A stretch of DNA of 64,000 nt from an uncultured delta proteobacterium (GTDB taxonomy: Bacteria > Desulfobacterota > Binatia > Binatales > Binataceae). The stretch's first letter is position 1. Each line of letters starts with the position of its first letter. Under the pieces are notes generated by a model. The model was not told where the DNA came from, did not search any database, and saw only the letters and a list, made by a program, of their open reading frames with translations. Shown one piece after another: positions 1 through 64,000 of the stretch. Made by a program: the position numbers and the translations under genes. The stretch covers positions 1 to 64,000 of the forward strand of contig CAWEEQ010000001.1 in assembly GCA_963808235.1 (NCBI GenBank), written 5' to 3'.

Positions 1-791
1 ATAGGACCAGCGCTACAAGCGCGGCGGAAGCGACAACCGAACCCATAACGATCCAATGGTTGGAGAACCAATCGACCTCTTGGCCACGCTCGAGGACGAC
101 CTGCATCATAGTGAGGCCCACGGTCAGCAGGCCGATCCCCGTCCAGTCAATGCGCGCGACGCCGCGCTTCAAGTACGCAGGGTCATGCACGAACGTGCTG
201 ACCATCATCAGACCCACGATGCAGAACGGCACGTTGATGTAGAAGACCCACTGCCAGCCATAGTTGTCGACCAGCCACCCGCCGATGACAGGTCCGATAG
301 CCGGCGCGAGCACGACGCCCATGCTGTAAACCGCCATCGCCATACCCTGCTCGGCAGGGCGGAAAGGTCTCGCGTGCGATCGCCTGCGAGCAGGGCATCA
401 GGCTTCCGCCACCGATGCCCTGGATTACGCGGTAGAAAATCATCTGGGTCAGGGTCTTCGAGGTGCCCGCCAGTACCGAGCCGACCGTGAACAGGACCAT
501 CGACGCGAGGAACAGCCGCTTGCGACCGAGCAGCGTAGTCAGCCACGCCGACATCGTGATCATGATGATTTCGGCGATGCTGTAGGCCGTCGAAACCCAG
601 GTGATCGTCAGCAGGTCCTGGCCGAAGCTGCCCATCATGTGCGGCATCGCGACGTTGACGACCGTCGCGTCCATGACCGACAGGAAAGTGCCGATCATCA
701 CGGAGGCGGCCACCAGCCACTTGCCGGCGGACGTAGGCTCGCTGTCGGCGGCCGGGCCACGCGACAACACTCGCGCAATCGGATTTGCCAC
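1..791 (-). CDS. DHA2 (EmrB/QacA) family MFS transporter, 5' part (runs off window; frameshift ~355)
   Basis: GTFLSVMDATVVNVA, LGRKRLF, RVIQGIGGG motifs; after a shift near 355 it continues AEQGMAMAVYSMGVVLAPAIGP. Confidence 0.85.
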
Positions 792-861
792 GCGGATACC
801 CTTTCTAATCGGGAGTTAGCGCTTGCCGCTAACCTCCGCAAGAACGATCATGGGCATCTGG

Positions 862-2271
862 TCACTCGCTTGCACTGTCTGCCTTCAATGGTACGCTCGC
901 CCGCTTTTTGAGGCCGCCAAGTATCGCATCGGCGAGCGCCCCGTAGTTGCCGTCGTAGTGATGAGCGCCGTTCCTGCGGAAGGTTTCGACGCTTCGATCC
1001 GCAAGCGCAGGACACGCCGTGTCAGTTTCGTCCTGCCCATAGAAACACTGGATAAGGCGCGGCGGGATTTTGGCCGCTTGCGGCAGCACCGGAAGGCATC
1101 GGGCCCGGGCGGTTCGCCCAACCATCCGCGAACCGAGATTTCGAAATCCGCGGATTTCGAGAGTCCCAGCAGAGAGATCAGAACCACGTGGTCACGCAAG
1201 CTCGGCGGCAGTAGGTTGTAGGCGAACGGCATTACGTCGGCGCCGAATGAATAACCGACCAACGCTACTTTGTCGGCGTGCCATTTCGTCATAAACGTCC
1301 GGATCAGTGCGGCGACAACATCCGCGGTCTGCTGCGGCGTCTTCTGCTCCAGAAATATCGTAGAGTGTCCAAGCCGACGACCGGCACACCTTGCTGCTGA
1401 AGGTCTTCCGCGATGGTCTTGTCGAGGTCGCGCCATCCGCCGTCACCAGAGAGGAGTATCGCCATCAGCTTCGACGGATGGGCAACCGGCAGCTCGGCGA
1501 GCGGCAACGCGGAGATATCGACACTCGGCGCAGTATTCGTATGAATCTTCGTGACCGCTGGACCGGGTTTCGCAAGATACGGCTCGATCAACGATCGCAA
1601 TGCGTCGCCCGTCGCCATGCTGGGCGGCATCTCGTGGAGATCGATCGGCGCGCCCTCGTGACGCAGCTTCATGATGTATTCGCGATCCGTTTTGTGGACC
1701 TTCGATGTCAATCCGACTATCCAGAAGCCGGGCAATTTTTTTGGAGCACTGTAACGATACCCGCCTCTGCGCGCTGTCGTGGGCAGGTCGGAACAAATTG
1801 GTCGCCTGCTCGCGATTGTCTCCGCAGGATCAAGCGACACCGCACCCGCGATGGTGGCCGTGGGAGCCTGGGTCAGGTTCAACTCAGCAAGCGTCCCGCC
1901 TTCTGCGGCACCGGCAACAATCGGCGTCAGGTAGGTCGGAAGCCGGCGCTCCCTCTCCAGTTGGCGGGCGAGCAGTTCGGTGTCGTAAACCAGCCAATGG
2001 CACTTCTCTTTGAGCTTATCGAGCCCGCTCAAATATTTTTTACTATCAACTCGGCCACCAACGCCCCGCCTTTCGCTATCGCTCGTGCGGCAGCCTCATC
2101 TGCCTTCGACAATCCCTTGCGCCGGAAAAGTAGATCACGACCCCGCGAGCCTACCTGTCGGCTCGGCTAGTTTGACGCTGCCATAGCGTCCGGCTCGAAC
2201 GCGTATGCGATCGATGCACAGAGGCAAAAGGCAGCAGCGATGAAAGCGATCGCACAACGCAGACCTGTCAT
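862..2271 (-). CDS. acvB: AcvB/VirJ-family lysyl-phosphatidylglycerol hydrolase (split by several frameshifts)
   Basis: Signal peptide starting at an ATGA overlap with the mprF stop (2268-2271); LSGDGGWRDLDK, LVGYSFGAD and FEISVRGWLG motifs spread over ORFs 1304-2032, 885-1436 and 862-1125. Confidence 0.8.
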
Positions 2272-4862
2272 GTCGCGGAGGAACCTCGCCCGTATCCGCT
2301 GGCGAGAGCTGTCACGTCCGCAAGCGTGATGAACGGACCGGCCGCTCCCGACGCTGCCAGATAGCGAGGTTCCCAGACCGGGCGGAACTTATTCTTGAAA
2401 CTGCGCAGACCCTGAAAATTGTAAATGGGCTTGCCATGCTCCCACACCAGGCCCGCTAGGCGATGCCATCGTGACGAAAGCGGCGTGCGCGCTATTCCCG
2501 CCAATGGCGCCATGCCAAGGCTGAGCCGCTTGAAGCCCCGCGCTTTCAGCTCCAACGCCAACTGCGTGAACAAGCACTCCATCGTGCATGGTGGCGCGCC
2601 CGGTACCTGCCGCATAAGTCCTACCGTCGCTTCGGTCTGCAGATCTGTCGTCATGAAAGTGACGAACGCGATCGGCTTAGCGTGTTGCGATAACAATGCT
2701 GCCGATTGAGCCGCGACGAATCGCGGCTCGAAGCCCGCGACCGAGAACCGTCGCTCAGCGGCGTGATTTCTGGCAAGCCACCTGTCGGAGATCTCACTGA
2801 GCACTTCCCGCTCTTGGCATATCTGTTGAGGAGGCAGTATCTGGAATGTCAGTCCTTCTCGTTCGCCGCGCTTCAGCGCTTGTCGCAGTCCATAGCGCTC
2901 GGAACCTTCCAAGCTGAATTGGTCCAGATAGATGCAAGCCTCTTCGCCGACCTCACGACCCTAAGACCCGCATCGAGGTAAAGCGGCAGGCTATAGGGAC
3001 GAACTTGATAGAAGGCGGCGCGTCCGCCGTGTTTGTCGGCAAGTTCGACGAAGCGCCAAACCAGTTCCGGCCACTCCTCGCAACGTCCTACCGGATCGAA
3101 CAGTGCAACCCAGCTTCGGCCGCGCTTCGCATACATAAGGAAGGAATTTCCCGAACTGGAAAACAGGAGGCTCTTGTCGCCCATCAGCGCCAATGTCGCG
3201 GCACTGTACTCCTGACCGCGAATTATGGCCCAGCGCGCGATAGCTCTTGTGCCGACGGAGGTTCGACGCGGCCCGGCGCCGTCCGCAGCAACTGCCATAG
3301 CGAAATGCCGAGCGCCAGAATTGACGCGCCGAGAATCGCTCGCAGCGATCTCGATGCCTGTGCGTCAAACTCGAACTGCCACCAGATTTCGCGCCGATAA
3401 CCAACGTCACGGAAGGCGAACAGCAGAATTCCAATCGCGCACGCGATGACGACGGCAATCGCGATGAACCAGCCCAGCCTGAACGGCTGATGCATGAACG
3501 CCGCGGGTCGAGTGAACTGGCGGCGCGTTGCGAGTAGAAGACATACCAGGAAAACGATTGCCGCGGTTTCGCCGAAGGCGAGTCCCTTGATCAGACTGAA
3601 CGCAACGTCGGCCAACGCGACGATCAGCGCCAGCCACCACGCACCATCGAGGCGATGATATAAGCCGCGCGCGACGAACAGCAGAAGAACCCCGGCCAGA
3701 GTGGCAAGCAAGTGCGAGATCTCGACCGCCCATAGCGGCAGAACACCTTGCAGCGCCGCCAGTCGCCAATCCAGCGCAGGCGTCGCGCCCGATACAACGA
3801 GGACAATGCCCATCGCGAAGGTGACGGCGCTTAGAAAAATTGGCGCGAGCAGTTCGGCTCCCAGCGAAACCCGTTCCCCTGCTTTCGAGCGAAAACGGCC
3901 AGTCACGCTCCTCAGTTCCAATCCCGCCAATGACGCTGCAGCAAGCAGTAGAGGCAGCACAAAGTACACGCCGCGATAAATCAGCAACGCAGCGACTACA
4001 TCGTTGGAAGCGGCGAAGTGTCTCAGCCCGAGGAAGATGACGACGTCGAAAACTCCAAACCCTCCAGGAACCCGGCTGATTACTCCCAGCGCGGTGCCGC
4101 CGAAAACACCGCCGCAAAACTGAAGAAGTCGATCCGTGCGTGCGGTAGCAGGAACCAGAATGCCGCAGCCGCCGCCGCCAAATCGATTGCGCTTGCCCCG
4201 AACTGAAGGAGTGTGATCGTAAGCGAAGGCATCGCGATCGAAAGCCGCCCGATTGCCAGCGGCCGCCGCCGCCATGAGCGGAGCAGCAGCGCGAGCAGGA
4301 TCGCGAGCAACGCGGCGGCGCCGGCGCATCGAATCGACGTGATCGAAGCGGGCAACAAGAGCGCTATCGCATTCCCCGCGAGCACCAGACTGAGCGCTGC
4401 GAACGCCGCGAGGCCGATACCAAATGCCACGTTGATAAAGAGCATGACGCGCGCGGTCTGCTCAGGGCGCACGCCGACCGCGCCATACACGCGATCGCGA
4501 ACCGCATCGGCGGTCAGTGCCTTGAAACTGATAGCGTTGCCGAGCGCGGAGCCGCAGAACGATGCGAGCAGCAGGGCTGGCGTCGATACTTGCACGCCGA
4601 CATAACTCAACGCGCACAGATCGCGCGCTACCAGCGCCAGGTAGCTTACCGCGGTAAGTAGAATGGAAATCCAGACAAGTCGATGTGGGGTCGCGCGAAG
4701 CGCCTGCGTCACTCCGTGATAGTCTAGGCCGCGTGACAAACCGTTCAGAAGGACCAGCAGTAGCGCACATGCAGCGACCGCGGCGATAGGACCGCCGATA
4801 CGCAGCAGAAACTTCGCGCGACTGGTCAGCGAACGAGTGGTGTTTTGCAGTTCTTTGTCCAT
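2268..4862 (-). CDS. mprF: Bifunctional lysylphosphatidylglycerol flippase/synthase MprF (split by ~3-4 frameshifts)
   Basis: Multi-TM N-terminus with VPGGFGVFD and WWQFEF; LALMGDK, ALFDPVG, LSLGMAPL and YNFQGLRSFKNKFRPVWEPRYLA C-terminal motifs; start taken at MDKELQ. Confidence 0.88.
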
Positions 4863-4887
4863 AGGCGGCAGCGTCTGCGTCTTTTGA

Positions 4888-5874
4888 TCAGGAAGCGTCT
4901 CTCGCGTCGGTGAACGTGCTGTCGCGTTCAGTAGTAGATGTGTCATCGATGATTTGAGCCAGCGTCCAGCGAGACGATTGCAATGACATCGATTCGCGCG
5001 CGACGACTGCCCATTCTCCCTCTCTTACGATGAATTTGTGGGCTTCGGTCATGACCTCCGGTGCTGCGGCGAGACTTGGGTTCTTAAAAAGCAGCGCGCG
5101 TACGCGAGCGCGATCCGAAGCGATCCTGGTCTTCAGGCTCTAGCTGCAGCGTCCCGCCTGCCACGCCATCAACTTGTCCAGGAGTCCCGCCAACGATTCG
5201 ATCACGGCGCGTCGAACCGAGGTTCCCACGCTCGAGATTTCTTCCCCAATGCCGATAGGATCCAGTTCGTCGAATTGTCGGGACCGAGCCGCGGCTGCCT
5301 GCGCGCGACACCATGCATAGTGATCGTCATCGAAATCGTCAGTTTCGTCGTCGGGATTTGTTGCGACGCGAAGCTTTAGCCGGGTAATGCGAAGGCTGAG
5401 CCGCATGAGGGCAAGGGCCTCAGTTTCCGCCTCGGGTTCATCAGCGGTGACCAGCACGAGATCCGAAGTTAGTACCTCGTGCAAAGCTGCTTTCTCCCCC
5501 AGAATCAGCATCGCAGCAAAGCGAGCCCGTCTGTACAAACTCCTCCACTCGAGCTCGATCAGTCCCGCAAGCGAGGGCGATCGGCAAAGGGTATCGTCAA
5601 TTTTGAACCTTGCCGATTCGATTTCAGAGCGCCGAGCCAGACTGTGATACTGCGAGCCGGCGTTCCAAATCGTCAGATGAGTCAGGAGTTTCTCAATAGC
5701 TTCCCTCATTGGGTTCGCATCATTCACTCCCGCGCTTTTTTCGAGCTCATCTCCGACAGCGTCCCAATCGATTTCGCGGATCCGACGGTCGAACAACAGT
5801 AGCTCGGTCTCTTTGCTCCAGGCGTAAAGGTCTCGTTCGTGAAGCCTTCCGTTTGTTTCATCTCTGTCCGACAT
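4888..5874 (-). CDS. Tandem DUF29-like domain protein with an in-frame TAG at 5140-5142
   Basis: Two copies of D-x-YAW...(I/L)D-x4-(D/E)E(L/I)...L..W...PSL; the second domain continues in frame past the TAG to TGA at 4888. Confidence 0.65.
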
Positions 5875-7086
5875 TCGTGCTCTCCCCCCAAGGGTCGATT
5901 CCGCGCGGCCTGGATAGCATCCAGTTTCCGCGTCGGTATGTTTCGGATGTCAGGCGATCGCCGGGCATGCACCGGAGGCTCATGCTCGGCGATATCCCGC
6001 GAAACGCGACTAGTGGAGAGAGTTAAATTCTCAGACGACAGAGACGTGAAAGAGGAACGGACGTCGCCGCAGAAAAGTCAAAAGCAGGCGCCGACAAAAG
6101 TAACATCTGTCGGACGCGCGCATCGAATACTTTTCCAAATGGTCCTCGAGGCGCGGACTTCTCTTGCAGAGAGAGCGAGCCGAGGCTCTCTTCAATCGGC
6201 AGAGCCCGGCTGGTACGCCGGCCACTATGCAAGGGGAGATTCAACACAGTGCGAGCTGCATCGCGATTCGTCGTCCCACTCGGCGCAATCGCATTGGGCA
6301 GTGCGCTAGTGGCAGCAAGCACCAATGTCAGCAGCATAACACCGAGGATCTTCATATTCCTGAGTTTAGCTCCATTCTCGGTTTGGAGCGAACGTTGCGC
6401 CGATGTTTCAGGTCCGTCCGCGGGCCTTCTAAAATGGATCTTCATCAAACCAATCAAAAAACTGAACACTCGAAGCAATCAGATCGTCACATGAAATAGG
6501 TGCCCGCGCAGAGGCCGCGACCATTCGCGCGATCTGTTCAGCAAAAAAAGAGCGATCCGTAGCGGCTCGCGTGGCATCCGAACCTCACCCCGCGCAACGC
6601 ACATCAAGGAGGTAGCGTACGGCAGCAGGAATTGTGGTTCGGTCCGCCATGTATCTGCCGCGATGGTCGCGATCGCACTCGCGATTGCGCTCGCGGTCCC
6701 GGCAGGCACCGCGGTAAAATCGGGCTACGTCATCACCGGCCCAAAGCGCCTACGGGGAGGTTCGTGCGTCATGGTCTCGGCGTCGCCAAAAACGGTTCTC
6801 GGCCTGCGACGAGGCTCGGCACCAATTTCTGCGGCTCCTACTTGGACCCGGGCGAGCTGGATCAGGGCTTGAGAGAGACATGGGTCTGTCATCGACAGAG
6901 TTTCCGACCCGCGAGGCGCGAACTCTGCACGTCATCGCGAGCGCGAGATTGACCTTCTCCAGCCTCGTCAGGGGCCAACCGGATTGGCGCACTCCAGGTT
7001 ATCTCGACGATCAGCGCATCATCGAGGCGCGACACCGCTGAGCGAACCAGCGTGAACTTTGCGTAACGGCTGGTTCTCCTTCGAAC

Positions 7087-8505
7087 CTACAGCGTGTTGA
7101 GAAAATTCACCACATCCTGCTGCTGCGACGTCGATAGTGCCTGGAAGGCCTCCGAAGCTGCTTTACCCTGGCCGTCGTGCAGCGAAATCGCCATCGGCAA
7201 ACTGGTGGCGCGGCCGTCGTGCAACAGCTCCGACTTGGCGCGAACACCCCATAGCGGCGCCGTGCGCATCATCGTCGGCCCCGCCATTCCCGAGGTTACT
7301 CCGTCGCCGAGCGAACCCATGTCATGCAACAGGAAGTCGCCGTAAGGGTGAAAGGTTTGGTGCGACAGCGCCTGGATATACCCCTTGCTCATCGGTGTGC
7401 CCCCGGTTGTCGGCGGGATGAATAACGTCGGGTTGGAGGCCGTCGTGAGCGTCGGCGTATGACATCCAGCGCAGCCAATTTGATCGAACAGTTTCTCGCC
7501 GTTATTTGCGGATTCGTTCTGCGGAAGCGTCGGCGGCGGCTGGAGCCCACGGATGAAGTCCGTAAACCGGTCGATATCGGCACGACCGTCGGGACCAGGG
7601 GTGTCTTCGACGCCGGTGTCTTCGAGCGTGACGCCGAACTGTGTCACGCCAAGCGCGCAAGTGCTGTTCTCAGTTTGGTTGTCGGGGTTGGTCACGCCGA
7701 GTTCGTTCAGGGATGCGTCGCCAGCGAAGCCGCGCAGCAACCCGTGATCGTCTTTCCACCCGAAACGCCCGACGTGTGGAACGGTCAGGAAATTCTCGGT
7801 AACCATCTTGATAACGCCCCGAACCGACGAAGGCTCGCTGGCGGCCAGCTGGGTCAGCGTCTGATCCGATACCGCCTCGACCAGGCCGTCACCGAACAGC
7901 GGCAGCGCGGCCCGCCCGCTCACACAGTTGCCGCCGCTTGCGAAGTCGGCGGTGGACGGATCGCAAGTCGGCAGGTCGCCACTGAACGTAGTCTTGGTTG
8001 CCTCTTCCTGCTGGCAGGGTGACAGTTGGCATCCCGGAGATGTGATTTGGCATCCGATTGGCTCGGCCGAAATCCCGGCCGGGAAGATTGGTATGCCGCC
8101 TTGGGTCTGCGGGCCGTTGCGGAGCATGTTATCGACGGCAAAGACGTGCACCGGCTCGCCGGAGGGGTTGTTGCGCACCCGCACCTCGTCGATAAATAAA
8201 CCGCCGCCGCCTGTAGTCGGCTGCGAGTGGCAAGCGGTGCAGGTAGTGCCGTCGAAGATCGGGCCTAGTTCCGGCACGGTGATTATGTGCTTGAAGTTGA
8301 GCTGAGCGTTGGCGAAGATTCCCAGATCGGAAGTGTTTTTCGTAATGGCTGGTAATGGCGCGCCGAAACCGTCGAGGTTGACGGGGAAGCTGGGTGGCGG
8401 ACCTTGTTTGTTATTGGCTGGCCCTGCGAACGCGGCAGAGGGCAGCATGGTCGCGAGCGTGCACACTATCAACGCAATTGATCCCAAAGCGGTCTGAGTC
8501 TTCAC
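7087..8505 (-). CDS. Secreted di-heme oxidoreductase family (DUF1111-like) protein
   Basis: Signal peptide, CTACH and CAGCH heme motifs, LGPIF, GRFGWK, DFLLHDMG, RTAPLWG, LLHDGRA. Confidence 0.85.
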   Translation of the reverse strand: MKTQTALGSIALIVCTLATMLPSAAFAGPANNKQGPPPSFPVNLDGFGAPLPAITKNTSDLGIFANAQLNFKHIITVPELGPIFDGTTCTACHSQPTTGGGGLFIDEVRVRNNPSGEPVHVFAVDNMLRNGPQTQGGIPIFPAGISAEPIGCQITSPGCQLSPCQQEEATKTTFSGDLPTCDPSTADFASGGNCVSGRAALPLFGDGLVEAVSDQTLTQLAASEPSSVRGVIKMVTENFLTVPHVGRFGWKDDHGLLRGFAGDASLNELGVTNPDNQTENSTCALGVTQFGVTLEDTGVEDTPGPDGRADIDRFTDFIRGLQPPPTLPQNESANNGEKLFDQIGCAGCHTPTLTTASNPTLFIPPTTGGTPMSKGYIQALSHQTFHPYGDFLLHDMGSLGDGVTSGMAGPTMMRTAPLWGVRAKSELLHDGRATSLPMAISLHDGQGKAASEAFQALSTSQQQDVVNFLNTL

Positions 8506-8726
8506 ACCAGTGACTCCTTGGCCCGCCCGGCGATTCCATTAGCAGAATCGGGGCGAAGCCGTCCACGGCTCCACGCGCCAAGCGGCGTGGACGCCTGCCC
8601 CGCCGCCCGATTCGGTCCTTAGCGAGCGCGAAATCGGACGGTCACTCCCAGAAAACTCTCATGGCGGTGGCGCGCATTCGACGCACGCCACCGCTCTAGC
8701 GCAAAGGATCGCGTCTCAGTCTGCCG

Positions 8727-10055
8727 CTACGGAGCCGCCCTCACCATCGCATCAGGGTCGAAGAAGTTGCGGTCCACCGCGCCCATATTGATATACCAGC
8801 ACTCCTTTTCCGGAGTATTGCGACTTGGCAGGTAGCACATCGCCGACATTCCGGTTTGCGTATCGGTGGCCGCAGCACCTACCACGAACGAGCGCTTGAA
8901 CGGATAGATCGCTATCCGGGCATCAGGCACCGGTCGATCGCGATAAGTCAGCCAGTAGATGTGGTCCTGCCACAGCTGACCCTGTTGATCGTATGCGTCC
9001 TCGCAAAGCGGGAACCATACTTCGCTGTCTATGTAGAGCACCGTCCGCGATTGCAGTGCCTGCGAGTTGTTCGTATGACGCCTGGGGGTGGCTTCCACGA
9101 TATACATTTGGCGCGTTTCCCAATTCTCTGGACACGCGCTGCCTCCGCCGTCGGTCCCGCAGGTTACTTCGGGCGAATGGACCGCGTGAACCACGCCGAG
9201 CATGCTCTTCGAACCCAGGAAGCGATAGTTGTACTCCTCGACCTTGGCGTTGAAGCCGGAATAATGATCCGGATCGAACACCACGATATTCCCGCCACCC
9301 TCACTCGGCGTCCCCGACCCGGTAACCGCGTCGCTCATGATGCCTTCGTTCAGACGGCGCAACCTCCGCGAGCCGGTATTCCATGACCATATGTCATCGG
9401 ACTTTTTCGGATCGGCATAGCGGTAGCGCAGAAAGCCGGCGCCACGCATACCTTCGGGCGCCATGATCGGGTAGAGCCCGAACATCCAGTAACGGCCGGT
9501 CTTCTTGAAGTCCGGATCGATCGGCATTGGATCAACCTCGGTCCGTCCGATCTCGTTGTATCCGGCGTAGTGACCTACATCGATCTCATCGAGTACCCGG
9601 TAGGGGGCATTGCGCCCGCTGCGGACATTTTCACACGCGAAGTAACGCAGATCGTAATCATCGGTCTGAGGAATACGTTGTTCCATATGATCTTGGTCGC
9701 AACCTTGGGATCGTTGGGATCGAGGAATGGGAACGGTTGTCCGGCGACATAGTTCTCAACCGTGGCGCCCATCGGGCGACAGCCGCACTTGCGAAGAATA
9801 TTTCTCGGTTGCGTCCTTGTAAGGCGGCGGCCAATCGACTCGATCGGAGGGCACGATTTTCATCGACATCCCTTGCTCAACTTTGTAGAAGACTCCCGGT
9901 GAGACTAGGTTCTTGACCTTGTAAGCATTGTCCGGAGTGATAACGTCGCCGGGCTTAACTTGCGCCAAAGCCGGCAACGCCAGCATAAGACTCAGAAGCA
10001 AAGCCGCTAAGGCGCCGATACATTTCTTCTCTCTTACAAATTCTATCGAATGCAT
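8727..10055 (-). CDS. DUF1329-family periplasmic protein (frameshifts ~9770 and ~9665)
   Basis: Signal peptide + VKPGDVIT, ATEKYSSQV, YVAGQPFP, RRLRR, WETRQMY, YDQQGQLW motifs across three ORFs. Confidence 0.75.
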
Positions 10056-10227
10056 AACCTTTGTCCTTTCGCCGCCAGGAACGCGGCGAGACTTTCCGTT
10101 TGCGGTTCATTCGACCGTCTTCTCTTACCGTGCTTGAAACCGTGGCCGTGCAATCGAGCGCAACTCGATGCGCGAGACTCCGTACCTCAGGCACGCTGAA
10201 GACGTGAACTTTCTGTTCGTGGTGGAG

Positions 10228-10617
10228 CTAGTTATCGTCGTCGCCGGCGCGGGGCGGGATTCGCCGATGAAACTGATGCTCGCAGGACCACTGACTGCCT
10301 GCCTCGACCTCGTCGAGAAGTAGCGATCCGGGCTGATGCTCTTTCGGTTCTTTCGCGTCGAGCGATGATGACGCTGTGGGGACGCCCGCGTCCGCGAGTG
10401 GCCTGCTGCCTACTTCCTCGACTGCGGGACGAGCGAATCCCTGCTTGTGATTCGCAACCGCTGGCACATCGAGAAAAGTGATAGACGAGAACGCGCGGGT
10501 CGTCTGCGCCACGGTCAGAAGGCAGACCGAACCAATGAGAAACAGCCTTGCGAGAGGGCGAAACAGAAACATTCGCATCCCGCCGAAAAACTCTCTCACC
10601 GCGACAATACAATTCAA
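10228..10617 (-). CDS. Hypothetical small secreted/membrane protein (C-terminal RRIPPRAG)
   Basis: ORF with N-terminal hydrophobic segment, co-oriented upstream of the DUF1329 gene. Confidence 0.4.
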   Translation of the reverse strand: MNCIVAVREFFGGMRMFLFRPLARLFLIGSVCLLTVAQTTRAFSSITFLDVPAVANHKQGFARPAVEEVGSRPLADAGVPTASSSLDAKEPKEHQPGSLLLDEVEAGSQWSCEHQFHRRIPPRAGDDDN

Positions 10618-10752
10618 TCGCCCGATTGAAATTGAGTCAACCCGCGGGTTCCGGACTGGCGGCTGATTAGATTAGCGTCGTGCGGGCGGCGGTGCGGGCG
10701 GCAATCGAGCCGAGCGTTGGAACAGCATCGCGCGCGGTGTCCATTCGCCGCG

Positions 10753-11193
10753 GCGACCGCACGGTTGCGGTTACTCGTCATCTACAAAGCTTTGAGGGTG
10801 AGAGAGGCTGGCCAGAAATAGAAATACGTCCGGATTTTTGTTCAAGCCGAGCGCCGCCGTTCCTCGGCACGGGATTTTTCGATCCGATGTCATTCAATTA
10901 ACTACTTTTGATTGCGGATCGTTGGTCAAGCGGCGCGCGACGCACCTCACGCCGACAGTAAGCCCATCAATTTATGTAGGTCAAAGCGACCGCACGCGGC
11001 CCATTCCGAAGGGCCTCTGATATAGATGGCCACCGCACGCTCCTGGAGGCTGCAAACCGGCCTGACAGGCCTTTGATATCATTCGGATTTTCTTCAAAAC
11101 CGACACATAAAGTTACACATTTTCACATGTTGGATTATGAAAATCGAATTAATTCGCATGGTTATGACTAAACTTAAGAGACTTAAAATTCTC
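10753..11193. repeat. Copy A of ~440-bp non-coding direct repeat ending in tRNA-Leu anticodon core
   Basis: Aligns by eye along its length with 19101-19550 (shared blocks e.g. CAGAAATAGAAATACGTCCGGATTTTTG and CCGACACATAAAGTTACACA). Confidence 0.92.
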
Positions 11194-11235
11194 GGGAGGG
11201 CAACCTCCGTGCGGGTTCGAGTCCCGCCCCCGGCA
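11179..11235 (+). pseudogene. 3' half of tRNA-Leu(TAA); att-site remnant
   Basis: GACTTAAAAT anticodon loop, GGAGG-GCAA-CCTCC variable arm, GCGGG-TTCGAGT-CCCGC T arm, CCCCGGCA acceptor strand; no D arm or 5' half upstream. Confidence 0.85.
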
Positions 11236-11480
11236 TTGAATAGAAACGACTCTCCGTGGACTGTACGGTTCAACTGAGACCGATAGATAGGCCAACTAAG
11301 CAGAAGAGGCTGAGGCTCGAACCGAGAAGACCAGCTACACGCGATGTGAGTATCGTGTCAGCAACCGCAGTTTTTCAACCCATGAAACTGTGGCAAATGA
11401 AGAACCCGCAAACCAGAAGCGTAGAGGTCCGCTGGTTCCAAGGTTTCGACCGAGTAAGTGCAGGTCTCGCGCGGAACCTC

Positions 11481-12881
11481 CTACCGCGCAGGTTTTGGCG
11501 GAACGTAAGGGTCCGGAGTGCCCGGTGGAATAGGCGGCTCCTTCTTCAAGGACGCGAAATGTTCAGCTAGCGACTTGGTAATCGGGAAGCGAGCCCACAA
11601 GTCTTCAACTACGCGCGGATCGGTTGGATGTTCTTCCTTGGGATCGATCAGGAGATCGAAGAACAGCGGAGTACTGAAACTACTCACCGGCTCGCCGAAG
11701 CCTTTCGAAAACGTCTTCATCATCATTTTCCAGTCGCGCCACTTGACGCCGAAAAGATCGTTGCCGACATAGATGATGACCGAATCTCTGTTCGAGCGTG
11801 GCTGCGTTCCGGTGAGAAAGTCGAGTTGGTCGACGCCGTCGATGATGCGGTCGTCGGGCACCTTGCCCCCGGCTATTCGGGCGAGCGTGGGAAAGAGATC
11901 CATTTCATGGATAATTTCGTTGCTGACGCTTCCGGGTGGAATGTGGCCCGGCCAGCGCATGAGCAACGGTACTCGGAGTGAGCCCTCCATGGCCGTGAAG
12001 TAGGTGCCCCGCCACGGCCCGCTGAAGCCGTAGTATGGTTCGAACATTTCGGGACCGTTGTCTGAGGTGAAGATGAAAATCGTGTTGTCACGCACGCCCA
12101 TCTGGTCGATGGCGTCGAGGAGACGACCCGCGTAGTCGTCCATCTGTACAAGCACGTCAGCGAAGTCGCCGTTTCCGGTTTTACCCTGGAACGGAGCCTC
12201 CGGCAGAGTCGGAAAATGAAGTTGGGTGTAGGGAATGTAGGCGAAGAAGGGATTTTGGGCAGTGACACTGCGCTGCATGAAGTCGATGGCATGCTCCGTC
12301 AGCTCCCGGTCGATCGTTCTCCGCTCATTCAGATCGTAGACCTTTACGTTTTTGGGTGTTTCTCCTTTACGTGCTTCCATCACGTACTCAAATTTCGCCA
12401 GAGGACTCGAGTCGGAGCGGAAGCGCGAACTCTGCGGCCAAAACGACTCGTCTGATGAATTCGGTATGCCGTACCATTCGTCGAATCCCCGGTCGGTTGG
12501 AAAGCGCCCCGGTGTGTCGCCGAGATGCCATTTGCCGAATGCACCCGTGGCGTAGCCGGTCTGGGACAGCATTTCCGAGAGCGTGACTTCCCATCGGGTC
12601 AAACCGTAATTCTCGGCGAATAGCGGCACCGTGCCGTTGCCGGTGCGCACCGCATATCGTCCCGTCATCAGGGCCGCGCGGCTGGGTGTGCACTGGGCCT
12701 CGACGTTGAAATTGAGCGCGCGAAATCCTTCGGCTGCCAGTCTATCGAGCCGGGGCGTCGGAGCGCCTCGCAGGATGCCGCCTCCATAAACGCCGAGTTC
12801 GCCCCAACCAAGATTATCCATCAGCACCAAAACGATGTTGGGTTTGGCGCCCTGTTCTGAATTCATTTTCCTTGCCTCCAA
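11481..12881 (-). CDS. Arylsulfatase (formylglycine-dependent)
   Basis: KPNIVLVLMDNLG, CTPSRAALMTGRY, GKWHLG, SDNG motifs. Confidence 0.93.
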   Translation of the reverse strand: MEARKMNSEQGAKPNIVLVLMDNLGWGELGVYGGGILRGAPTPRLDRLAAEGFRALNFNVEAQCTPSRAALMTGRYAVRTGNGTVPLFAENYGLTRWEVTLSEMLSQTGYATGAFGKWHLGDTPGRFPTDRGFDEWYGIPNSSDESFWPQSSRFRSDSSPLAKFEYVMEARKGETPKNVKVYDLNERRTIDRELTEHAIDFMQRSVTAQNPFFAYIPYTQLHFPTLPEAPFQGKTGNGDFADVLVQMDDYAGRLLDAIDQMGVRDNTIFIFTSDNGPEMFEPYYGFSGPWRGTYFTAMEGSLRVPLLMRWPGHIPPGSVSNEIIHEMDLFPTLARIAGGKVPDDRIIDGVDQLDFLTGTQPRSNRDSVIIYVGNDLFGVKWRDWKMMMKTFSKGFGEPVSSFSTPLFFDLLIDPKEEHPTDPRVVEDLWARFPITKSLAEHFASLKKEPPIPPGTPDPYVPPKPAR

Positions 12882-12889
12882 GCGCTCAC

Positions 12890-13783
12890 CTAGGGAATCT
12901 GCTCGCGGATGAACTTGCCGATGCCCTCGATCGCTTGCTGGGCCTCGGGCAGGACGCCGGCGTACGACTGAAAGCGATGAATCATTTCCGGCCAGACTTC
13001 GAGTTTGACCTGAACTCCGGCTGCGCGCGCGCGTTGCGCGAGGCGGGTCGAGTCGTCCAGCAGAACCTCGTGATCGCCAACCTGGATCAGCAGCGGTGGG
13101 AATCCCTTAGGATCGGCATAAAGCGGAGAGGCCAGCGGGGTGCGCGGATTCTTGCCGGCCAGGTAAGCGTTCCCCAGCAGTCCGACGCCGTCGGGCGTGA
13201 AAATCGGATCGACGTCCTTGCGTGTCTTCATCGACTCGCCCGTGAACTCCAAATCGATCATCGGCGAAAGGCAGACCGCCGCCGCAGGCATCGCGAGTCC
13301 GGCGTCGCGGCCCGCAACCAGTATCGCGAGCGTCAATGCGGCGCCTGCAGAATCTCCCGCTATGGCAATGCGCGATGGAGGCAGTCCCTGTGCGAGCAAG
13401 AACCGATAGCCCGCGACGGAGTCGTCCACCGCGGCCGGAAACGGATGCTCGGGTGCAAGGCGATAGTCCAATCCCAGCACGCGGGCCTGCGCGGCGCGCG
13501 AGATGCGGCCCATCAGATTGCGATGGGTATTCAGGGAGCCCATTACATAGCCGCCGCCATGTAAGTAGAGCACGACGCGATCGGCGGCAGCGCCCGGCGC
13601 GTTGATCCATTCCGCCTTGACTCCATTGGCAAGAACGGGCTCGCATTTGATATCGGGTTCCGCCGGCCGCGCCATCTGTTCGTTGAGCGCGCGCATCTCC
13701 GCAATGCTTCCGGCCTTACTGATCAGGGCTTTTATCGTGTCGATTACCTGCTGCAACTGTGGACTCGCCATCGTCAGAAACAC
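12890..13783 (-). CDS. HSL-family alpha/beta hydrolase (esterase)
   Basis: HGGGY, DYRLAPEHPFPA, GDSAG motifs. Confidence 0.92.
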   Translation of the reverse strand: MFLTMASPQLQQVIDTIKALISKAGSIAEMRALNEQMARPAEPDIKCEPVLANGVKAEWINAPGAAADRVVLYLHGGGYVMGSLNTHRNLMGRISRAAQARVLGLDYRLAPEHPFPAAVDDSVAGYRFLLAQGLPPSRIAIAGDSAGAALTLAILVAGRDAGLAMPAAAVCLSPMIDLEFTGESMKTRKDVDPIFTPDGVGLLGNAYLAGKNPRTPLASPLYADPKGFPPLLIQVGDHEVLLDDSTRLAQRARAAGVQVKLEVWPEMIHRFQSYAGVLPEAQQAIEGIGKFIREQIP

Positions 13784-13843
13784 TCCTTAGTGGGTAAAGC
13801 ACGCCGACCAGCGCGCGTTTTTCGAAACTAGCCCGAGTTATCC

Positions 13844-15112
13844 TCAGGCGCAAATATTTTGGCTGGTGCTTGAAAGTTTGACAGCCGTGTCTCGCCCACG
13901 ATCGATCGTCACGTTGAGGATCTCGCTTGAGCGCGCCATCGGCGGATCGCAGTACGGCGCCAACTGATCGAAGAAGCTGTCCGGCTCGATTACCGCCTCG
14001 GGCGCGAACACTCCAGGTGTGGCGAGGCGTCCTTCCAGCAATTGCCGTAACCCGAGCGCCAGCGGCACGCCCGTCGACTTCGCCATTCCTCTCGGAACAG
14101 TGCTGACCGATACGCCGACGCGCGCCGCCTTCCCGTCCTTGGTTCCAGCGGCGAACGCGAAGAACGGAGGCAAATCGCCATGACCTTTGAGGCCCAACGA
14201 CTTTACTACCGCCTTGAGGGTTCGTAGCGCGCCTGGGGCAATCATGATCGCCGCTGCCTGCTCGTTCGTGAGGGTCTTTTGATCCAGCGCCGCGTTGAGA
14301 TCCTTTAGAAGGGAAAGCGCTTGAGTCGTAAGGATCATCAAGCATGCGCTCCGTCCATGAATCCCTAATGTCTCGCACATCGTCAGCGGCTCGGGATGAC
14401 CTACGGTGTAGGCCGTGCCGCGCCCGCGGCCGGGATAATCAATCTCCACCGCATCAAGCGGCGGTCGATTAACGAGTCGTCCGCCCTCGACTACGCGAAT
14501 TACCCCGGAGATCTGCTGCATCAAATGACTGACTGCCGCGCTCGGCTTTCCGTTTTGATCGACCAATGACTCTTTATCTTCGCTAATCGAAACGCCGCCG
14601 ATCGGTACGTCCAACGGCCACGCGGTGTACAGGTCGGTGACTTCGTCGAGCTCGCGCGCAGCCACTTTGGCGAGCAGGTTCGACACGCCTGGGCTCGCTC
14701 CCATGCCAATGACGGCTACAACTCCGGCGTCGGATGCGTTCTGATGCTCGCGCATCATCTCCAGCGTCGGTTCCCAGTCGTCGCAGATATCCAGATAGTG
14801 CGTACGCGCTTCGATCGCTGCACGCAGAATTGGAACTCCGAACTTATGGAATGGCCCGGTTGTGTTGAGCACCGCGCCCGCTTCGCTCAGCAGTCGCCGC
14901 AGCGCAATGCTGTCGGTAACGTCGATCCGTTCGGCGTGTATCCTGACCCTGGCCGACGAGGCCGTTTCCGCGGCGATCTTTTCCGCAGCCGCGAGATCGC
15001 GATCGCCGATGATAACTTCGCGTATGCCATCAAGTGATGCCGCAGTCCGCACCGCGACGCGGCCCATGTTTCCGGCACCGCCCAGCACCACGATTCGTTC
15101 GAGTGGTTTCAT
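13844..15112 (-). CDS. Saccharopine dehydrogenase-like NAD(P)-dependent oxidoreductase
   Basis: VLGGAGNMG Rossmann motif, NTTGPF, YLDICDD, GMGASPG, HPEP. Confidence 0.88.
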   Translation of the reverse strand: MKPLERIVVLGGAGNMGRVAVRTAASLDGIREVIIGDRDLAAAEKIAAETASSARVRIHAERIDVTDSIALRRLLSEAGAVLNTTGPFHKFGVPILRAAIEARTHYLDICDDWEPTLEMMREHQNASDAGVVAVIGMGASPGVSNLLAKVAARELDEVTDLYTAWPLDVPIGGVSISEDKESLVDQNGKPSAAVSHLMQQISGVIRVVEGGRLVNRPPLDAVEIDYPGRGRGTAYTVGHPEPLTMCETLGIHGRSACLMILTTQALSLLKDLNAALDQKTLTNEQAAAIMIAPGALRTLKAVVKSLGLKGHGDLPPFFAFAAGTKDGKAARVGVSVSTVPRGMAKSTGVPLALGLRQLLEGRLATPGVFAPEAVIEPDSFFDQLAPYCDPPMARSSEILNVTIDRGRDTAVKLSSTSQNICA

Positions 15113-15228
15113 AATAGATATCGCAACCCCAAGAGTTGAACAGTAGTCAAGTTTATAGCAAAGCGAGCTCGTTATGACAAGCCCGATCTTGAACATCCGT
15201 CAAGTTTGGATATACTCTTCTCAAACCT

Positions 15229-15915
15229 ATGCCGAAGATTCCGAAGAAAAGCCATGAACGGACGGTACCGTCGGCGGAACGCGCCATTCCTAAGCAGGAG
15301 CGGTCCCGAGGGCGGGTCGCCACGATTCTCGCGGTGACCGCCAGACTCCTTGCCAAATCCGGCTTCGATGCGTTGAATACACGTCAGATTGCGGCCGCCG
15401 CCAAGCTGACCCCAGGCCTCCTCTATCACTACTTTCCGAATAAAGGGGCCATCGTGATGCGACTGGCCGAACAGAATGTTCAGCCGCTGCGCCAAGAACT
15501 CGCGCAAATGCTCAATGAAGCAACGGCGACATCGTGGAGAGAAGCGATCCGTCGGTTGATCGGCAAGCTCACCGCAGCCTACAGGGCAGAGCCGGCCGCA
15601 ACGGCAATCCTGCAGGCGCTGCAGAGCGATCCGGAGCTCAGGCGATTAAACGTGGAGATGAACGATCAGTTCGCTCGAATGATCGCAAAATTCTTGCGCG
15701 CAGCAGGAGCCCGCCTCGATTCGAGAACTCTGCTTCGCGCGGCTCATCTTGTCGTCTTGGTTTGCGACGCCGTAGCTCCTGACCTTGTCGCCGCGAGTCC
15801 CCGGGAGGCTGAGAAACTGTCGGCAGAAATTTCCACGCTGTTGATCGCTTATCTCGGAATGATGTTGCAAGAACCTGCCAGGGGAACGGACGTTCCCGTC
15901 TTTCGGCAACGCTGA
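15229..15915 (+). CDS. TetR/AcrR family regulator
   Basis: PKQERS..., IAAAAKLTPGLLYHYFPNK HTH; divergent from the oxidoreductase-hydrolase-sulfatase operon. Confidence 0.9.
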   Translation: MPKIPKKSHERTVPSAERAIPKQERSRGRVATILAVTARLLAKSGFDALNTRQIAAAAKLTPGLLYHYFPNKGAIVMRLAEQNVQPLRQELAQMLNEATATSWREAIRRLIGKLTAAYRAEPAATAILQALQSDPELRRLNVEMNDQFARMIAKFLRAAGARLDSRTLLRAAHLVVLVCDAVAPDLVAASPREAEKLSAEISTLLIAYLGMMLQEPARGTDVPVFRQR

Positions 15916-15922
15916 TTCCGAG

Positions 15923-16114
15923 ATGAAGGCACGCGCTACCGCTTGCGCACGTTGCGGGAATCCCGGCCAGCCGCGCCAACTAAACGACCTTCTGCGATTC
16001 GATCGGAAAGAGCCTATGGTAGTGCTCTGCGTTGGGTGCATCCGCTCGCTGAGATACGCGGATGCCAAGACGTGGATATGGTTTCGGAGATATCGCGACC
16101 GATTGAAACGGTAA
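15923..16114 (+). CDS. Small CxxC...CxxC protein (putative zinc ribbon)
   Basis: 63 aa, CARC and CVGC. Confidence 0.5.
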   Translation: MKARATACARCGNPGQPRQLNDLLRFDRKEPMVVLCVGCIRSLRYADAKTWIWFRRYRDRLKR

Positions 16115-16170
16115 TTGCAAGAACACGCTGGTGATGGTCGCACGCAGGTCGCATCGTTATCCTTGGCTCA

Positions 16171-16374
16171 GTGAAGACGAGTAAGATCCTCTCCGTTGCG
16201 CCGATCTTCAACAGTGATCCGGCCAGCGTCTATATCGAGCTTTCCTGTTCGCTCTGCGATGAAGTCGATACTCTGGTAGTGAACCAGCCCGAACGAGCGG
16301 GTGACATTTCGTGGCTACGCCGGAATGACTTCTATTTCGTTTGCGGTCGTCACCGCAAATGGGAATCTAACTAA
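16171..16374 (+). CDS. Small CxxC...CxxH protein
   Basis: 67 aa, CSLC and CGRH. Confidence 0.45.
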   Translation: MKTSKILSVAPIFNSDPASVYIELSCSLCDEVDTLVVNQPERAGDISWLRRNDFYFVCGRHRKWESN

Positions 16375-16461
16375 AAAGGCACGCTCGGCTCACCGTCAGT
16401 TGGTGCATGTTTACCGAGCGGGCCACCGGCTCCAGTAGGGGGGAGAGCCCAGAGCCAATTC

Positions 16462-16746
16462 TTATTTGGCGTGATGATCAGTAAGTCTGTTGCGAACTTC
16501 CGTGTCGAAAGCCATCGGTGCGCCCGGACACATCTCTCCCAGCCATTGCGTACTGATGTGATCCGGAAGTCTCCGAAAGCTAAATACTGAGACGTAAACC
16601 GCCCATCGTTCCCCAGACAGGGACTCAACAAAATCACGTCCACAACGGGAGCAGTGATGTTGGCGAAGTGGTTTGTCGGGCTCGATCTCTACCTGGCGGG
16701 GTTTCGGACTAGACCACTCGTGGCTGTTCCATGCGTCGCGGCTCAT
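16462..16746 (-). CDS. Small H...HHCxxC...C protein
   Basis: 94 aa, HEW...HHCSRCG...CPG; AGGA RBS upstream. Confidence 0.55.
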   Translation of the reverse strand: MSRDAWNSHEWSSPKPRQVEIEPDKPLRQHHCSRCGRDFVESLSGERWAVYVSVFSFRRLPDHISTQWLGEMCPGAPMAFDTEVRNRLTDHHAK

Positions 16747-16904
16747 GGGGAAGTAATCCTCCTAGTTGCGGCTTTGGCGACGTGATATACGAGACTTTTA
16801 AATACTGCGGGGGTAATTTTAGGGCAAGAGGAATGACAGAATCACAAATTTGTTCTAGAAAGAAGAAATTAGTCTCCCAATTTTAATCCTTTAGGGGTAT
16901 CGAC

Positions 16905-17141
16905 ATGATACCGGATTTCAAAGGCCATCATTTCGTTGAAGATTCCAAGCCCGGTGAACCGCCGTCCTCGCATCACTGCGACCGATGCGGATTGAAAGCG
17001 TCAATGAGGCGAGACGGCTCGGTATACTTCGACATTGAACGGACTGGCGTATTTCTCAGAACCAGCAACAGCGCGCCCTTCAACACCTCACGCATACCGC
17101 CCTGCAAAGAGTGGTCCGTGGTCCGCCCTCGTCCCGCCTAG
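16905..17141 (+). CDS. Small H...HHCxxC...C protein
   Basis: 78 aa, HHF...HHCDRCG...PPC; AGGGG RBS upstream. Confidence 0.55.
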   Translation: MIPDFKGHHFVEDSKPGEPPSSHHCDRCGLKASMRRDGSVYFDIERTGVFLRTSNSAPFNTSRIPPCKEWSVVRPRPA

Positions 17142-17296
17142 TCAGCACTGGTCCGCGATCCCAGTTTATCCCATGTTAATCCCGCTTCATCCCCGCCTTT
17201 TTGTGCAGGGGAAGACCCTCACGATAGAGTGGCTGATGCCCGATGGGGGGCAAGAGCTCGACGAACTAGATCCAATTTTTATCGTCCACCAGCGAT

Positions 17297-18172
17297 TCAG
17301 GTGTCAGTCCAGCGCGGCAGGTGCGTCGAGAAGGGTGCGCCCGACAGTGCCGCCCGGAGCTCGCTGACGAATTCTCGCGCTGCTTGTCGCCCGTTGGGGA
17401 ATTGGTCGTTTCGATCCCAGCGCCATGCTGCGAGCATCGCAAGCATCAGGACCCGGCATTCGTGGAGCAGTTGTTGATCGGTGCTCCGGTAGAGCACGCT
17501 CACCTCTTCGGGCACGTAGGCGAGATCGAACTCGACGGGCCCGCGGCAACAGGTTTCGAGGTCTATGAACCGCAGGCCCTTCTTCGTCCTGAGCACGTTG
17601 CCCGGGTGTGGCTCGCCGTGCAGGAGTTGTTCGGGGCGCCCGCGGGCGCTGATCGCTTGCCGCAGACTTCGTAACGTGTTGCTGAGAAGCTCACGGTCCG
17701 CGTCAACGAGCTCTGGAGTCTGGTCGCGGCTTCCGATAAGCCGTTGGGCGTCGGTGATTCGATCCGTAAAGTGCGGTGTAGGGAAGTCGATCTGCCGCAT
17801 GCAGTCATGCAGCCGTTCGAGCGCGTGCGCGTAGTCGGCTGGCGCGAACTCTCGGGACGGCACAGGTTCGTAGTAGGTCCACAGCGTGACCACAAAGCCG
17901 TCACGCAAGTAGACGCCCGGCGCGACCCGAGGCTCAAGCGCTGTTACGGGGCTCCCGGTATCCGCGAGCCGTAAAGCAAGCTCGACTTCGAACTCCGCCC
18001 AGCGCTTGATGCGCTCCTCCGCGACCCGAGCAAGAACGTCGCACGGCAGCACGCGCACAGCGAACTTGTTCGACTCCTGGAGCACGATCGCATCATCGAC
18101 TGTTAGGCCAAGCGCTGCCGCAGCGCCCATCGCCGCGGCGACCGCACGGTTACGATTACTCGTCGTCGACAA
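17297..18172 (-). CDS. Aminoglycoside phosphotransferase/kinase-like (APH) family protein
   Basis: LLHGEPHPGNV and FIDLE kinase motifs; RAVAAAM...SNK N-terminus; start uncertain (TTG 18172). Confidence 0.85.
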   Translation of the reverse strand: MSTTSNRNRAVAAAMGAAAALGLTVDDAIVLQESNKFAVRVLPCDVLARVAEERIKRWAEFEVELALRLADTGSPVTALEPRVAPGVYLRDGFVVTLWTYYEPVPSREFAPADYAHALERLHDCMRQIDFPTPHFTDRITDAQRLIGSRDQTPELVDADRELLSNTLRSLRQAISARGRPEQLLHGEPHPGNVLRTKKGLRFIDLETCCRGPVEFDLAYVPEEVSVLYRSTDQQLLHECRVLMLAMLAAWRWDRNDQFPNGRQAAREFVSELRAALSGAPFSTHLPRWTDT

Positions 18173-18178
18173 GGCTTT
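18138..18178. repeat. 41-bp motif, third copy (others at 19101-19141 and 10753-10793)
   Basis: GCGACCGCACGGTTACGATTACTCGTCGTCGACAAGGCTTT; 39/41 identical to the 19101 copy. Confidence 0.9.
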
Positions 18179-18244
18179 TCTGCACGGCTCCGGGGGTCCT
18201 TCTAACCGGGGAGCTTCGCGATGGCAGTTCAAAAGCGGGCGGTG

Positions 18245-19030
18245 TCATGACTTCGGAATTCTGTGAGCGCGCTTGAGCCGTGAGGCGAGGTGGTCCAAAT
18301 CGCCATAGATACTGAATTCGTCGACCCCCAAGAGAATCAGCTCATGTAGTAGAGTGTTTTTTGCGCCCGACGGAATAGTGTATTTCTTCAACGACTTGTT
18401 GTGGGCGGGAGTGAGCTCTTCCCTACCGGGCACGTGAAACGTGAAGCAGCTTCGCTGAAGCACAATTCTCAAGTCCGAGTAGTCGGGCCGTAACGCCATT
18501 ATGAAGTCGGGGAACTGAGACTGGGGTTTGGGTGCCCAAGCACAGATCGCGTTCAAGGCCTTCTGAAACGCTGGATGACGCATCGTTACAACGCCTTGGT
18601 AATGCTTGTCTTTCGTGTTCTGCGTGACTGCGAGCTGATATGCGTCCATGAAAAAGAGAGCACCATCGACCTTTTCGCGTTCCGAGCAGGCGACGAACAA
18701 TGCCGCTAACGGATTGGTCGTCCAATCCAGCAGTCTGGTCGGCAGTCCGTAATGTTGTTCAAGAAAATAGAGCTTGTCGTGCTGGTGGCTTCCTTCGATG
18801 AGGCCAGCCGATTCTACTCGAAAATCCTGAGCCAAGTGGTTTTCGAGTAGAATTCTTTCCCACTCCTCCTTCGCCGGAAAATTTGGCCGATAGACGCCTG
18901 GATGGAGCTCCCAGTCCTTGTTCGCTTGACCGCGCCACCACCATCGGACGTGCGGATGAATATCTCCTTTCTTAATTCCGCGAACGAGTCCGATCAGGTC
19001 GTCGAGACTCTCGATTTTATCTTTGGCCAT
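18245..19030 (-). CDS. FRG domain-containing protein
   Basis: WWRGQ, QHYGLPTRLLDWT.NPLAALFVAC, RIVLQRSCF motifs; more AT-rich than flanks. Confidence 0.9.
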   Translation of the reverse strand: MAKDKIESLDDLIGLVRGIKKGDIHPHVRWWWRGQANKDWELHPGVYRPNFPAKEEWERILLENHLAQDFRVESAGLIEGSHQHDKLYFLEQHYGLPTRLLDWTTNPLAALFVACSEREKVDGALFFMDAYQLAVTQNTKDKHYQGVVTMRHPAFQKALNAICAWAPKPQSQFPDFIMALRPDYSDLRIVLQRSCFTFHVPGREELTPAHNKSLKKYTIPSGAKNTLLHELILLGVDEFSIYGDLDHLASRLKRAHRIPKS

Positions 19031-19100
19031 TTGTCGTCCCGTTGCGCTTACCTGAGGAACGTGCCGTCTGCAGCCCGCACTGCTTTAGCCGCGCGGGCGA

Positions 19101-19550
19101 GCGACCGCACGGTTACGGTTACTCGTCATCGACAAGGCTTTGAGGGTGAGAGAGGATCGCCAGAAATAGAAATACGTCCGGATTTTTGTTCGAGCCGAGC
19201 GCCGCCGTTCCTCGGCACGGGATTTTTCAATGCGCTGTCACTCAATTAACTACTTTTGATTGCGGATCGTGGTCAAGCGGCGCGCGACGCACCTCACGCC
19301 GACAGTAAGCCCATCAATTTATGTACGTCAAAGCGACCGCCTGCGGCCCCTGCCGAAGGGCCTCTGATATAGATGGCCACCGCGCGCGCCCGGAGCTTGC
19401 GAACTGGCCTAATAGGCCTTTAGGACCAATCGGATACCCTTCAAATAACCTCAAAACCGACACATAAAGTTACACACTTTCACATGTTGGAATATGGAAA
19501 ACCAATAATTTCGCATGATTAGAATCAAACTTAAGGGACTTAAAATCCTC
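19101..19550. repeat. Copy B of ~440-bp non-coding direct repeat ending in GGGACTTAAAATCCTC (tRNA-Leu anticodon arm)
   Basis: Aligns with 10753-11193; similarity drops right after the anticodon arm. Confidence 0.92.
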
Positions 19551-19566
19551 TGGAGTGCGCTTCTCG

Positions 19567-19602
19567 GCTTCAATGTGGCCGCGCTCACGTGAGCTCGGAA
19601 AC
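19567..19602 (-). CRISPR. Solitary type I-G (I-U)-like CRISPR repeat (no array, no cas genes in window)
   Basis: Minus strand reads GTTTCCGAGCTCACGTGAGCGCGGCCACATTGAAGC: 36 nt, GTTTC start, central palindrome, ATTGAAGC end. Confidence 0.7.
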
Positions 19603-19807
19603 GTACGCCTCGAGGGCGACAGCGAGCGCGAGAGACCCGCGAGCGATGAAGGTGCAACAAGCGGCTAGCATCGAGCGAGCGCGCCCGACGATAGTTCCTC
19701 CGATTGTCGCCCTTGACATGAATTACATAATTTCATAATTATTTCTTTACAGACATGTAGGCACACGTTGCTCAACAGGCGACGTTTTTTGCAGTCCGGG
19801 ATTTCCG

Positions 19808-20122
19808 ATGAAGAAAACATTTCAGGGTCCAACTTTCACTCTGCTGATCGTCAGCATGATCACCGCCCTCTTCCTGCAGGGCAGCCCGTGCTTTGCTGCG
19901 ACTAGTGCCGGCGCACTGCCATGGGACCAGACGCTGACCGCCTTGCGAGACATCATCGCCGGCCCTGTGGCTCACGCCGCGATCGTCCTGAACTTTGCCT
20001 GCTCGGCAATCCTGTACGCGCTGGGTAGCCGTCAATTCGCGGGTCGCCTATTGGTTGGCGGGTTTGCGAGTTGTGCGGCGCTCATCGCTGTGCGCTCCCT
20101 GACTTACCTCTTTCCATTCTGA
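19808..20122 (+). CDS. TrbC/VirB2-family pilin
   Basis: Long signal peptide then ALPWDQTL..L...IAGPVA and two hydrophobic helices. Confidence 0.75.
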   Translation: MKKTFQGPTFTLLIVSMITALFLQGSPCFAATSAGALPWDQTLTALRDIIAGPVAHAAIVLNFACSAILYALGSRQFAGRLLVGGFASCAALIAVRSLTYLFPF

Positions 20123-20157
20123 CGAATCATTTCAGAAGCCAATTTGTGGAGGCCACT

Positions 20158-20433
20158 ATGAAACTCGCACGCATCAGCAAGCCCCTTCGCTCCGTTCAGG
20201 TCCGCGTCATGCTCGCTGGCGACCTGAATGCAACCCTCGAACGTTACGCGCAATATTACGAGCACGTTCACGGCGAGTCGGTGGATACTCGATCGCTCAT
20301 CGCCGAGATCCTCCGCGCCTTCCTCGATGCCGACCGTGAGTTCCAGTCATGGTCGCGCTCAGGTGGCAACAATCAGCCGTCGCGCATCTCATCTCCGTCT
20401 TCATCCAACGGCAGCACCAAGGTCCAACCGTGA
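20158..20433 (+). CDS. DUF2274-like protein
   Basis: MKL...L..DL...LERYA.YY...HG....LI.EILRAFL.ADREF pattern; GGAGG RBS. Confidence 0.7.
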   Translation: MKLARISKPLRSVQVRVMLAGDLNATLERYAQYYEHVHGESVDTRSLIAEILRAFLDADREFQSWSRSGGNNQPSRISSPSSSNGSTKVQP

Positions 20434-20453
20434 CTTGCATCAATGGAAAGTCC

Positions 20454-20660
20454 GGCTGACGTGCTTCGCACGTGTTTACAACTGACACGTCACTCATCCC
20501 TCTGGATGAAGGATGTGTACCAGAGCGTACACGGCCCATCGGAGAGTGGCGTGACCGCGGGCGCATTTCCGTACACGCAAGCGTGTACGGCGCGCCGACC
20601 CGTGCGAAGCACGTCAGCCTAGGCCCCCGGATTCATTGAAGTATACGGCGTGTACGCCCT
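20454..20660. promoter_or_regulatory. Candidate oriT
   Basis: Perfect 19-bp inverted repeat 20454-20472/20601-20619 enclosing a 10-bp hairpin 20569-20590 and repeated GTACAC/GTGTAC sites, directly upstream of RHH-T4CP-relaxase. Confidence 0.65.
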
Positions 20661-20666
20661 GAAAGA

Positions 20667-21020
20667 ATGAAGAGCAGTCCGATGCCGGAGATTCCATACA
20701 CCGTCCGCCTGGCGCCGAAGCTGTTGGAGCGGATTGAGAAGACCGCGCGGGACAGAGGAATTGCGCCGCGCAAATTGATTCGCGCAGTGCTCGCCGAGCA
20801 CTTCGCCGGAGATCGCGGCGCTCAGCAGGACGGGTTGGCCAGCCTGTCGAACCCGCAACGCGGCCTCGATCAGATTCTGTTCGATCTAACCCGCACCCGG
20901 CTCACGCTCCAGCATCTGCTCGATCACCAGGTCGGCTCCGAGGTGACCGACCAGATCCGCCAGACTGCGCAACAAGAAGCCGAGCAGTACATGCACCGGC
21001 TCAGGAGAAGAGCGATATGA
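20667..21020 (+). CDS. Ribbon-helix-helix relaxosome accessory protein (TrwA-like position)
   Basis: YTVRL..KLLERIE..AR.RGI...KLIR..L pattern; ATGA overlap with T4CP. Confidence 0.7.
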   Translation: MKSSPMPEIPYTVRLAPKLLERIEKTARDRGIAPRKLIRAVLAEHFAGDRGAQQDGLASLSNPQRGLDQILFDLTRTRLTLQHLLDHQVGSEVTDQIRQTAQQEAEQYMHRLRRRAI

Positions 21021-22839
21021 ATCTGTCTCGAACTGCCATCCGATACGAATTGAGTTCCGGTTCAGCCGCGGTGCTGCTGCGCCTCTACCTTCGAGTCCAG
21101 CTGCTCTGGATTCTGACCTGGACGGCTTCCGATCTTTTCTTCGTCTGGTACTGGAGCGGCCGCCTCTCGGGACCCGGCGCCCACGAATACTTCGGGCGCT
21201 GGATTCTCGCCTGGTTCTTCACCCAGAAGGTCCCGCTCTATTTTCTGTCGCTCCCGTACAAAGGCGGTCGCGCGACGATCGGAAGTATGTACGCTTACCT
21301 CAACTGGCGTTTCTATCAGGGGCGCTCGTTCGGACAGTGGTTCGCCTCATACAGTGTCTGGGGCGCGGTACCGGCATGCCTGACCCTCGTCGCCGGGTAC
21401 TTCATTCTCGGCGATCCCGAGGACCGTCCCGAGGGGAAGCATCTTCGAGGCCTCACGTCTGATCCCGCCGCGCCAGCTGTCACGCGAACTTCGCCGCGCC
21501 GGATTGCGGAGCGACCGGGCGGGAGTCGAGCTTGCTCGGGTGCGCATTCCGCGCTCGACCGAGTGCGAGCATTTCCTCATCACTGGCGCGACGGGAGCGG
21601 GAAAGTCGATGGCGATCCGCTCGCTGCTCCGCCAGATCCAGGCTCGCGGCGACCTTGCCATCGTGGTCGATCCCGAGTGCGAATACGTCTCCGAATTTTA
21701 TCGTCCGGCGCGCGGAGACCTGATCCTGAACCCGGTCGATGAGCGCTGTCCGTACTGGTCGCCGTGGCTGGAATTGAGCGAGCGGTACTACCAGGCGGAC
21801 GCGGCGACGCTCGCGGCTTCTCTGATTCCCGAACCTCCGCGCGGCTACGAAAGCGGGTCGGATCACTTCTTCCGGCAATCCAGCCGGACTCTGCTCGAAA
21901 GCCTGCTTCAGAGTCGCCGCACCGCGAGAGCCGCAGAGCATTCCGAAGCTGCTCGAACTCAATCGCGATCAGTTGAAGCAGGCGCTGTCCGGCACGCCGG
22001 CATACAGCCTGATCGATCCCGGCGCGCACGAGCAGGGCGCCGGGATCATCGCGACCGTCGCCAACGCGACCCGACCATTCCTCTATCTGCCGCCCGCCGA
22101 CGGACGACCGCCGTGGAGCGCGCTGGAATGGTCCGAGCATCCCGAAGGATGGCTGTTCGTGACGATGCGCGACGAGTCCAACTCGGCGGCGCTGCCACTC
22201 GCGAACCTCTGGCTCGACCTCATTGTCGGCCGCCTGCTCAACTCCGCCCGCCATCGGCGAAGGGTCTGGATCGTGGTGGACGAGCTGCCGGTGCTCGGCC
22301 GTCAGGCGAAGCTCGAGACGCTGGTAACTCGCGGACGCAAGCGTGGACTCGCCGCCGTGCTGGGGTTCCAGAGCATCGCTCAATTGCGCCGGATCTATGG
22401 CCACGAGCAGGCAGCAGTGCTCGCGTCGATGCCTTCGACCAAGCTCCTACTGCGGGTGGACGAGCCCGAGACGGCAGCGTTCATCGCGCGGCAGATCGGC
22501 GATCGCGAGGCGTTGCGTGAGGAGATCGGGATAAGCACCGCCGAGCACGGCAATCGGTTCAACATCCATCCTGCGCGCCGGACCGAGCCGGTCGTGATGG
22601 CGTCCGAGATCCAGCGGCTGCCGAAGCTGGAAGGCTATCTCTGCATCGCCGGACTCGATCGTGCGCGCGTCAAAGTGAGGCCGTGCGTTCCGCACCGGCG
22701 GCAGGTCGAGTTCATTCCGCGCGCTCTTCCGAGGCCGGTCATCAATGAGCCCAGCGCCGATTTGGCGGCGCTGACGATCAGTCGCGGGCCGATTCCGCCG
22801 AACGGGACCGCGGGCGCTCCGGTGAGGATTCAGGACTAA
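21017..22839 (+). CDS. Type IV coupling protein (TraD/TrwB-like), frameshifts ~21460 and ~21915
   Basis: N-terminal TM helices, HFLITGATGAGKS, WSPW.E, VDELP, GRKRG...GFQS, VMASEI..LP. Confidence 0.88.
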
Positions 22840-25572
22840 TGCTGGTAATGTCCAAAGGCGCGCTCACCGCCGCCCAGGCCGAGACCTACTACGAAGAGAA
22901 GTACTCGCACGACGACTATTACTCCGAGAAGCAGCGGGTCGTAGGACAATGGTTCGGCCGTGGCGCTGAGGAGTCTGGGACTGTCCGGCGAGATTGCGAC
23001 CGAAGACTTCCGCGCCGTGCTGCGCGGGCTTCGCCCTGCCTCCGGCGAGGTGCTTGTTCACAAGGCGAACGGCTACGACGACCGGCGCGCCGGCTGGGAC
23101 GCTACCTTCAACGCGCCGAAGTCGGTGAGCATTCAGGGGCTGGTCGGAGACGATCACCGCCTTATCGAAGCGCACGAAAAGGCAGTCAGTCGCGCGCTGG
23201 TGGAACTCGAACAATATGCGCTCTCGCGGCGCCGCGGGGGCAGCGAATGGGTCGTGACCGGCAATATCGTCGCCGCGCGTTTCGATCATATCGCGGCTCG
23301 TCCCGCCAGCGGCGTTGAAGACGGCTACGGTCCCGACCCTCACCTCCACACGCACGTCGTCATCGCCAACATGACCCGGCGGCCCGATGGAGAGTGGCGC
23401 GGCCTCGATCCGATCGAGATCTATCGCGCGCAGAGCCTTCGCCACCGCAGTTTACCGCTCTGAACTGGCCCGAGAGGTTCAACAGCTCGGATACGAAATC
23501 AGGATCGGCGGTCGAGACGGACGATGGGAGCTGGACGGCTACACGCGCGAGCAGGTGATGGCGTTCTCCCGTCGTCGCCAGGACATCGAACGGACGCTTG
23601 CGCGTGAAGGGCTGGCGGGCGCCGAGGCGGCGCAGAACATCGCGCATCGAACGAGGCTCTCTAAGGATCATCGCGACGAAGAGAGTCTCAAGGCGGAATG
23701 GCGCTCGCGCGCGCAGACAATATGGTATCGGAGTCGAGCGCCAAATCTCGCACTCGCGCGAGCGTGGGCCGCTCCAACTTCGACCTCCGGAAAAAGCCGA
23801 GGAAGCCGTCCGCCACAGCATCGAGGAAAACACCGAGCGCGAGGCGGTCATCGACCGCCGCGCCCTTGAAGCGAAGGCGCTGCAGCATGCGATGGGAGCC
23901 GTCGACCTCGAACAGATACGGACGGAGAGCAAGCGGTTCGAGAGAAGCGGCCTTTTGATCGCGGTCGGCGACGCCGTGATTTCGCCGCGAGGCGCTTACA
24001 CGACGCCGGAGATGATCGCCCTTGAACGCGGGAACATCGGACTGATGCATGCGGGCCAGGGCGGGGCCGCCGCTATCGGCAGTTTGAACGAGATTCGCCG
24101 ATGGGCGAGCCAGCGCAACTTGCTTCCTGATCAGACTGCCGTCGCCGAACTCACGCTGGCGTCCACCGACTGGATCACCTCAATCGAAGGCCGCGCCGGC
24201 GCTGCGAAGACCACGACGGTCGGCGCGATATGCGAATTCGCGGTAAACCAGGGCTATGCTGTCTACGGGTTCGCGCCAACGACGCGTGCGGTCAAGTCGC
24301 TTTCGGAAGCAGGTGTTTCTGCCAGTACAGTCGCCAGCCTCCTCGAAAGGCAATCAGCACGCGACGCCTCAAGCGAAGTCTGGATCATCGACGAGTCGAG
24401 CCTGCTCCCCACGCGCCAGGTTAACCGGCTTCTCCGCAAGGCTCGCGAGCAAAGCGTAGAGCGGATCGTCTTTGTGGGCGACCAAGCGCCAGCATCATGC
24501 GATCGAAGCGGGACGGCCCGTCTATCAGATGCAGGAGGCCGGAATGCTGGTCGCCCGGCTCGATACCATTCGCCGCCAGCGCGATCCTGAGCTCCGCGAA
24601 GCGGTGACGCTCGCCGCCAGAGGCGAAGTCGCGGAGTCGCTCGCGATTCTTGACCGCCGCGGCGACATCCGGGAAGTCTGCGACATCGAACAGCGCCGTA
24701 AACAGATTGCGCGCGAGTACGTTGCTGCCCATCAATCCGGGGAGCGAGTTCTGGTCGTCAGCCCTGCAAACGAGGAGCGGCGAGAACTGAACGGAGCGAT
24801 CCGCGCCGAGATGATCGAACGCGGTCACGTTAGTCCGATCGAGCAAGAACATACGATTCTGGTTAGCCGAAATCTCTCGGGCGCACAGCGCGCGATCGCT
24901 TACAACTATGAAGAAGGCGACGTGATTCGCTTCACGCGCGGAAGCAAACAGTTCGCGATCGCCAAAGGCGCCTATGCGCATGTCGAAAAGCTCGATCGCG
25001 ACGCGAACATGCTCACGGTGAACACGGGCGACGGGCGGCGCATCGAGTACAATCCGGTCCGGCTGTTCGGTGTCGAAGTCTTTCGCGAGGAACCTCGAGT
25101 CCTCGCACAAGGCGACCGAATACAGTTCCGCACACCCGACCGGGCACTTGGCGTTGCCAATGGCGATTTCGCCACAATCAAATCCATCGACGCTCGCCGC
25201 GCCCTTTTGCGCTTGGACAATTGCAAGGAGTTGAGCGCCGCGCTCGATCGTCTCAACCACATCGACCACGGCTACGCTTCGACTTCGCACTCCGCGCAAG
25301 GCGCAACCGTCGATCGCGTGATCGTCGATATCGATACGCGCCTGTCGCCTGAGCTCGTAAATCGCAAGCAGTTTTACGTGTCGATCAGCCGCGCGCGAAA
25401 CGCGCTCGCAATTTATACCAACGACCGCGCTCAGCTCCCTCGCACCGCGAGTAGGAGCCGCGAGAAATCAATGGCCATTCAGCATTCGACTCCAGCGCCC
25501 CGACATAGCTTCACCATCTTGCCTGACGGCAATCGCCAGAGTTTCAGTCGCGGTCACGGAATTCGACGATGA
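22839..25572 (+). CDS. MOBF (TrwC/TraI-like) relaxase-helicase, split by ~4 frameshifts
   Basis: YY...DDYY N-terminus, DATFNAPKSVS, DPHLHTH, FSRRR; helicase motifs GRAGAAKTT, IIDESS, HGYASTSHSAQG, FYVSISRAR. Confidence 0.92.
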
Positions 25573-25629
25573 ATCAAAGGGGTTTGTGTCGCTCGCAAAC
25601 TACAGTTCGTTGTCGGTCGGGTCTGCGCC

Positions 25630-26643
25630 CTAGGTTGTGAAAACTTTGTGACCGAAGAGATCTCGGCTCAGCCTTTCGAGTGAGAACTGGTTCCGCTCTC
25701 GGATGCTCTCTTCAACGATTCGCATCAAGGCAGACGCTGTGAGAAGATCCACGCTCCTAATCGGCGAATCTGCCAAGTATTCCGTTAGCTTTTTCAGGTC
25801 CCCATCTTTGAACGATGGGCCAACAACAACAAAGTAGAGCTTATCAAAACCCTGGCGCTGCAGGTCGGCCCCTCGGTCTCGGGCGTATTCCAAGAATTTT
25901 CGATCCTCGGTGCCCAATATATAACCTCCGGACCGGACCTTGGCGTCCACGATCACGGCAAATCGATCGCGAGGTGCGAGCGCGACAAAGTCGGGCTTTC
26001 GTCCGGTACCTTGACCGAATGGCGAAATCTCGAATCCAAGACAGCGAAATGCATCAGCCGTTCGTCGTTCAAAAAGTGTGCTCAGACTCAAATCGCTTGT
26101 CTCGAACGGAACTTGCTCGCCTCGCGCTAGTACGTCCAAGTACTGAAGGCACTGCGGCAGAAATGGATGAAAGCCCGGCGCCGGAGTCGTCCCTCTGCTC
26201 GGCCTGCTCTGATGGTCACGGTTTGCGAGGCGCCACCAATCGTAGTCTAGGATCTGTTGTAGTTCCGGCTCTGTAGTTCGAAGCCATTGTCGAAAATGGA
26301 CATCGAACTCCCTCTCTCCGCCGAATCTCTTCTTGACCGTGCTGGTCTTAGCTCCAAGTTCTCTCTGTGCGATAAGAAGCTCGCCGCGCGTGGGTATCTT
26401 GCCGAGATGCAGGCAGATTCGAGCATATTCCCGAAACACAGTTTCATCTGGCAGTCGATTGTCAAACTTGTTTGCCGTCGCGCCGGCTTCTTTAGCAAGA
26501 GCGCTCCTTGTGGGCCAATAGTAAGACACCTCGCTTTCTTTGACCCCCGTCATCTTGCAAAACACCGCCATTCCAGGCGTCCGGCCGAGCTTTCTCTGGC
26601 AGGCGCGAAAAAGGTCTAAGATTTCCTCCCGGCTTTGCCGCAT
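25630..26643 (-). CDS. Helical-repeat (homing-endonuclease-associated repeat-like) protein fused to a FokI-like PD-(D/E)xK cleavage domain
   Basis: Two N-terminal ~60-aa repeats (KLGRTP, HLGKIPT..E); C-terminal FE...LGF...G..RKPD...VIVDAK..SGGY.L. Confidence 0.7.
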   Translation of the reverse strand: MRQSREEILDLFRACQRKLGRTPGMAVFCKMTGVKESEVSYYWPTRSALAKEAGATANKFDNRLPDETVFREYARICLHLGKIPTRGELLIAQRELGAKTSTVKKRFGGEREFDVHFRQWLRTTEPELQQILDYDWWRLANRDHQSRPSRGTTPAPGFHPFLPQCLQYLDVLARGEQVPFETSDLSLSTLFERRTADAFRCLGFEISPFGQGTGRKPDFVALAPRDRFAVIVDAKVRSGGYILGTEDRKFLEYARDRGADLQRQGFDKLYFVVVGPSFKDGDLKKLTEYLADSPIRSVDLLTASALMRIVEESIRERNQFSLERLSRDLFGHKVFTT

Positions 26644-27088
26644 GCGGAGCAGGATGCCATCGCACCGCCTGCCCAACAAGCCCGTCTCAGCACCTCATCG
26701 GATTTCCGCTCTGCGGATAGGTGCGGACCGGCTTTGAGTGCCTTCTATCGGTGGCGCTTGCTTCACTGGCACGCCGTGCCACCGGCTTCCGCCGGACGCT
26801 TAGCTTGTCACGCCGTGCAGCGTTCCGCTTCGCGCGTCTCGGAATCTTGCACGCGCCCTCAGGTTCGGGTGAAGGGCGCGCGCCTTCAAAATGGTGCGGA
26901 ACCCGAAGAACAGAATCGCGTCCTGCCCCTGCGGAGAAGCGGACGCAATCACACCTGCGTGGTTGGTCTGTCATTGTGGATTTCTGTAATTCTGAGATTG
27001 TGGCTTTCGATGAATTTTCTTCCAGATTCCGATAATCTTTAGCGGCAGGAGGCGGCGAGCGGCGGGTTGCTGACGCTGATAAACTTGA

Positions 27089-27418
27089 ATGAAGAGTTTC
27101 GGTCAAGTGCTTAGGGAGGCTCGGAAAAAGGCCGGGCTTACACAGAGAGAGCTTGCCGCGCGCTTGAAGCGCGAAGACGGGCGTCCAGTGGACCCTCCGT
27201 ATCTCAATGCGGTCGAGCACGATCACCGCTATCCGCCCGAGGACTACCTGATCCAGCAGATGTCGAAGATTGTCGGCATCTCGCCGGATGTGCTGTACTT
27301 TCACGCGAACCGCCAGCCGCCGGACGTGAAGACCGAGGCGGACCAGGAACGACTCGAAGCCGCTTATCGTGCGTTCCGCAAGGCGCTGGGAGTAAAACCG
27401 GCCGGCAAGCGAAAATGA
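27089..27418 (+). CDS. XRE/Cro-type HTH repressor (ImmR-like)
   Basis: FGQVLREARKKAGLTQRELA...YLNAVE. Confidence 0.88.
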   Translation: MKSFGQVLREARKKAGLTQRELAARLKREDGRPVDPPYLNAVEHDHRYPPEDYLIQQMSKIVGISPDVLYFHANRQPPDVKTEADQERLEAAYRAFRKALGVKPAGKRK

Positions 27419-28086
27419 AGTTGCTTCGCGATCCGCTCGGACGCCCAATCAAGCGTCTTTACTTCAAGGCGGAAGAGCTCGACGAGCGATGCGAGCAGCT
27501 CGTCGCGGACTTCATGCGTCGTCACTCCGGCGGCTACAAACTGCCGATTCCCACGGACGACATAATCAGGATGATTGAGGCAGAAGCCGACGACCTCGAT
27601 ATGTATGCCAACCTGCCTGAAGGACAGGACGGATACACCGACTTCTTTTTCGACCGAAAGCCCCGAGTGAAGATCTCTGCGCGGCTTTCGGACCCACGTT
27701 ATGAGAACCGGCTTCGCTTCACTCTAGGCCATGAATACGGCCATGTCTGGTTTCACGCTCCGCTCTGGAGAAAAAGCGCACAGGAACCAGACTCCCCTCC
27801 CGTCGAGCCATCTTGGACCTGCCATCGAGAGAACATCGAGACCGCGGCTGAGAACGACTGGATGGAATTCCAAGCGGGCTACATCGGCGGGGCACTGCTG
27901 ATGCCAAAGTCAGAACTTTCGATAATGGCGGGCGAGATTGCGCTGCGTGAGAGCGAGAAGCCGCCACTTAGAGTCGATTCAGAGCTCGGCCGCGCGGCGA
28001 TCGAGCGGATTAGGCGACGTTGCCAGGTCTCCGAGCAAGCCGCGCGAGTCCGGCTATTTCGTTTGGGCCTTCTGACCGAATCGTGA
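27415..28086 (+). CDS. ImmA/IrrE family metallopeptidase
   Basis: RLRFTLGHEYGH (HExxH), EFQA...ALLMP, VSEQAARVRL; ATGA overlap with XRE. Confidence 0.9.
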   Translation: MKLLRDPLGRPIKRLYFKAEELDERCEQLVADFMRRHSGGYKLPIPTDDIIRMIEAEADDLDMYANLPEGQDGYTDFFFDRKPRVKISARLSDPRYENRLRFTLGHEYGHVWFHAPLWRKSAQEPDSPPVEPSWTCHRENIETAAENDWMEFQAGYIGGALLMPKSELSIMAGEIALRESEKPPLRVDSELGRAAIERIRRRCQVSEQAARVRLFRLGLLTES

Positions 28087-28112
28087 ATTCGGGGCGTGCG
28101 TAGCAGAATTAT

Positions 28113-28147
28113 GGAATTTGACAATTCCGTCAGAATTGATCTATGAT
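28113..28147 (+). promoter_or_regulatory. Sigma70-like promoter for xis-int overlapped by an operator palindrome
   Basis: TTGACA (28118-28123)-N18-TATGAT (28142-28147); GGAATT-tgac-AATTCC inverted repeat covers the -35. Confidence 0.55.
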
Positions 28148-28203
28148 CCACCTTGACGATGGGTAAATGACCATCGCACTCAATGGATCGAGGTGTTGTC
28201 ATC

Positions 28204-28440
28204 ATGTCAGTAGTTCAAGTCAGTTCCCAAGCTCAAGGCGCAGATTCGGAGAGGCTGAGTACCCCAAAACTCGGCTGGACCCTGGACGAGCTAGCCCGCA
28301 GCCTCGGCGTCTCGGTTCCGTTTCTCCGGCTCGAAGTGAAACGTGGCCGGTTACGCGCGGCGCACTTAGGGCGGCGGATCGTGCTTCTCGATACCGAGGT
28401 ACGTCGCTACCTGGCCGAGGCGAGCGATCGCGCGGCCTGA
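28204..28440 (+). CDS. Excisionase-like HTH protein
   Basis: WTLDELARSLGVS...GRL.A..LGRRIV, immediately upstream of the integrase. Confidence 0.8.
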   Translation: MSVVQVSSQAQGADSERLSTPKLGWTLDELARSLGVSVPFLRLEVKRGRLRAAHLGRRIVLLDTEVRRYLAEASDRAA

Positions 28441-28463
28441 AGATTGTGCAGGGAGCTAACGCG

Positions 28464-29639
28464 ATGAGTGTTTATAAACGGGGCGAGATGTACTGGTTCA
28501 AGTTTCTGTTCCAAGGGCAGCTCATTCGAGAATCGGCCAGGACCAACTCGAAGACGGTCGCCCGCGAAGCGGAACGCGCTCGTCGCCGCGAGATCGAGCT
28601 CGCGGTTAACCGCATCCCAAAGCGCGAGCGGATGCCGCTCTTTTCGGTTGCCGCAAAAGAATGGTTGGCCAGTCGAGTGGGTCTCGCGGCCAATACACTC
28701 GACACGTACGAGCATTTTGTTGAGACTCTCACCGAACAATTCGGAAAGCGGCTCGTTTGCGACATCGACGACCAAGACATCTCGGTGCTTCAACGCAAGC
28801 GACTGACCGAAGAGAAATCGGCGCGGACGGTGAATTTCGAAATTAACGTATTGCGCCAAATCCTCAAGGCTCACGGGCTGTGGGGAACGATCTCGGACAG
28901 GGTGAAAAGCCTTCGAGAGCGGCGCGATGTCGGGCGCGCGATTAGTTCCACAGATGAGAAGCGGCTGATCGACGCAGCAGCGAAGAGCCGCTCGCCGGCC
29001 CTTCTTCCCTTGTTGATTGTCAGCCTGGACAGCGGGCTACGCGCTTCCGAGATACGATCGTTGCGCCGACGCGATCTAATGTTGGAGTGGCGCAGCGGCG
29101 TAATCGAGAAGGGCGTACTCACGGTTCCCAAGTCAAAGACGGAAGCCGGCACTGGACGCAGCGTGCCGCTCACGTCCAGAGTCTGTGCGATCCTGACGCT
29201 GTGGTTGTCGCGTTTTCTCGAAGCCGAAGCCGACAGTTATGTATTCCCGCGCTTTTCGGTCGGCTTAGAGGGTAACGCTCGTCGCCCCAAGTTCTATGCG
29301 GCCGACCTTGCACATCCAATCGGTGAATGGAAAAAGGCTTGGAAGATCGCGTGCAAGGCGGCCAAGGTTCAATATCGCTGGCACGATTGCCGACATACGT
29401 TCATCACCCGCCTGGCTGAGAACCCCAACGTCAGCGAAGAAACGATTCGATCCCTAGCCGGGCACGTCTCCCGGAAGATGCTCGAACGTTACAGTCACAT
29501 TCGGATTTCCGCCAAACAGGCCGCGATCGCGACCCTCGATCAGGCGGTTTCCGCCGTTGGAGCGGAAGAGCACCAAACGAGCAGGGCACAAAATTGGGCA
29601 CAATCTGCAGCGGTCGGAAAACGAGATCTTCCTAACTAG
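28464..29639 (+). CDS. Tyrosine recombinase/integrase
   Basis: SGLRASE (R), KSKT (K), WHDCRH (HxxR), LAGH, RYSH (Y); ends 10 bp from tRNA CCA. Confidence 0.95.
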   Translation: MSVYKRGEMYWFKFLFQGQLIRESARTNSKTVAREAERARRREIELAVNRIPKRERMPLFSVAAKEWLASRVGLAANTLDTYEHFVETLTEQFGKRLVCDIDDQDISVLQRKRLTEEKSARTVNFEINVLRQILKAHGLWGTISDRVKSLRERRDVGRAISSTDEKRLIDAAAKSRSPALLPLLIVSLDSGLRASEIRSLRRRDLMLEWRSGVIEKGVLTVPKSKTEAGTGRSVPLTSRVCAILTLWLSRFLEAEADSYVFPRFSVGLEGNARRPKFYAADLAHPIGEWKKAWKIACKAAKVQYRWHDCRHTFITRLAENPNVSEETIRSLAGHVSRKMLERYSHIRISAKQAAIATLDQAVSAVGAEEHQTSRAQNWAQSAAVGKRDLPN

Positions 29640-29649
29640 TTGAATTATT

Positions 29650-29727
29650 TGGTGGACGCACCTGGACTCGAACCAGGGACCTCTTGCATGTGAGGCAAGC
29701 GCTCTAACCGGGCTGAGCTATGCGTCC
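29650..29727 (-). tRNA. tRNA-Val(CAC)
   Basis: GGACGCA acceptor, TAGCTCAG D arm, CTTGC-CTCACAT-GCAAG anticodon arm, GGTTCGAGTCC T loop, encoded CCA. Confidence 0.96.
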
Positions 29728-29877
29728 ACCGGAGCATCGGATTATCGCGCTCGGCGCATGCCCTCGCAAGAGTGCACAGATTGCGGATGCCTGCGGCGCG
29801 ATTTGCGCTCGATCGCAGGTCGGCGATAATTCTGTTCTGGAAACGCGCACCCGCAAGTGCGAAGGGAGCACATCATC

Positions 29878-30486
29878 ATGCGACGACTTTGCCAGGTGAG
29901 CCGCGCCGACGCGACTCCGGAAATCAGAGAGCTCTACAATCAATTCTTCGGCGATCGAGATCCAGTCGCCGAGCCTGGCACCGCGACCGGCACGCCCGGC
30001 GATTACTGGACGACGTTCGCGTTGGTGCCCGACTTACTATTCCAGGCGCGTAACTCGCTGATGGCGTTGATGCAGCCGGGGCGGAAGTTGCCGGCGAAGT
30101 TACGCGAGCTTGCGATCATTCGCACCGGAATAGTCGGCGAGTCAAAGTTCGAATATTCGCAGCATCTCAAGGTCGCGCGAATGGTCGGTGTCTCCGACGA
30201 CAAGCTCGCCGCGATCAAAGGATGGGCCATCAGTGACAAGTTTTCCGCCGTCGAGCGCGCTGTGATGCAGGCGACCGACGAGCTGGTCGGCCGCAACCTG
30301 GTCGAGGACGAGACATTTGCGGCGCTGAAGAATCACCTGTCCGACGAACAGATCCTGGAATTGTTTTACGTGATCGGACTATGGCGTATGCATGGAATGA
30401 TCGTGCGCGCGCTGCATCTCGAGTACGACAATGACACGACCGCGCGAATGACTGAGGTGCCCGCTCCGGAAGCCGCGAAGAAGTAA
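29878..30486 (+). CDS. Carboxymuconolactone decarboxylase/AhpD-like protein
   Basis: LRELAIIRTG...FEYSQH...AR..G, ATDEL motifs. Confidence 0.8.
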   Translation: MRRLCQVSRADATPEIRELYNQFFGDRDPVAEPGTATGTPGDYWTTFALVPDLLFQARNSLMALMQPGRKLPAKLRELAIIRTGIVGESKFEYSQHLKVARMVGVSDDKLAAIKGWAISDKFSAVERAVMQATDELVGRNLVEDETFAALKNHLSDEQILELFYVIGLWRMHGMIVRALHLEYDNDTTARMTEVPAPEAAKK

Positions 30487-30498
30487 GTGCGGAGACCA

Positions 30499-31215
30499 AT
30501 GAAGCTGTACGACGAACTTGCTGAGTGGTGGCCGCTCTTTTCCGCGTCCGCGAACTACGAGGAAGAGGCAGCGATCTTTGCGAAGCTGCTGATCGATTCC
30601 TGCCAGCCCGCGCCGCGAACGCTGCTCGAGCTCGGATCAGGCGGCGGCAACTGCGCATCCTGGCTAAAGCAGAGTTTCGAAATGACGCTCGTCGACGCGT
30701 CGCCGCAGATGCTCGCGGTCAGCCGCGTGCTTAATCCCGAATGCGAGCATCGCGAGGGCGACATGCGCACCGTCGATCTTGGACGCACATTCGACGCGGT
30801 CTTTATCCACGACGCGATCATGTACATGACGAGCAGCGCCGACCTGGCCGCGGCAATCCGCACCGCGTTTCGGCATTGCCGCGCGGGAGGAGTGGCGCTG
30901 TTCGTTCCGGACTGCGTGCGGGAAACGTTCGTCGAGGAGACTCGTCACGGAGGACACGACGGCGACGACGGCCGCAGCCTGCGCTACCTCGAATGGACTG
31001 TCGATCCGGATCCGACCGACACCACATATCGAACCGACTTCGCGATCATGCTGCGCGATCGCGGCGGCGACGCACGCGTCGTGCACGATAGTCACGTCGA
31101 GGGTCTCTTTCCGCGCGCCGAATGGATACACATCTTGCGCGAAGTTGGATTTGCCCCGAGCGTTACGAATGACAAGTGGGGACGGGAACTGTTCGTCGCA
31201 AAACGACCTGGGTAG
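30499..31215 (+). CDS. Class I SAM-dependent methyltransferase
   Basis: LLELGSGGG, VD.S..ML, GDMR...LGRTFDAV. Confidence 0.9.
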   Translation: MKLYDELAEWWPLFSASANYEEEAAIFAKLLIDSCQPAPRTLLELGSGGGNCASWLKQSFEMTLVDASPQMLAVSRVLNPECEHREGDMRTVDLGRTFDAVFIHDAIMYMTSSADLAAAIRTAFRHCRAGGVALFVPDCVRETFVEETRHGGHDGDDGRSLRYLEWTVDPDPTDTTYRTDFAIMLRDRGGDARVVHDSHVEGLFPRAEWIHILREVGFAPSVTNDKWGRELFVAKRPG

Positions 31216-31227
31216 AGAAAGGTATCG

Positions 31228-31653
31228 CTAGCCGGCGTTCATCAGTTTGATAACTTCGGCGCGGCCCCATTCGACTTCGGCCCGATGCCGATTGGCCATC
31301 GCAGTCAGGTAGTCGTGGATGGGGCCGTCCTCGGGCGCAAGCGCGAGCGCGACTTCGGTTTTGCGCGCGGCCCACTCCTGTCCCCGAGACATCAGGTTAA
31401 GGCGCTCGCGAATCGACGTGAGCGCGGCGACTTTGCCCGCGAACGGCCCGGTCTTGCTCGAGGGGACGCCGCCGTTGTCACGGATCAGCGCCTCGAGTTC
31501 CTCCGCGTTGCGCTGTTCCATCGCGCGTGAGCCGCCCAGGAATCTCTTCAGCTCGTCCTGCTCGACGTCCGTGATCAGGGTGCTAAGCGCGATCACGCCG
31601 GCGCGCTCGGACTCGAGCAAAAGATTGAGTGCGGCTTCCAGCGCAGCGTCCAT
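31228..31653 (-). CDS. Ferritin-like (DUF6306-like) hypothetical protein
   Basis: LN.LLESERAG...TG.F..KV...L..RGQ.W. Confidence 0.6.
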   Translation of the reverse strand: MDAALEAALNLLLESERAGVIALSTLITDVEQDELKRFLGGSRAMEQRNAEELEALIRDNGGVPSSKTGPFAGKVAALTSIRERLNLMSRGQEWAARKTEVALALAPEDGPIHDYLTAMANRHRAEVEWGRAEVIKLMNAG

Positions 31654-31677
31654 AGCGCGAACTTAGTTTGGGCACTT

Positions 31678-32037
31678 TCATTTGTACAGCATCCGAATCG
31701 ACGTGAGCAGCAGAAAGACACCGAAGATGCGGCGCAGCGTCGTCCCAGGTAGCTTCACTGCGTAAACCGCGCCGAGGTAGCCGCCGATCAGCAGGCCGGC
31801 GCCGAGCAGCAGCGCATAGGTCAAATTCAGATGGCCGTGCTTGTAGTACTCGTACGCGCCCAGAATTCCGACCGGTGGAAGCAGCGCGCCGAGTGAAGTT
31901 CCAACCGCGAGATGTTGATCGAATCCGAACAGCAGCACCAGCGCGGGCACGATCAGCACGCCGCCGCCCACGCCGACAAAGCCGCCCAGGATGCCGGCGA
32001 GCAGACCGATGACGAGAACGATCGCGATTTGGCCCAT
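31678..32037 (-). CDS. Half-size TauE/SafE (TSUP) family transporter
   Basis: GFVGVGGGVLIVP.L, A.GTSL; 4 TM segments. Confidence 0.85.
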   Translation of the reverse strand: MGQIAIVLVIGLLAGILGGFVGVGGGVLIVPALVLLFGFDQHLAVGTSLGALLPPVGILGAYEYYKHGHLNLTYALLLGAGLLIGGYLGAVYAVKLPGTTLRRIFGVFLLLTSIRMLYK

Positions 32038-32120
32038 GATGTGTCTCCAGAGCTGAGGAATTTCGCGAGCGTATCAGAACGCCGCCTGCAGATTGAAGAT
32101 GGGGATGCGCGCGAGAGCGG

Positions 32121-35100
32121 CTAGTCGATCGCCTGCCGCTCCGGCTCGTCGTCGTAAAACGGTTCGACCAGCTTGAGCCGCGAGGCCGGCTTGCGCAGAT
32201 CGCGGAACCAGTTCTCCATATCGTCGAACAGCGAGAAGGCGACCGGAGTGATCAGCAGAGTGATCAACAGACACAAGGTCTGCCCGCCGATCACCACCAG
32301 CGCGATCGCGCGGATAGAACTGTCGCCGGCGCCTTGCCCGATCGCGACCGGGATCATGCCGGCGACTAGCGCCGCCGTGGTCATCAGGATCGGCCGCAGC
32401 CGATCTCTGTTCGCGGTCAGGATCGCCTGGCGTCGCGGCAGTCCGGAGCGGATCAGATTCAATGTCTGATCGAGCTGCAAAATGGAATTTTTCTTCACGA
32501 TGCCGAACAGCAGCAGGATGCCGAGTGTCGAGAACAGCATCAGATGCTCGCCGGAACACGAACAGCGATATCAACGCGAACGGCACCGCGAGCGGCAACG
32601 ACAGCATGATCGTGATCGGATGGACAAAGCTCTCGAACTGCGCCGCCAGCACCATATACATGAAGATGATCGAAAGCAGGAACGCGATCACGAAGCCGCT
32701 TACCATCTCGCCGTAGATTTTGCTCTGCCCGCCGAACGCCGTGATGTATCCCGGCGGCAGATGAATCGAGCCGACTTCGCGAGTGACGGCGTCCATCACT
32801 TTGTTCATCGCGAATCCGGGCGCAAGGTTGAAGACGATTGCGATGTTGCGCTGCCGATCCTGCCGATCGATTTGCACTGGACCGGTGCCATGGGTCAGCG
32901 TCGCGACGTTGTCGAGCCGCACCTGCCCCACTTTTGTCGATGGAATCGTCAGACCCGCGACGACGACCGGGTTGTTGCGATCCTTGTCGGCCAGTTGCAG
33001 CCGCACGTCGTAAGTATCCTGCCCCTCGCGAAAGCGCGTGATCACATCGCCCTGCACCATCGTGCGCATCGTCTGCGCGATATCGTCCACGGAAACGCCG
33101 AGGTCCGCCGACTTGGTGCGATCGATATTCACCTGCAGCTCGGGAAGGCCGCCCTCGTAGCTGGAATCGAGATCGACGATGCCGGGAATTTTGCCGAGCC
33201 GCGCCATCAGATTGTCCGCGTACCCGCGCAGCGTTTCGAGATCGGGCCCGCGCATGTCGTATTCAACCGCGACGTCGCGAACGCCGCCTTGCTCCCAGGG
33301 CTTTACCGCATCGACGCTGATCCGCAGCGCCGGAAATGCGTCCATCAGTTTGCGCGCGTCGGCCATGATCACTTCCTGGCTGCGACGGCGCCGGTTGAGC
33401 GCAACCAATTTCGCATCGACTTGCGCCACGGTGACGCGATCGTCGCCGTTGGTATCGCCGACGGTCGTGAACAAATCGCGAACTTCGGGGATCGTGCGCA
33501 GCCGGTTCTCGATCTCGGCAACCACCGCATCGGTATGCGCGAGCGAGTATCCCGGCGGAGTACGGAGGTTCACCGCAAATTCGCTCGAGTCGTCGTCGGG
33601 CATGAAAGTCGCCCCCACCAGCCTGCCCAGAAATGGAATCGAGACGACCAGCGCTATCGAGACCGCGACGATCACCCATCGATGATCGAGCGACCAGCGC
33701 AGCGCGAGGTCGTAGTAGTCCTCGATCAAGCGGAAAATCTTCCACTCCTTGCTGCTATGCTTCGATCCGCGCGCCGCTTTCGATTTGAGGTAGCGCGAAC
33801 ACAGCATCGGGGTCAGCGTGAATGCGACCAGCAGCGACACCATGATCGAAAACGCCATCGTAAGCCCGAACGAATTCAGGAAACGGCCCATCACGCCGTG
33901 GATAAACGCGACCGGCACGAAAATCACCGCCAGTGACAGAGTTGTCGCGCTCACCGCGAGTCCGACCTCCGCCGTGGCGGCCTTCGCCGCCGCGATCGGA
34001 TCCATATTTTTTTCTTCGATAAAACGAAAAATATTTTCGAGCACAACTATAGCGTCGTCGATCACTATTCCGACCGAGAGCGTCAGTGCGAGCAGCGTCA
34101 TCCGGTTGAGCGTGAAGCCCATCCACAAAATGAGCGAATAAGTCGAAATGACCGAGACCGGAATCGCGACCGCCGCGATCAACGTCGAACGAATCGAGCC
34201 GAGGAAAAAGAAAACCACGATCGCGGCGCAGATTCCGCCCAGCACCAGATGCTCCTGCACGGTGTCGACCGCCTCGCGGATGAACTGCGAGGCATCGCGC
34301 GTGAAGATCACCTCGACGCCCGCCGGCAGCGTGCCCTTGATTGTCTCGAAGCGCTCCTTGACCCGATCCACGACCGCAATCGCGTTCTCGCCCGATTGCT
34401 TGCGCACCACCAGCGAGACCGCGTTCTTGTTGTCCCATCGCGACAGCGAGCGCGGCTCCTTGACCGAATCTTCCACCGTCGCCACGTCGCCGACCGTCAC
34501 CGGCTTGCCATCGATTTCGCTGACGATCACCTTCGCGAAGTCGGGAACCTCGGTGATACGCCCGAGCGTTCTCAGCATCTCTTCCGACATCCCCTGCTTC
34601 ATGCGGCCGCCGGGGTACTCGACGTTTTGCCGTGAGAGCGCCGCGCCGACTTGCTGAATCGTCGCGCCGGTCGCATGCAGCTTGTCGGCGTCGACGGAGA
34701 CGTGAATTTCGCGCTCGCGTCCGCCGACCAGATCGATCGAGCCGACTCCATCCACCGATTCGAGCGGTTCCTTGAGCCGCCGGCGAGCGATCTCCGTCAG
34801 TTCTTTCAGGCTCTGGTAGCCGGTGACAGTGATCGTGACCACCGGTACCGCGTCGAGGTCGAACTTCTGCACCAACGGCGGCTTGGTCCCTTCGGGTAGC
34901 TGATCGAGCACCGTCGAGATCTTGTCGCGCACGTCCTGAACCGCTGAGTCGAGATCGCGCTCAAGCTTGAACTGGATTATCACCCGCGAGACGCCTTCGA
35001 GCGTGTTCGAGCGCATCTCGTCGATACCGCTGACCGTGTTTACCGCTTCTTCAATTGGCTTGGTGACTCGCGCCTCGGTTTCCTCGGGCGCGGCGCCGGG

Positions 35101-35253
35101 CAAAAACGTCGTGACCATCACGGTCGGCACGTCGACCTTGGGAAACAGATCGACGCCGAGCCGCATGTACGAAAACCACCCGAGCACCACCAGCACGCCG
35201 ACAAACATCGTCGCGAAGACCGGACGGCGGACGCATAAGTCGGCGAGAATCAC
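32121..35253 (-). CDS. RND efflux permease (AcrB/AcrD/AcrF family), frameshift ~32550
   Basis: VRRPVFA, GIVIDDAIVVLEN, AAQFES..HP; C-terminus GIVKKNSIL, RLRPILMT in ORF 32121-32540. Confidence 0.93.
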
Positions 35254-36356
35254 GACTGCTCCCTGGCGATCACCGCGGTTCCGTCGGCAAGGCGATCGAC
35301 TTCGCTCACCGCGACCCGCTCGCCCTCCTTCAAGCCCGCAGTAATTTCAACCTGGTCGCCGACTACGCTGCCGGTAGTTACTTCGCGCGCGCGCACGACT
35401 CCATTCTCGACGATAAAAACGCGCGCCACGCCACCGTAGCGCAGCACCGCCAGGTTCGGTACGAACAACGCGCGGTCGCGCCCGAGATCCATCGTGACGT
35501 GCGCGAAAAATCCCGGCTTCAGCGCGCCGTCAGGATTGGCGACCTCCGCTTCGATCAGCAAAGTGCGGCTGCTCTCGTCGAGCGCCGGCGCAATTCGCGT
35601 GATCGTGCCGGTGTATGAAGCCCCGGGCTTCGCGTCGATCGTGAGCTTGACCAGCATCCCGACTTTCGCCAGCGGCACGAAGCGCTCCGGCATCGGGCAG
35701 CGCAGCTTGATCGGGTCGGTCGCGATCAGTTCGTAAATCTGCTTGCCCGGCGAAACGTATTCGCCGAGCGAGACCATGCGCTTTTGCACCGACGCATTGA
35801 ACGGCGCCTTGATTTCCGTGTCCTGGAGCTTCTTGCGCATCATCGCAAGCGTCTCTTGCGCCGATTCTGTGTCGGCTTGATCGACGTGCAACTGCGCCGC
35901 CATCTGATCGAACTGCTCGGCGGATATCATCGACGCTTCCTTGAGCCGCTCCGAACGACGGAAGCGCGCGGTCGAGTTGGCGAGCTTGGCGTGCTCCTGG
36001 TTGAGCGCGGCCTCCGCAGATTCCAGCCGCAGCTCATATTCGCGCGGGTTTATTTTGAGCATCACTTCGCGCGCGATCACCTTGTCGCCGAAGTCCGCAT
36101 CGACCTGCACAACCGCGCCCTCGACTTCGGACGAGATGACCGCATGCTCGCGCGCAAAGAGCGCGCCCTGCATCTCGGCGGTCCGATCCAGTGTCTGCTG
36201 ATGCGCGGCGGCGACCGCTATCGAGATTGGCGCCGGCCCGGTCTTGCTCGTGTCCACGTCGGCCGCGGCAGGCCTATGACATCCCGCAAGCGCCAACGCA
36301 CCCAACACGGACACGACAACAGCGAAGGCCGCGATATTGTGAAACTTGCCCCTCAT
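35250..36356 (-). CDS. RND periplasmic adaptor (membrane fusion lipoprotein)
   Basis: LAGC lipobox, IKAPF, LKPGFF. Confidence 0.92.
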   Translation of the reverse strand: MRGKFHNIAAFAVVVSVLGALALAGCHRPAAADVDTSKTGPAPISIAVAAAHQQTLDRTAEMQGALFAREHAVISSEVEGAVVQVDADFGDKVIAREVMLKINPREYELRLESAEAALNQEHAKLANSTARFRRSERLKEASMISAEQFDQMAAQLHVDQADTESAQETLAMMRKKLQDTEIKAPFNASVQKRMVSLGEYVSPGKQIYELIATDPIKLRCPMPERFVPLAKVGMLVKLTIDAKPGASYTGTITRIAPALDESSRTLLIEAEVANPDGALKPGFFAHVTMDLGRDRALFVPNLAVLRYGGVARVFIVENGVVRAREVTTGSVVGDQVEITAGLKEGERVAVSEVDRLADGTAVIAREQS

Positions 36357-36979
36357 CTAATCGCGCGCACTCCTTGCAGAAACAATTCGACAACCGCCTC
36401 GCCTTCCGACTCGAGCGGAGTGGACGCGAGTTTCAGAAGACGGCGGCGCAGCGAACCGGTAATCATCTCGCCGAGCATGAAAGCCGCAAATTTTGAATCG
36501 ATCGCACGAATCGCCCCGCGGTCGATAGCGTCCTGCAGCACCGAGGCGACGAAATCGAGATGGCCCGCATAGACGCGCATAAAATCGCGTCCGGCCTGCG
36601 ATTCGAGTTCGATATCGAGCGAATTGCCTATGATGAGCGTCTTGAGGAAATCCTGGTTCGACGCCTGAATCCGGTACTGCGCGAGTACAAGGTTGCGGAT
36701 TCGCTCGAGCGGCTGCAGCGTCGGGTCGTCAGAGCGAACGGTCTCGGCGACCATCTCGCGCAAACCCTCGAGCACCGCCGCGTGAACAAGCTCGTCCTTG
36801 CTCAAAAAGTATAGATAAATCGTGCCCTTAGCGACCTTGGCCTCTTCCGCGACGCGGTCGACCGTGGTCCCCTGCATGCCGTATCGCGCCATCACGCGAC
36901 GCGCTGCCTCGAGGATCTCACGGACCCGAAATTCTTTGATTACCTCTTCTTTCGTCACGGCGACTGGGCGTTCAGTCAA
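36353..36979 (-). CDS. TetR/AcrR family regulator
   Basis: VAEEAKVAKGTIYLYF.SK HTH. Confidence 0.92.
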   Translation of the reverse strand: MTERPVAVTKEEVIKEFRVREILEAARRVMARYGMQGTTVDRVAEEAKVAKGTIYLYFLSKDELVHAAVLEGLREMVAETVRSDDPTLQPLERIRNLVLAQYRIQASNQDFLKTLIIGNSLDIELESQAGRDFMRVYAGHLDFVASVLQDAIDRGAIRAIDSKFAAFMLGEMITGSLRRRLLKLASTPLESEGEAVVELFLQGVRAIR

Positions 36980-37045
36980 CTGAACGTGCAGTCAGTTTAG
37001 ACAAACCCGCAAAGTTGAGGCAAGACCAGGATTGAGCGGAGTCAG

Positions 37046-38017
37046 CTACGATTTTTCGATCTGATCGCCGAGAATTTCCGCCAGCCGCTCCGCCGGCAGC
37101 CGGCGCAAATCGGGTATCGCGAATCCCGACGCGGCCGCATGGCCGCCGCCACCGTAAACCTGCGCGAGCAGCGACAAGTCGATATCGCAATCGGCGCTCC
37201 GCCGTAGGCTGACCCCCTGGCTTCGCAGATCGAACAACGCAACCACCGTGCGATGCTGTCCCTTGTAAAGTTCGGCCGCTACTTCGCTGCTGTAGCCGAA
37301 GCAGCACGCGGTCCGCACGGTGACGCCGTTGTCGAGTTTGCGATCGACCATGGTCGCGTGGGCGAGCTCGACGCTGCGCCGCATCGCATCCTGCCCCGAC
37401 TCGAACGCATGGCGCAGCTTGCGGCTCATGCGCGGCTCGCGCAGCTTCAGAATTTCCCGGTACGACGAGCTCCCGCCGAGCGTCTGTACGGCAAGCGCCC
37501 AGTCGGACGATTCGGGAATTTTGTGGATCCAGCGATCGTGATCGTCGGCGATAAGCGCGAATGGCTGGAACGCCTCGAAGGCCTCGCGCCGGGCTTCGGG
37601 CAAATCGCGACTCATCCGCTTCAGGAAGTTGAAAGTCAGCCGCGCCGCCGAGTATTGCTCGGTCAGAACTTTGCCCGCGAATGGCACCTTGAACTCGGGC
37701 GCGTCGGCGCGCGAGACTGCGGTGCGATGATGATCGATCCAGTAAACGCTGGCGCCGCGGTCGGTGAGTTCGCGCAGATGCGCGCCGGTCTCCGGTGAGT
37801 TCCAGGACAGGTCGGTGATCCAGATTTCGTCGTCGGCGTCATCGGATTTCATAGCCAGCGCCTGGATCACGCGGTCCGCGTCGCTGTTGCCGGCGAGCGT
37901 CGTGAAAACTTTATGGCCATCGTAAAAGCGTGCGACCGCAGCCGCCGCCATCACCCCGTCGAGGCATGAGGGGCCGTGGCTGACGACCTGGATAGTGCGG
38001 GAAGTTTTGCCGGGCAT
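37046..38017 (-). CDS. DHH/DHHA1 family phosphoesterase
   Basis: CLDG, TDLS, IDHH, SLR, GGGHAAASG. Confidence 0.88.
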   Translation of the reverse strand: MPGKTSRTIQVVSHGPSCLDGVMAAAAVARFYDGHKVFTTLAGNSDADRVIQALAMKSDDADDEIWITDLSWNSPETGAHLRELTDRGASVYWIDHHRTAVSRADAPEFKVPFAGKVLTEQYSAARLTFNFLKRMSRDLPEARREAFEAFQPFALIADDHDRWIHKIPESSDWALAVQTLGGSSSYREILKLREPRMSRKLRHAFESGQDAMRRSVELAHATMVDRKLDNGVTVRTACCFGYSSEVAAELYKGQHRTVVALFDLRSQGVSLRRSADCDIDLSLLAQVYGGGGHAAASGFAIPDLRRLPAERLAEILGDQIEKS

Positions 38018-38611
38018 AAGAGAACGATTGTAGAGCAAACCCCCGCCACGAGCGAAACGCCGCCGCGCCGCGCGAGCCGCACGATCCGCGCGCAGATACC
38101 GAACGCGCTTAGCTCGCTTAGATTCGTGCTGGCCGCGCTATGGGTGGATTTCGCGATGCGCGCGCATCATGGACGCGTCGCATTCGCGATCATCGCGCTG
38201 CTCGCTGCGGGCAGCGATTTTATAGACGGGCGTATCGCACGGCGGCTCGGGACGGTGAGCGGGAGTGGGCGATGGCTCGACGGCGTCGCCGACGTGACGT
38301 TCGTGCTGGCGGCGATTTCTTGCGCGGCGGTTGCGGGCGCGATTCCTTTTTACATTCCAATTCTGATCGCGATCTCGTTCAGCCAGTACGTGATTGATTC
38401 GGTCGCGATCCAACGGGGCGCGTCGGGTCCAATCAAGAGCCGGCTAGGGCATTGGGGCGGGATCATCAACTATGCGATCGTGATCACGCTCGCGTTTGCG
38501 CCGCCGCCTTCTACGCCCGGCGCGATCGTCCGCGATTTCGCGCCCCTGATCGCGCTGTTCTATGTAGCGGCGATCTCGGAACGTGCCTGGCTCTTCTACC
38601 GTTCGCGCTAG
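37976..38611 (+). CDS. CDP-alcohol phosphatidyltransferase (start uncertain)
   Basis: PNALSSLR; DFIDGRIARR...G..LDGVAD signature. Confidence 0.88.
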   Translation: MADDLDSAGSFAGHKRTIVEQTPATSETPPRRASRTIRAQIPNALSSLRFVLAALWVDFAMRAHHGRVAFAIIALLAAGSDFIDGRIARRLGTVSGSGRWLDGVADVTFVLAAISCAAVAGAIPFYIPILIAISFSQYVIDSVAIQRGASGPIKSRLGHWGGIINYAIVITLAFAPPPSTPGAIVRDFAPLIALFYVAAISERAWLFYRSR

Positions 38612-39019
38612 CTACTGAAGATCGGCTTTGCGGCGGCTTAAAAGTATCGCCGTCCCCCAACTGAAAAGGAGCGCAAGAATCGAATAGACGATGCCGAAGA
38701 TCATCTCGGCCTGCGAAGCGGGCGTCGGATTCGTCGTGGTGTAAAGCGCGAGGTTGATTGTGACGTAGATCGCATACGCGAAGCCGAGGTACAGCGCGTA
38801 GCGGCGCATCCGCCAGATTCCGGCGGCATAAGTCAAAAGAATAATTCCCAGCACCGGCCCCAGGATCGCGTCGGGCGTGCCGCTGAGCCGTTTGCCAAAA
38901 AAGACCAGGCCCGTGGTCGCACCCTCGAGATGAAACGGCTTCAGGATGTCGGTTACTCCGAGAATCGCGAACAGTATCGCCAGGGTTGTGAGTGCGCCAC
39001 CGCGTCGGGAGTCAGCCAT
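38612..39019 (-). CDS. Hypothetical membrane protein (4 TM)
   Basis: Hydrophobic ORF with GGAGG RBS. Confidence 0.7.
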   Translation of the reverse strand: MADSRRGGALTTLAILFAILGVTDILKPFHLEGATTGLVFFGKRLSGTPDAILGPVLGIILLTYAAGIWRMRRYALYLGFAYAIYVTINLALYTTTNPTPASQAEMIFGIVYSILALLFSWGTAILLSRRKADLQ

Positions 39020-39076
39020 CGTCGTACCTCCGCGCACTTCGATGTAGTACGTTCGCGCCGATAGCGATAGACGCGC

Positions 39077-39865
39077 TTAGTGCTTGCCGTAGTCGAGCGG
39101 GGTGCCTTTGCGCTGTGCGAGGATGTACGCCTCGAGCGCGCGGAGTTTTGGATCGTTGGGATCAAACGCTTTGCCCTTGACCGGATTCTCGATACACCAG
39201 TCGATCATGTCGCGCAGCAGCGCCACCTTTTGTAGCTGTACCTGGTATTTCGGATAAGTCTCGGGATGCGTATTCGATGCGTCCGGATGGCACATGTCGC
39301 AGCTCACGCCGATCGTGCCGCCCAGTTCCTTGTCGCTGTGAAAGATACGCTTTCCTTCTGCGACGAAGTTGTCAGTCTCGTTCTTCCAGATCTTGTAGTC
39401 GCGATCAGTGAAGCTTGCGTAGGTGTCGCCCTGCTGAGTTCCCTTGGCGGGAGGCTTTGCTGCACCGGCGGCTGGCGCTGCAGAAGAGGGCGGCACTGGC
39501 GCCGGCGACTGGTCAGTCTGATGCTCTTGCTGAGGCTCCTGCGCCATCTCCCATTTTTCATTCGGATGCTCGCGCTGCCATTTTGCCATTAGCTCGCGCG
39601 TGACCTCGATCGCCTGCTGATGACTCATCGACTCGCCCGTCTTCAGGCCTTTCACCTCTAAGCTTGTCTTACCGTCACATAGCATCACGACCACATTGCC
39701 GTTCCTTGCCGCGGGCGCCTGATGGGTCGGGAGGGGCGAACTTTCCTGCGCGCGAATATTGCGCGGCGCGCAGATCGTGAGCGCGATCAAAAGCAATGTC
39801 GCGAATGCCGCGCGGGTTGCGAATCTGAGGTTTGGTCGGGTCATATTCGCCTTGCGGAAAATCAT
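39077..39865 (-). CDS. Exported monoheme c-type cytochrome, SoxA/TsdA-like His/Cys candidate
   Basis: Signal peptide, SCDMCH, TYPKY, IDWCIENP, LEAYI. Confidence 0.75.
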   Translation of the reverse strand: MIFRKANMTRPNLRFATRAAFATLLLIALTICAPRNIRAQESSPLPTHQAPAARNGNVVVMLCDGKTSLEVKGLKTGESMSHQQAIEVTRELMAKWQREHPNEKWEMAQEPQQEHQTDQSPAPVPPSSAAPAAGAAKPPAKGTQQGDTYASFTDRDYKIWKNETDNFVAEGKRIFHSDKELGGTIGVSCDMCHPDASNTHPETYPKYQVQLQKVALLRDMIDWCIENPVKGKAFDPNDPKLRALEAYILAQRKGTPLDYGKH

Positions 39866-41014
39866 TCAGTAACTCGCGAACTGCGGCGCGGGCGGTCGCG
39901 CAATCTTGCCGTGTGAAGTCAGGTAGTCGGCTTTTATCGTGACCGGATTGCGATCCCAGAGATTGTAAATCTTGTCGGCCAGGCCGTCGGGTCGGACATT
40001 GAAGTGGCCGTCGCCGAGGCCGTCGAACTGGTCGAACGGGTCGGCGCGGTTCATCTGAACCGTCAGCGTGGGCAGGCCGGTTGGTGCGTATGGCCATGGC
40101 CAGGCTGTGGAGAGCATCCCGTAGAAGCTGATGTTGCCAATCTGGTTCTGGAGCATCTGATGAGTATGGCCGTGGATCACCGTCACGTGTTTGTACGGTT
40201 TCAGAATTGCCTGCACCTGCTCACTGTCTTCGGTCCAGAAATTCCAGTTGCGGTAGTACTTGTAGAGAGGCGAGTGCGAGAACACCAGGAGCGGCGTGGT
40301 GTGCGGCACTTTGGCGAGATCGTCGGAGAGCCACTTGCGTTCGTCGTCGCCGACTTCGAAGCGCGACTGGATGCCGTTGTCAAGGCCGGCAACGGTTTGC
40401 ATCCGCTCCGCCGGAGTCATCTTGCGCGCGGTCCAGAAATCTTTTTCGTGCACGCTCATCAGGACGACGACATGCACGCCCTTCCAGTCGAACGAATAGT
40501 TGGGCGGACCGAACATCTCCTGCCACGCATCGCCGAGGTCGTAAAACCAGTCGTGCTCGCCGACCATCATCTTAACCGGCGCCTTCACTTCGGCGAGGAT
40601 TTGTTTGCCGAGGTCCAGTTCCTCGCGCCGTCCGAGCTGGGCGAGGTCGCCGCCGAACAGCACGAAGTCGGGTTGCGGATCGAGTGCGTTTACATCTTCG
40701 ACCGCCTTGACCGCTCCGCGCACGAAGCGCTGATTCAGAGTGCGCTGATAAAGATGGGTGTCCGATATGTAGGCGAAGGTGAACGGCGGCTTGCCGGCCA
40801 TCCCGGATGCGCTCGCGGTCTTGTCGGGCGCGGCGTTGGCGACGTCGACGAGCTGAAACGAATGCGGCGGCATCAGGCCTTTTGCCATCACGGCGCCGGC
40901 CGATGCGGCCAGTACCTTCAGAAATGTCCGGCGATCGAGCCGGCGCAGTCCTTTGAGGACCGCGTCTCGATCTTCCATGTATTTTGTTTCGACGCTTTTA
41001 TGCCGAGCAGCCAT
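39866..41014 (-). CDS. Tat-exported calcineurin-like metallophosphoesterase
   Basis: DRRTFLK Tat motif; SDTH, GGDL, GEHD, SHSP, HGHTH. Confidence 0.9.
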   Translation of the reverse strand: MAARHKSVETKYMEDRDAVLKGLRRLDRRTFLKVLAASAGAVMAKGLMPPHSFQLVDVANAAPDKTASASGMAGKPPFTFAYISDTHLYQRTLNQRFVRGAVKAVEDVNALDPQPDFVLFGGDLAQLGRREELDLGKQILAEVKAPVKMMVGEHDWFYDLGDAWQEMFGPPNYSFDWKGVHVVVLMSVHEKDFWTARKMTPAERMQTVAGLDNGIQSRFEVGDDERKWLSDDLAKVPHTTPLLVFSHSPLYKYYRNWNFWTEDSEQVQAILKPYKHVTVIHGHTHQMLQNQIGNISFYGMLSTAWPWPYAPTGLPTLTVQMNRADPFDQFDGLGDGHFNVRPDGLADKIYNLWDRNPVTIKADYLTSHGKIARPPAPQFASY

Positions 41015-41080
41015 TACGCTTGCCTTTTAGAGAGCTGTGTCCTGAGTGAGGTCGAGGTGTTTTGCGCCGAGAAAAATTCG

Positions 41081-41197
41081 GGATTCTTCGCTGCGCTCAG
41101 AATGACACAAAAAAGTGCGTCGGCCGGATCGAGCTGGATGCGGGCGCCCTCACGCGACGCATCGAAGACTCGCGTCGACCTCTCCCGAAGAGAGAGG
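41081..41197. repeat. REP-like palindromes
   Basis: GATTCTTCGCTGCGCTCAGAATGAC and CCCTCAC...GTCGACCTCTCCCGAAGAGAGAGG; relatives at 42945-43050 and 45212-45258. Confidence 0.65.
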
Positions 41198-41260
41198 CTA
41201 TCGGGAGCGACGGGTTGGAGGTTTATGTTTGTAGAGTTCATCAAATTGATTGCGTTCAGG

Positions 41261-42569
41261 TTAGTCGCCGCCTAGCTGCGCCGGGCTTTCGAGGGTTTGC
41301 TCTGGTCCGATATCGCCAAACGGGCCTGCCAGTCCGGGGCCGCGGCCTTTCTCGCCGTTGGCGGCTGCGGTGTCGCGCTGCGGGCGGTCGGTGCGCGATC
41401 GTTTGAACTGGAGGTCGTATTCTTCCTTCGAGGCCGCTTCGTATTCGGGACTGGTCAGCGCGGTCAGGAATGCGATCAAGTCGTCCTCTTCCGATTCGGA
41501 GAGTCCGAGCGGCACGATTCCGCCGTCGAGATAGGGATTCTGCACGCCGCCCTTGTTGTAGTGATCGATCGTATCCCACAAGGTCTGTTGCGAGCCGTCA
41601 TGGAAGTAGGGCTGGGTGACCAGCAGGTTGCGCAAACTCATGGTGCGGAACGCGCCGATATCATGTGGCTGCTTGGTCACCAGGAAACGGCCAAGTCCGC
41701 TCATGTCGGTGCCGATTGCGAGCTTGTCGATGGCTATAGAATCGCCGCCGCTGGTGGCGAGGGTGTCGAGCGCCTTGCGCGCGAGCGGCACGAAATCCGA
41801 CTTGTGCGCCGACACGCCGATGTTGTGGAACTTTTGATCGGTAAACAGCGGCTGGGTCGGATTCCATCCGTGACACGACATGCATCGGCCCTTGCCGTTG
41901 AAAATCGCCCATCCACGCTTGGCCGAGTCGCTGATCGCTTTATCGTCGCCGCTGATAAACTTGTCGAAGGGAGAATCGAATGCGAGCTGGGTGCGCTCGT
42001 AGGCGGCGATCGCGCGCTCGATATCGGGGAAGTTGACCTCGCGCCCGAACACGTCATTGAACTGCTTTTGATATTCGGGGATCGCCTTGATCGCCGCGAC
42101 CGCGTCGGCGGGCGACTTCATGCCCATCTCGACCGGATTGGTCACCGGGCCTTCGATTTGCGCCTCGAGGGTTGGCGAGCGTCCGTCCCAGAACTGGGTA
42201 ACGTTGAAAAGAGCGTTGAGTATTGACGGCGCGTTGCGCTGGCCGAACTGCGCGTGGATACCCATCGAGGTAGGCAAGCTGGTCGGTGAAGCCCTTGGCT
42301 GGCGCGTGACAGTGATCGCACGAGATCTTGCCGTCGGCGGAAAGGCCATCCTCGAAGAAGAGCGCCTTGCCGAGCGCAATTTTCGCCGGTGTTTGCGGAT
42401 TGTCAGGCGGAATCACCCATGAATACAGATCGGTGGGGAATCCAGCTTGCTTTTCGGACTTGGGATCGGCGAGGGGACCGGAGCTTTGCGCGTTGGCTGA
42501 GCGGAACGAAGCGATCAGCGTAATCGCGGCGAAGACGAAGTAGATGAGTAAGAAGCGGGCGGCCTTCAT
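41261..42569 (-). CDS. Di-heme bCcP/MauG superfamily protein (frameshift ~42270)
   Basis: LGKALFF, SCDHCH, RNAPS, QFWDGR, CMSCH, FRT..LRN...PYFHDGS. Confidence 0.9.
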
Positions 42570-42944
42570 CGTGGCGTTCTCCGGTGGCCCCATGGCGGTA
42601 TCAAGATGCGATACGCGCGGTTGGATTCAAGTAAATCAAGCGTGGCGACTCTGTCAACAGAGAATTTTGGGTGTGTGGGAAGTGAACTGGCCAACGATGT
42701 AGTTTGGCGCGGTTTGTGGAATCTGGGCAGGCTGAACAGTTCATCCCTGAACTTTCGTGGCGATCCCGGGAATTAGGGGAAGTTATGGGAGGGGATGCGG
42801 ATGCGAAACCCATAGTGGGTTTCGTTTTTCACTCTTCACTTTTCACTGCTTCCTCTGGTGGGAGAAAAAACTCTTGTTTTTGGGCACGCGGGCTACCACC
42901 TTGGAATGGCGTGGTGACTCGGGCGTCGAGAAAGATCCGGGGTC

Positions 42945-43050
42945 CCTCGGCTTCGCTCGGGATGACACGAAAATGGACACGAAAGTTTGGAATGAGACGA
43001 AGGAGGGATTCCTCGGCTTCGCTCGGGATGACACGAAAATGGACACGAAA
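42945..43050. repeat. Two identical 40-bp REP-like units, 66-bp period
   Basis: CCTCGGCTTCGCTCGGGATGACACGAAAATGGACACGAAA at 42945-42984 and 43011-43050. Confidence 0.9.
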
Positions 43051-43161
43051 ATTGAACGAGCGAAGGCGAAGAACACAACGGCGAGCTGTGTCAACGCGGA
43101 TTTCCCAGGACGCCCGGCCGCGGTCAGCGGCCGAGCGGGTTCAACTCAGGTCGAGCGAAGT

Positions 43162-44334
43162 CTATGGAGCGACGGCGGCCAGGCGCTCCGGTTTCGCAAG
43201 CCGCGCCTGACGCTCGAGCGCATTCATCCGTTGGGCCAGCGTATCGATCTGGGCGTTCTTCTTCTTGAGCGCGTCGATCTGCTTCCGCAGATCCGCAATT
43301 TGAGCGTCCTTTTGCTTTGTCTCCTTCGCCAGCATCTGTACTTCGTTGACGAGTAGCGCGGGGAGCAGATCGTAGCGTACCCCCTCGACCTTGCCGTCGT
43401 CGGTGCGAGTCACCAACTCCGGATACACCCGCGCCACATCCTCTGCGATGAGCCCGTACTGCAGCGAGCCGGCCGGGTCCTGCTTGTAGCGGAAGGTCAC
43501 CGGACGCAGCTTCAGCAGCCCGTTGCTCGCATTGCCCATGTCGTGGATGTCGCGCTTGTAGCGCGCCGAGGAGACCTGTACGCCGAGGTGGCCGCTGCTG
43601 TCGATCAGCACCACGCTTGCGCTGGACTTTGAAAGGGGGGTGCCGAAGATGCCGGCTACGAAGGCGGCGGTCTGGGTGCCCTGGGTGCCGATGCGGATGG
43701 TGCCAGATTCGCTCGAGGCGCCCTGGTTGCCGATGTCGATATTGTTGTCTCCGGTGACAAGATTAGAGCCTGCGCCAGCGCCGACCCCGATGTTGAAGGT
43801 GCCTGTGGCGTTGAGGAGGGCTTCATCTCCGGCGGCCGTGTTGGCGAAGCCGATGATGCTGTTGGATAGGGCGAGGCCCCCGATGGCGACGTTGTCGGTG
43901 CCGGTGGTGTTTACTCTGAGGGCGGCGTCGCCGACCGCAATGTTCGCGTTGCCGGTGGTGTTGCCGACGAGGGCATCGAGTCCGACCGCGGTGTTGGCGT
44001 TGCCAGTAGTGTTGCTGATGAGGGCTCCCGCTCCGTCAGCGGTGTTTTGAAAGCCCGTGGTGTTGCCCTTGAGGGCATCCGCTCCGGTGGCTGTGTTGAC
44101 CAGACCCGTCGTGTTGTTCTGCAGGGCGTTGGATCCGAGCGCGGTATTAGAATTGTCGCCGCTGGCGGCGTTGGTCAGTGGCACGCAGGTGCCGCCAATG
44201 GTCGCTCCTGATCCGGCGCAAGTGTCGCTTTGCGCCGCCGCGATGGCCGCGCTTGCGAGCACGATGAGCAAGATCGCAGCGAGAGAAAACCCGACACTCC
44301 TAGTGCAAATGCGCATGTGTTTGGCCCGTACCAT
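43162..44334 (-). CDS. Secreted repeat protein with peptidase S74 (intramolecular chaperone) domain and coiled coil
   Basis: Signal peptide, ~14-aa NTAxGxxALxxNTTG repeats, SSARYK..I, LRPV.FRY, YGLIAEDV. Confidence 0.85.
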   Translation of the reverse strand: MVRAKHMRICTRSVGFSLAAILLIVLASAAIAAAQSDTCAGSGATIGGTCVPLTNAASGDNSNTALGSNALQNNTTGLVNTATGADALKGNTTGFQNTADGAGALISNTTGNANTAVGLDALVGNTTGNANIAVGDAALRVNTTGTDNVAIGGLALSNSIIGFANTAAGDEALLNATGTFNIGVGAGAGSNLVTGDNNIDIGNQGASSESGTIRIGTQGTQTAAFVAGIFGTPLSKSSASVVLIDSSGHLGVQVSSARYKRDIHDMGNASNGLLKLRPVTFRYKQDPAGSLQYGLIAEDVARVYPELVTRTDDGKVEGVRYDLLPALLVNEVQMLAKETKQKDAQIADLRKQIDALKKKNAQIDTLAQRMNALERQARLAKPERLAAVAP

Positions 44335-44659
44335 TTTCCCGATCCTCCCTACCGCTTTTGCCTCCCGCTCTTGTGAGCGGTCTAGTTCACGCAGCGGTTA
44401 CGTGAAGCGTGGCAGTGACGAGATCGACCTCCCCTAACCTGGAGCATCCGGACCAAGACAGAATTTCTCACTCCGCAGTCTCCAGGAGCGGGTCGGATAT
44501 TAGAAAACGGCGCAGCTTAGCGCAAAGCCGACGGTTTCCGCTCGATGGGCGCGACGGTTCTGCTCGGGACCGGGGCTAACAACTGCTTTGGTGCTTGCCA
44601 GAACGGTGTCCGCTTCAAGTGAACGCGGTGCCTTCTGTTGGTAGTGCTAGGCTTGGGGA

Positions 44660-44932
44660 ATGAAAACATTCACGTTCGCGATTCTGGCGGTTTTGCTTTG
44701 TTGCTTCATACTCGCGCCGCGCTCGGCCCGCGCGCAGGTCACCGTGCGTATCGGCGCAACGGATAATGACTGGTATCAGGGTCGTCAAGGGCATTGGGAA
44801 GGGCAGAAGGATGCGATGCGGTATCGGACTGTCGACGGCGATGAGTATTCTCGCCACGGGACCAGTTGGCAGTGGGCGCATCGAAATCCGCAGACCGATC
44901 GTCGCAGCCCGGAGCACACGACCGGGCACTGA
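44660..44932 (+). CDS. Small secreted hypothetical protein
   Basis: Signal peptide ending ARA, W-rich body, GGGGA RBS. Confidence 0.55.
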   Translation: MKTFTFAILAVLLCCFILAPRSARAQVTVRIGATDNDWYQGRQGHWEGQKDAMRYRTVDGDEYSRHGTSWQWAHRNPQTDRRSPEHTTGH

Positions 44933-45010
44933 GCCGCTATCAAGCAGACCTCTCACCCGCGCGCGACGCGAAGTCGCGCGCGGCCTCTCTCTCGCCCGCA
45001 TGTTCACTGC

Positions 45011-45172
45011 TCACTTCAACCAGATTCGGATAAAGATAAATGCGATGAGTCCGATCAGCGCGCCGTCGAACCATGGCTTCGCGGCGGCGTCGTGGCCGCT
45101 GGCTAGCAGGTAAAAGAGGAGCGCGCATAGTAGCAAGACGGTGATGACGCCGCGGTAGCTGAAGATGAACAT
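45011..45172 (-). CDS. 53-aa two-TM membrane protein (below ORF-track cutoff)
   Basis: MFIFSYRGVITVLLLCALLFYLLASGHDAAAKPWFDGALIGLIAFIFIRIWLK read by hand. Confidence 0.55.
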   Translation of the reverse strand: MFIFSYRGVITVLLLCALLFYLLASGHDAAAKPWFDGALIGLIAFIFIRIWLK

Positions 45173-45211
45173 CAGTGGCTACGCGAATTAGTCCGGGGTG
45201 ATCATGAGGCT

Positions 45212-45258
45212 GGCGCCCTCACCCGACGCTTCGCGTCGACCTCTCCCGAAGGGAGAGG
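45212..45258. repeat. REP-like palindrome
   Basis: GGCGCCCTCACCCGACGCTTCGCGTCGACCTCTCCCGAAGGGAGAGG, related to 41143-41197. Confidence 0.7.
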
Positions 45259-45321
45259 TGGGTTTGCGGGGACGCGGAAACGATCGCGGCGTCGACTGCG
45301 TCCCCATCTTCAGAATCAGCG

Positions 45322-45852
45322 TCAGCCCATCTTGGTTAGCAAATCGGACATGTCGTTGGCGTGTTCTTCTTCTACCTTGTTTATTTGTTCGATCAGCAGG
45401 CGGGTGGTCGGATCGCCGTCGCCCAGCCATCGGATGATTTCCGAATAGGTCTGGATCGCGATTCGCTCGGCGACCAGGTCTTCCTTGATCATGTCGACCA
45501 GGGTCTTGCCCTCGACGTACTCCGAGTGCGAGCGGTCGGCGAGTCCCTTGGGACTGAAGTCGGGTTCTCCGCCGAGCTGGGTGATTCGCTCCGCAACCCA
45601 ATCGGCGTGCTGCTGTTCTTCGCCCGCGTGCTGGAGGAATTCCGCCTTGACCGAATCGGAGTTGATCCCCTGCGCCATATAGTAGTGACGCTTGTAGCGA
45701 AGCACGCAGACGAGCTCGGTGGCGAGCACGTCATTGAGGACTTTGAGCACCTGCGCGCGGTCGGCCTTGTATCCTTCGGTAACGGCGCCCTTGTCCATAT
45801 GCTGGCGCGCGTTCTCTCTGATTTTTTTAACGTCGGTCAGGAATTTGTCCAT
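45322..45852 (-). CDS. Bacterioferritin-like / ferritin-like domain protein
   Basis: LATE, EEQQHA..VAERI.QLGGEP, DLVAE, EEEHA di-iron motifs. Confidence 0.88.
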   Translation of the reverse strand: MDKFLTDVKKIRENARQHMDKGAVTEGYKADRAQVLKVLNDVLATELVCVLRYKRHYYMAQGINSDSVKAEFLQHAGEEQQHADWVAERITQLGGEPDFSPKGLADRSHSEYVEGKTLVDMIKEDLVAERIAIQTYSEIIRWLGDGDPTTRLLIEQINKVEEEHANDMSDLLTKMG

Positions 45853-46101
45853 GTGAAGTCTCCTTTCGGACGAAGTTTTCTCTCGCGGTGATTTGATCGT
45901 GGTGCTTTGATCGTAGTCGATTTCCGCCTTTATGGGCAGAGTCGATTCGATGAAATCGGGGGGCGGTGAAGACGCGCGCGCATCGTGCTAGCTTTGGAGT
46001 GGTTACGGGTTACGGTGAGCGCGTCGAGAGGTTGATATCGCGCGTAGGCGCCCAAGTCGATCGAAACGGAATCTGCCGCAATCGGACTTTCGAGAAGATC
46101 T

Positions 46102-47485
46102 TTGGAACCCCGCATTCTCGAGCGCGCAGAGCATCCCATTTCGCGCCGCGATATCGACGCCAACGTTCTGAAGGTCCTCTATCGACTGGCCGGCGCGGGC
46201 CATGACGCATACCTGGTCGGCGGCGGGGTGCGCGATCTGATGCTCTCGCGCAAGCCGAAGGACTTCGACGTCGCCACATCGGCGCATCCGCAGCAAGTGC
46301 GCGAGCTGTTCCGCAATTCGCGGCTAATCGGGCGGCGCTTTCGCCTGGTGCACGTATTCTTCGGCCGGCAGAACGTCGAGGTCGCGACCTTCCGCCGCCA
46401 GGCAGAGGCGGTTGCCGACGCCGACGATCCGCTGATTCGGCTCGACAACACTTTCGGCACTCCGGAGGAAGACGCGTTTCGGCGCGACTTCACCGTCAAC
46501 GCGCTGTTCTACAGTCCGCAAAGTTTTCGGGTGGTCGATTTTCCGGGCGGAGTCGACGACCTGAAGGCGCGGTCTGATCCGCACGATCGGAGACCCGGAG
46601 TTGCGGATGCGCGAGGATCCGGTGCGGATGATGCGCGCGGTGCGATTCGCGGCCAAGCTCGGCTTCGAGATCGAGCCAGCCACGCGCGCCGCGATCGAGC
46701 GTTATCGCGCCGACCTGGCGAAGGCGTCGCGGCCGCGCCTGGTCGACGAGACCTACAAGACGCTTGCGCAGCCCGAGGCCGCGCACGCGCTGGTCCTGAT
46801 GGAGGAACTCGGACTGCTCGAAGCGGTGATGCCGATTGTCTCGGCGCATCTGAAGTCGCGCGCCGGAACGCTCGCGGAGCAGGCGGTGGTGCGCAACATG
46901 GCCGCAATGGGGGTCGCGATTGCGGGCGGCTACGCGCCGGAGCATTCGATCGTGCTGTCGGCGTTGATGCTCGATCTCTATCGCGACGAGCATCGGCGGC
47001 CGGGCTCGAAGCGGACCGATCTGCTCGGCCATTTGCGCGCATGTGGTTTTGCGCGCGGCGATACGGAACAGATGCGCCTTATCCTGGAGGCGTTCGAGAA
47101 TCTCGCGTCGCCGACGCGGCGCACGCGCCGGCTGATGCGCCGGCCGTACTTTCCCGACGCGCGGCTTTTCTTCGAGATGACGGCGCCGACCTATTCGATC
47201 GACGCGACTCACATGATGCGCTGGCTTTCAGATCCGGAAGCGAGCGGAGTTCCTGCGAGCCACTCGGGAGCGTCGGAAGCGTCGCATCTCAACGGGCCGC
47301 ATCCAATGTCGAACGGACAGCGGAGGCGAAGGCGCCGGCGGCGTCGCTCGCGTCATGGCGGACATGGCAACCACGCCGCGGTGACGATTGCTCCGAGCGC
47401 GCATGCCGGTGAAGGCGCGCATCATCAGTTCATCGATCAACCGATTCTGAGCGTCACGAATAGCCAGATCGCGACGATCTGCTAA
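46102..47485 (+). CDS. pcnB: Poly(A) polymerase I (frameshift ~46572)
   Basis: LVGGGVRD, KDFDVAT, LIGRRFRLVHV signature, RRDFTVNAL, EDPVRMMRAVRF, Arg-rich tail. Confidence 0.9.
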
Positions 47486-47530
47486 TGCCCATCGACTAAC
47501 TACTTGGTATCGACTAGTTTTGTTTGGACT

Positions 47531-48457
47531 ATGCCTGCGAACAATCTGCGCTCCGATAAAATCTGGATGGACGGAACGATGGTGCCTTACGACGAGGCCA
47601 CGGTTCACGTCCTGACGCATAGCCTGCACTACGGGCTCGCGGTTTTCGAAGGGATGCGATGCTACAAGACCGACGCCGGGCACTCCGCAATTTTCCGTGC
47701 CAAGGAGCATATCCGGCGGCTTATCGAATCCGGGCATATCGTCGAGATGGAGGTTCCGTACAGCCAGGAGGAACTGCTCAAGGCGTGCGCCGACGTGGTG
47801 CGGGTAAATAAGTTCGCGGAGTGCTACATCCGGCCGCTGGTGTTTTTCGGCGAAGGGGAGATGGGGCTGTCGGCGCGCGGAAACAAGATTCGCGTCTCGA
47901 TAGCGGCGTGGCCGTGGGGCGCGTACCTCGGCCAGGACAGCCACTTGAAAGGAGTGCGGCTGAAGACCTCGTCGTTCGTGCGGTTTCATCACAACTCGAT
48001 GATGCCGGCGGCGAAGGCGACGGGGCATTACGTGAACTCGATCCTCGCCGGCTACGAGGCGCGCCGCAACGGCTACGACGAGGCGCTGCTCTTGAACACG
48101 GAGGGCTTCGTGGCGGAAGGAAGCGGCGAGAATGTGTTCGTGGTGCGCGACGGAATCGTGCGCACGCCGCCCTTGACGTCGGTGCTGGCGGGAATCACGC
48201 GCGATGCGGTCATCACGATCCTCAAGGATGCGGGCATCGAGGTGCGCGAGGAATATTTCGCGCGCGACGCGTTCTATATCGCGGACGAAGCGTTCATGAC
48301 CGGGACGGCGGCCGAAGTGACGCCGGTAGTCGAGCTCGACGATCGCCGAATCGGCGCCGGGAAGCCGGGACCAATCACGCTCAAGGTGCTGAAGGTTTTT
48401 CAGAACGCGCTACACGGGCGCGAACCGCGCTATCGCGAGTGGCTGTACCAGGTCTGA
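47531..48457 (+). CDS. ilvE: Branched-chain amino acid aminotransferase
   Basis: HSLHYG..VFEG, YIRP, KATGHY, EGSGEN, TGTAAEVTP. Confidence 0.95.
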   Translation: MPANNLRSDKIWMDGTMVPYDEATVHVLTHSLHYGLAVFEGMRCYKTDAGHSAIFRAKEHIRRLIESGHIVEMEVPYSQEELLKACADVVRVNKFAECYIRPLVFFGEGEMGLSARGNKIRVSIAAWPWGAYLGQDSHLKGVRLKTSSFVRFHHNSMMPAAKATGHYVNSILAGYEARRNGYDEALLLNTEGFVAEGSGENVFVVRDGIVRTPPLTSVLAGITRDAVITILKDAGIEVREEYFARDAFYIADEAFMTGTAAEVTPVVELDDRRIGAGKPGPITLKVLKVFQNALHGREPRYREWLYQV

Positions 48458-48517
48458 GCGCATAGCGGCGGAACTTTCGCGCCGCGACGGTAGTTCAATC
48501 TTGAAACGGAGAGTCGC

Positions 48518-49105
48518 ATGAAGATGATCACCGTCGCCGTCATCGCGATCCTGCTGGTAGTTGGAGCGATCGCACTCCGCCCGCGAATCGCGCGCGCCGA
48601 CATGCTCAAGGAAGGGCAAATCGCGCCGCCGTTCTCGACCCAGATGGTCACCGGCGATCAGCAGGCGCCGGTCTCGCTGTCGGATTTCCAGGGCCGCAAA
48701 GTGATTCTCTATTTTTATCCGAAGGACGAGACCCCTGGATGCACCAAGGAGGCGTGCGCGTTTCGCGACGGCTACTCGCGCTTCACCAACGCCGGGCTGA
48801 CGGTGCTCGGATGCAGCGTCGATTCGGCGGACGCGCATAAGGAATTCATCAAAAAATACAGTCTGCCGTTTCCGCTGTTGCTCGACCCCGACAAAAAAAT
48901 TGCGACTGAGTACGGCGCGGCGAACGGGATTCCGATTCTCGGGCTCGACCGGCGGATCACGTACGTCATCGATGAGAAAGGCAGCGTGCTGAAGGTTTAT
49001 CCCAACGTCGATCCGTCGACGCACGCGATCGAAATCCTGAACGACCTCGGCGTCGCCAACGCAGCGCCGCCCGTCGCCGCGAGTCCTACACCCGCGCCGA
49101 ATTGA
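48518..49105 (+). CDS. bcp: Peroxiredoxin Bcp/PrxQ with N-terminal signal/TM
   Basis: YFYPKDETPGCTKEAC. Confidence 0.88.
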   Translation: MKMITVAVIAILLVVGAIALRPRIARADMLKEGQIAPPFSTQMVTGDQQAPVSLSDFQGRKVILYFYPKDETPGCTKEACAFRDGYSRFTNAGLTVLGCSVDSADAHKEFIKKYSLPFPLLLDPDKKIATEYGAANGIPILGLDRRITYVIDEKGSVLKVYPNVDPSTHAIEILNDLGVANAAPPVAASPTPAPN

Positions 49106-49114
49106 ATCAGCGAT

Positions 49115-49852
49115 CTATCGTAACTTCGCTACTTCGCTCGGCGAGTAGCCGAGACTCACCGCGAGCATCACGGCGGCCGCGGCCAGCGCGTCGGGATTCG
49201 TCTGGCGGCGAATCATCTGAGTGAGCACCTCGATATGCGCGGCGATCGTATCGGCGTCGCTCATGCGGGCGCATCCGAGGCGGTCGGAGTCGAAGGTGGC
49301 GTCGATGAGCGGATTAGGATCGTAGCCGGACTCAGCGAGCGCTTCGCGGACCGCGCGGCGCCAGAACTCGCGCGGAAGGACTCGATCGAAGTCGGCAGTC
49401 GCGGCGATTTGTTCGCGAAAGATCGGAAGTAGCGAAGCATAGCGAGCGTTCGCATCGAGATGCGGGGCGACATTCTGCGCATCGAGAAAATCATCCACCG
49501 TGCCGTCGTCGCCATAGACGCCGAGCGAGCCAGCGGCGGCCTCGAGGGTGATGAATCTTTCGTCAATTCCAGCATCGTCGCGCTCGATGCCGAGCGGATA
49601 AAGACGGCATGCGAGCGGACGTCCGCGATGAATTCCGCATCGCGAGCCGTCGAGCATCGCGCACGCGCCGGTGTCGGTGAACTTGAGGATCGAGCCGCGC
49701 CGAATCGTGAATCGACGTATCGCCTCAGAGGTCGTAACGCCCGCCGCGCGTGCGATTCGGAGCAAGTCGAACGGCGAAAGCGCGATGACCTTGTCATGGC
49801 AGCATCGCCCGCACGCGTTGCAGAGATATGAAAATGGGCTGTTACGATTCAC
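49115..49852 (-). CDS. YkgJ family cysteine-cluster protein
   Basis: CNACGRCC...C...C.IH..RPLACRLYP. Confidence 0.88.
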   Translation of the reverse strand: MNRNSPFSYLCNACGRCCHDKVIALSPFDLLRIARAAGVTTSEAIRRFTIRRGSILKFTDTGACAMLDGSRCGIHRGRPLACRLYPLGIERDDAGIDERFITLEAAAGSLGVYGDDGTVDDFLDAQNVAPHLDANARYASLLPIFREQIAATADFDRVLPREFWRRAVREALAESGYDPNPLIDATFDSDRLGCARMSDADTIAAHIEVLTQMIRRQTNPDALAAAAVMLAVSLGYSPSEVAKLR

Positions 49853-49892
49853 CTGACTTATGGTTCTTCAAGTCTGCTACGATTCTAGCGCG

Positions 49893-51203
49893 ATGCCGAT
49901 ATCACACATCCCTTCGTGCGACACTATTGTGGTGCTTGCGCCGCATACGCGCGACGGTGCGACTATGCTCGCCAAGAATAGCGATCGGCCGACGCGCGAG
50001 TGCCAGCCGCTGTTTCAGTCATCGCGCCGTCGCTATCCTGAGGGCGCGACTGTCAGCTGTCAGTATCTGGAGATTCCACAAGTCGCGACGACCGCCGCGG
50101 TGATCGGCTCGCGGCCGTTCTGGCTGTGGGGATTCGAGCATGGACTAAACGAGCATGGGGTCGCGATCGGCAACGAAGCGGTTCTGACGCGCGAGAGGCT
50201 GCCGGCGACGGGTTTGCTCGGGATGGACCTGGTGCGCCTCGGACTCGAGCGCTCGCGGACCGCGCGCGAGGCGACTGAAGTTATAGGCGCATTGATCGAA
50301 CGCTTCGGGCAGGGCGGTTCAGGTGAATATGACAGAGACTTTCGCTACTCCGGCGGATTCATTATCGCCGATCATGGCGAGGCCTACGTGCTGGAAAGCT
50401 CTGGGCGCCAATGGATTGCTCGCACGGTTCGCGATCGCGCGTGTATCTCGAATCGTCTTACACTCGAATCGTATGAGCTGAGCTCCCCAGATGCGCAGAC
50501 TCATGCGCGCGAGTGCGGATGGTGGGATGGCGAATCATCTTTCGACTTCGCCGCCGCGTACTCGAGCAGGAGTGCGGGCAAGGACAAGGACGATCCGCTG
50601 GTGGCGCGTGAACGGCTGGCGCGCAGCCGCGAACTCGTCGGGCGAAACGGACGCCGCACTCTTCGCGAGATGCTCGCGATACTGCGCGATCATGGCGGGC
50701 GCGGCGAAATGCCGCCCGCCGGCACGCTCGAGTCGCGGGACTCGTCGCCGACGCTCTGCATGCATCGCTCGGCAGGAGGCACGACCGCGAGCATGGTCGC
50801 GGAACTCCCGGCGCCGGATGCGGACACGATCCCAACAATGTGGGCGTCACTCGCGGCGCCGTGCACATCGATCGCGTTTCCGTTGTTCGTCACCGGCGCG
50901 CTTCCTCCGATTCTCACCGCTGGCGGCGAGAGAGTTTCGTCCGACTCGCCATGGTGGCGCTTCAAGAAGATACAGGACCTCGTGGCTGCGGCGCCCGAGC
51001 GCCTCGCGCCGATCGCATGGAAACATTTCCGGCCCCTCGAAGCTGCGATGCTCGAACGGATCGCCGAAGTGCGCGAGCGAGCACGGCACCTCGATCCGGC
51101 CGGGCGCGAGAAACTGCTCAGCGAATGCATGGCGCAAAATATCGTGCGCGTGCTGAATGCGCAGGCGGCCGCGGAGGCGGAACTCATCCACGTGGCGACT
51201 TAG
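49893..51203 (+). CDS. C69 family dipeptidase/secernin-like Ntn hydrolase
   Basis: SCDT, AKNSDR, WLWGFEHGLNEHGVAIGNEAV, GMDLVRLGLER. Confidence 0.9.
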   Translation: MPISHIPSCDTIVVLAPHTRDGATMLAKNSDRPTRECQPLFQSSRRRYPEGATVSCQYLEIPQVATTAAVIGSRPFWLWGFEHGLNEHGVAIGNEAVLTRERLPATGLLGMDLVRLGLERSRTAREATEVIGALIERFGQGGSGEYDRDFRYSGGFIIADHGEAYVLESSGRQWIARTVRDRACISNRLTLESYELSSPDAQTHARECGWWDGESSFDFAAAYSSRSAGKDKDDPLVARERLARSRELVGRNGRRTLREMLAILRDHGGRGEMPPAGTLESRDSSPTLCMHRSAGGTTASMVAELPAPDADTIPTMWASLAAPCTSIAFPLFVTGALPPILTAGGERVSSDSPWWRFKKIQDLVAAAPERLAPIAWKHFRPLEAAMLERIAEVRERARHLDPAGREKLLSECMAQNIVRVLNAQAAAEAELIHVAT

Positions 51204-51315
51204 AGAACCGTTTTTTACGTCAGAGCCCTTCGGGGGCTTGCTCCGTGGTCGGTAGGGGCGCTACTCAACAGATACCGGACTCGAATCGCGAATTTAACGG
51301 GAGATTTTCCAAGCA

Positions 51316-52504
51316 ATGGATTTTACCTGGACGGCTGAACAGGACGCTTATCGGATGGATGTGCGGCGCTGGCTCGAAGAGAATCGGCCACAGTCGCTTG
51401 CGCGCGGCGAAGACGCGGAAGCGGGCGGCGACGACGCAATCTGGCAGCGCCTGAAACAGTGGCACAAAAAGCTCTATCACGCGGGATGGGCCGGTCTTAC
51501 CTGGCCCAAAGAATACGGCGGCCGCGGCGCCACGTTTATTGAACAGGTCATCTTCCAGCAGGAACTCGGGCGGCTCAACTTGCCGATGGGATGCAACGTG
51601 CTCGGCGTGATCATGACCGGTCCGGCGCTGATGCAGTGGGGGTCCGACGCGCAGAAAAAGCGCTACCTTAATCCGATCCTCGCCGGCGACGAGATCTGGT
51701 GCGAGGGGATGTCGGAGCCGGGCGCTGGCTCGGACCTGGCGTCGATCCAGTGCCGCGCGGAGCTCAAGGGCGACGAGTTTGTCGTCAATGGGCAGAAAGT
51801 CTGGACAACGATCGCGCATCGATCGGACTTCGTGCAGCTTTTCGTGCGCACAGATCCCGACGCGCCGAAGCATAAGGGGATGAGCGCGTTGCTGGTCGAT
51901 ATGAAAGCGCCGGGCGTGACGGTCCGTCCGCTCAAACAAATTACCGGCGACAGCGAGTTCAACGAGATCTTTTTCGAAGACGTGCGCGTGCCCAAGGAAA
52001 ATCTGCTCGGCCCGATCAACATGGGATGGCAGGTGCTGGTCTCGACTCTGATGCATGAGCGATTCGGAATCGGCGAGACGCTCGGCGGCACCGAACAGTT
52101 GCTGCATCAGCTGGTTCAGATCGCGAAGGCGGTGAAGCTAAACGGCCGGCCGGCGATCGAAGACAACGATATCCGCCAGCAGATCGCGCAATTCGCGATC
52201 GAAGCGACCGCGAAAAAGTACAACGGACTCCGGAGTCTGTCGAAACGCCTTAAGGGTCAGCAACCCGGACCGGAGGCGTCGATCTCCAAGCTGCTGTCAA
52301 CCGACCTCGGCCAGACGGATGACGAAATTCGTGCCGCGGTTGCTCGGCGAGTATGCGTTTCTCGAGCGGCATACGCCGTATGCCCCCGACGGCGACTGGA
52401 TGCGCCGGATTCTGGCGTCGGAATCGATGACGATTGCGGGCGGCACTTCGCCGGTGCAGAAAAACATGATCGGCGAGCGCATCCTGCAACTTCCCAAGGG
52501 CTGA
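51316..52504 (+). CDS. Acyl-CoA dehydrogenase (frameshift ~52312)
   Basis: WPKEYGG, SEPGAGSDLAS, NGQKVWT, FNEIFF; C-terminus TIAGGTS.VQKNMIGERIL in ORF 52319-52504. Confidence 0.92.
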
Positions 52505-52535
52505 GAATCAAACAATCAATTCGTTGCACGACAAG

Positions 52536-52563
52536 AGGCGGTTCATCTGAGCCGCCTTTTTTT
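52536..52563 (+). terminator. Rho-independent terminator
   Basis: AGGCGGTTCA-TC-TGAGCCGCCT hairpin followed by a T run. Confidence 0.75.
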
Positions 52564-52592
52564 CGATTAGAAAGCTTTGGAGGGCTTCGAAG

Positions 52593-53933
52593 ATGGTTCG
52601 CAAAACAATCCGCTCGCTCGCCTGCAAACCCGTCGTTCTGTGCGCCGCGTTATGTCTGACGATCGCGTCGCCTGCGGCTGCGGCAGTTCCCGGCGCGGCA
52701 AAGTTCGACGGCGCCGATACCGCGTGGCTGCTGCTCTGCTCGGCGCTGGTCCTGATGATGACGATCCCCGGGCTCGCGCTCTTTTACGGCGGGATGGTGC
52801 GGCGCAAGAACGTGCTCTCGACCTTGATGCAGAGTTTCATCCTGGTTGCGATCGTGTCGATCCAATGGGTGCTGTTCGGCTACAGCCTCGCGTTCTCGCC
52901 GGGGAGCGCTCTTGTCGGCGCGCTCACGTGGGCCGGACTGAATGGCGTTAGCGCGGCGGTGCCGTACGCCGCCTATTCGGCGACTGTGCCGCACCAGGCG
53001 TACATGATTTACCAGTGCATGTTCGCGGTGATCACGCCGGCACTAATCACCGGCGCGATCGCGGAGCGGATGTCATTCAAGGGCTTCCTGGTTTTCAGCA
53101 TCCTGTGGGTCACGCTGATTTATGATCCGCTCGCGCACTGGGTGTGGGGCGTCGGCGGATGGATTCATGAAATGGGCGCGCTCGATTTCGCCGGCGGCAC
53201 CGTGGTTCACATCTCATCGGGTGTTGCCGCGCTGGCGGGTGCTCTGATGGTCGGTCCGCGCCGCGGATATCTGCGCGAGCCGATGCCGCCGCACAACCTG
53301 ACCATGACCGTAACCGGCGCGGGATTGCTGTGGGTCGGATGGTTCGGATTCAACGCCGGGAGTGCGCTCGCGGCCAACGGTCTCGCGGTGTCGGCCTTTG
53401 TCGCGACGCATCTTGGCGCCGCGGCCGCGACGCTTACCTGGGTCGGCGCGGAATGGTGGATCGGCGGGAAGCCAACCGTGCTGGGCGCGGCGAGTGGCGC
53501 GGTGGCGGGCCTGGTTGCGATAACGCCGGCGGCGGGTTACGTCGGCCCGCTTCCCGCGATAGTAATCGGCGCCGTCGCGGGCGCGCTCTGCTACAGCGCG
53601 GTGCGGATGAAATCGCACTTTGGCTACGACGACGCGCTCGACGTGGTCGGCGTGCACGCGGTCGGCGGGATATGGGGCGCGCTCGCGACCGGGCTCTTTG
53701 CGAGCGTGTTGGTCAATACCGCCGGCGCAAACGGTCTCTTCTATGGAAATCCGCGCCAACTATTGATTCAGGCGATCGCGGTTGTCGCGAGCATGGCGTT
53801 CTCGTTCGTCGGGAGCATCGCGCTCTTCAAGGTCACGGATGCGCTCGTAGGAATTCGAGTGATCGATGAGTCGGAGCAAGTCGGACTCGATCTCAGCGAG
53901 CATGAGGAAGCGGCGTACGCATTCGAGGCGTGA
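52593..53933 (+). CDS. amtB: Ammonium transporter
   Basis: PGLALFYGG, DFAGGTVVH, GWFGFNAGS, DDALDV.GVH. Confidence 0.96.
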   Translation: MVRKTIRSLACKPVVLCAALCLTIASPAAAAVPGAAKFDGADTAWLLLCSALVLMMTIPGLALFYGGMVRRKNVLSTLMQSFILVAIVSIQWVLFGYSLAFSPGSALVGALTWAGLNGVSAAVPYAAYSATVPHQAYMIYQCMFAVITPALITGAIAERMSFKGFLVFSILWVTLIYDPLAHWVWGVGGWIHEMGALDFAGGTVVHISSGVAALAGALMVGPRRGYLREPMPPHNLTMTVTGAGLLWVGWFGFNAGSALAANGLAVSAFVATHLGAAAATLTWVGAEWWIGGKPTVLGAASGAVAGLVAITPAAGYVGPLPAIVIGAVAGALCYSAVRMKSHFGYDDALDVVGVHAVGGIWGALATGLFASVLVNTAGANGLFYGNPRQLLIQAIAVVASMAFSFVGSIALFKVTDALVGIRVIDESEQVGLDLSEHEEAAYAFEA

Positions 53934-53980
53934 ATGCGTTTGCTTGATACCGCGGCTGGTCGTGGTTTAAGAATCGCGGC

Positions 53981-55012
53981 ATGAGTACGCATGACGTGAA
54001 ACCGCTGGCCGAACAGATCGCGGTGGTTGCGGGCGCGACGCGCGGGGCTGGACGCGGCATCGCCACGATGCTTGGCGCGGCGGGCGCTACTGTCTATTGC
54101 ACCGGCCGCAGCACCCGTGGAAATCCACCGACGCCTGGCAGACCCGAGACGATCGAGGAGACCGCGGAGTTGGTGACCGCGGCAGGCGGTAAGGGCATCG
54201 CGGTCAGAGTCGATCACACAATTGCGGATGAAGTCCGCGCTCTGTTTGAACGGGTCGAGCAGGAATCCCGGCGGCTCGACATCTTGGTCAATGACATCTG
54301 GGGAGGCGACGAGCTGAGCGAGTGGGGCAAGCCATTCTGGAAACTCGATCCCGGCAAAGGCCTCAGGATGCAGGAGTTGGCGGTGCAGACGCATATTCTG
54401 ACCGCCCGTTTCGGCGCGCCGATGATGGTGCGGCAGAAGTCGGGACTGATCGTCGAGATCACCGACGGGATGCATCTCGACTACCGCGGCAATCTGTTTT
54501 ACGACCTCGCAAAAATCTCCACGATCCGGCTCGCGTATGCGATGGCCGCCGAGCTTCGCAGGCATAATGTCGTGGCGTTGGCGCTGACGCCAGGTTTTCT
54601 CCGATCGGAAGCGATGCTCGATGGGTTCGGAGTGACTGAAGCAAACTGGCGCGACGCAATTGCGAAGAATCCAGATTTCGCCGAGTCGGAGACTCCGGCT
54701 TACGTCGGCCGGGCTCTAGTCGCTCTCGCGATCGATCCAGACGTTGCGCTCAAGGCGGGAAAAGTCTGCGCAAGCTGGACGCTCGCGCGCGAGTACGGCT
54801 TCAACGATATTGACGGCCGTCAACCGGACTGGGGCGCGCATTTCGCACGCACGGTGGCGGGCATTCTCGATCGCGGCGGCCCGAGCAACAGATACGAGGA
54901 GTCGCGAGTCTGGAGCCGCTACGAGCAGATTCGCGGCGAGCCGCACAATACCGAGGAGGCCGAACGGCTTGCCGCCGCGCTTGCCCGCGCGGGCGTATCG
55001 ATTCTTCCTTGA
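53981..55012 (+). CDS. SDR family oxidoreductase
   Basis: AGATRGAGRG, YDLAK. Confidence 0.9.
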   Translation: MSTHDVKPLAEQIAVVAGATRGAGRGIATMLGAAGATVYCTGRSTRGNPPTPGRPETIEETAELVTAAGGKGIAVRVDHTIADEVRALFERVEQESRRLDILVNDIWGGDELSEWGKPFWKLDPGKGLRMQELAVQTHILTARFGAPMMVRQKSGLIVEITDGMHLDYRGNLFYDLAKISTIRLAYAMAAELRRHNVVALALTPGFLRSEAMLDGFGVTEANWRDAIAKNPDFAESETPAYVGRALVALAIDPDVALKAGKVCASWTLAREYGFNDIDGRQPDWGAHFARTVAGILDRGGPSNRYEESRVWSRYEQIRGEPHNTEEAERLAAALARAGVSILP

Positions 55013-55027
55013 TCACGGTTGCCGTGA

Positions 55028-55273
55028 TCACCGCTGCATCGCCTGGAAGATGAACGGGCCGGCTTCGGTCATCACTTCACCTAAAATTTCCTGCAACGGC
55101 TTGCTCGGCATTTCGAGTTTTTCGGTGAGCGACTTCATCACCATCAAATAGCTCTGCTTCATCGGCGGGCTTATCGTCTCGAGCCTGATGTTTTCCATCG
55201 CGGCGACGAAGCGGCGATGGATCTCGACAATCGCGAGGTCAGTGGGATCGGTAAGCTTTTTTGCGCGTCGCAT
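55028..55273 (-). CDS. Hypothetical protein
   Basis: 81-aa ORF downstream of rodA with host-like codon use. Confidence 0.6.
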   Translation of the reverse strand: MRRAKKLTDPTDLAIVEIHRRFVAAMENIRLETISPPMKQSYLMVMKSLTEKLEMPSKPLQEILGEVMTEAGPFIFQAMQR

Positions 55274-55297
55274 GGTGGGTAAACCTCGAGAAGAAAA

Positions 55298-56404
55298 TCA
55301 GAACAGGTAGCGGCGGGTGTTGATGTTGATCAGGATGCCCATCGCGGCCATCATCGCGATGAGCGACGATCCTCCGTAGCTGACCAGCGGCAGCGTGATT
55401 CCGACCACCGGCAGCATCCCGGTCGCCATCCCGATGTTGATCGCCACCTGCCAGAACACGATCGCGGTGAGTCCGACCGCGAGCAGGGCGCCGAAGCGAT
55501 CGCGCGCGTGGCGGGCAATCCATGCGCCGCGCGCGATCACGCTTGCGTAGAGTGTCAACAATACGAGCGCGCCGGCGAGGCCGAACTCCTCGGCGAAAAC
55601 CGCGAAAATAAAATCGGTGCTCTGCTCGGGCAGAAAATTAAGCCGCGCCTGGGTGCCCTTCAGGAAGCCCTTGCCGAACGGACCGCCCGCGCCGATCGCG
55701 ATTTCCGACTGGATGATGTGATAGCCGGAGCCGAGCGGATCGGCCTGCGGATTGATGAAGCTTACCAGGCGCTGGCGCTGGTACGGTTTCAGGTAATGCC
55801 AACTGAGCGGCGCCGCGAGCATCGCAGCCAGCCCGAGCATCAGCATCGTGCGCCAATTGAGTCCGCCGACGCATACCAGGGTCGTGGTAATCAGAACCAG
55901 AACGAGTCCGGTGCCGAGGTCGGGCTGTTTGAGCACGAGTGCCGCGGGGACGCCGAGCAGCACAAACGGGATGATCATCTGGCGCAGTCCCCATCCGCCT
56001 TTCGGCGGTTCCTCGCGCAGATACCGGACCATCACGAGCACCACGGCCAACTTTGCGAGCTCGGAGGGTTCGAGGTGGAAGAAGCCCAGGTTGATCCATC
56101 GACGCGATCCGCCAGTCGCATGACCGGCGACCATCACGGCGATCAGAAGTCCGAGCACGGCGATGTAGAACGGATAGGCGTAGGTCTGGAGCGCGCGATA
56201 ATCGACGAAGACTGCGATCAGCATCGCGCCGGTTCCGGCGGCAATCCAAATCAACTGGCGCACGACCAGCGGATCCCAGGTGCGATGAGAGCCGGCGTAC
56301 GAAGCACTGATGACGCTTACCAGGCCGACTCCGGCCAGGGCCAGCACGAGGATGAACATCGTCCAGTCGAAATGCAGGATGTATCTGCGATCGCCGCTCG
56401 CCAT
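55298..56404 (-). CDS. rodA: Rod shape-determining protein RodA
   Basis: RRWI, EPSELAK, QPDLGT, FLPEQSTDF, LPLVSYGGSS; follows mrdA. Confidence 0.96.
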   Translation of the reverse strand: MASGDRRYILHFDWTMFILVLALAGVGLVSVISASYAGSHRTWDPLVVRQLIWIAAGTGAMLIAVFVDYRALQTYAYPFYIAVLGLLIAVMVAGHATGGSRRWINLGFFHLEPSELAKLAVVLVMVRYLREEPPKGGWGLRQMIIPFVLLGVPAALVLKQPDLGTGLVLVLITTTLVCVGGLNWRTMLMLGLAAMLAAPLSWHYLKPYQRQRLVSFINPQADPLGSGYHIIQSEIAIGAGGPFGKGFLKGTQARLNFLPEQSTDFIFAVFAEEFGLAGALVLLTLYASVIARGAWIARHARDRFGALLAVGLTAIVFWQVAINIGMATGMLPVVGITLPLVSYGGSSLIAMMAAMGILININTRRYLF

Positions 56405-56437
56405 CAGCGCAAAGCCTCTGTCATCGACGCATTCCCG

Positions 56438-58315
56438 TCATTGCGAGTCGTTATCGAGCACGCGCGCGATTTCGGGCTTCGGCGGCGGAGGATAGAGCTG
56501 AAAGAAACGCTGGAACACGTCGTGAATCACAGGCGCGGACGCACTGCCGCCGTGACCGCCATGCTCGATGATGCAGGCGGCGGCGATTTTTGGATGATCC
56601 TTCGGCGCGAACGCGATGAACCATGCGTGGTCCTTGAACTGCTCGGGAGTTTTGTCGTCGGTCTCTTCCTCGCCAGTCGACTTACTGCCGACGACCTGCG
56701 CGGTGCCGGTCTTGCCGCATACGATCACATCGTCGAGATGAGCCTTGTGAGCGGTGCCGCCGGCGCCGTTGACGACGTCGGCCATCGCGTCCTTAACCGT
56801 TTCTAGCGCGGCTGGATCGATCGCGATACGGGTTTCAACTATGGGCGGATACGACTTGGTGATGCTGCCGTCGAGACCTTCGACGGACTTGACGAACTGC
56901 GGCCGATAGCGGGTGCCGCCGTTGGCGACGATCGCCGCAACTTGGGCCATCTGCAGCGGGGTGGTTGCGACGTAGCCCTGGCCTATGGCAACCGAAAGCG
57001 TCTCCGCGGGATACCATCGCTCGTGAAACCGCTTCTGCTTCCACGCCGAGGACGGAATGGTTCCGGGGTTTTCGCGATCGAGATCGATTCCGCTTTTGAT
57101 TCCGAGCCCCATCTTGTTCGCCCACTTGGCGATTCGATCGACGCCGAGCTTCTGGCCGACATCGTAGAAGTAAACGTCGCATGAGCGGACGATCGCGTCG
57201 TGCAGCTCGATTGTGCCGTGGCCCTGCTTGCGCCAGCAGTGGTACTCGCGCCCGCCGAACCACAGACCGCCGGGACAGTTGTACGCGGTTTGAGTGTTGA
57301 GGGTGCCTTCCTGGAGTCCGGCTATCGAATCGACAATTTTGAACGTCGACCCGGGCGGATAGATTCCCTGGATCACCCGATTTTGCAGCGGATGCTGCGG
57401 GTCGGTCATCAACTCCCGCCACGCCGACGCTTTCACGCCGCCGCCAAAGATGTCGGGGTCGAAGGCCGGATGCGAGACCATCGCGAGCACGTCGCCGTTG
57501 TTGGGATCGAGCGCCACGAAAGCGCCGTTCTTGCCGGCCATTGCCTGCTCAGCGGCTTCCTGGAGGTTGAGATCGATCGTCATGATGATGTTCTGTCCGG
57601 GCTTGTCGGCAATTTCCTTGAGTATCCGGAGCCGGCGACCGACCGCGTCAACTTCGATCTCTTGTCCGCCCGCGTCGCCGCGCAGATAACCTTCGCTGAC
57701 CCGCTCGAGGCCGAATTTTCCGATCTCGTCGCCGTTGTGATAGTCGGCCTTCGCGATGAGATCGTTCTTGGTAACCTCGCCGACGTAGCCGAGCAGATGC
57801 GCCGCGAGTTGTCCGTACAGGTAATGGCGCGCCGGCGTGATTTCGAGACTGACGCCCGGAAGTTCGAGCTGATGGGTCTCGAGGGCGACCACCTGTTGCC
57901 ATCCCAGGCGTTCGGCAACGGTGACCGGATCGTAAGGAGGTCGACCCTCTTGCTCGGCGTCGGAAATCTTATCGGCGATATCATCCGCGCCGGTAAAGCG
58001 CTGGAGCTTTTCGATCGTATCGGAAAGATTATCCGAATCCTCGGGAACGATTACCGCGTCGAATGACGGCCGGGTATCGACCAGCGGCCGATGATTGCGA
58101 TCGAAGACCAGACCGCGCGGCGCCGGCACGCGCCGGATTCGAATCCGATTGCGGTCGGCCAACTCGACGTTGTCCTTATGATGGAGGACTTGCAGGTAGT
58201 AGAGGCGAACCGAGACCAGGCCGAAGAGCAGGATCATCAGCATGGTCATCGTCGCGATGCGAGAATCCAGCTTCGGGACCGGCCGACTGCTATTTGAACT
58301 GCGGAACTTCGCCAC
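56438..58315 (-). CDS. mrdA: Penicillin-binding protein 2
   Basis: APRG, PPGSTFK (SxxK), SCD, KTGTAQ. Confidence 0.96.
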   Translation of the reverse strand: MAKFRSSNSSRPVPKLDSRIATMTMLMILLFGLVSVRLYYLQVLHHKDNVELADRNRIRIRRVPAPRGLVFDRNHRPLVDTRPSFDAVIVPEDSDNLSDTIEKLQRFTGADDIADKISDAEQEGRPPYDPVTVAERLGWQQVVALETHQLELPGVSLEITPARHYLYGQLAAHLLGYVGEVTKNDLIAKADYHNGDEIGKFGLERVSEGYLRGDAGGQEIEVDAVGRRLRILKEIADKPGQNIIMTIDLNLQEAAEQAMAGKNGAFVALDPNNGDVLAMVSHPAFDPDIFGGGVKASAWRELMTDPQHPLQNRVIQGIYPPGSTFKIVDSIAGLQEGTLNTQTAYNCPGGLWFGGREYHCWRKQGHGTIELHDAIVRSCDVYFYDVGQKLGVDRIAKWANKMGLGIKSGIDLDRENPGTIPSSAWKQKRFHERWYPAETLSVAIGQGYVATTPLQMAQVAAIVANGGTRYRPQFVKSVEGLDGSITKSYPPIVETRIAIDPAALETVKDAMADVVNGAGGTAHKAHLDDVIVCGKTGTAQVVGSKSTGEEETDDKTPEQFKDHAWFIAFAPKDHPKIAAACIIEHGGHGGSASAPVIHDVFQRFFQLYPPPPKPEIARVLDNDSQ

Positions 58316-58334
58316 CTATGGTTCCCGCCTATAT

Positions 58335-58841
58335 CTATTCACGCGCCGCTCGCGCAGGCAATCCTAACGCCCGCTTGCTGCCTTTCAACATCGAAAAGAC
58401 AATCGGCGCGACCATCGCCGAGATAGCGGCCTGAAGCGCCAGCGACGGCATTATCGCGCCCGTATCGCCGAGCGCATTGAAGCCGGCTCCGATGGCGATC
58501 GCGCCGAGCGCGGTCGCGATCACGCCAAAAAAAACCACCGTCGCGCCCACGAATGCATTGGTCACCAGCATCCGGCTCGAGATCTCGTAACTGACCAAAA
58601 ACACCATCGTCACCATGAAGGCGTTGAGTCCCGGATTCGAGCCGGCCAGCGCGTCAGTCGCGTAGCCCATTGAAAATGCGATTAACGCGGGCAATACGCC
58701 GTGATGGCGAAAGCCCAGATCGACCGCGAGAATAATTATCAGGTTCGGAATCACCGAGCGGACCGAAATCAGATGCGGCAGCGCGGTTTCAAACGCCAAT
58801 CCCAGTATCGCAAACAATCCAAACAGCAGAATAAGGCGCAA
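58335..58841 (-). CDS. mreD: Rod shape-determining protein MreD
   Basis: Multi-TM protein with PNL and G...D motifs between mreC and mrdA. Confidence 0.85.
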   Translation of the reverse strand: MRLILLFGLFAILGLAFETALPHLISVRSVIPNLIIILAVDLGFRHHGVLPALIAFSMGYATDALAGSNPGLNAFMVTMVFLVSYEISSRMLVTNAFVGATVVFFGVIATALGAIAIGAGFNALGDTGAIMPSLALQAAISAMVAPIVFSMLKGSKRALGLPARAARE

Positions 58842-58846
58842 CGTTC

Positions 58847-59698
58847 TCAGCCCTTGACCGCCGGATCGTCGATGTGCGGCGGTGGCTGAGTGACGATCAG
58901 CACCTGTTCGAGTCCCTTGAATTCAACCGCCGGTGCGATCGACACCTTGAGGAACAGCCCCGGACCCTCGCGACGGACGTTCTTGATCGTTCCGACCAGC
59001 AGCCCGCGCGGGAAAATTCCGTCGAGACCCGAGGTAACCACGGTGTCGCCGTTGCGGATGTCCTGCGAGCGGTCGGTGTATTTGAGGGTCAGGCCCTCAT
59101 CGACAACGCCCGCAACGATCCCGCGCGCGCGCGAGCGCTGGTCGAAGCCGTCGAGCGCGGAATTGTGATCATCGATCAGCAGCACTCGCGAGGCGTGCGG
59201 ACTGACTGCGATTATCTTGCCGACCACGCCCTGGTTGGACAGCACCGCCATTCCGGCACGGAGTCCTTCGCTCTCGCCCGATGCGAGGATGAGGGTATGC
59301 GACAGGCCGGTCGCGTCGCTGCCGATCACGTTGGCGGCGACGGCGTTCGCGCCGAGCACGTCCTTGAGATCGAGCAGCGAGCTCAGATGGCTGTTCTCGG
59401 CCTCGAGCTCGGCAAGGCGCGCGCGGTCGCTGGTGGCCTGGGCAAGCTGGGTGCGCAAGCGAGCGTTTTCCTCGCGCACGTGAACGAGATCCAGGTAGTC
59501 GTTCACCATGGCCGAGGCTCCGGATGAAAAATGGATGAAGCCGGCATCGAGCGGGCGGACCATTTCCAGGAACGCCGACTCGGGTCGCGCGGCGAGATCG
59601 CCGGGGTGAACCCCGGTCGAGATCAGATGAAGCGACAGGATAAGCAGCGCGCCGCTGGTCAGCAGCACCCGGTTGCGCCAGAGAAAGCTGCCTCTCAC
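58847..59698 (-). CDS. mreC: Rod shape-determining protein MreC
   Basis: TM + coiled coil (EENARL), VVTSGLDGIFPRG. Confidence 0.93.
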   Translation of the reverse strand: MRGSFLWRNRVLLTSGALLILSLHLISTGVHPGDLAARPESAFLEMVRPLDAGFIHFSSGASAMVNDYLDLVHVREENARLRTQLAQATSDRARLAELEAENSHLSSLLDLKDVLGANAVAANVIGSDATGLSHTLILASGESEGLRAGMAVLSNQGVVGKIIAVSPHASRVLLIDDHNSALDGFDQRSRARGIVAGVVDEGLTLKYTDRSQDIRNGDTVVTSGLDGIFPRGLLVGTIKNVRREGPGLFLKVSIAPAVEFKGLEQVLIVTQPPPHIDDPAVKG

Positions 59699-59751
59699 GT
59701 CAATAGCGCCCGACGCGCGCGATGAGTTTCAGTTAGATTCCGCAGTTCTCG

Positions 59752-60882
<1,131 letters not shown>

Positions 60883-61020
60883 TCAAAGAATTTCCGGCAG
60901 AGAAATAATTCGGGTCCGTCCCAATTCTGCTGACAGACACGGTAACAACTGACGAGCAGGCAAGCAAGCAAGCTTGCGCAATTGCGAACGGAAAAGACGG
61001 TAAAGTATGATAACTGCGCA

Positions 61021-62934
61021 ATGTTAGAAGGAATCCGCCGCTACCAATACTCGTGGCAGGTGCAAGTCCCGTTCGCGGTGCTCGCCCTGGTTATGGCTTT
61101 CTGGGGTTTCGGCGCCGGCATGTTCAACCGGATCCATCCGGTGGCCACCGTTGACGGCCAGCGAATACTTGCCGATGAGGTCGATCGCTCGGCCACCCAG
61201 TTGCGCGAGGCGATGCAACAGCAGTACGGCGCCGCCGCGTCCGCGGTGCTGCAAAATGTCAATTTGCGCAACGAAGCGCTCGAACGTTTGATCGACGGGC
61301 AATTGATCCAGGATGAGGCGCGCCATCTTGGGATCAGCGTCAGCGACGAAGCGCTGCAAAATAAAATCACCGCCACCCCGGCTTTCCAGCGCGACGGCCA
61401 GTTTGACGTCGAAACCTACCAGGAAGTCCTCCGCAACAATAATTTGATGCCGAACGAATTCGAAACTGACGAGCGCAGGCAGATGGTCGCCGACTTGCTG
61501 CGCGACATGATCACCACCGGAGTGCAGGTCAGCGACGATGAAGCGCGCCACGCGTACAACTTGCGCAACGAACTGGTGAGCCTGCGCTATATCGAACTGC
61601 CCGCGAGCAGTTTTGCCGCAAAAGTTTCTCCGACTGAAAACCAGGTCGCCGACTTTTACAAAAAAAATGCCGAACAGTTTCGCGTGCCGGAGCGGGTCAA
61701 GATAACCTTCGTCCACTACGCGCCGCTCGCGCTCGCGGCCAAGTACACACCGACCGACAAGGAAATCCTGGACTATTACAATCGCAACCTGAAGACCGCC
61801 TTCACCCATCCGGAACAGGTCCATGCCCGCCATATACTGCTCGCGGTGCCGGCCGGCGCCAACGACAGTGAAAAAGCGGCGGCGAAAGCCAAAGCGCTCG
61901 AGGTGCTCAAGCAGGCGCAGTCCGGCGGCGACTTCGCAAAGCTCGCCGCGAAGTATTCCGAGGATCCATCGAATCGGCTTGACGGCGGCGACCTTGGGAC
62001 TTTCGGCCGCGGCCAGATGATCAAGCCGTTCGAGGACGCCGTGTTCGCGATGAAGCCCGGGCAAATCACGATGGTCGAGACGCGCTTCGGCTTTCACGTA
62101 ATCAAGCTGGAGGAAATCAAGCCGGAGCATACCGATACGCTGGCCGACGCGCGCGCAAAGATCATCGACACGCTGAGGACGCAGGCCGGAGCCAAGCTCG
62201 GGCGCGATGCGACCCGGGAGGACGTTGCGGCCGCCCTTGGCGGGACGAGCCTGCAAGACCTTGCAAAAAAGCGCGGGCTCGACGCGGTCGAGACTCCGTT
62301 ATTCGCGCAGAACGAACCGATCAAGGGCGCCGAGAACGATCGCGAGCTGAATCAGTTCGCATTCAAGCTCGAACTCGGGCAGGTGCGAGTCGTGCCGGAC
62401 CACGGTGCGCCATATATCGTCAAGCTGATTGCGAGAGAGCCGTCGAGGATTCCGCCGCTCAAGGAAGTCGAGGCGCAGGTGCGCGAGGCGCTCATCCGCT
62501 CGACCGCGGAGGCCGACGCCGCCAACCAGGCGGAAAAGATCCTGGCGACGATCAAGACCGACGCCGATTTCGATAAAGCCGCGGCGTCGAACAAGCTTAC
62601 TATCAGCACCGTCAATCCGTTCCCGCGCGTCGATCACGCCGTTCCAGGTATCGGCCAGTTTCCCGAAGTGACCGACGCCGCCGCGGCAGTGCCCACCGTT
62701 CCCGGAGTAATCGATCGGGTGATGGAGAACAGCGGCAACGCTTATATCTTCGAAGTGGTGTCGCGCAACGAACCCAGCGATGACGATTGGAAGAGCGCGA
62801 AAACAGCATTCATGCAGGAATACGTCGAGCAGCGCCGCGCTCAGGCGTGGACACAATTTGTCGATCAACTGAAGAATACCGCCACGATACAGATCGATAC
62901 CGACCAGCTCGCCGCGGGCGGGTCGTCGACGTAA
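61021..62934 (+). CDS. ppiD: SurA N-terminal/PpiC-domain peptidyl-prolyl isomerase (PpiD-like)
   Basis: N-terminal TM, VHARHIL, FAKLAAKYSED, GGDLG, GFHVIK. Confidence 0.88.
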   Translation: MLEGIRRYQYSWQVQVPFAVLALVMAFWGFGAGMFNRIHPVATVDGQRILADEVDRSATQLREAMQQQYGAAASAVLQNVNLRNEALERLIDGQLIQDEARHLGISVSDEALQNKITATPAFQRDGQFDVETYQEVLRNNNLMPNEFETDERRQMVADLLRDMITTGVQVSDDEARHAYNLRNELVSLRYIELPASSFAAKVSPTENQVADFYKKNAEQFRVPERVKITFVHYAPLALAAKYTPTDKEILDYYNRNLKTAFTHPEQVHARHILLAVPAGANDSEKAAAKAKALEVLKQAQSGGDFAKLAAKYSEDPSNRLDGGDLGTFGRGQMIKPFEDAVFAMKPGQITMVETRFGFHVIKLEEIKPEHTDTLADARAKIIDTLRTQAGAKLGRDATREDVAAALGGTSLQDLAKKRGLDAVETPLFAQNEPIKGAENDRELNQFAFKLELGQVRVVPDHGAPYIVKLIAREPSRIPPLKEVEAQVREALIRSTAEADAANQAEKILATIKTDADFDKAAASNKLTISTVNPFPRVDHAVPGIGQFPEVTDAAAAVPTVPGVIDRVMENSGNAYIFEVVSRNEPSDDDWKSAKTAFMQEYVEQRRAQAWTQFVDQLKNTATIQIDTDQLAAGGSST

Positions 62935-62966
62935 AGGACGTGCCATATAAAGGACGAGCTATATAG

Positions 62967-63797
62967 ATGATAGCTGAATCCGACGAACCTCCGTCGCGAG
63001 CAGAGGCGCGCGTAGATACCAACGAATTTTTCTTCCCCGGAGGGGGCGTCAGCGTCCTCCTGGTTCACGGCCTGACTGGAACCCCATACGAGATGCGCTA
63101 TCTCGGCGAGCGGATGGCCGCGCGCGGGATGCGGGTGCGCGGGGTGAAGCTGGCCGGTCACGCCGGCGCTCCCGAGGATCTCGGACTCGCCGGCTACGAC
63201 AATTGGTACGAAAGCGTGGTGAGCGGACTCGAGGAGTTGCGCCAATTCGGCGAGCCCAACGTAGTTGTAGGACTCTCGATGGGCGCGGTGCTGTCGGCGC
63301 GAGTCGCGGCCGATCAGCGCGAGGCGGTTGCGGGTCTGGTGATGCTCGCGCCGGCATTTTTTCTGCCCACTGCGACCACCATCCAGGTCAACCTGGTCCG
63401 GATGCTCGGTTCCCTGACCCGAAATCTCTACCTTTACAATTCGAACGCGTCGGACATTTACGATGCGGCCGCGCGCAGCCTGCACCCGAGGTTCCCGCTG
63501 ATGCCGCTGACCGCGCCGATGAAGCTGCTCGACTTATGCGCAGTAGTGAAGCCGAAGCTCGCGCATATCACGCAGCCGGCGCTGGTGATGCATTCCAAGC
63601 GCGATCACACCTGCCCGATTCGCAAAAATCTCGACTACGTGATGAAGCATCTCGGCAGCCCGGAAAAGCGCGCCGTCGAGCTCGAGCAGAGCTATCACGT
63701 GATCACAGTCGACTGCGAAAAAGAGAGCGTTGCGAACGAAGTGATCGAGTTCGTCGAGCGGTTCCGGGTCGCGCCGCAAAAACGCGCCGCCGGCTAG
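62967..63797 (+). CDS. Carboxylesterase (alpha/beta hydrolase)
   Basis: VHGLTG, LAGH, GLSMG, D.., SYHVIT. Confidence 0.88.
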   Translation: MIAESDEPPSRAEARVDTNEFFFPGGGVSVLLVHGLTGTPYEMRYLGERMAARGMRVRGVKLAGHAGAPEDLGLAGYDNWYESVVSGLEELRQFGEPNVVVGLSMGAVLSARVAADQREAVAGLVMLAPAFFLPTATTIQVNLVRMLGSLTRNLYLYNSNASDIYDAAARSLHPRFPLMPLTAPMKLLDLCAVVKPKLAHITQPALVMHSKRDHTCPIRKNLDYVMKHLGSPEKRAVELEQSYHVITVDCEKESVANEVIEFVERFRVAPQKRAAG

Positions 63798-63806
63798 CGC
63801 GCCAGA

Positions 63807-64000
63807 TCAGCTCCGACTGTCGTAAAATTCCTCGAGCAGGTACTTCACGTCGGGACGGCCGAGCACCTCGATAAAGCAAATCTCGTCGTTTGCGTTCAGA
63901 TCGATTATCACCTGCCCGTCCATCGATTGCAGCTCGACGTAGTTGGCGACCTTCACTTCGGCGGCGGTCGCGAAGCTCGCACAATTATCGTCGCCGCAAT
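63807..64000 (-). CDS. 3' part of a hypothetical protein (runs off window)
   Basis: Open frame CGDDNCASFAT...IIDL...EICFIEVLGRPDV...stop at 63807. Confidence 0.5.
   Translation of the reverse strand, partial: CGDDNCASFATAAEVKVANYVELQSMDGQVIIDLNANDEICFIEVLGRPDVKYLLEEFYDSRS

What the first reader, a model, noticed from the sequence alone, without database searches (positions are those of the whole stretch)
19535..19770. Solitary type I-G-like CRISPR repeat whose downstream 'spacer' runs into a tRNA-Leu att core
Seen: one 36-nt unit, GTTTCCGAGCTCACGTGAGCGCGGCCACATTGAAGC (minus strand, 19602-19567). I found no second copy and no cas gene in 64 kb. An AT-rich stretch (~19715-19755) lies upstream. 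Downstream the sequence reads CGAGAAGCGCACTCCA-GAGGATTTTAAGTCCC; the second block is the complement of a tRNA-Leu(TAA) anticodon arm and the end of the 440-bp module. Known: length, central hairpin and ATTGAAGC end fit type I-G (I-U) repeats; solitary repeat units on mobile elements can act as RNA anti-CRISPRs (Racr); CASTs use isolated repeat + tRNA-matching spacers for homing. Inference, three options: (a) a Racr carried at the edge of the mobilizable element; (b) a crRNA-like guide pointing host Cascade at the tRNA-Leu att site of competing elements; (c) an array cut when a tRNA-Leu-specific element integrated into an attP-derived spacer.
Basis: partly seen in the sequence, partly recalled or inferred. 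Interest (0 to 1): 0.85.

Follow-up and report, generated by a model that had tools for sequence, protein, structure and literature searches.

The report
Relic CRISPR array split by islands
The lone repeat is one half of a worn-out two-repeat type I-G CRISPR array carried on a mobile island; its single spacer copies the tRNA-Leu gene, and other mobile islands that normally insert into that gene have inserted into the spacer instead.

Summary
The 36-mer at 19567-19602 (-) is real and is a genuine type I-G CRISPR repeat. Relatives hold 31-82-copy arrays of it, or of versions 1-5 bases off; where I held the flanks (G036, G044) they adjoin Cas3g-Cas8g2-Csb1-Csb2-Cas4g/Cas1g. It is solitary only within the window. 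A second copy (2 mismatches) lies at C2:185905-185940. Both sit on one tRNA-Val island (att repeats at C2:183675-183722 and window 29647-29694; integrase 28167-29639). In G044 this island carries a complete I-G system at exactly this position; in G051 an I-G array sits beside the same AbiE arm.

Between the two repeats there was one spacer. Its 39 tRNA-like bases match tRNA-Leu(UAA) alleles of three genus members 39/39, with a TTT PAM. That spacer acted as a pseudo-attB. tRNA-Leu-specific islands sit inside it: about 77 kb in tandem in G000 and 12.5 kb in G039, with a 20-bp core repeated at both junctions.

G000 has no type I-G cas genes and no Cas1, the locus has no leader, and each repeat carries one mutation. 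It is a relic, not a Racr or a homing guide.

The parts
19567..19602 (-). Repeat R: the repeat on the cas/leader side of a two-repeat relic type I-G CRISPR array. It differs by 1 base (C8 to A, inside the stem) from the repeat of the G051 array.
19558..19566 (-). Nine bases between R and the tRNA-like part of the spacer (CGCTTCTCG on the plus strand). They are not tRNA-like and their origin is unexplained. On the crRNA strand they contain GAAGC, which is also the last five bases of the repeat.
19536..19557 (-). The R-side part of the tRNA-Leu-like spacer, 22 nt identical to tRNA-Leu(taa) positions 29-50. Its first 20 nt (19536-19555) are the core that is repeated at the other junction (C2:185958-185977).
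19101..19535 (+). The 440-bp module, which is the P arm of the last tRNA-Leu-specific island. It is 87% identical to the copy at 10753-11201. Its last 240 nt are 75% identical to the P arm at C4:2263972-2264200, 16 kb from the genuine tRNA-Leu gene.
11236..19100 (.). Body of the last island in the tandem. It carries sulfatase, alpha/beta hydrolase, saccharopine-dehydrogenase-like, TetR, APH-like and FRG-domain ORFs. No integrase was found.
10753..11235 (+). The module copy plus a tRNA-Leu 3' fragment (11180-11235). This is the junction between two tandem islands (P arm, core, P' arm).
1..10752 (.). Part of the preceding island of the tandem. It runs off the contig start towards the end of C2 (inferred).
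19603..19627 (-). 25 bases between R and the point where homology to the G044 island begins. They may be the tail of a truncated spacer left by the deletion that removed the cas genes, the leader and most of the array (inferred).
19628..29649 (.). The right arm of the tRNA-Val island. It holds TrbC/VirB2-like pilin 19808-20122 (+), DUF2274 20158-20433 (+), a coupling-protein fragment 21973-22839, TrwC-type relaxase/helicase fragments 22839-25572, and a tyrosine integrase 28167-29639 (+). It is 86-89% identical to G044 C1:2032740-2041713.
29650..29727 (-). The tRNA-Val(cac) gene. Its 3' end plus three flanking bases (29647-29694, 48 nt) are repeated 100% at C2:183675-183722, the other end of the island.
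19713..19742 (+). A promoter-like site (TTGACA, 18 nt, AATTAT) pointing at the pilin gene. It is not a CRISPR leader.
19585..19719 (-). A 44-aa ORF whose stop codon lies in the repeat hairpin. It is probably not a gene: it has no Pfam family, and G044 has a 1-nt deletion inside it.

Best explanation
The repeat is the cas/leader-side half of a relic, orphan type I-G CRISPR mini-array (R, one spacer, R') carried by an integrative element lodged in tRNA-Val. In related genomes the same element carries, at the same place and in the same orientation, a full I-G cas operon, leader and long array. In the G000/G039/G027 lineage only the last two repeats and one spacer remain. That spacer is a copy of the tRNA-Leu(UAA) gene (positions 12-50) and includes the whole anticodon stem-loop. 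Inferred step: because tRNA-Leu-specific integrative islands cross over in that stem-loop, their integrase, supplied in cis or in trans, treated the spacer as a substitute attB and inserted islands into it, splitting the array. R now adjoins the island P arm (the 440-bp module). R' adjoins the island P' arm, a tRNA-Leu 3' half, about 77 kb away on contig C2. In this host the array does nothing as CRISPR immunity: there are no cas genes, no leader and no promoter-like site on its strand, and each repeat carries one mutation. Its only present effect is as a landing pad that nests tRNA-Leu islands inside a tRNA-Val island. Shown: the repeat's identity, the second copy, the synteny, the junction sequences and the tRNA match. 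Inferred: integrase-mediated insertion, the order of events, and loss of the cas genes after a self-targeting acquisition.
For: (1) Repeat family. 8 of 165 family genomes, G000 included, match the 36-mer at up to 3 mismatches. G051 has 32 copies, G036 48, G047 31 and G048 32; G000 and G039 have 2 each. G044 has 82 copies of a variant that differs in the hairpin loop. The arrays in G036 and G044 adjoin Cas3g, Cas8g2, Csb1, Csb2 and Cas4g/Cas1g, all above NCBIfam cut-offs.
(2) One island. The 48-nt tRNA-Val att repeat is 100% identical at C2:183675-183722 and window 29647-29694, with the integrase beside it. The C2 tail and the C1 head carry successive parts of one EmrB-like gene on the same strand. 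G039 has both repeats 12.5 kb apart on one contig.
(3) Synteny. In G044 the order is right arm (86-89% identical), cas operon, 82-repeat array, 1.9 kb, AbiE arm (80% identical), with the repeats in the same orientation. In G051 the array's far end is followed by the same AbiE arm.
(4) Junctions. R' is followed at once by tRNA-Leu from position 12 (70 of 77 identical). The module ends in tRNA positions 29-50, then 9 nt, then R. A 20-nt core is shared by both junctions. G039 has the same two half-sites but a different P' arm and different cargo.
(5) P arms related to the module precede tRNA-Leu fragments, including one 16 kb from the genuine gene. All five tRNA-Leu fragments on C2 and C1 are on the plus strand.
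(6) Spacer origin. The 37-mer next to R' is exact in 22 other genomes of the family, 21 of them among the 46 other genus genomes, and in all 22 it lies inside a full tRNA-Leu gene. 3 of those 22 continue with TG, giving 39/39, followed by AAA, which is a TTT PAM. I-G uses a TTN PAM (passage in PMC9638904). 39 nt is a normal spacer length: 26 of 191 related spacers have it.
(7) Orphan state. No I-G cas genes were found by tblastn in G000. Csb2 is present in 2 of 47 genus genomes, not in G000 or G039. Cas1 is absent from G000, G039 and G027.
(8) The junction is not an assembly artefact. Contigs from public runs of three studies bridge module, core, 9 nt, R and the right arm with 0-1 differences.
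Against: No uninterrupted R'-spacer-R site was found anywhere. The genome-contig scan returned only G039's own contig. Two metagenome scans, one viral scan and one plasmid search returned nothing. The distance between the repeats before insertion would be 48 nt, and only 2 of 191 related spacers are 45 nt or longer; the extra 9 nt next to R are unexplained. No tyrosine integrase lies next to any tRNA-Leu fragment. The only PF00589 hit inside the tandem is C2:195222-195821, 9 kb from the left junction, and the islands next to the genuine tRNA-Leu gene have none. The recombinase is therefore unidentified. Contiguity of the C2 end and the C1 start is inferred, not sequenced. All the genomes involved are metagenome assemblies. 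One or two of the runs that confirm the junction may be the source samples. The order of events (self-targeting acquisition, cas loss, island insertion) cannot be read from the present data.
Confidence: 0.8

Rival explanations
1. RNA anti-CRISPR (Racr-like solitary repeat unit). The island keeps one or two repeats so that, on entering a host with a type I-G system, the repeat RNA soaks up Csb2/Cascade subunits and blunts immunity.
For: The repeat is within 1 base of functional arrays in the same family and sits on a mobile island. Hosts with cognate I-G systems exist in the genus: Csb2 is present in 2 of 47 genomes. The R' hairpin is intact at -17.3 kcal/mol.
Against: Neither of the 2 promoter-like sites found in 19400-19900 is on the repeat's strand. 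R has a stem mismatch (-11.6 against -17.3 kcal/mol). The same slot in G044 holds a whole cas operon plus array, and G051 has its array beside the same AbiE arm, so a remnant is the simpler reading. G027 has deleted part of R. G000 and G039 are 97-99% identical here, so retention says nothing about selection. No expression data were obtained.
Confidence: 0.05
2. A working guide. The mini-array encodes a crRNA that directs a type I-G effector, in trans, to tRNA-Leu att sites, either to attack competing islands or for CAST-like homing.
For: The spacer matches the tRNA-Leu anticodon region that competing islands use as their att site. A TTT PAM stands beside the 39/39 protospacer in 3 of the 22 genomes examined.
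Against: The spacer is physically split, by about 77 kb in G000 and 12.5 kb in G039. No type I-G cas genes were found in G000 and no Cas1 or Csb2 in G000 or G039. None of the 20 window ORFs scanned matched a Pfam family whose name (as printed in the tables) marks a Tn7 transposition gene. The islands' attP shares only about 20-22 nt with the spacer. Nine unmatched bases sit at the PAM-proximal (seed) end.
Confidence: 0.03
3. Not a spacer. A truncated tRNA-Leu gene copy and its islands came to lie between two leftover repeats through unrelated deletions or rearrangements, and the fit to a repeat-spacer-repeat unit is a coincidence.
For: A 48-nt spacing is atypical: 2 of 191 related spacers are 45 nt or longer. 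The 9 nt next to R are unexplained. No empty site was found.
Against: The tRNA match starts exactly at the boundary of R' and spans 39 nt, a normal spacer length, with a TTN PAM in the source alleles. Both junctions share a 20-nt core, as integrase products would. Two genomes have the same half-sites with different inserts.
Confidence: 0.07

Closest known systems
Type I-G (formerly I-U) CRISPR arrays, as characterised for the Thioalkalivibrio sulfidiphilus effector (PMC9638904; passages read)
   Same: A 36-nt repeat with a GC-rich hairpin, 4 nt after the stem and an 8-nt 5' handle. Near-identical repeats sit next to Cas3g, Cas8g2, Csb1, Csb2 and Cas4g/Cas1g in relatives. There is a TTN-type PAM beside the spacer's source.
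   Different: Here only two mutated repeats and one spacer remain. There are no cas genes and no leader, and the unit is split by inserted islands.
Degenerate or orphan CRISPR loci with self-targeting spacers (Stern et al. 2010; recalled, and seen only as an entry in the reference list of PMC8371274)
   Same: A spacer that copies a chromosomal gene, here an essential tRNA. The associated cas genes are missing and the repeats are decaying.
   Different: The self-derived spacer has gone on to serve as a recombination target for integrative elements. I did not find this described.
tRNA-gene-targeting integrative islands with tandem accretion, and integration at the anticodon-loop sublocation (Williams 2002; recalled, and seen only as a reference-list entry)
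   Same: The core direct repeat lies in the anticodon stem-loop. The P' arm rebuilds the tRNA 3' half. Several islands lie in tandem, each ending in a P arm plus a tRNA fragment.
   Different: The target is not a tRNA gene but a 39-nt copy of one inside a CRISPR array on another mobile element. No integrase gene is seen next to the att sites.
CRISPR-Cas systems carried on genomic islands (for example Vibrio; PMC6360697, listing and start of abstract only)
   Same: A complete CRISPR-Cas locus is cargo of a tRNA-integrated island in G044; G051 shares the array and the AbiE arm.
   Different: In the window only the stump of that cargo is left.
Racr solitary repeat units and CAST homing spacers (Racr recalled from memory; CAST papers seen as listings only)
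   Same: Isolated CRISPR repeats on mobile elements, and a spacer that matches a tRNA-linked att site.
   Different: No promoter-like site on the repeat's strand, no effector and no hit to a Tn7-type Pfam family among the 20 ORFs scanned. The repeat is one of a pair, and the pair is explained by synteny with a full locus.

Membership tests
Type I-G CRISPR repeat / array | A 36-nt repeat with a hairpin, 4 nt after the stem and an 8-nt 5' handle | tested here: met
   Folding gives 4 nt, an 8-bp stem with a 4-nt loop, CCAC, then AUUGAAGC. This matches the description in PMC9638904. R has one stem mismatch.
Type I-G CRISPR repeat / array | The same repeat forms arrays next to I-G cas genes | tested here: met
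   Met in relatives only. G036 and G044 have arrays beside Cas3g, Cas8g2, Csb1, Csb2 and Cas4g/Cas1g. The G051 array's repeat is 1 base from R.
Type I-G CRISPR repeat / array | Two or more repeats separated by a spacer of typical length in this genome | tested here: inconclusive
   There are two repeats. The spacing before insertion is inferred to be 48 nt, against a usual 34-44 nt (186 of 191 spacers). The tRNA-like part alone is 39 nt.
Type I-G CRISPR repeat / array | Cognate cas genes in the host | tested here: not met
   tblastn with six I-G proteins gave no hit at E 1e-3. There was no Csb2 and no Cas1. G000 is 93% complete.
Type I-G CRISPR repeat / array | A leader upstream of the first repeat | tested here: not met
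   The leaders of G051, G036 and G088 align with each other but not with window 19603-19900. No promoter-like site lies on the minus strand.
Racr (RNA anti-CRISPR solitary repeat unit) | Its own promoter driving the repeat | tested here: not met
   The consensus scan of 19400-19900 found 2 promoter-like sites, both on the plus strand. A consensus scan is weak evidence.
Racr (RNA anti-CRISPR solitary repeat unit) | An expressed repeat RNA that inhibits the cognate Cas complex | not testable with these tools
CAST-type homing guide | Tn7-like transposition genes and a nuclease-deficient effector on the same element | tested here: not met
   None of the 20 ORFs between 7087 and 26679 matched a Pfam family whose name, as printed in the tables, marks a Tn7 transposition gene. 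No I-G cas genes were found in the genome. Only these ORFs were scanned.
attL/attR of a tRNA-targeting integrative element | A direct repeat of the core at both junctions | tested here: met
   The 20-nt core GGACTTAAAATCCTCTGGAG is at C2:185958-185977 and window 19536-19555. The same half-sites occur in G039.
attL/attR of a tRNA-targeting integrative element | The element's arm rebuilds the tRNA 3' half, and the other arm is shared with elements at the genuine tRNA gene | tested here: met
   The left junction matches the tRNA at 70 of 77 positions through to the acceptor end. The module is 75% identical over 240 nt to the P arm 16 kb from the genuine tRNA-Leu gene.
attL/attR of a tRNA-targeting integrative element | A cognate integrase gene in the element | tested here: not met
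   PF00589 gave 6 hits in the genome and none is adjacent to a tRNA-Leu fragment. The one hit inside the tandem is C2:195222-195821.
attL/attR of a tRNA-targeting integrative element | An empty target site or an excised circle has been observed | tested here: not met
   No uninterrupted site turned up in the collection scans. These scans need exact matches, so a variant site would be missed.

The most novel reading that the evidence does not exclude
A CRISPR spacer can become an attachment site. When an array captures a piece of a tRNA gene (or of an att region) that an integrase recognises, the integrase can insert its island into that spacer. This destroys the spacer and nests the island inside whatever carries the array, here a mobilisable tRNA-Val island, so tRNA-Leu islands could travel with it without touching the host tRNA gene. 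If this is recurrent rather than a one-off, it would be an insertional route by which integrative elements escape CRISPR. It would also be a source of 'solitary' repeats that could be mistaken for Racr units.
Probability: 0.15. Interest if true: 0.75.

Novelty: new variant of a known kind. Interest (0 to 1): 0.5.

Why it matters
The finding turns an apparent solitary repeat into a documented history. An island-borne type I-G system acquired a spacer from the host genus's own tRNA-Leu gene. It then lost its cas genes, and the leftover spacer was used as a substitute attB by tRNA-Leu-specific islands, at least 77 kb of them in this genome.

I found no description of site-specific integration into a CRISPR spacer. 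Two full-text searches listed nothing of the kind among the 15 titles each returned.

Practical consequences:
- Solitary repeats on mobile elements should be checked for a distant partner before being called RNA anti-CRISPRs.
- Self-derived spacers can create ectopic integration sites and nested mobile elements.
- The system offers a natural pair of att substrates (tRNA gene versus spacer copy) for defining the minimal attB of this integrase family.

Tried and rejected
Searches for an empty site or the spacer's source. The exact scan of genome contigs with 29 nt of the R-side spacer part returned only G039's own contig. Two exact scans of metagenome contigs, one across the R-spacer junction and one across the R'-tRNA junction, returned 0 stretches each. 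The viral-contig scan returned 0. blastn of window 19536-19602 against plasmids returned no match. All scans except the plasmid blastn need exact matches, so variants would be missed.

Reads. Read laying with four DNA runs (Logan contigs) on G039's 14-kb stretch showed no contig joining R'-spacer-R across the 12.5-kb insert. Contigs drop rare variants and break at repeats, so this says nothing about absence. One joint, 678 to 13299 in run X11 (1 contig, depth 3, 22 letters on the shorter side, 17 other letters between), may be a variant island in which a repeat abuts the right arm at another point. It is too weak to use. 'Goes back' joints (13196 to 723 in X1; 13125 to 692 in X11) are module-core-P' junctions, the X1 one with yet another variable arm. 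They could be tandem junctions or circles and do not bear on the empty site.

Leader. The 300 nt upstream of R do not align with the conserved leaders of G051, G036 and G088.

The 58 nt upstream of R were compared with the 191 harvested spacers and gave only 8-12-nt chance matches.

The 191 spacers were compared with the G000 genome and gave only 17-26-nt matches at E 0.001-0.006. None fell in the tRNA-Leu gene or fragments, or in the part of C2 and C1 occupied by the islands.

Integrase hunt. Seven ORFs to the right of tRNA-Leu fragments on C2 are not recombinases. ORF lists for the islands beside the genuine tRNA-Leu gene and for G039's insert show no obvious integrase by size or N-terminal text; they were not scanned with Pfam. 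The genome-wide PF00589 search gave 6 hits, none next to a tRNA-Leu fragment.

The 44-aa ORF at 19585-19719 has no Pfam family and carries a 1-nt deletion in G044. I rejected it as a gene.

The 'order' search covered the same 165 genomes as the 'family' search and added nothing.

The idea that the 9 extra bases are untrimmed protospacer flank was rejected by eye, not by a call: the flank in the tRNA alleles printed (reverse complement) is unlike them. The idea that they arose by a microhomology (GAAGC) deletion that fused a neighbouring spacer's first bases to this one could not be tested.

Supplementary files of papers were not consulted (closed). They might hold I-G repeat, PAM or spacer-length tables relevant to the 48-nt question.

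The tally of 40 of 165 genomes includes the unpublished genome G162 (one weak hit). No other statement rests on it.
Full report
OBSERVATION. The 36-mer stands at window 19567-19602 on the minus strand. It is unique in the window at up to 3 mismatches, and 0 of 100 shuffles gave a match. Rfam gives a full-length but sub-threshold match to CRISPR-DR16 (17.4 bits against a gathering score of 35). Upstream on the plus strand lies a 440-bp module, duplicated at 10753-11201 and 19101-19558. The module ends in 22 nt (19536-19557) that are identical to positions 29-50 of the genome's intact tRNA-Leu(taa) gene at C4 c[2280372-2280459]. Nine further bases (19558-19566) separate this from the repeat.

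THE REPEAT IS A REAL TYPE I-G REPEAT. I searched 165 genomes of the same family at up to 3 mismatches, and 8 matched, G000 included. G051 has 32 copies, 1 base off. G036 has 48, G047 has 31 and G048 has 32 copies, each 3 bases off. G088 and G119 have 2 each; G088's two stand after a leader and a degenerate repeat, and G119's are at a contig end. G000 and G039 have exactly 2 each. In G036 the array follows Cas3g, Cas8g2, Csb1/Cas7g, Csb2, Cas2 and Cas4g/Cas1g, all above NCBIfam cut-offs. G044 has the same operon and 82 copies of a variant that differs only in the hairpin loop, which the 3-mismatch search had missed. The fold is 4 nt, an 8-bp stem with a 4-nt loop, CCAC, then AUUGAAGC. This fits the published I-G repeat, in which Csb2 cuts 4 nt 3' of the hairpin base and leaves an 8-nt handle (passages of PMC9638904).

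IT IS NOT SOLITARY IN THE GENOME. The window is C1:1-64000 of a four-contig assembly. A second copy (R', 2 mismatches, ending AAGT) lies at C2:185905-185940 in the same orientation relative to the tRNA-like core. R carries a C-to-A change that breaks one stem pair (-11.6 against -17.3 kcal/mol). R' carries a change in the last handle base. Each is 1 base from the G051 repeat. G039, of the same genus, has the same two variants 12.5 kb apart on one 1.57-Mb contig.

ONE tRNA-Val ISLAND CARRIES BOTH. tRNA-Val(cac) is at 29650-29727 (-), with a tyrosine integrase (28167-29639) beside its 3' end. Forty-eight bases covering the 3' end of the tRNA-Val gene and three flanking bases (window 29647-29694) recur, 100% identical, at C2:183675-183722. 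So the island runs from there, through the end of C2 and the start of C1, to 29694. In support, the C2 tail and the C1 head hold the C-terminal and middle parts of one EmrB-like gene on the same strand. This contiguity is inferred, not sequenced. The island's left arm holds an AbiEii/AbiEi pair and a small zinc-ribbon ORF. Its right arm holds a TrbC-like pilin, DUF2274, a CopG-like ORF, a coupling-protein fragment and TrwC-type relaxase/helicase fragments. It therefore looks like a decayed mobilisable or conjugative element.

RELATIVES SHOW WHAT USED TO BE THERE. In G044 (same genus) the order on one contig is as follows:
- chromosomal flank;
- tRNA-Val/integrase region (89% identical to window 26749-29773);
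- right arm (86% identical to window 19628-25428);
- about 200 nt later, Cas3g through Cas4g/Cas1g, the leader and 82 repeats;
- 1.9 kb;
- the AbiE arm (80% identical to C2:183673-185463).

In G051 (another genus) the far end of the array is followed by the same 1.9 kb and the same AbiE arm. The repeat orientation relative to the two arms is the same as in G000. Homology of the right arm to G044 stops at window 19628, which leaves 25 unique bases before R. The upstream region of G000 does not align with the conserved leaders of G051, G036 and G088. The only promoter-like sites in 19400-19900 point the other way, at the pilin gene. I read R, spacer and R' as the stump left after the cas genes, the leader and most of an array were lost.

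G000 has no I-G cas genes by tblastn. Csb2 occurs in 2 of 47 genus genomes, G036 and G044. Cas1 is absent from G000, G039 and G027. Completeness is 93%, 97% and 78% respectively.

THE SPACER AND THE ISLANDS INSIDE IT. R' is followed at once by tRNA-Leu from position 12 to the acceptor end (70 of 77 identical to the host gene), with no 5' acceptor strand. On the other side, the module ends in tRNA positions 29-50, then 9 nt, then R. The two junctions share a 20-nt core (GGACTTAAAATCCTCTGGAG). This is what recombination between attP (module, core, tRNA 3' half) and a target (R', tRNA 12-28, core, TG plus 9 nt, R) would give.

G039 has the same two half-sites, but a different P' arm (a different variable arm) and mostly different cargo. 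That places the crossover within the anticodon loop. G027 has the module-R junction with a secondary 182-bp deletion.

In G000 the tRNA-Leu fragments at C2 185960, 229720 and 239745 and at C1 11181 and 19538 all lie on the plus strand. I read this as four or five islands in tandem, at least 77 kb in all. The module's last 240 nt are 75% identical to the P arm that precedes a tRNA-Leu fragment 16 kb from the genuine gene, and related P arms precede two more fragments. These are therefore one family of tRNA-Leu-specific elements.

Public-run contigs from three studies bridge module, core, 9 nt, R and the right arm with 0-1 differences: X4 record 23, X8 record 31 and X1 record 8. One or two of these runs may be source samples.

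WHERE THE SPACER CAME FROM. The 37 nt next to R' are found exactly in 22 other genomes of the family, 21 of them among the 46 other genomes of this genus. The 22 include G036 and G044, which have I-G systems. In all 22 the 37-mer sits inside a full tRNA-Leu gene, preceded by the acceptor and D-stem start. In 3 of the 22 (G002, G040, G042) the next two bases are TG, as on the R side. This gives a 39/39 match, followed by AAA, which is a TTT PAM on the protospacer strand. I-G uses a TTN PAM (passage in PMC9638904), and the PAM end is inserted at the repeat-proximal 5' end of the spacer (passages of PMC10504553). Thirty-nine nt is a common length: 26 of 191 spacers harvested from the parts of related arrays that I held. 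G000's own gene differs at one D-loop base (38/39).

I conclude that an I-G system in this genus acquired a spacer from a tRNA-Leu(UAA) gene. Such a spacer would be self-targeting. Loss of the cas genes as an escape from autoimmunity is a reasonable inference, but it is untested.

LOOSE ENDS.
- The spacing between the repeats would be 48 nt, and only 2 of 191 related spacers are 45 nt or longer (one of 50 nt; one of 83 nt that hides a degenerate repeat).
- The extra 9 bases next to R match nothing I searched. They contain the repeat's last five bases. They may come from a microhomology deletion that fused the start of a neighbouring spacer to this one. They would also put mismatches in the seed.
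- No integrase lies beside any tRNA-Leu fragment, so the enzyme must act in trans or has been lost.
- No empty site was found (see Tried and rejected).

COMPARISON AND VERDICT. The object works like nothing active. It is a relic I-G array whose spacer has become a secondary attachment site. It meets the sequence and structure criteria of an I-G repeat. It fails the criteria for a functional array in this host (no cas genes, no leader). It meets three of five att-junction criteria. The Racr and CAST-guide readings fail the features that could be tested.

Orphan arrays, self-targeting spacers, island-borne CRISPR-Cas and tandem tRNA islands are all known. Their combination, site-specific insertion of tRNA-specific islands into a tRNA-derived spacer, did not appear among the 15 titles listed by each of two full-text searches. 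I rate it a new variant of a known kind, of moderate interest.

Noticed in passing
window 10753-11201 and 19101-19558; also C4:2263972-2264200, C4 near 2254771, C2 near 239745: A conserved AT-rich P arm of about 240-440 bp precedes five of the six tRNA-Leu fragments aligned. It carries shared motifs (ACACATAAAGTTACAC, TTTCACAT, AAACCAAT) that could be arm-type integrase sites. The islands it bounds carry metabolic cargo and no integrase.
   Followed up: partly
window 21973-25572: The transfer genes of the tRNA-Val island are in pieces: a coupling protein of 288 aa that matches only the C-terminal part of TrwB, and TrwC-type relaxase/helicase pieces in three overlapping ORFs. This suggests a decayed element, or frameshift errors in the assembly.
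   Followed up: no
window 1-800 and the last 150 nt of C2: Pieces of an EmrB-like transporter gene lie on the minus strand at both contig ends. There is a frame change within the window part and about 200 codons are missing between the contigs.
   Followed up: partly
C2:186120-186170 (locus L002/L038): A second tRNA-like 3' fragment (T-arm and acceptor-like, ending CTCCACA) lies about 100 nt after the tRNA-Leu fragment next to R'. ARAGORN calls no gene there. It may be the att scar of another element.
   Followed up: no
window 42939-43053: Two copies of a 49-nt unit, 94% alike and 66 nt apart.
   Followed up: no
L008 (G088:C49:1-2685), repeats at 1150-1185 and 1223-1258: A stump of an I-G array with a conserved leader, a degenerate first repeat and only two good repeats, followed by unrelated sequence. 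This is another truncated array in the family.
   Followed up: no
L056 positions 678 and 13299, run X11: One low-depth contig joins a repeat end to the island's right arm 55 nt beyond R, with 17 other letters between. It may be an independent deletion variant of the same island. The evidence is weak: 22 letters on the shorter side.
   Followed up: no
loci L057-L078 (tRNA-Leu genes of 22 family genomes): 17 of the 22 tRNA-Leu(UAA) genes are followed by something other than CCA. Their variable arms fall into five versions and their T-arms into two. This would fit frequent replacement of the 3' half by integrated islands across the genus.
   Followed up: partly

Follow-up and report, generated by a model that had tools for sequence, protein, structure and literature searches.

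A solitary FokI-type nuclease gene with HNH_repeat-like units in an integrative element of a Binataceae bacterium

Introduction

What does a FokI-type nuclease do when its gene stands without a methyltransferase? The question is raised by a gene at 25630..26643 of the 64,000-nucleotide stretch of DNA analysed here, which we call the window. A sequence-only reading of this stretch had described a stand-alone fusion of helical repeats to a FokI-like nuclease, and had proposed that it acts in anti-phage defence, modification-dependent restriction or homing. As a whole, the observation was confirmed: the stand-alone fusion of helical repeats to a FokI-type PD-(D/E)xK domain is backed by Foldseek, VIA-align, the match of a family profile to the PDB and a survey of neighbourhoods. 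The interpretation is partly supported. Our answer, offered tentatively and with somewhat less than even confidence, is that the gene encodes a methylase-independent, Type IV-like restriction or defence nuclease.

The family is uncharacterised, yet it is already annotated automatically in databases: the cluster that contains the nuclease carries PF09254 and the label 'Restriction endonuclease family protein'. A literature search found no published account of an architecture that combines an HNH_repeat pair with a FokI-type nuclease.

Results

Two helical units, a linker and a nuclease domain

The gene and the parts of its protein are as follows.

25630..26643 (-), nuclease gene, 337 codons plus stop; two HNH_repeat units, linker and FokI-type nuclease (ORF and translation)
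26476..26643 (-), residues 1-56, helical unit 1, four-helix and HTH-like (TetR-family fold match; part of the HNH_repeat match)
26239..26460 (-), residues 62-135, helical unit 2 (best HNH_repeat stretch 65-109; hhalign to unit 1)
26185..26238 (-), residues 136-153, flexible linker rich in Pro, Gly, Ser and Thr (low pLDDT, variable among homologues)
25633..26184 (-), residues 154-337, FokI-type PD-(D/E)xK cleavage domain (VIA-align, Foldseek, profile against PDB)
25939..26070 (-), catalytic core, with E192 at 26068-26070, P217-D218 at 25990-25995 and D233-A-K235 at 25939-25947 (direct translation)

The open reading frame spans 25630..26679 on the minus strand, and the ATG at 26643 gives a protein of 337 amino acids, with a start methionine that is common to the homologues in the alignment. 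The peptide LGFEISPFGQGTGRKPDFVALAPRDRFAVIVDAKVRSGGYIL, quoted in the sequence-only reading, was found in the translation. The gene is also, as had been noted, more AT-rich than the relaxase gene (GC 0.57 in 25001-27000 vs 0.65-0.66 in 22001-24000, the relaxase) and lies on the opposite strand. A chance ORF is excluded, as 220 homologues of equal length were found at E<=1e-3; the 120 matches listed share 53-98% identity. The AF2 model of the protein had a mean pLDDT of 85.2, falling below 50 at residues 140-155. Here the length and the sequence differ between homologues, and the Pro/Gly-rich linker postulated earlier is indeed present.

Homology of the C-terminal domain to FokI

At its C-terminus the protein has a domain truly homologous to the cleavage domain of FokI, with an intact E...PD...DxK centre. 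When the model was compared with known structures by VIA-align, FokI ranked first (2fok_B, Z 16.4, rmsd 3.4 Å, 169 residues aligned), model residues 154-337 corresponding to FokI 392-579. Nt.BspD6I (Z 13.7) and the small subunit of R.BspD6I (Z 13.3) came next, followed by an unrelated tier at Z of about 8. The top match in Foldseek was 1fok_A (E 8e-7, probability 1.00), so that the FokI-like PD-(D/E)xK fold expected from the letters was recovered in the model.

With sequence methods, FokI was not found in the PDB by the single protein (phmmer) or by the profile of close homologues (A1), but only by a wider profile (A4) of 101 family representatives, which aligned to FokI 387-575 (1fok_A, E 2.1e-8; 2fok_A, E 3.3e-8). 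The Pfam model PF09254 (FokI_cleav_dom), which belongs to the PD-(D/E)xK clan, matched 58 of the 101 representatives, with a best E of 5.2e-14. Among 45 close homologues it matched 11 (best E 1.3e-4); searched against the window protein alone, it gave no match at E<=10. One relative of the nuclease domain, P0183, is fused to Mrr_N.

In the profile-to-PDB alignment (2fok numbering), the PD and D-A-K of the window protein align to the PD and D-T-K of FokI, and the helix Glu is aligned too. We take D450, D467 and K469 to be the catalytic D...D-x-K of FokI. Their counterparts D218, D233 and K235 are, together with E192 and the Ala of D233-A-K235, invariant in 45 homologues, and the core residues are at least 90% conserved in the 101 distant representatives, in agreement with the earlier claim that this centre is intact. 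In the AF2 model, D218 starts the strand 218-223 and DAK ends the strand 228-234, both after the helix 187-201.

The N-terminal half carries two diverged, probable HNH_repeat units

Pfam HNH_repeat (PF18780) matched two stretches of the window protein with E 1.9e-5 and 25.4 bits, the cut-off being 26 bits. Aligned by hhalign, units 1 and 2 matched weakly but in register (E 0.002, 29 columns, probability 14%), indicating that the two helical repeats seen earlier are real but diverged. Unit 2 has helices at 66-80, 86-96, 110-122 and 126-133 in the AF2 model. Unit 1 resembles the N-terminal HTH domains of the TetR family (Z 6.0-7.9, rmsd about 2 Å, 51-57 residues aligned), and TetR-family or putative-regulator chains filled 49 of the 50 top rows of a wide fold search. 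This likeness is middling (Z <8), and fold searches with the N-terminal half and with the whole model returned no relatives of unit 2 in their match lists. The one feature that points to the repeats as putative DNA readers is the TetR-type HTH likeness of unit 1 (Z 6-7.9).

HNH_repeat matches were obtained in 39 of 45 close homologues at E<=1 and in 32 of 101 distant representatives at E<=1e-3. P0143 has three such stretches (113 bits), that is, three units vs two in the window protein. Judged by mean column identity (56% vs 63%), the reader module is conserved to a similar degree as the nuclease domain. It is not confined to FokI-type partners: in L046 its partner is a MUG113/T5orf172 nuclease domain (32% identity over 111 aa, E 1e-11), and three more proteins combine it with a MUG113/T5orf172 domain. 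A search for longer fusions of the module found none, which is weak evidence. According to Pfam, neither the window protein nor the 101 representatives have an HNH nuclease domain, and the family contains none of the modification-reader domains SRA, EVE/YTH, PUA or DpnI-type winged helix; the only reader-type matches among the 101 representatives were Mrr_N in one and HTH_45 in one. The window protein matched no NCBIfam model and, at E<=10, none of the families of defence-protein models in PADLOC-DB 2.0.

The gene is cargo of a tRNA-Val integrative element

Around the nuclease gene, the window contains the following features.

21504..25572 (+), TrwB-type coupling protein (2 ORFs) and TrwC relaxase-helicase (at least 5 ORFs), convergent with the nuclease gene
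26644..27088, intergenic region of 445 bp, presumed promoter region, between the nuclease gene and the divergent XRE-type repressor gene
27089-27418 (+), XRE-family HTH (Pfam HTH_3, E 3.2e-8)
27415-28086 (+), ImmA/IrrE M78 peptidase (Pfam Peptidase_M78, E 4e-9)
28183-28440 (+), excisionase-like HTH_17 (Pfam HTH_17)
28167-29639 (+), ORF of a tyrosine integrase (Pfam Phage_integrase)
29650-29727 (-), tRNA-Val (ARAGORN)

In the window, the nuclease gene is cargo of a tRNA-Val integrative (mobilisable) element. The relaxase flanks it on one side and the XRE/ImmA/Xis/Int/tRNA-Val end on the other; the XRE HTH and the ImmA/IrrE peptidase (27089..28086) are the regulatory pair of the element, and 28183..29727 is its integration end. 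A search of 10000-30500 for a direct repeat of the tRNA-Val end, which could define the far boundary of the element, found none. In the relaxase region, matches to Pfam TrwB_AAD_bind, TrwC, AAA_30 and UvrD_C_2 are scattered over overlapping frames. Relative to a 97.8%-identical locus (L002), in which a single ORF of 909 aa encodes the relaxase, the window has 9 single-base insertions. Since such frameshifts are indistinguishable from assembly errors, we did not count them as decay of the element.

The family moves as a small cassette

The nuclease domain matches 516 representative clusters, and the family is present in at least 8 phyla. The gene is a single copy in the genome of the window. 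At its loci it occupies variable hotspots in the form of a 1-2 kb cassette that has no recombinase; one copy (L008) lies in a conjugative region with TrwB, ArdC and NikA. A gene-sized insertion with an empty or intact site in relatives was seen at three sites. The ychF|rpsF spacer measures 1555 nt in L005 vs 231 nt in the empty G113, and the distance between a CN_hydrolase gene and the next gene is about 2.05 kb in L004 vs 30-120 nt in G192, G197, G198 and G199. In L018, about 1.04 kb has taken the place of residues ~139-412, the centre of a methyltransferase-Mrr-like gene; five relatives have that gene (556 aa) intact.

Such recombinase-free insertions would be expected of a selfish, free-standing homing-type endonuclease cassette whose benefit to the host is secondary, a possibility that we regard as the main rival, though as rather less likely than not. 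The HTH repeats would read a long, rare site, the FokI-type domain would break genomes or elements that lack the gene, and repair of the break would copy the cassette of 1-2 kb, which in one clade includes a TumE-TumA addiction pair. The Pfam title of PF18780, 'Homing endonuclease associated repeat', and the occurrence of the module with another nuclease type are in line with this. So are decayed remnants of a methyltransferase-Mrr-like gene of the L018 type, which precede the nuclease copy in L012. The nuclease gene is, moreover, more alike between loci than its flanks: between the window and L001 it is 96-98% identical while the adjoining relaxase half is 71-79% identical, and in the comparison with L014 the gene is 99-100% and the flanks are 79-88% identical. 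A TumE-TumA-nuclease block of 1,838 bp shares 86.4% identity between a Bryobacteraceae MAG and a Rhizomicrobium MAG, and its homology stops sharply at both ends. Broken or remnant copies occur in 9 of 27 loci, the pattern that repeated invasion, decay and loss would leave, although three of the broken copies come from MAGs and their indels may be assembly errors. L002 and L014 have a T insertion in common.

The insertion sites themselves speak against homing. They are all different, the flanks change from locus to locus with few exceptions, and no target gene or sequence was seen to recur. Both intergenic sites (L005 and L004) are general hotspots, where relatives carry other cargo: unknown ORFs, inserts of 3.0 and 7.9 kb and an IS3 element. 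The event in L018, moreover, replaced and deleted sequence instead of inserting cleanly. There were no matches to the nuclease among 50,697 phage records or 2.9 million viral contigs, and the gene is not in any intron or intein. The strong conservation of the reader module between hosts despite differing flanks also argues against a selfish cassette.

A bolder form of this idea is an undescribed class of self-mobilising nuclease genes, in which a FokI-type cutter and two or three HTH-type HNH_repeat units reading a long site would open hotspots, even restriction-modification genes, spread the 1-2 kb cassette across bacterial phyla and, in one clade, carry the TumE-TumA addiction pair along. 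We regard this as unlikely.

Neighbouring genes provide no universal partner

TumE-TumA adjoins the nuclease in 6 loci. Other toxin-antitoxin or defence-like neighbours were PIN (twice), a SoFic-like Fic protein, PDC-M63A and PD-T4-6-like kinases. Within 2.6 kb, a defence-like neighbour was present in only 5 of 24 loci, and three of these are Ser/Thr kinases, perhaps ordinary ones. When neighbour ORFs were compared all against all by BLASTP, the only groups to form were TumE/TumA (6 loci), coupling proteins, kinases and TPR proteins. The right flank of L020 is a multi-copy TPR gene. Small divergent or downstream ORFs at many loci were considered as a conserved partner gene and rejected, as they share no similarity and mostly look non-coding.

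One clade, with a support of 100/100, moves as a 1.84-kb TumE-TumA-nuclease cassette. Its genes keep a tight, same-strand order and are conserved as a unit; in L007 the end of the TumA ORF is the start of the nuclease ORF, and L025 has kept TumE-TumA and lost about 590 bp of the nuclease. In the window, the nuclease gene is divergent from the XRE-ImmA pair across the shared 445-bp region, through which the two might be linked in regulation. Both arrangements would fit a nuclease effector gated by its neighbours (XRE/ImmA here and, in the clade with TumE-TumA, TumA), which would be released upon induction of the element or infection and act as an abortive-infection or addiction-type toxin, not in sequence-directed restriction. 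This explanation is quite improbable given that no universal partner emerged from the BLASTP comparison, that the nuclease gene stands alone at many loci, and that neither a sigma-70-like site nor a terminator, promoter or operator came up in a consensus scan of 25400-27200.

No intact methyltransferase gene adjoins the nuclease gene

The sequence-only reading had seen no DNA methyltransferase in the window (1-64000 of contig C1). This was borne out by whole-genome profile searches with PF02086, PF01555, PF02384 and PF00145, which matched only contigs C2 and C4, or nothing. Within the window, ORF 30487-31215 matched only generic class-I SAM methyltransferase models. On other contigs, the genome has four to five DNA methyltransferase genes, with two methyltransferases of the D12 class and two of the N6/N4 class.

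Among 149 neighbour ORFs within 2.6 kb of the nuclease in 24 loci, called by a simple longest-ORF rule, there was no DNA methyltransferase. A wider, motif-based screen of 511 ORFs of at least 150 aa in 27 loci flagged five, of which one is a methyltransferase: a 150-aa fragment in L018, cut off by the nuclease gene itself. Far from always being paired with a methyltransferase, the homologues have no intact adjoining one in any of the 27 loci, and 0 of the 101 representatives are fused to one.

These numbers count against a FokI-like restriction-modification system of Type IIS in which this gene would supply the nuclease and a methyltransferase encoded elsewhere in each genome the protection. 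The methyltransferase genes on other contigs would allow it, and the catalytic domain is indeed nearest to FokI, then to Nt.BspD6I and R.BspD6I. However, the 1-2 kb cassette moves without a methyltransferase and in L018 destroys one, and the recognition module is unrelated to that of FokI, only the cleavage domain being alignable. We give this explanation a slender chance.

A housekeeping or element-maintenance nuclease for repair, recombination or junction resolution can hardly be what the gene encodes: two homologues (P0072 and P0102) bear the source label 'Holliday junction resolvase' and PD-(D/E)xK domains include resolvases, but the closest fold is the FokI cleavage domain, the resolvase matches are single and insignificant (Hjc in 1 of 45 members, E 0.088; VRR_NUC in 1 of 45, E 0.05), gene decay is frequent, and the distribution is patchy and accessory, with the gene in 3 of 46 other genomes of the genus and 5 of 101 related genomes.

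Discussion

The methylase-independent, Type IV-like nuclease that we tentatively favour would be a solitary, mobile and modular double-strand DNA endonuclease that needs no partner methyltransferase. Its likely targets would be modified or otherwise foreign DNA, and its gene would travel as cargo of an integrative mobilisable element. The two HTH-type HNH_repeat units may tether the protein to DNA, as their fold likeness and the fusion of the module to other nuclease domains suggest. The linker of about 20 residues, which is disordered in the model, could let the catalytic domain reach DNA away from the bound site. Cutting would fall to the C-terminal domain, whose homology to FokI includes the intact E...PD...DxK centre, and two copies would probably pair to cut both strands, as in FokI with one active site per chain. 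The host chromosome would be spared if the reader depends on a mark, or on a long site, that is absent from the host. A linked methylase, which the loci lack, would have no part in this.

This Type IV-like reading draws on the homology to FokI, the lack of a linked methylase, the parallels to other modular combinations of reader and cutter, the accessory and mobile character of the gene and its absence from phages. It is weakened by the lack of a PADLOC or NCBIfam match, of a known modification-reader domain and of more than a few defence-like neighbours, and also by the middling TetR likeness, by the failure of PF09254 to match the window protein and by the methyltransferases of the host. Because the host has methyltransferases of the D12 and N6/N4 classes, a broad m6A- or m4C-dependent activity would be self-toxic. 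The cassette-like insertions and the near-identical gene tract in diverged backbones fit a selfish nuclease equally well, and the genomic evidence is compatible with both defence and homing-like selfishness.

The cleavage domain of FokI is the cutter in zinc-finger and TALE nucleases, and natural fusions of it to repeat modules without a methylase show that evolution reached the same design. The members of the family offer compact candidate cutters of 337 aa, with intact active sites, for testing. As a widespread accessory nuclease (516 clusters), the family marks hotspots and element cargo in poorly studied phyla of soil and groundwater, and with the TumE-TumA-nuclease cassette, the joint travel of a toxin-antitoxin pair and a nuclease can be put to the test. 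Modification dependence of the enzyme would make the HNH_repeat pair a new type of reader domain, and site specificity would make the nuclease a new type of homing-like element. Should the self-mobilising class exist, it would be nature's counterpart to engineered zinc-finger and TALE nucleases, and targeted DNA cutting might gain a new compact scaffold.

Comparison with known systems

The catalytic domain is homologous to that of FokI over its whole length, with the helix Glu, PD and DxK aligned, and both proteins consist of a recognition part, a linker and a cleavage domain with one active site. FokI is described in PMC2673415 as a monomer with one active site. The window protein differs from it in size (337 aa vs 576-579 aa for FokI chains in the PDB) and in its recognition part, in which two HNH_repeat units of about 135 aa stand in place of a region of about 380 aa. 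Only FokI 387-579 aligns, the N-terminus of the window protein matching HNH_repeat and a TetR-like HTH instead. The window protein alone is below Pfam detection for PF09254, and its loci contain neither an M.FokI-like nor any other linked methyltransferase. Nt.BspD6I and the small subunit of R.BspD6I, the second-best structural relatives of the nuclease domain (Z 13.3-13.7), belong to a heterodimeric pair of large and small subunits in a restriction-modification system, whereas here there is one gene and no partner.

Modification-specific enzymes are argued to stand alone without an adjoining methyltransferase, and those that are NTP-independent have a modular reader-plus-cutter build, such as a winged helix (wH) fused to HNH or GIY-YIG (PMC11037411). 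The window gene shares with NTP-independent Type IV enzymes and Mrr the stand-alone position without a methyltransferase that this source describes. It also resembles Type IV enzymes in joining a small reader to interchangeable nucleases, which are FokI-type and MUG113/T5orf172 in this family, with Mrr_N in P0183. In contrast, its reader is an HNH_repeat pair, and searches with Pfam, NCBIfam and PADLOC gave no sequence match to those families.

Homing endonucleases and HNH proteins that bear HNH_repeats likewise have a nuclease tethered by a linker to small helical DNA-binding modules. Free-standing modular homing endonucleases of the I-TevI and I-HmuI type carry a GIY-YIG or HNH nuclease. The presence/absence polymorphism of the window family, with gene-sized insertions, is a further likeness. 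However, the window nuclease is a FokI-type PD-(D/E)xK enzyme that is not borne by phages, introns or inteins, and no fixed target locus was seen. With engineered zinc-finger and TALE nucleases (PMC3857828), it shares the design of a modular array of DNA-binding repeats joined to a FokI-type cleavage domain. There is no evidence in the window protein for a per-repeat recognition code of the zinc-finger or TALE type; it is a natural protein, and its units are HTH-like and only two in number, three in P0143.

Gene and protein family

The ORF listing gives an open frame on the minus strand of the window, 25630-26679. Translation from the ATG at 26643 yields the 337-aa protein P0001, whose start methionine has the same position as in its aligned homologues. 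The peptide and coordinates quoted in the sequence-only reading were correct, as was the remark that the gene is richer in AT (GC 0.57, versus 0.65-0.66 across the relaxase). The gene is single-copy in its genome. With E ≤ 1e-3 as the limit, a search with P0001 retrieved 220 proteins. The 120 matches listed were 53-98% identical and mostly equal in length to P0001; among them most carried no name, and a few were called 'Restriction endonuclease' or 'Holliday junction resolvase'. In the ESM Atlas the family forms a cluster of 124 members under the label 'Restriction endonuclease family protein', with PF09254 on 98% and PF18780 on 15% of members. The family is therefore already known to databases; literature searches found no published description of it.

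FokI-type cleavage domain

P0001 alone matched neither Pfam FokI_cleav_dom nor, by sequence, any PDB entry. Its AF2 model (pLDDT 85.2) was used for structural comparison, and the top Foldseek match was FokI (1fok_A, E 8e-7). VIA-align placed model residues 154-337 on FokI 392-579 (2fok_B, Z 16.4, rmsd 3.4 Å, 169 residues), followed by Nt.BspD6I and R.BspD6I (Z 13.3-13.7), with unrelated nucleases at about Z 8. A profile of the nuclease domain alone found 516 representative clusters at E ≤ 1e-3; 58 of the 101 listed representatives (at least 270 aa) matched PF09254 (best E 5.2e-14). Run against the PDB, the profile of these 101 matched FokI (E 2.1e-8). These four lines of evidence establish that the C-terminal domain is homologous to the FokI cleavage domain, in agreement with the earlier proposal of a FokI-like half.

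In the profile-PDB alignment the helix Glu, PD and D-x-K coincide with those of FokI, as had been claimed for the PD...DxK residues, and the AF2 model places the motifs in the canonical alpha-beta-beta-beta-alpha-beta core. E192, D218 and D233-A-K235 are invariant across 45 aligned homologues, as is G244-E-D-R-K-F250 save T245 (at least 90% conserved). Judged from its residues, the FokI-type active site is intact. One relative, P0157 (1429 aa), matches the nuclease-domain profile in 22 stretches and has no Pfam match, which could reflect either a tandem array or an assembly artefact.

N-terminal repeats and domain shuffling

The two helical repeats postulated for the N-terminus hold up, though they have diverged: P0001 has two matches to Pfam HNH_repeat ('Homing endonuclease associated repeat'), at 25.4 bits slightly below the threshold of 26, and the two units align weakly with each other. 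The repeat was found in 39 of 45 homologues, and strongly in relatives such as P0143 (113 bits, three repeats). Unit 1 (residues 1-56) resembles TetR-type HTH domains in the middling range (Z 6.0-7.9, rmsd about 2 Å). When the N-terminal half alone was submitted to a fold search independent of Foldseek, TetR-family or putative-regulator chains made up 49 of the best 50 rows, and unit 2 had no match among the listed rows. Given the middling scores of unit 1, the lack of a listed unit 2 match and the weak alignment of the units, DNA binding by this half is a prediction, if a reasonable one.

Both halves occur in other combinations. A 244-aa ORF (L046 1489-2220), in the genome that also houses the L005 copy (G101), has a two-unit module 32% identical to that of P0001 over 111 aa (E 1e-11), followed by a MUG113/T5orf172 domain (E 3.5e-15); P0282, P0284 and P0285 share this arrangement. 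The FokI-type domain is also found behind an N-terminus of about 250 aa without assignment, behind Mrr_N (P0183), and alone.

Absence of a methyltransferase

Neighbours were annotated in 24 of 27 genomic loci; the other three (L001, L002 and L014) share the window's element and were left out. No DNA methyltransferase was among the 149 ORFs that lay within 2.6 kb. Since the longest-ORF rule used for calling can hide genes, as it did TumE in L017, every ORF of 150 aa or longer in the 27 loci, 511 in total, was screened for methyltransferase motifs. The three candidates left unexplained were tested, and one, located 30 nt upstream of the nuclease gene in L018, proved to be a genuine fragment of an N6_N4 methyltransferase. 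Compared with an intact 556-aa homologue, an N6/N4 methyltransferase ending in an Mrr-like domain, L018 (7521-9421, genome G125) keeps residues 10-138 before and 413-550 after the nuclease gene, which stands in place of residues ~139-412, SAM-binding motif included. The sole methyltransferase seen beside the family is thus one that the nuclease gene destroyed. The methyltransferase gene is intact in 5 of the 60 relatives searched and frameshifted, otherwise replaced or partial in six other matching relatives; L012 (7742-7939) holds its decayed remnants. In G162 (L069) its central region is swapped for about 1.3 kb of other sequence.

Profile searches placed the DNA methyltransferases of the window's own genome on other contigs. 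The sequence-only reading, which saw none in the window and proposed a stand-alone nuclease, therefore held, with no intact one across the 27 loci. P0001 is a fusion of repeat module and FokI-type nuclease without a methylase.

Insertion sites and neighbours

Comparison with empty sites revealed three places where 1-2 kb had been inserted, with no recombinase in the insert.

Insertion sites of the nuclease gene
L005 7828-9382 versus L049-L054: spacer between ychF and rpsF, Nitrospiraceae
L004 6977-9056 versus G192-G200: after a CN_hydrolase gene, Planctomycetia
L018: insertion inside the 556-aa methyltransferase gene

The CN_hydrolase site measures just 30-120 nt in four relatives. Both intergenic sites act as hotspots: relatives that are not empty there have different cargo, namely an IS3 element, unknown ORFs or inserts of 3.0 and 7.9 kb.

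One nuclease clade (support 100/100) has TumE-TumA, described in PMC10584680 as a validated translation-targeting toxin-antitoxin system, ahead of the nuclease gene: the pair occurs at five loci and TumA alone at a sixth. The TumE-TumA-nuclease block of an acidobacterial Bryobacteraceae MAG and an alphaproteobacterial Rhizomicrobium MAG (L006 872-2686, L007 7274-9109; 1,838 bp) is 86.4% identical with sharp ends. L025 keeps TumE-TumA beside a nuclease gene that has lost about 590 bp internally. Comparison of neighbour ORFs found no neighbour common across the loci besides TumE/TumA. Ser/Thr protein kinase genes adjoin the nuclease in L003 (1230-2150), L018 (4905-7442) and L019 (2613-4388). All three strongly match PADLOC models of the PD-T4-6 type (best E 1.5e-86, in L019); in phyla so rich in kinases, the association could be coincidental.

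Distribution and decay

Of 101 related genomes, the window's included, five carry the gene; among the 46 other genomes of the genus three do, two of them with a split match. G054, from another genus, matches over the nuclease domain only, and the N-terminus that precedes it there is a different one. The family occurs in MAGs labelled Binatota, Nitrospirota, Planctomycetota, Acidobacteriota, Verrucomicrobiota, Omnitrophota, Pseudomonadota and Vulcanimicrobiota; there were no matches among 50,697 phage records or 2.9 million viral contigs. Intact genes were found at 18 of 27 loci and broken or remnant copies at nine, three of which come from MAGs with possible indel errors; L024 belongs to a genome flagged as unpublished. 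On an archaeal Halalkalicoccus plasmid (L028, NZ_CP144463, 172888-185403), a stand-alone FokI-type protein of 180 aa is 35% identical to P0001 residues 141-316; its neighbours encode a DUF262-HNH protein, a superfamily-1 helicase-like AAA protein and an Mrr_cat nuclease.

The element in the window

On one side of the nuclease gene is a TrwB/TrwC transfer module, on the other an XRE-ImmA-Xis-Int set abutting tRNA-Val. This position makes the gene cargo of an integrative mobilisable element, at the end where the element integrates. Three Binatus-like MAGs (L001, L002, L014) carry this element too; no tract of it is better conserved than the nuclease gene (96-100% identity versus 71-88% in the segments next to it).

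In the window (21504-25572) two genes are split: that of the TrwB coupling protein into two ORFs, that of the TrwC relaxase-helicase into at least five. Compared with L002, a locus of 97.8% identity, the window carries nine single-base insertions here, which may reflect genuine decay or errors of assembly. L002 is the reverse: its relaxase is a single 909-aa ORF, and an extra T shared with L014 (matching window 25863) frameshifts the nuclease gene in both. L014 has a second indel there, matching 25904. A direct repeat of about 450 bp (10745-11201 and 19093-19558, 82-94% identical; third, partial copy at 18130-18178) may bear on the element's limits. Upstream of the transfer genes, at 17297-19030, are two ORFs that may be additional cargo, one for an APH-type phosphotransferase and one with an FRG domain.

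Possible roles

We tentatively favour a Type IV-like defence nuclease as the best-fitting role, because the gene stands alone, the reader module is conserved, nuclease domains are swapped, the gene is carried as element or hotspot cargo, and phages lack it. A selfish homing-like nuclease fits nearly as well and is a possible, if somewhat doubtful, alternative: bare cassettes insert, a methyltransferase gene is disrupted (L018), the TumE-TumA-nuclease cassette spans phyla, and copies frequently decay. The two readings are not mutually exclusive. Both are likelier than the remainder: a gated toxin is improbable, a Type IIS enzyme with a distant methylase slightly more so, and a housekeeping nuclease very improbable indeed. 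The argument for Type IV-like defence is modelled on PMC11037411.
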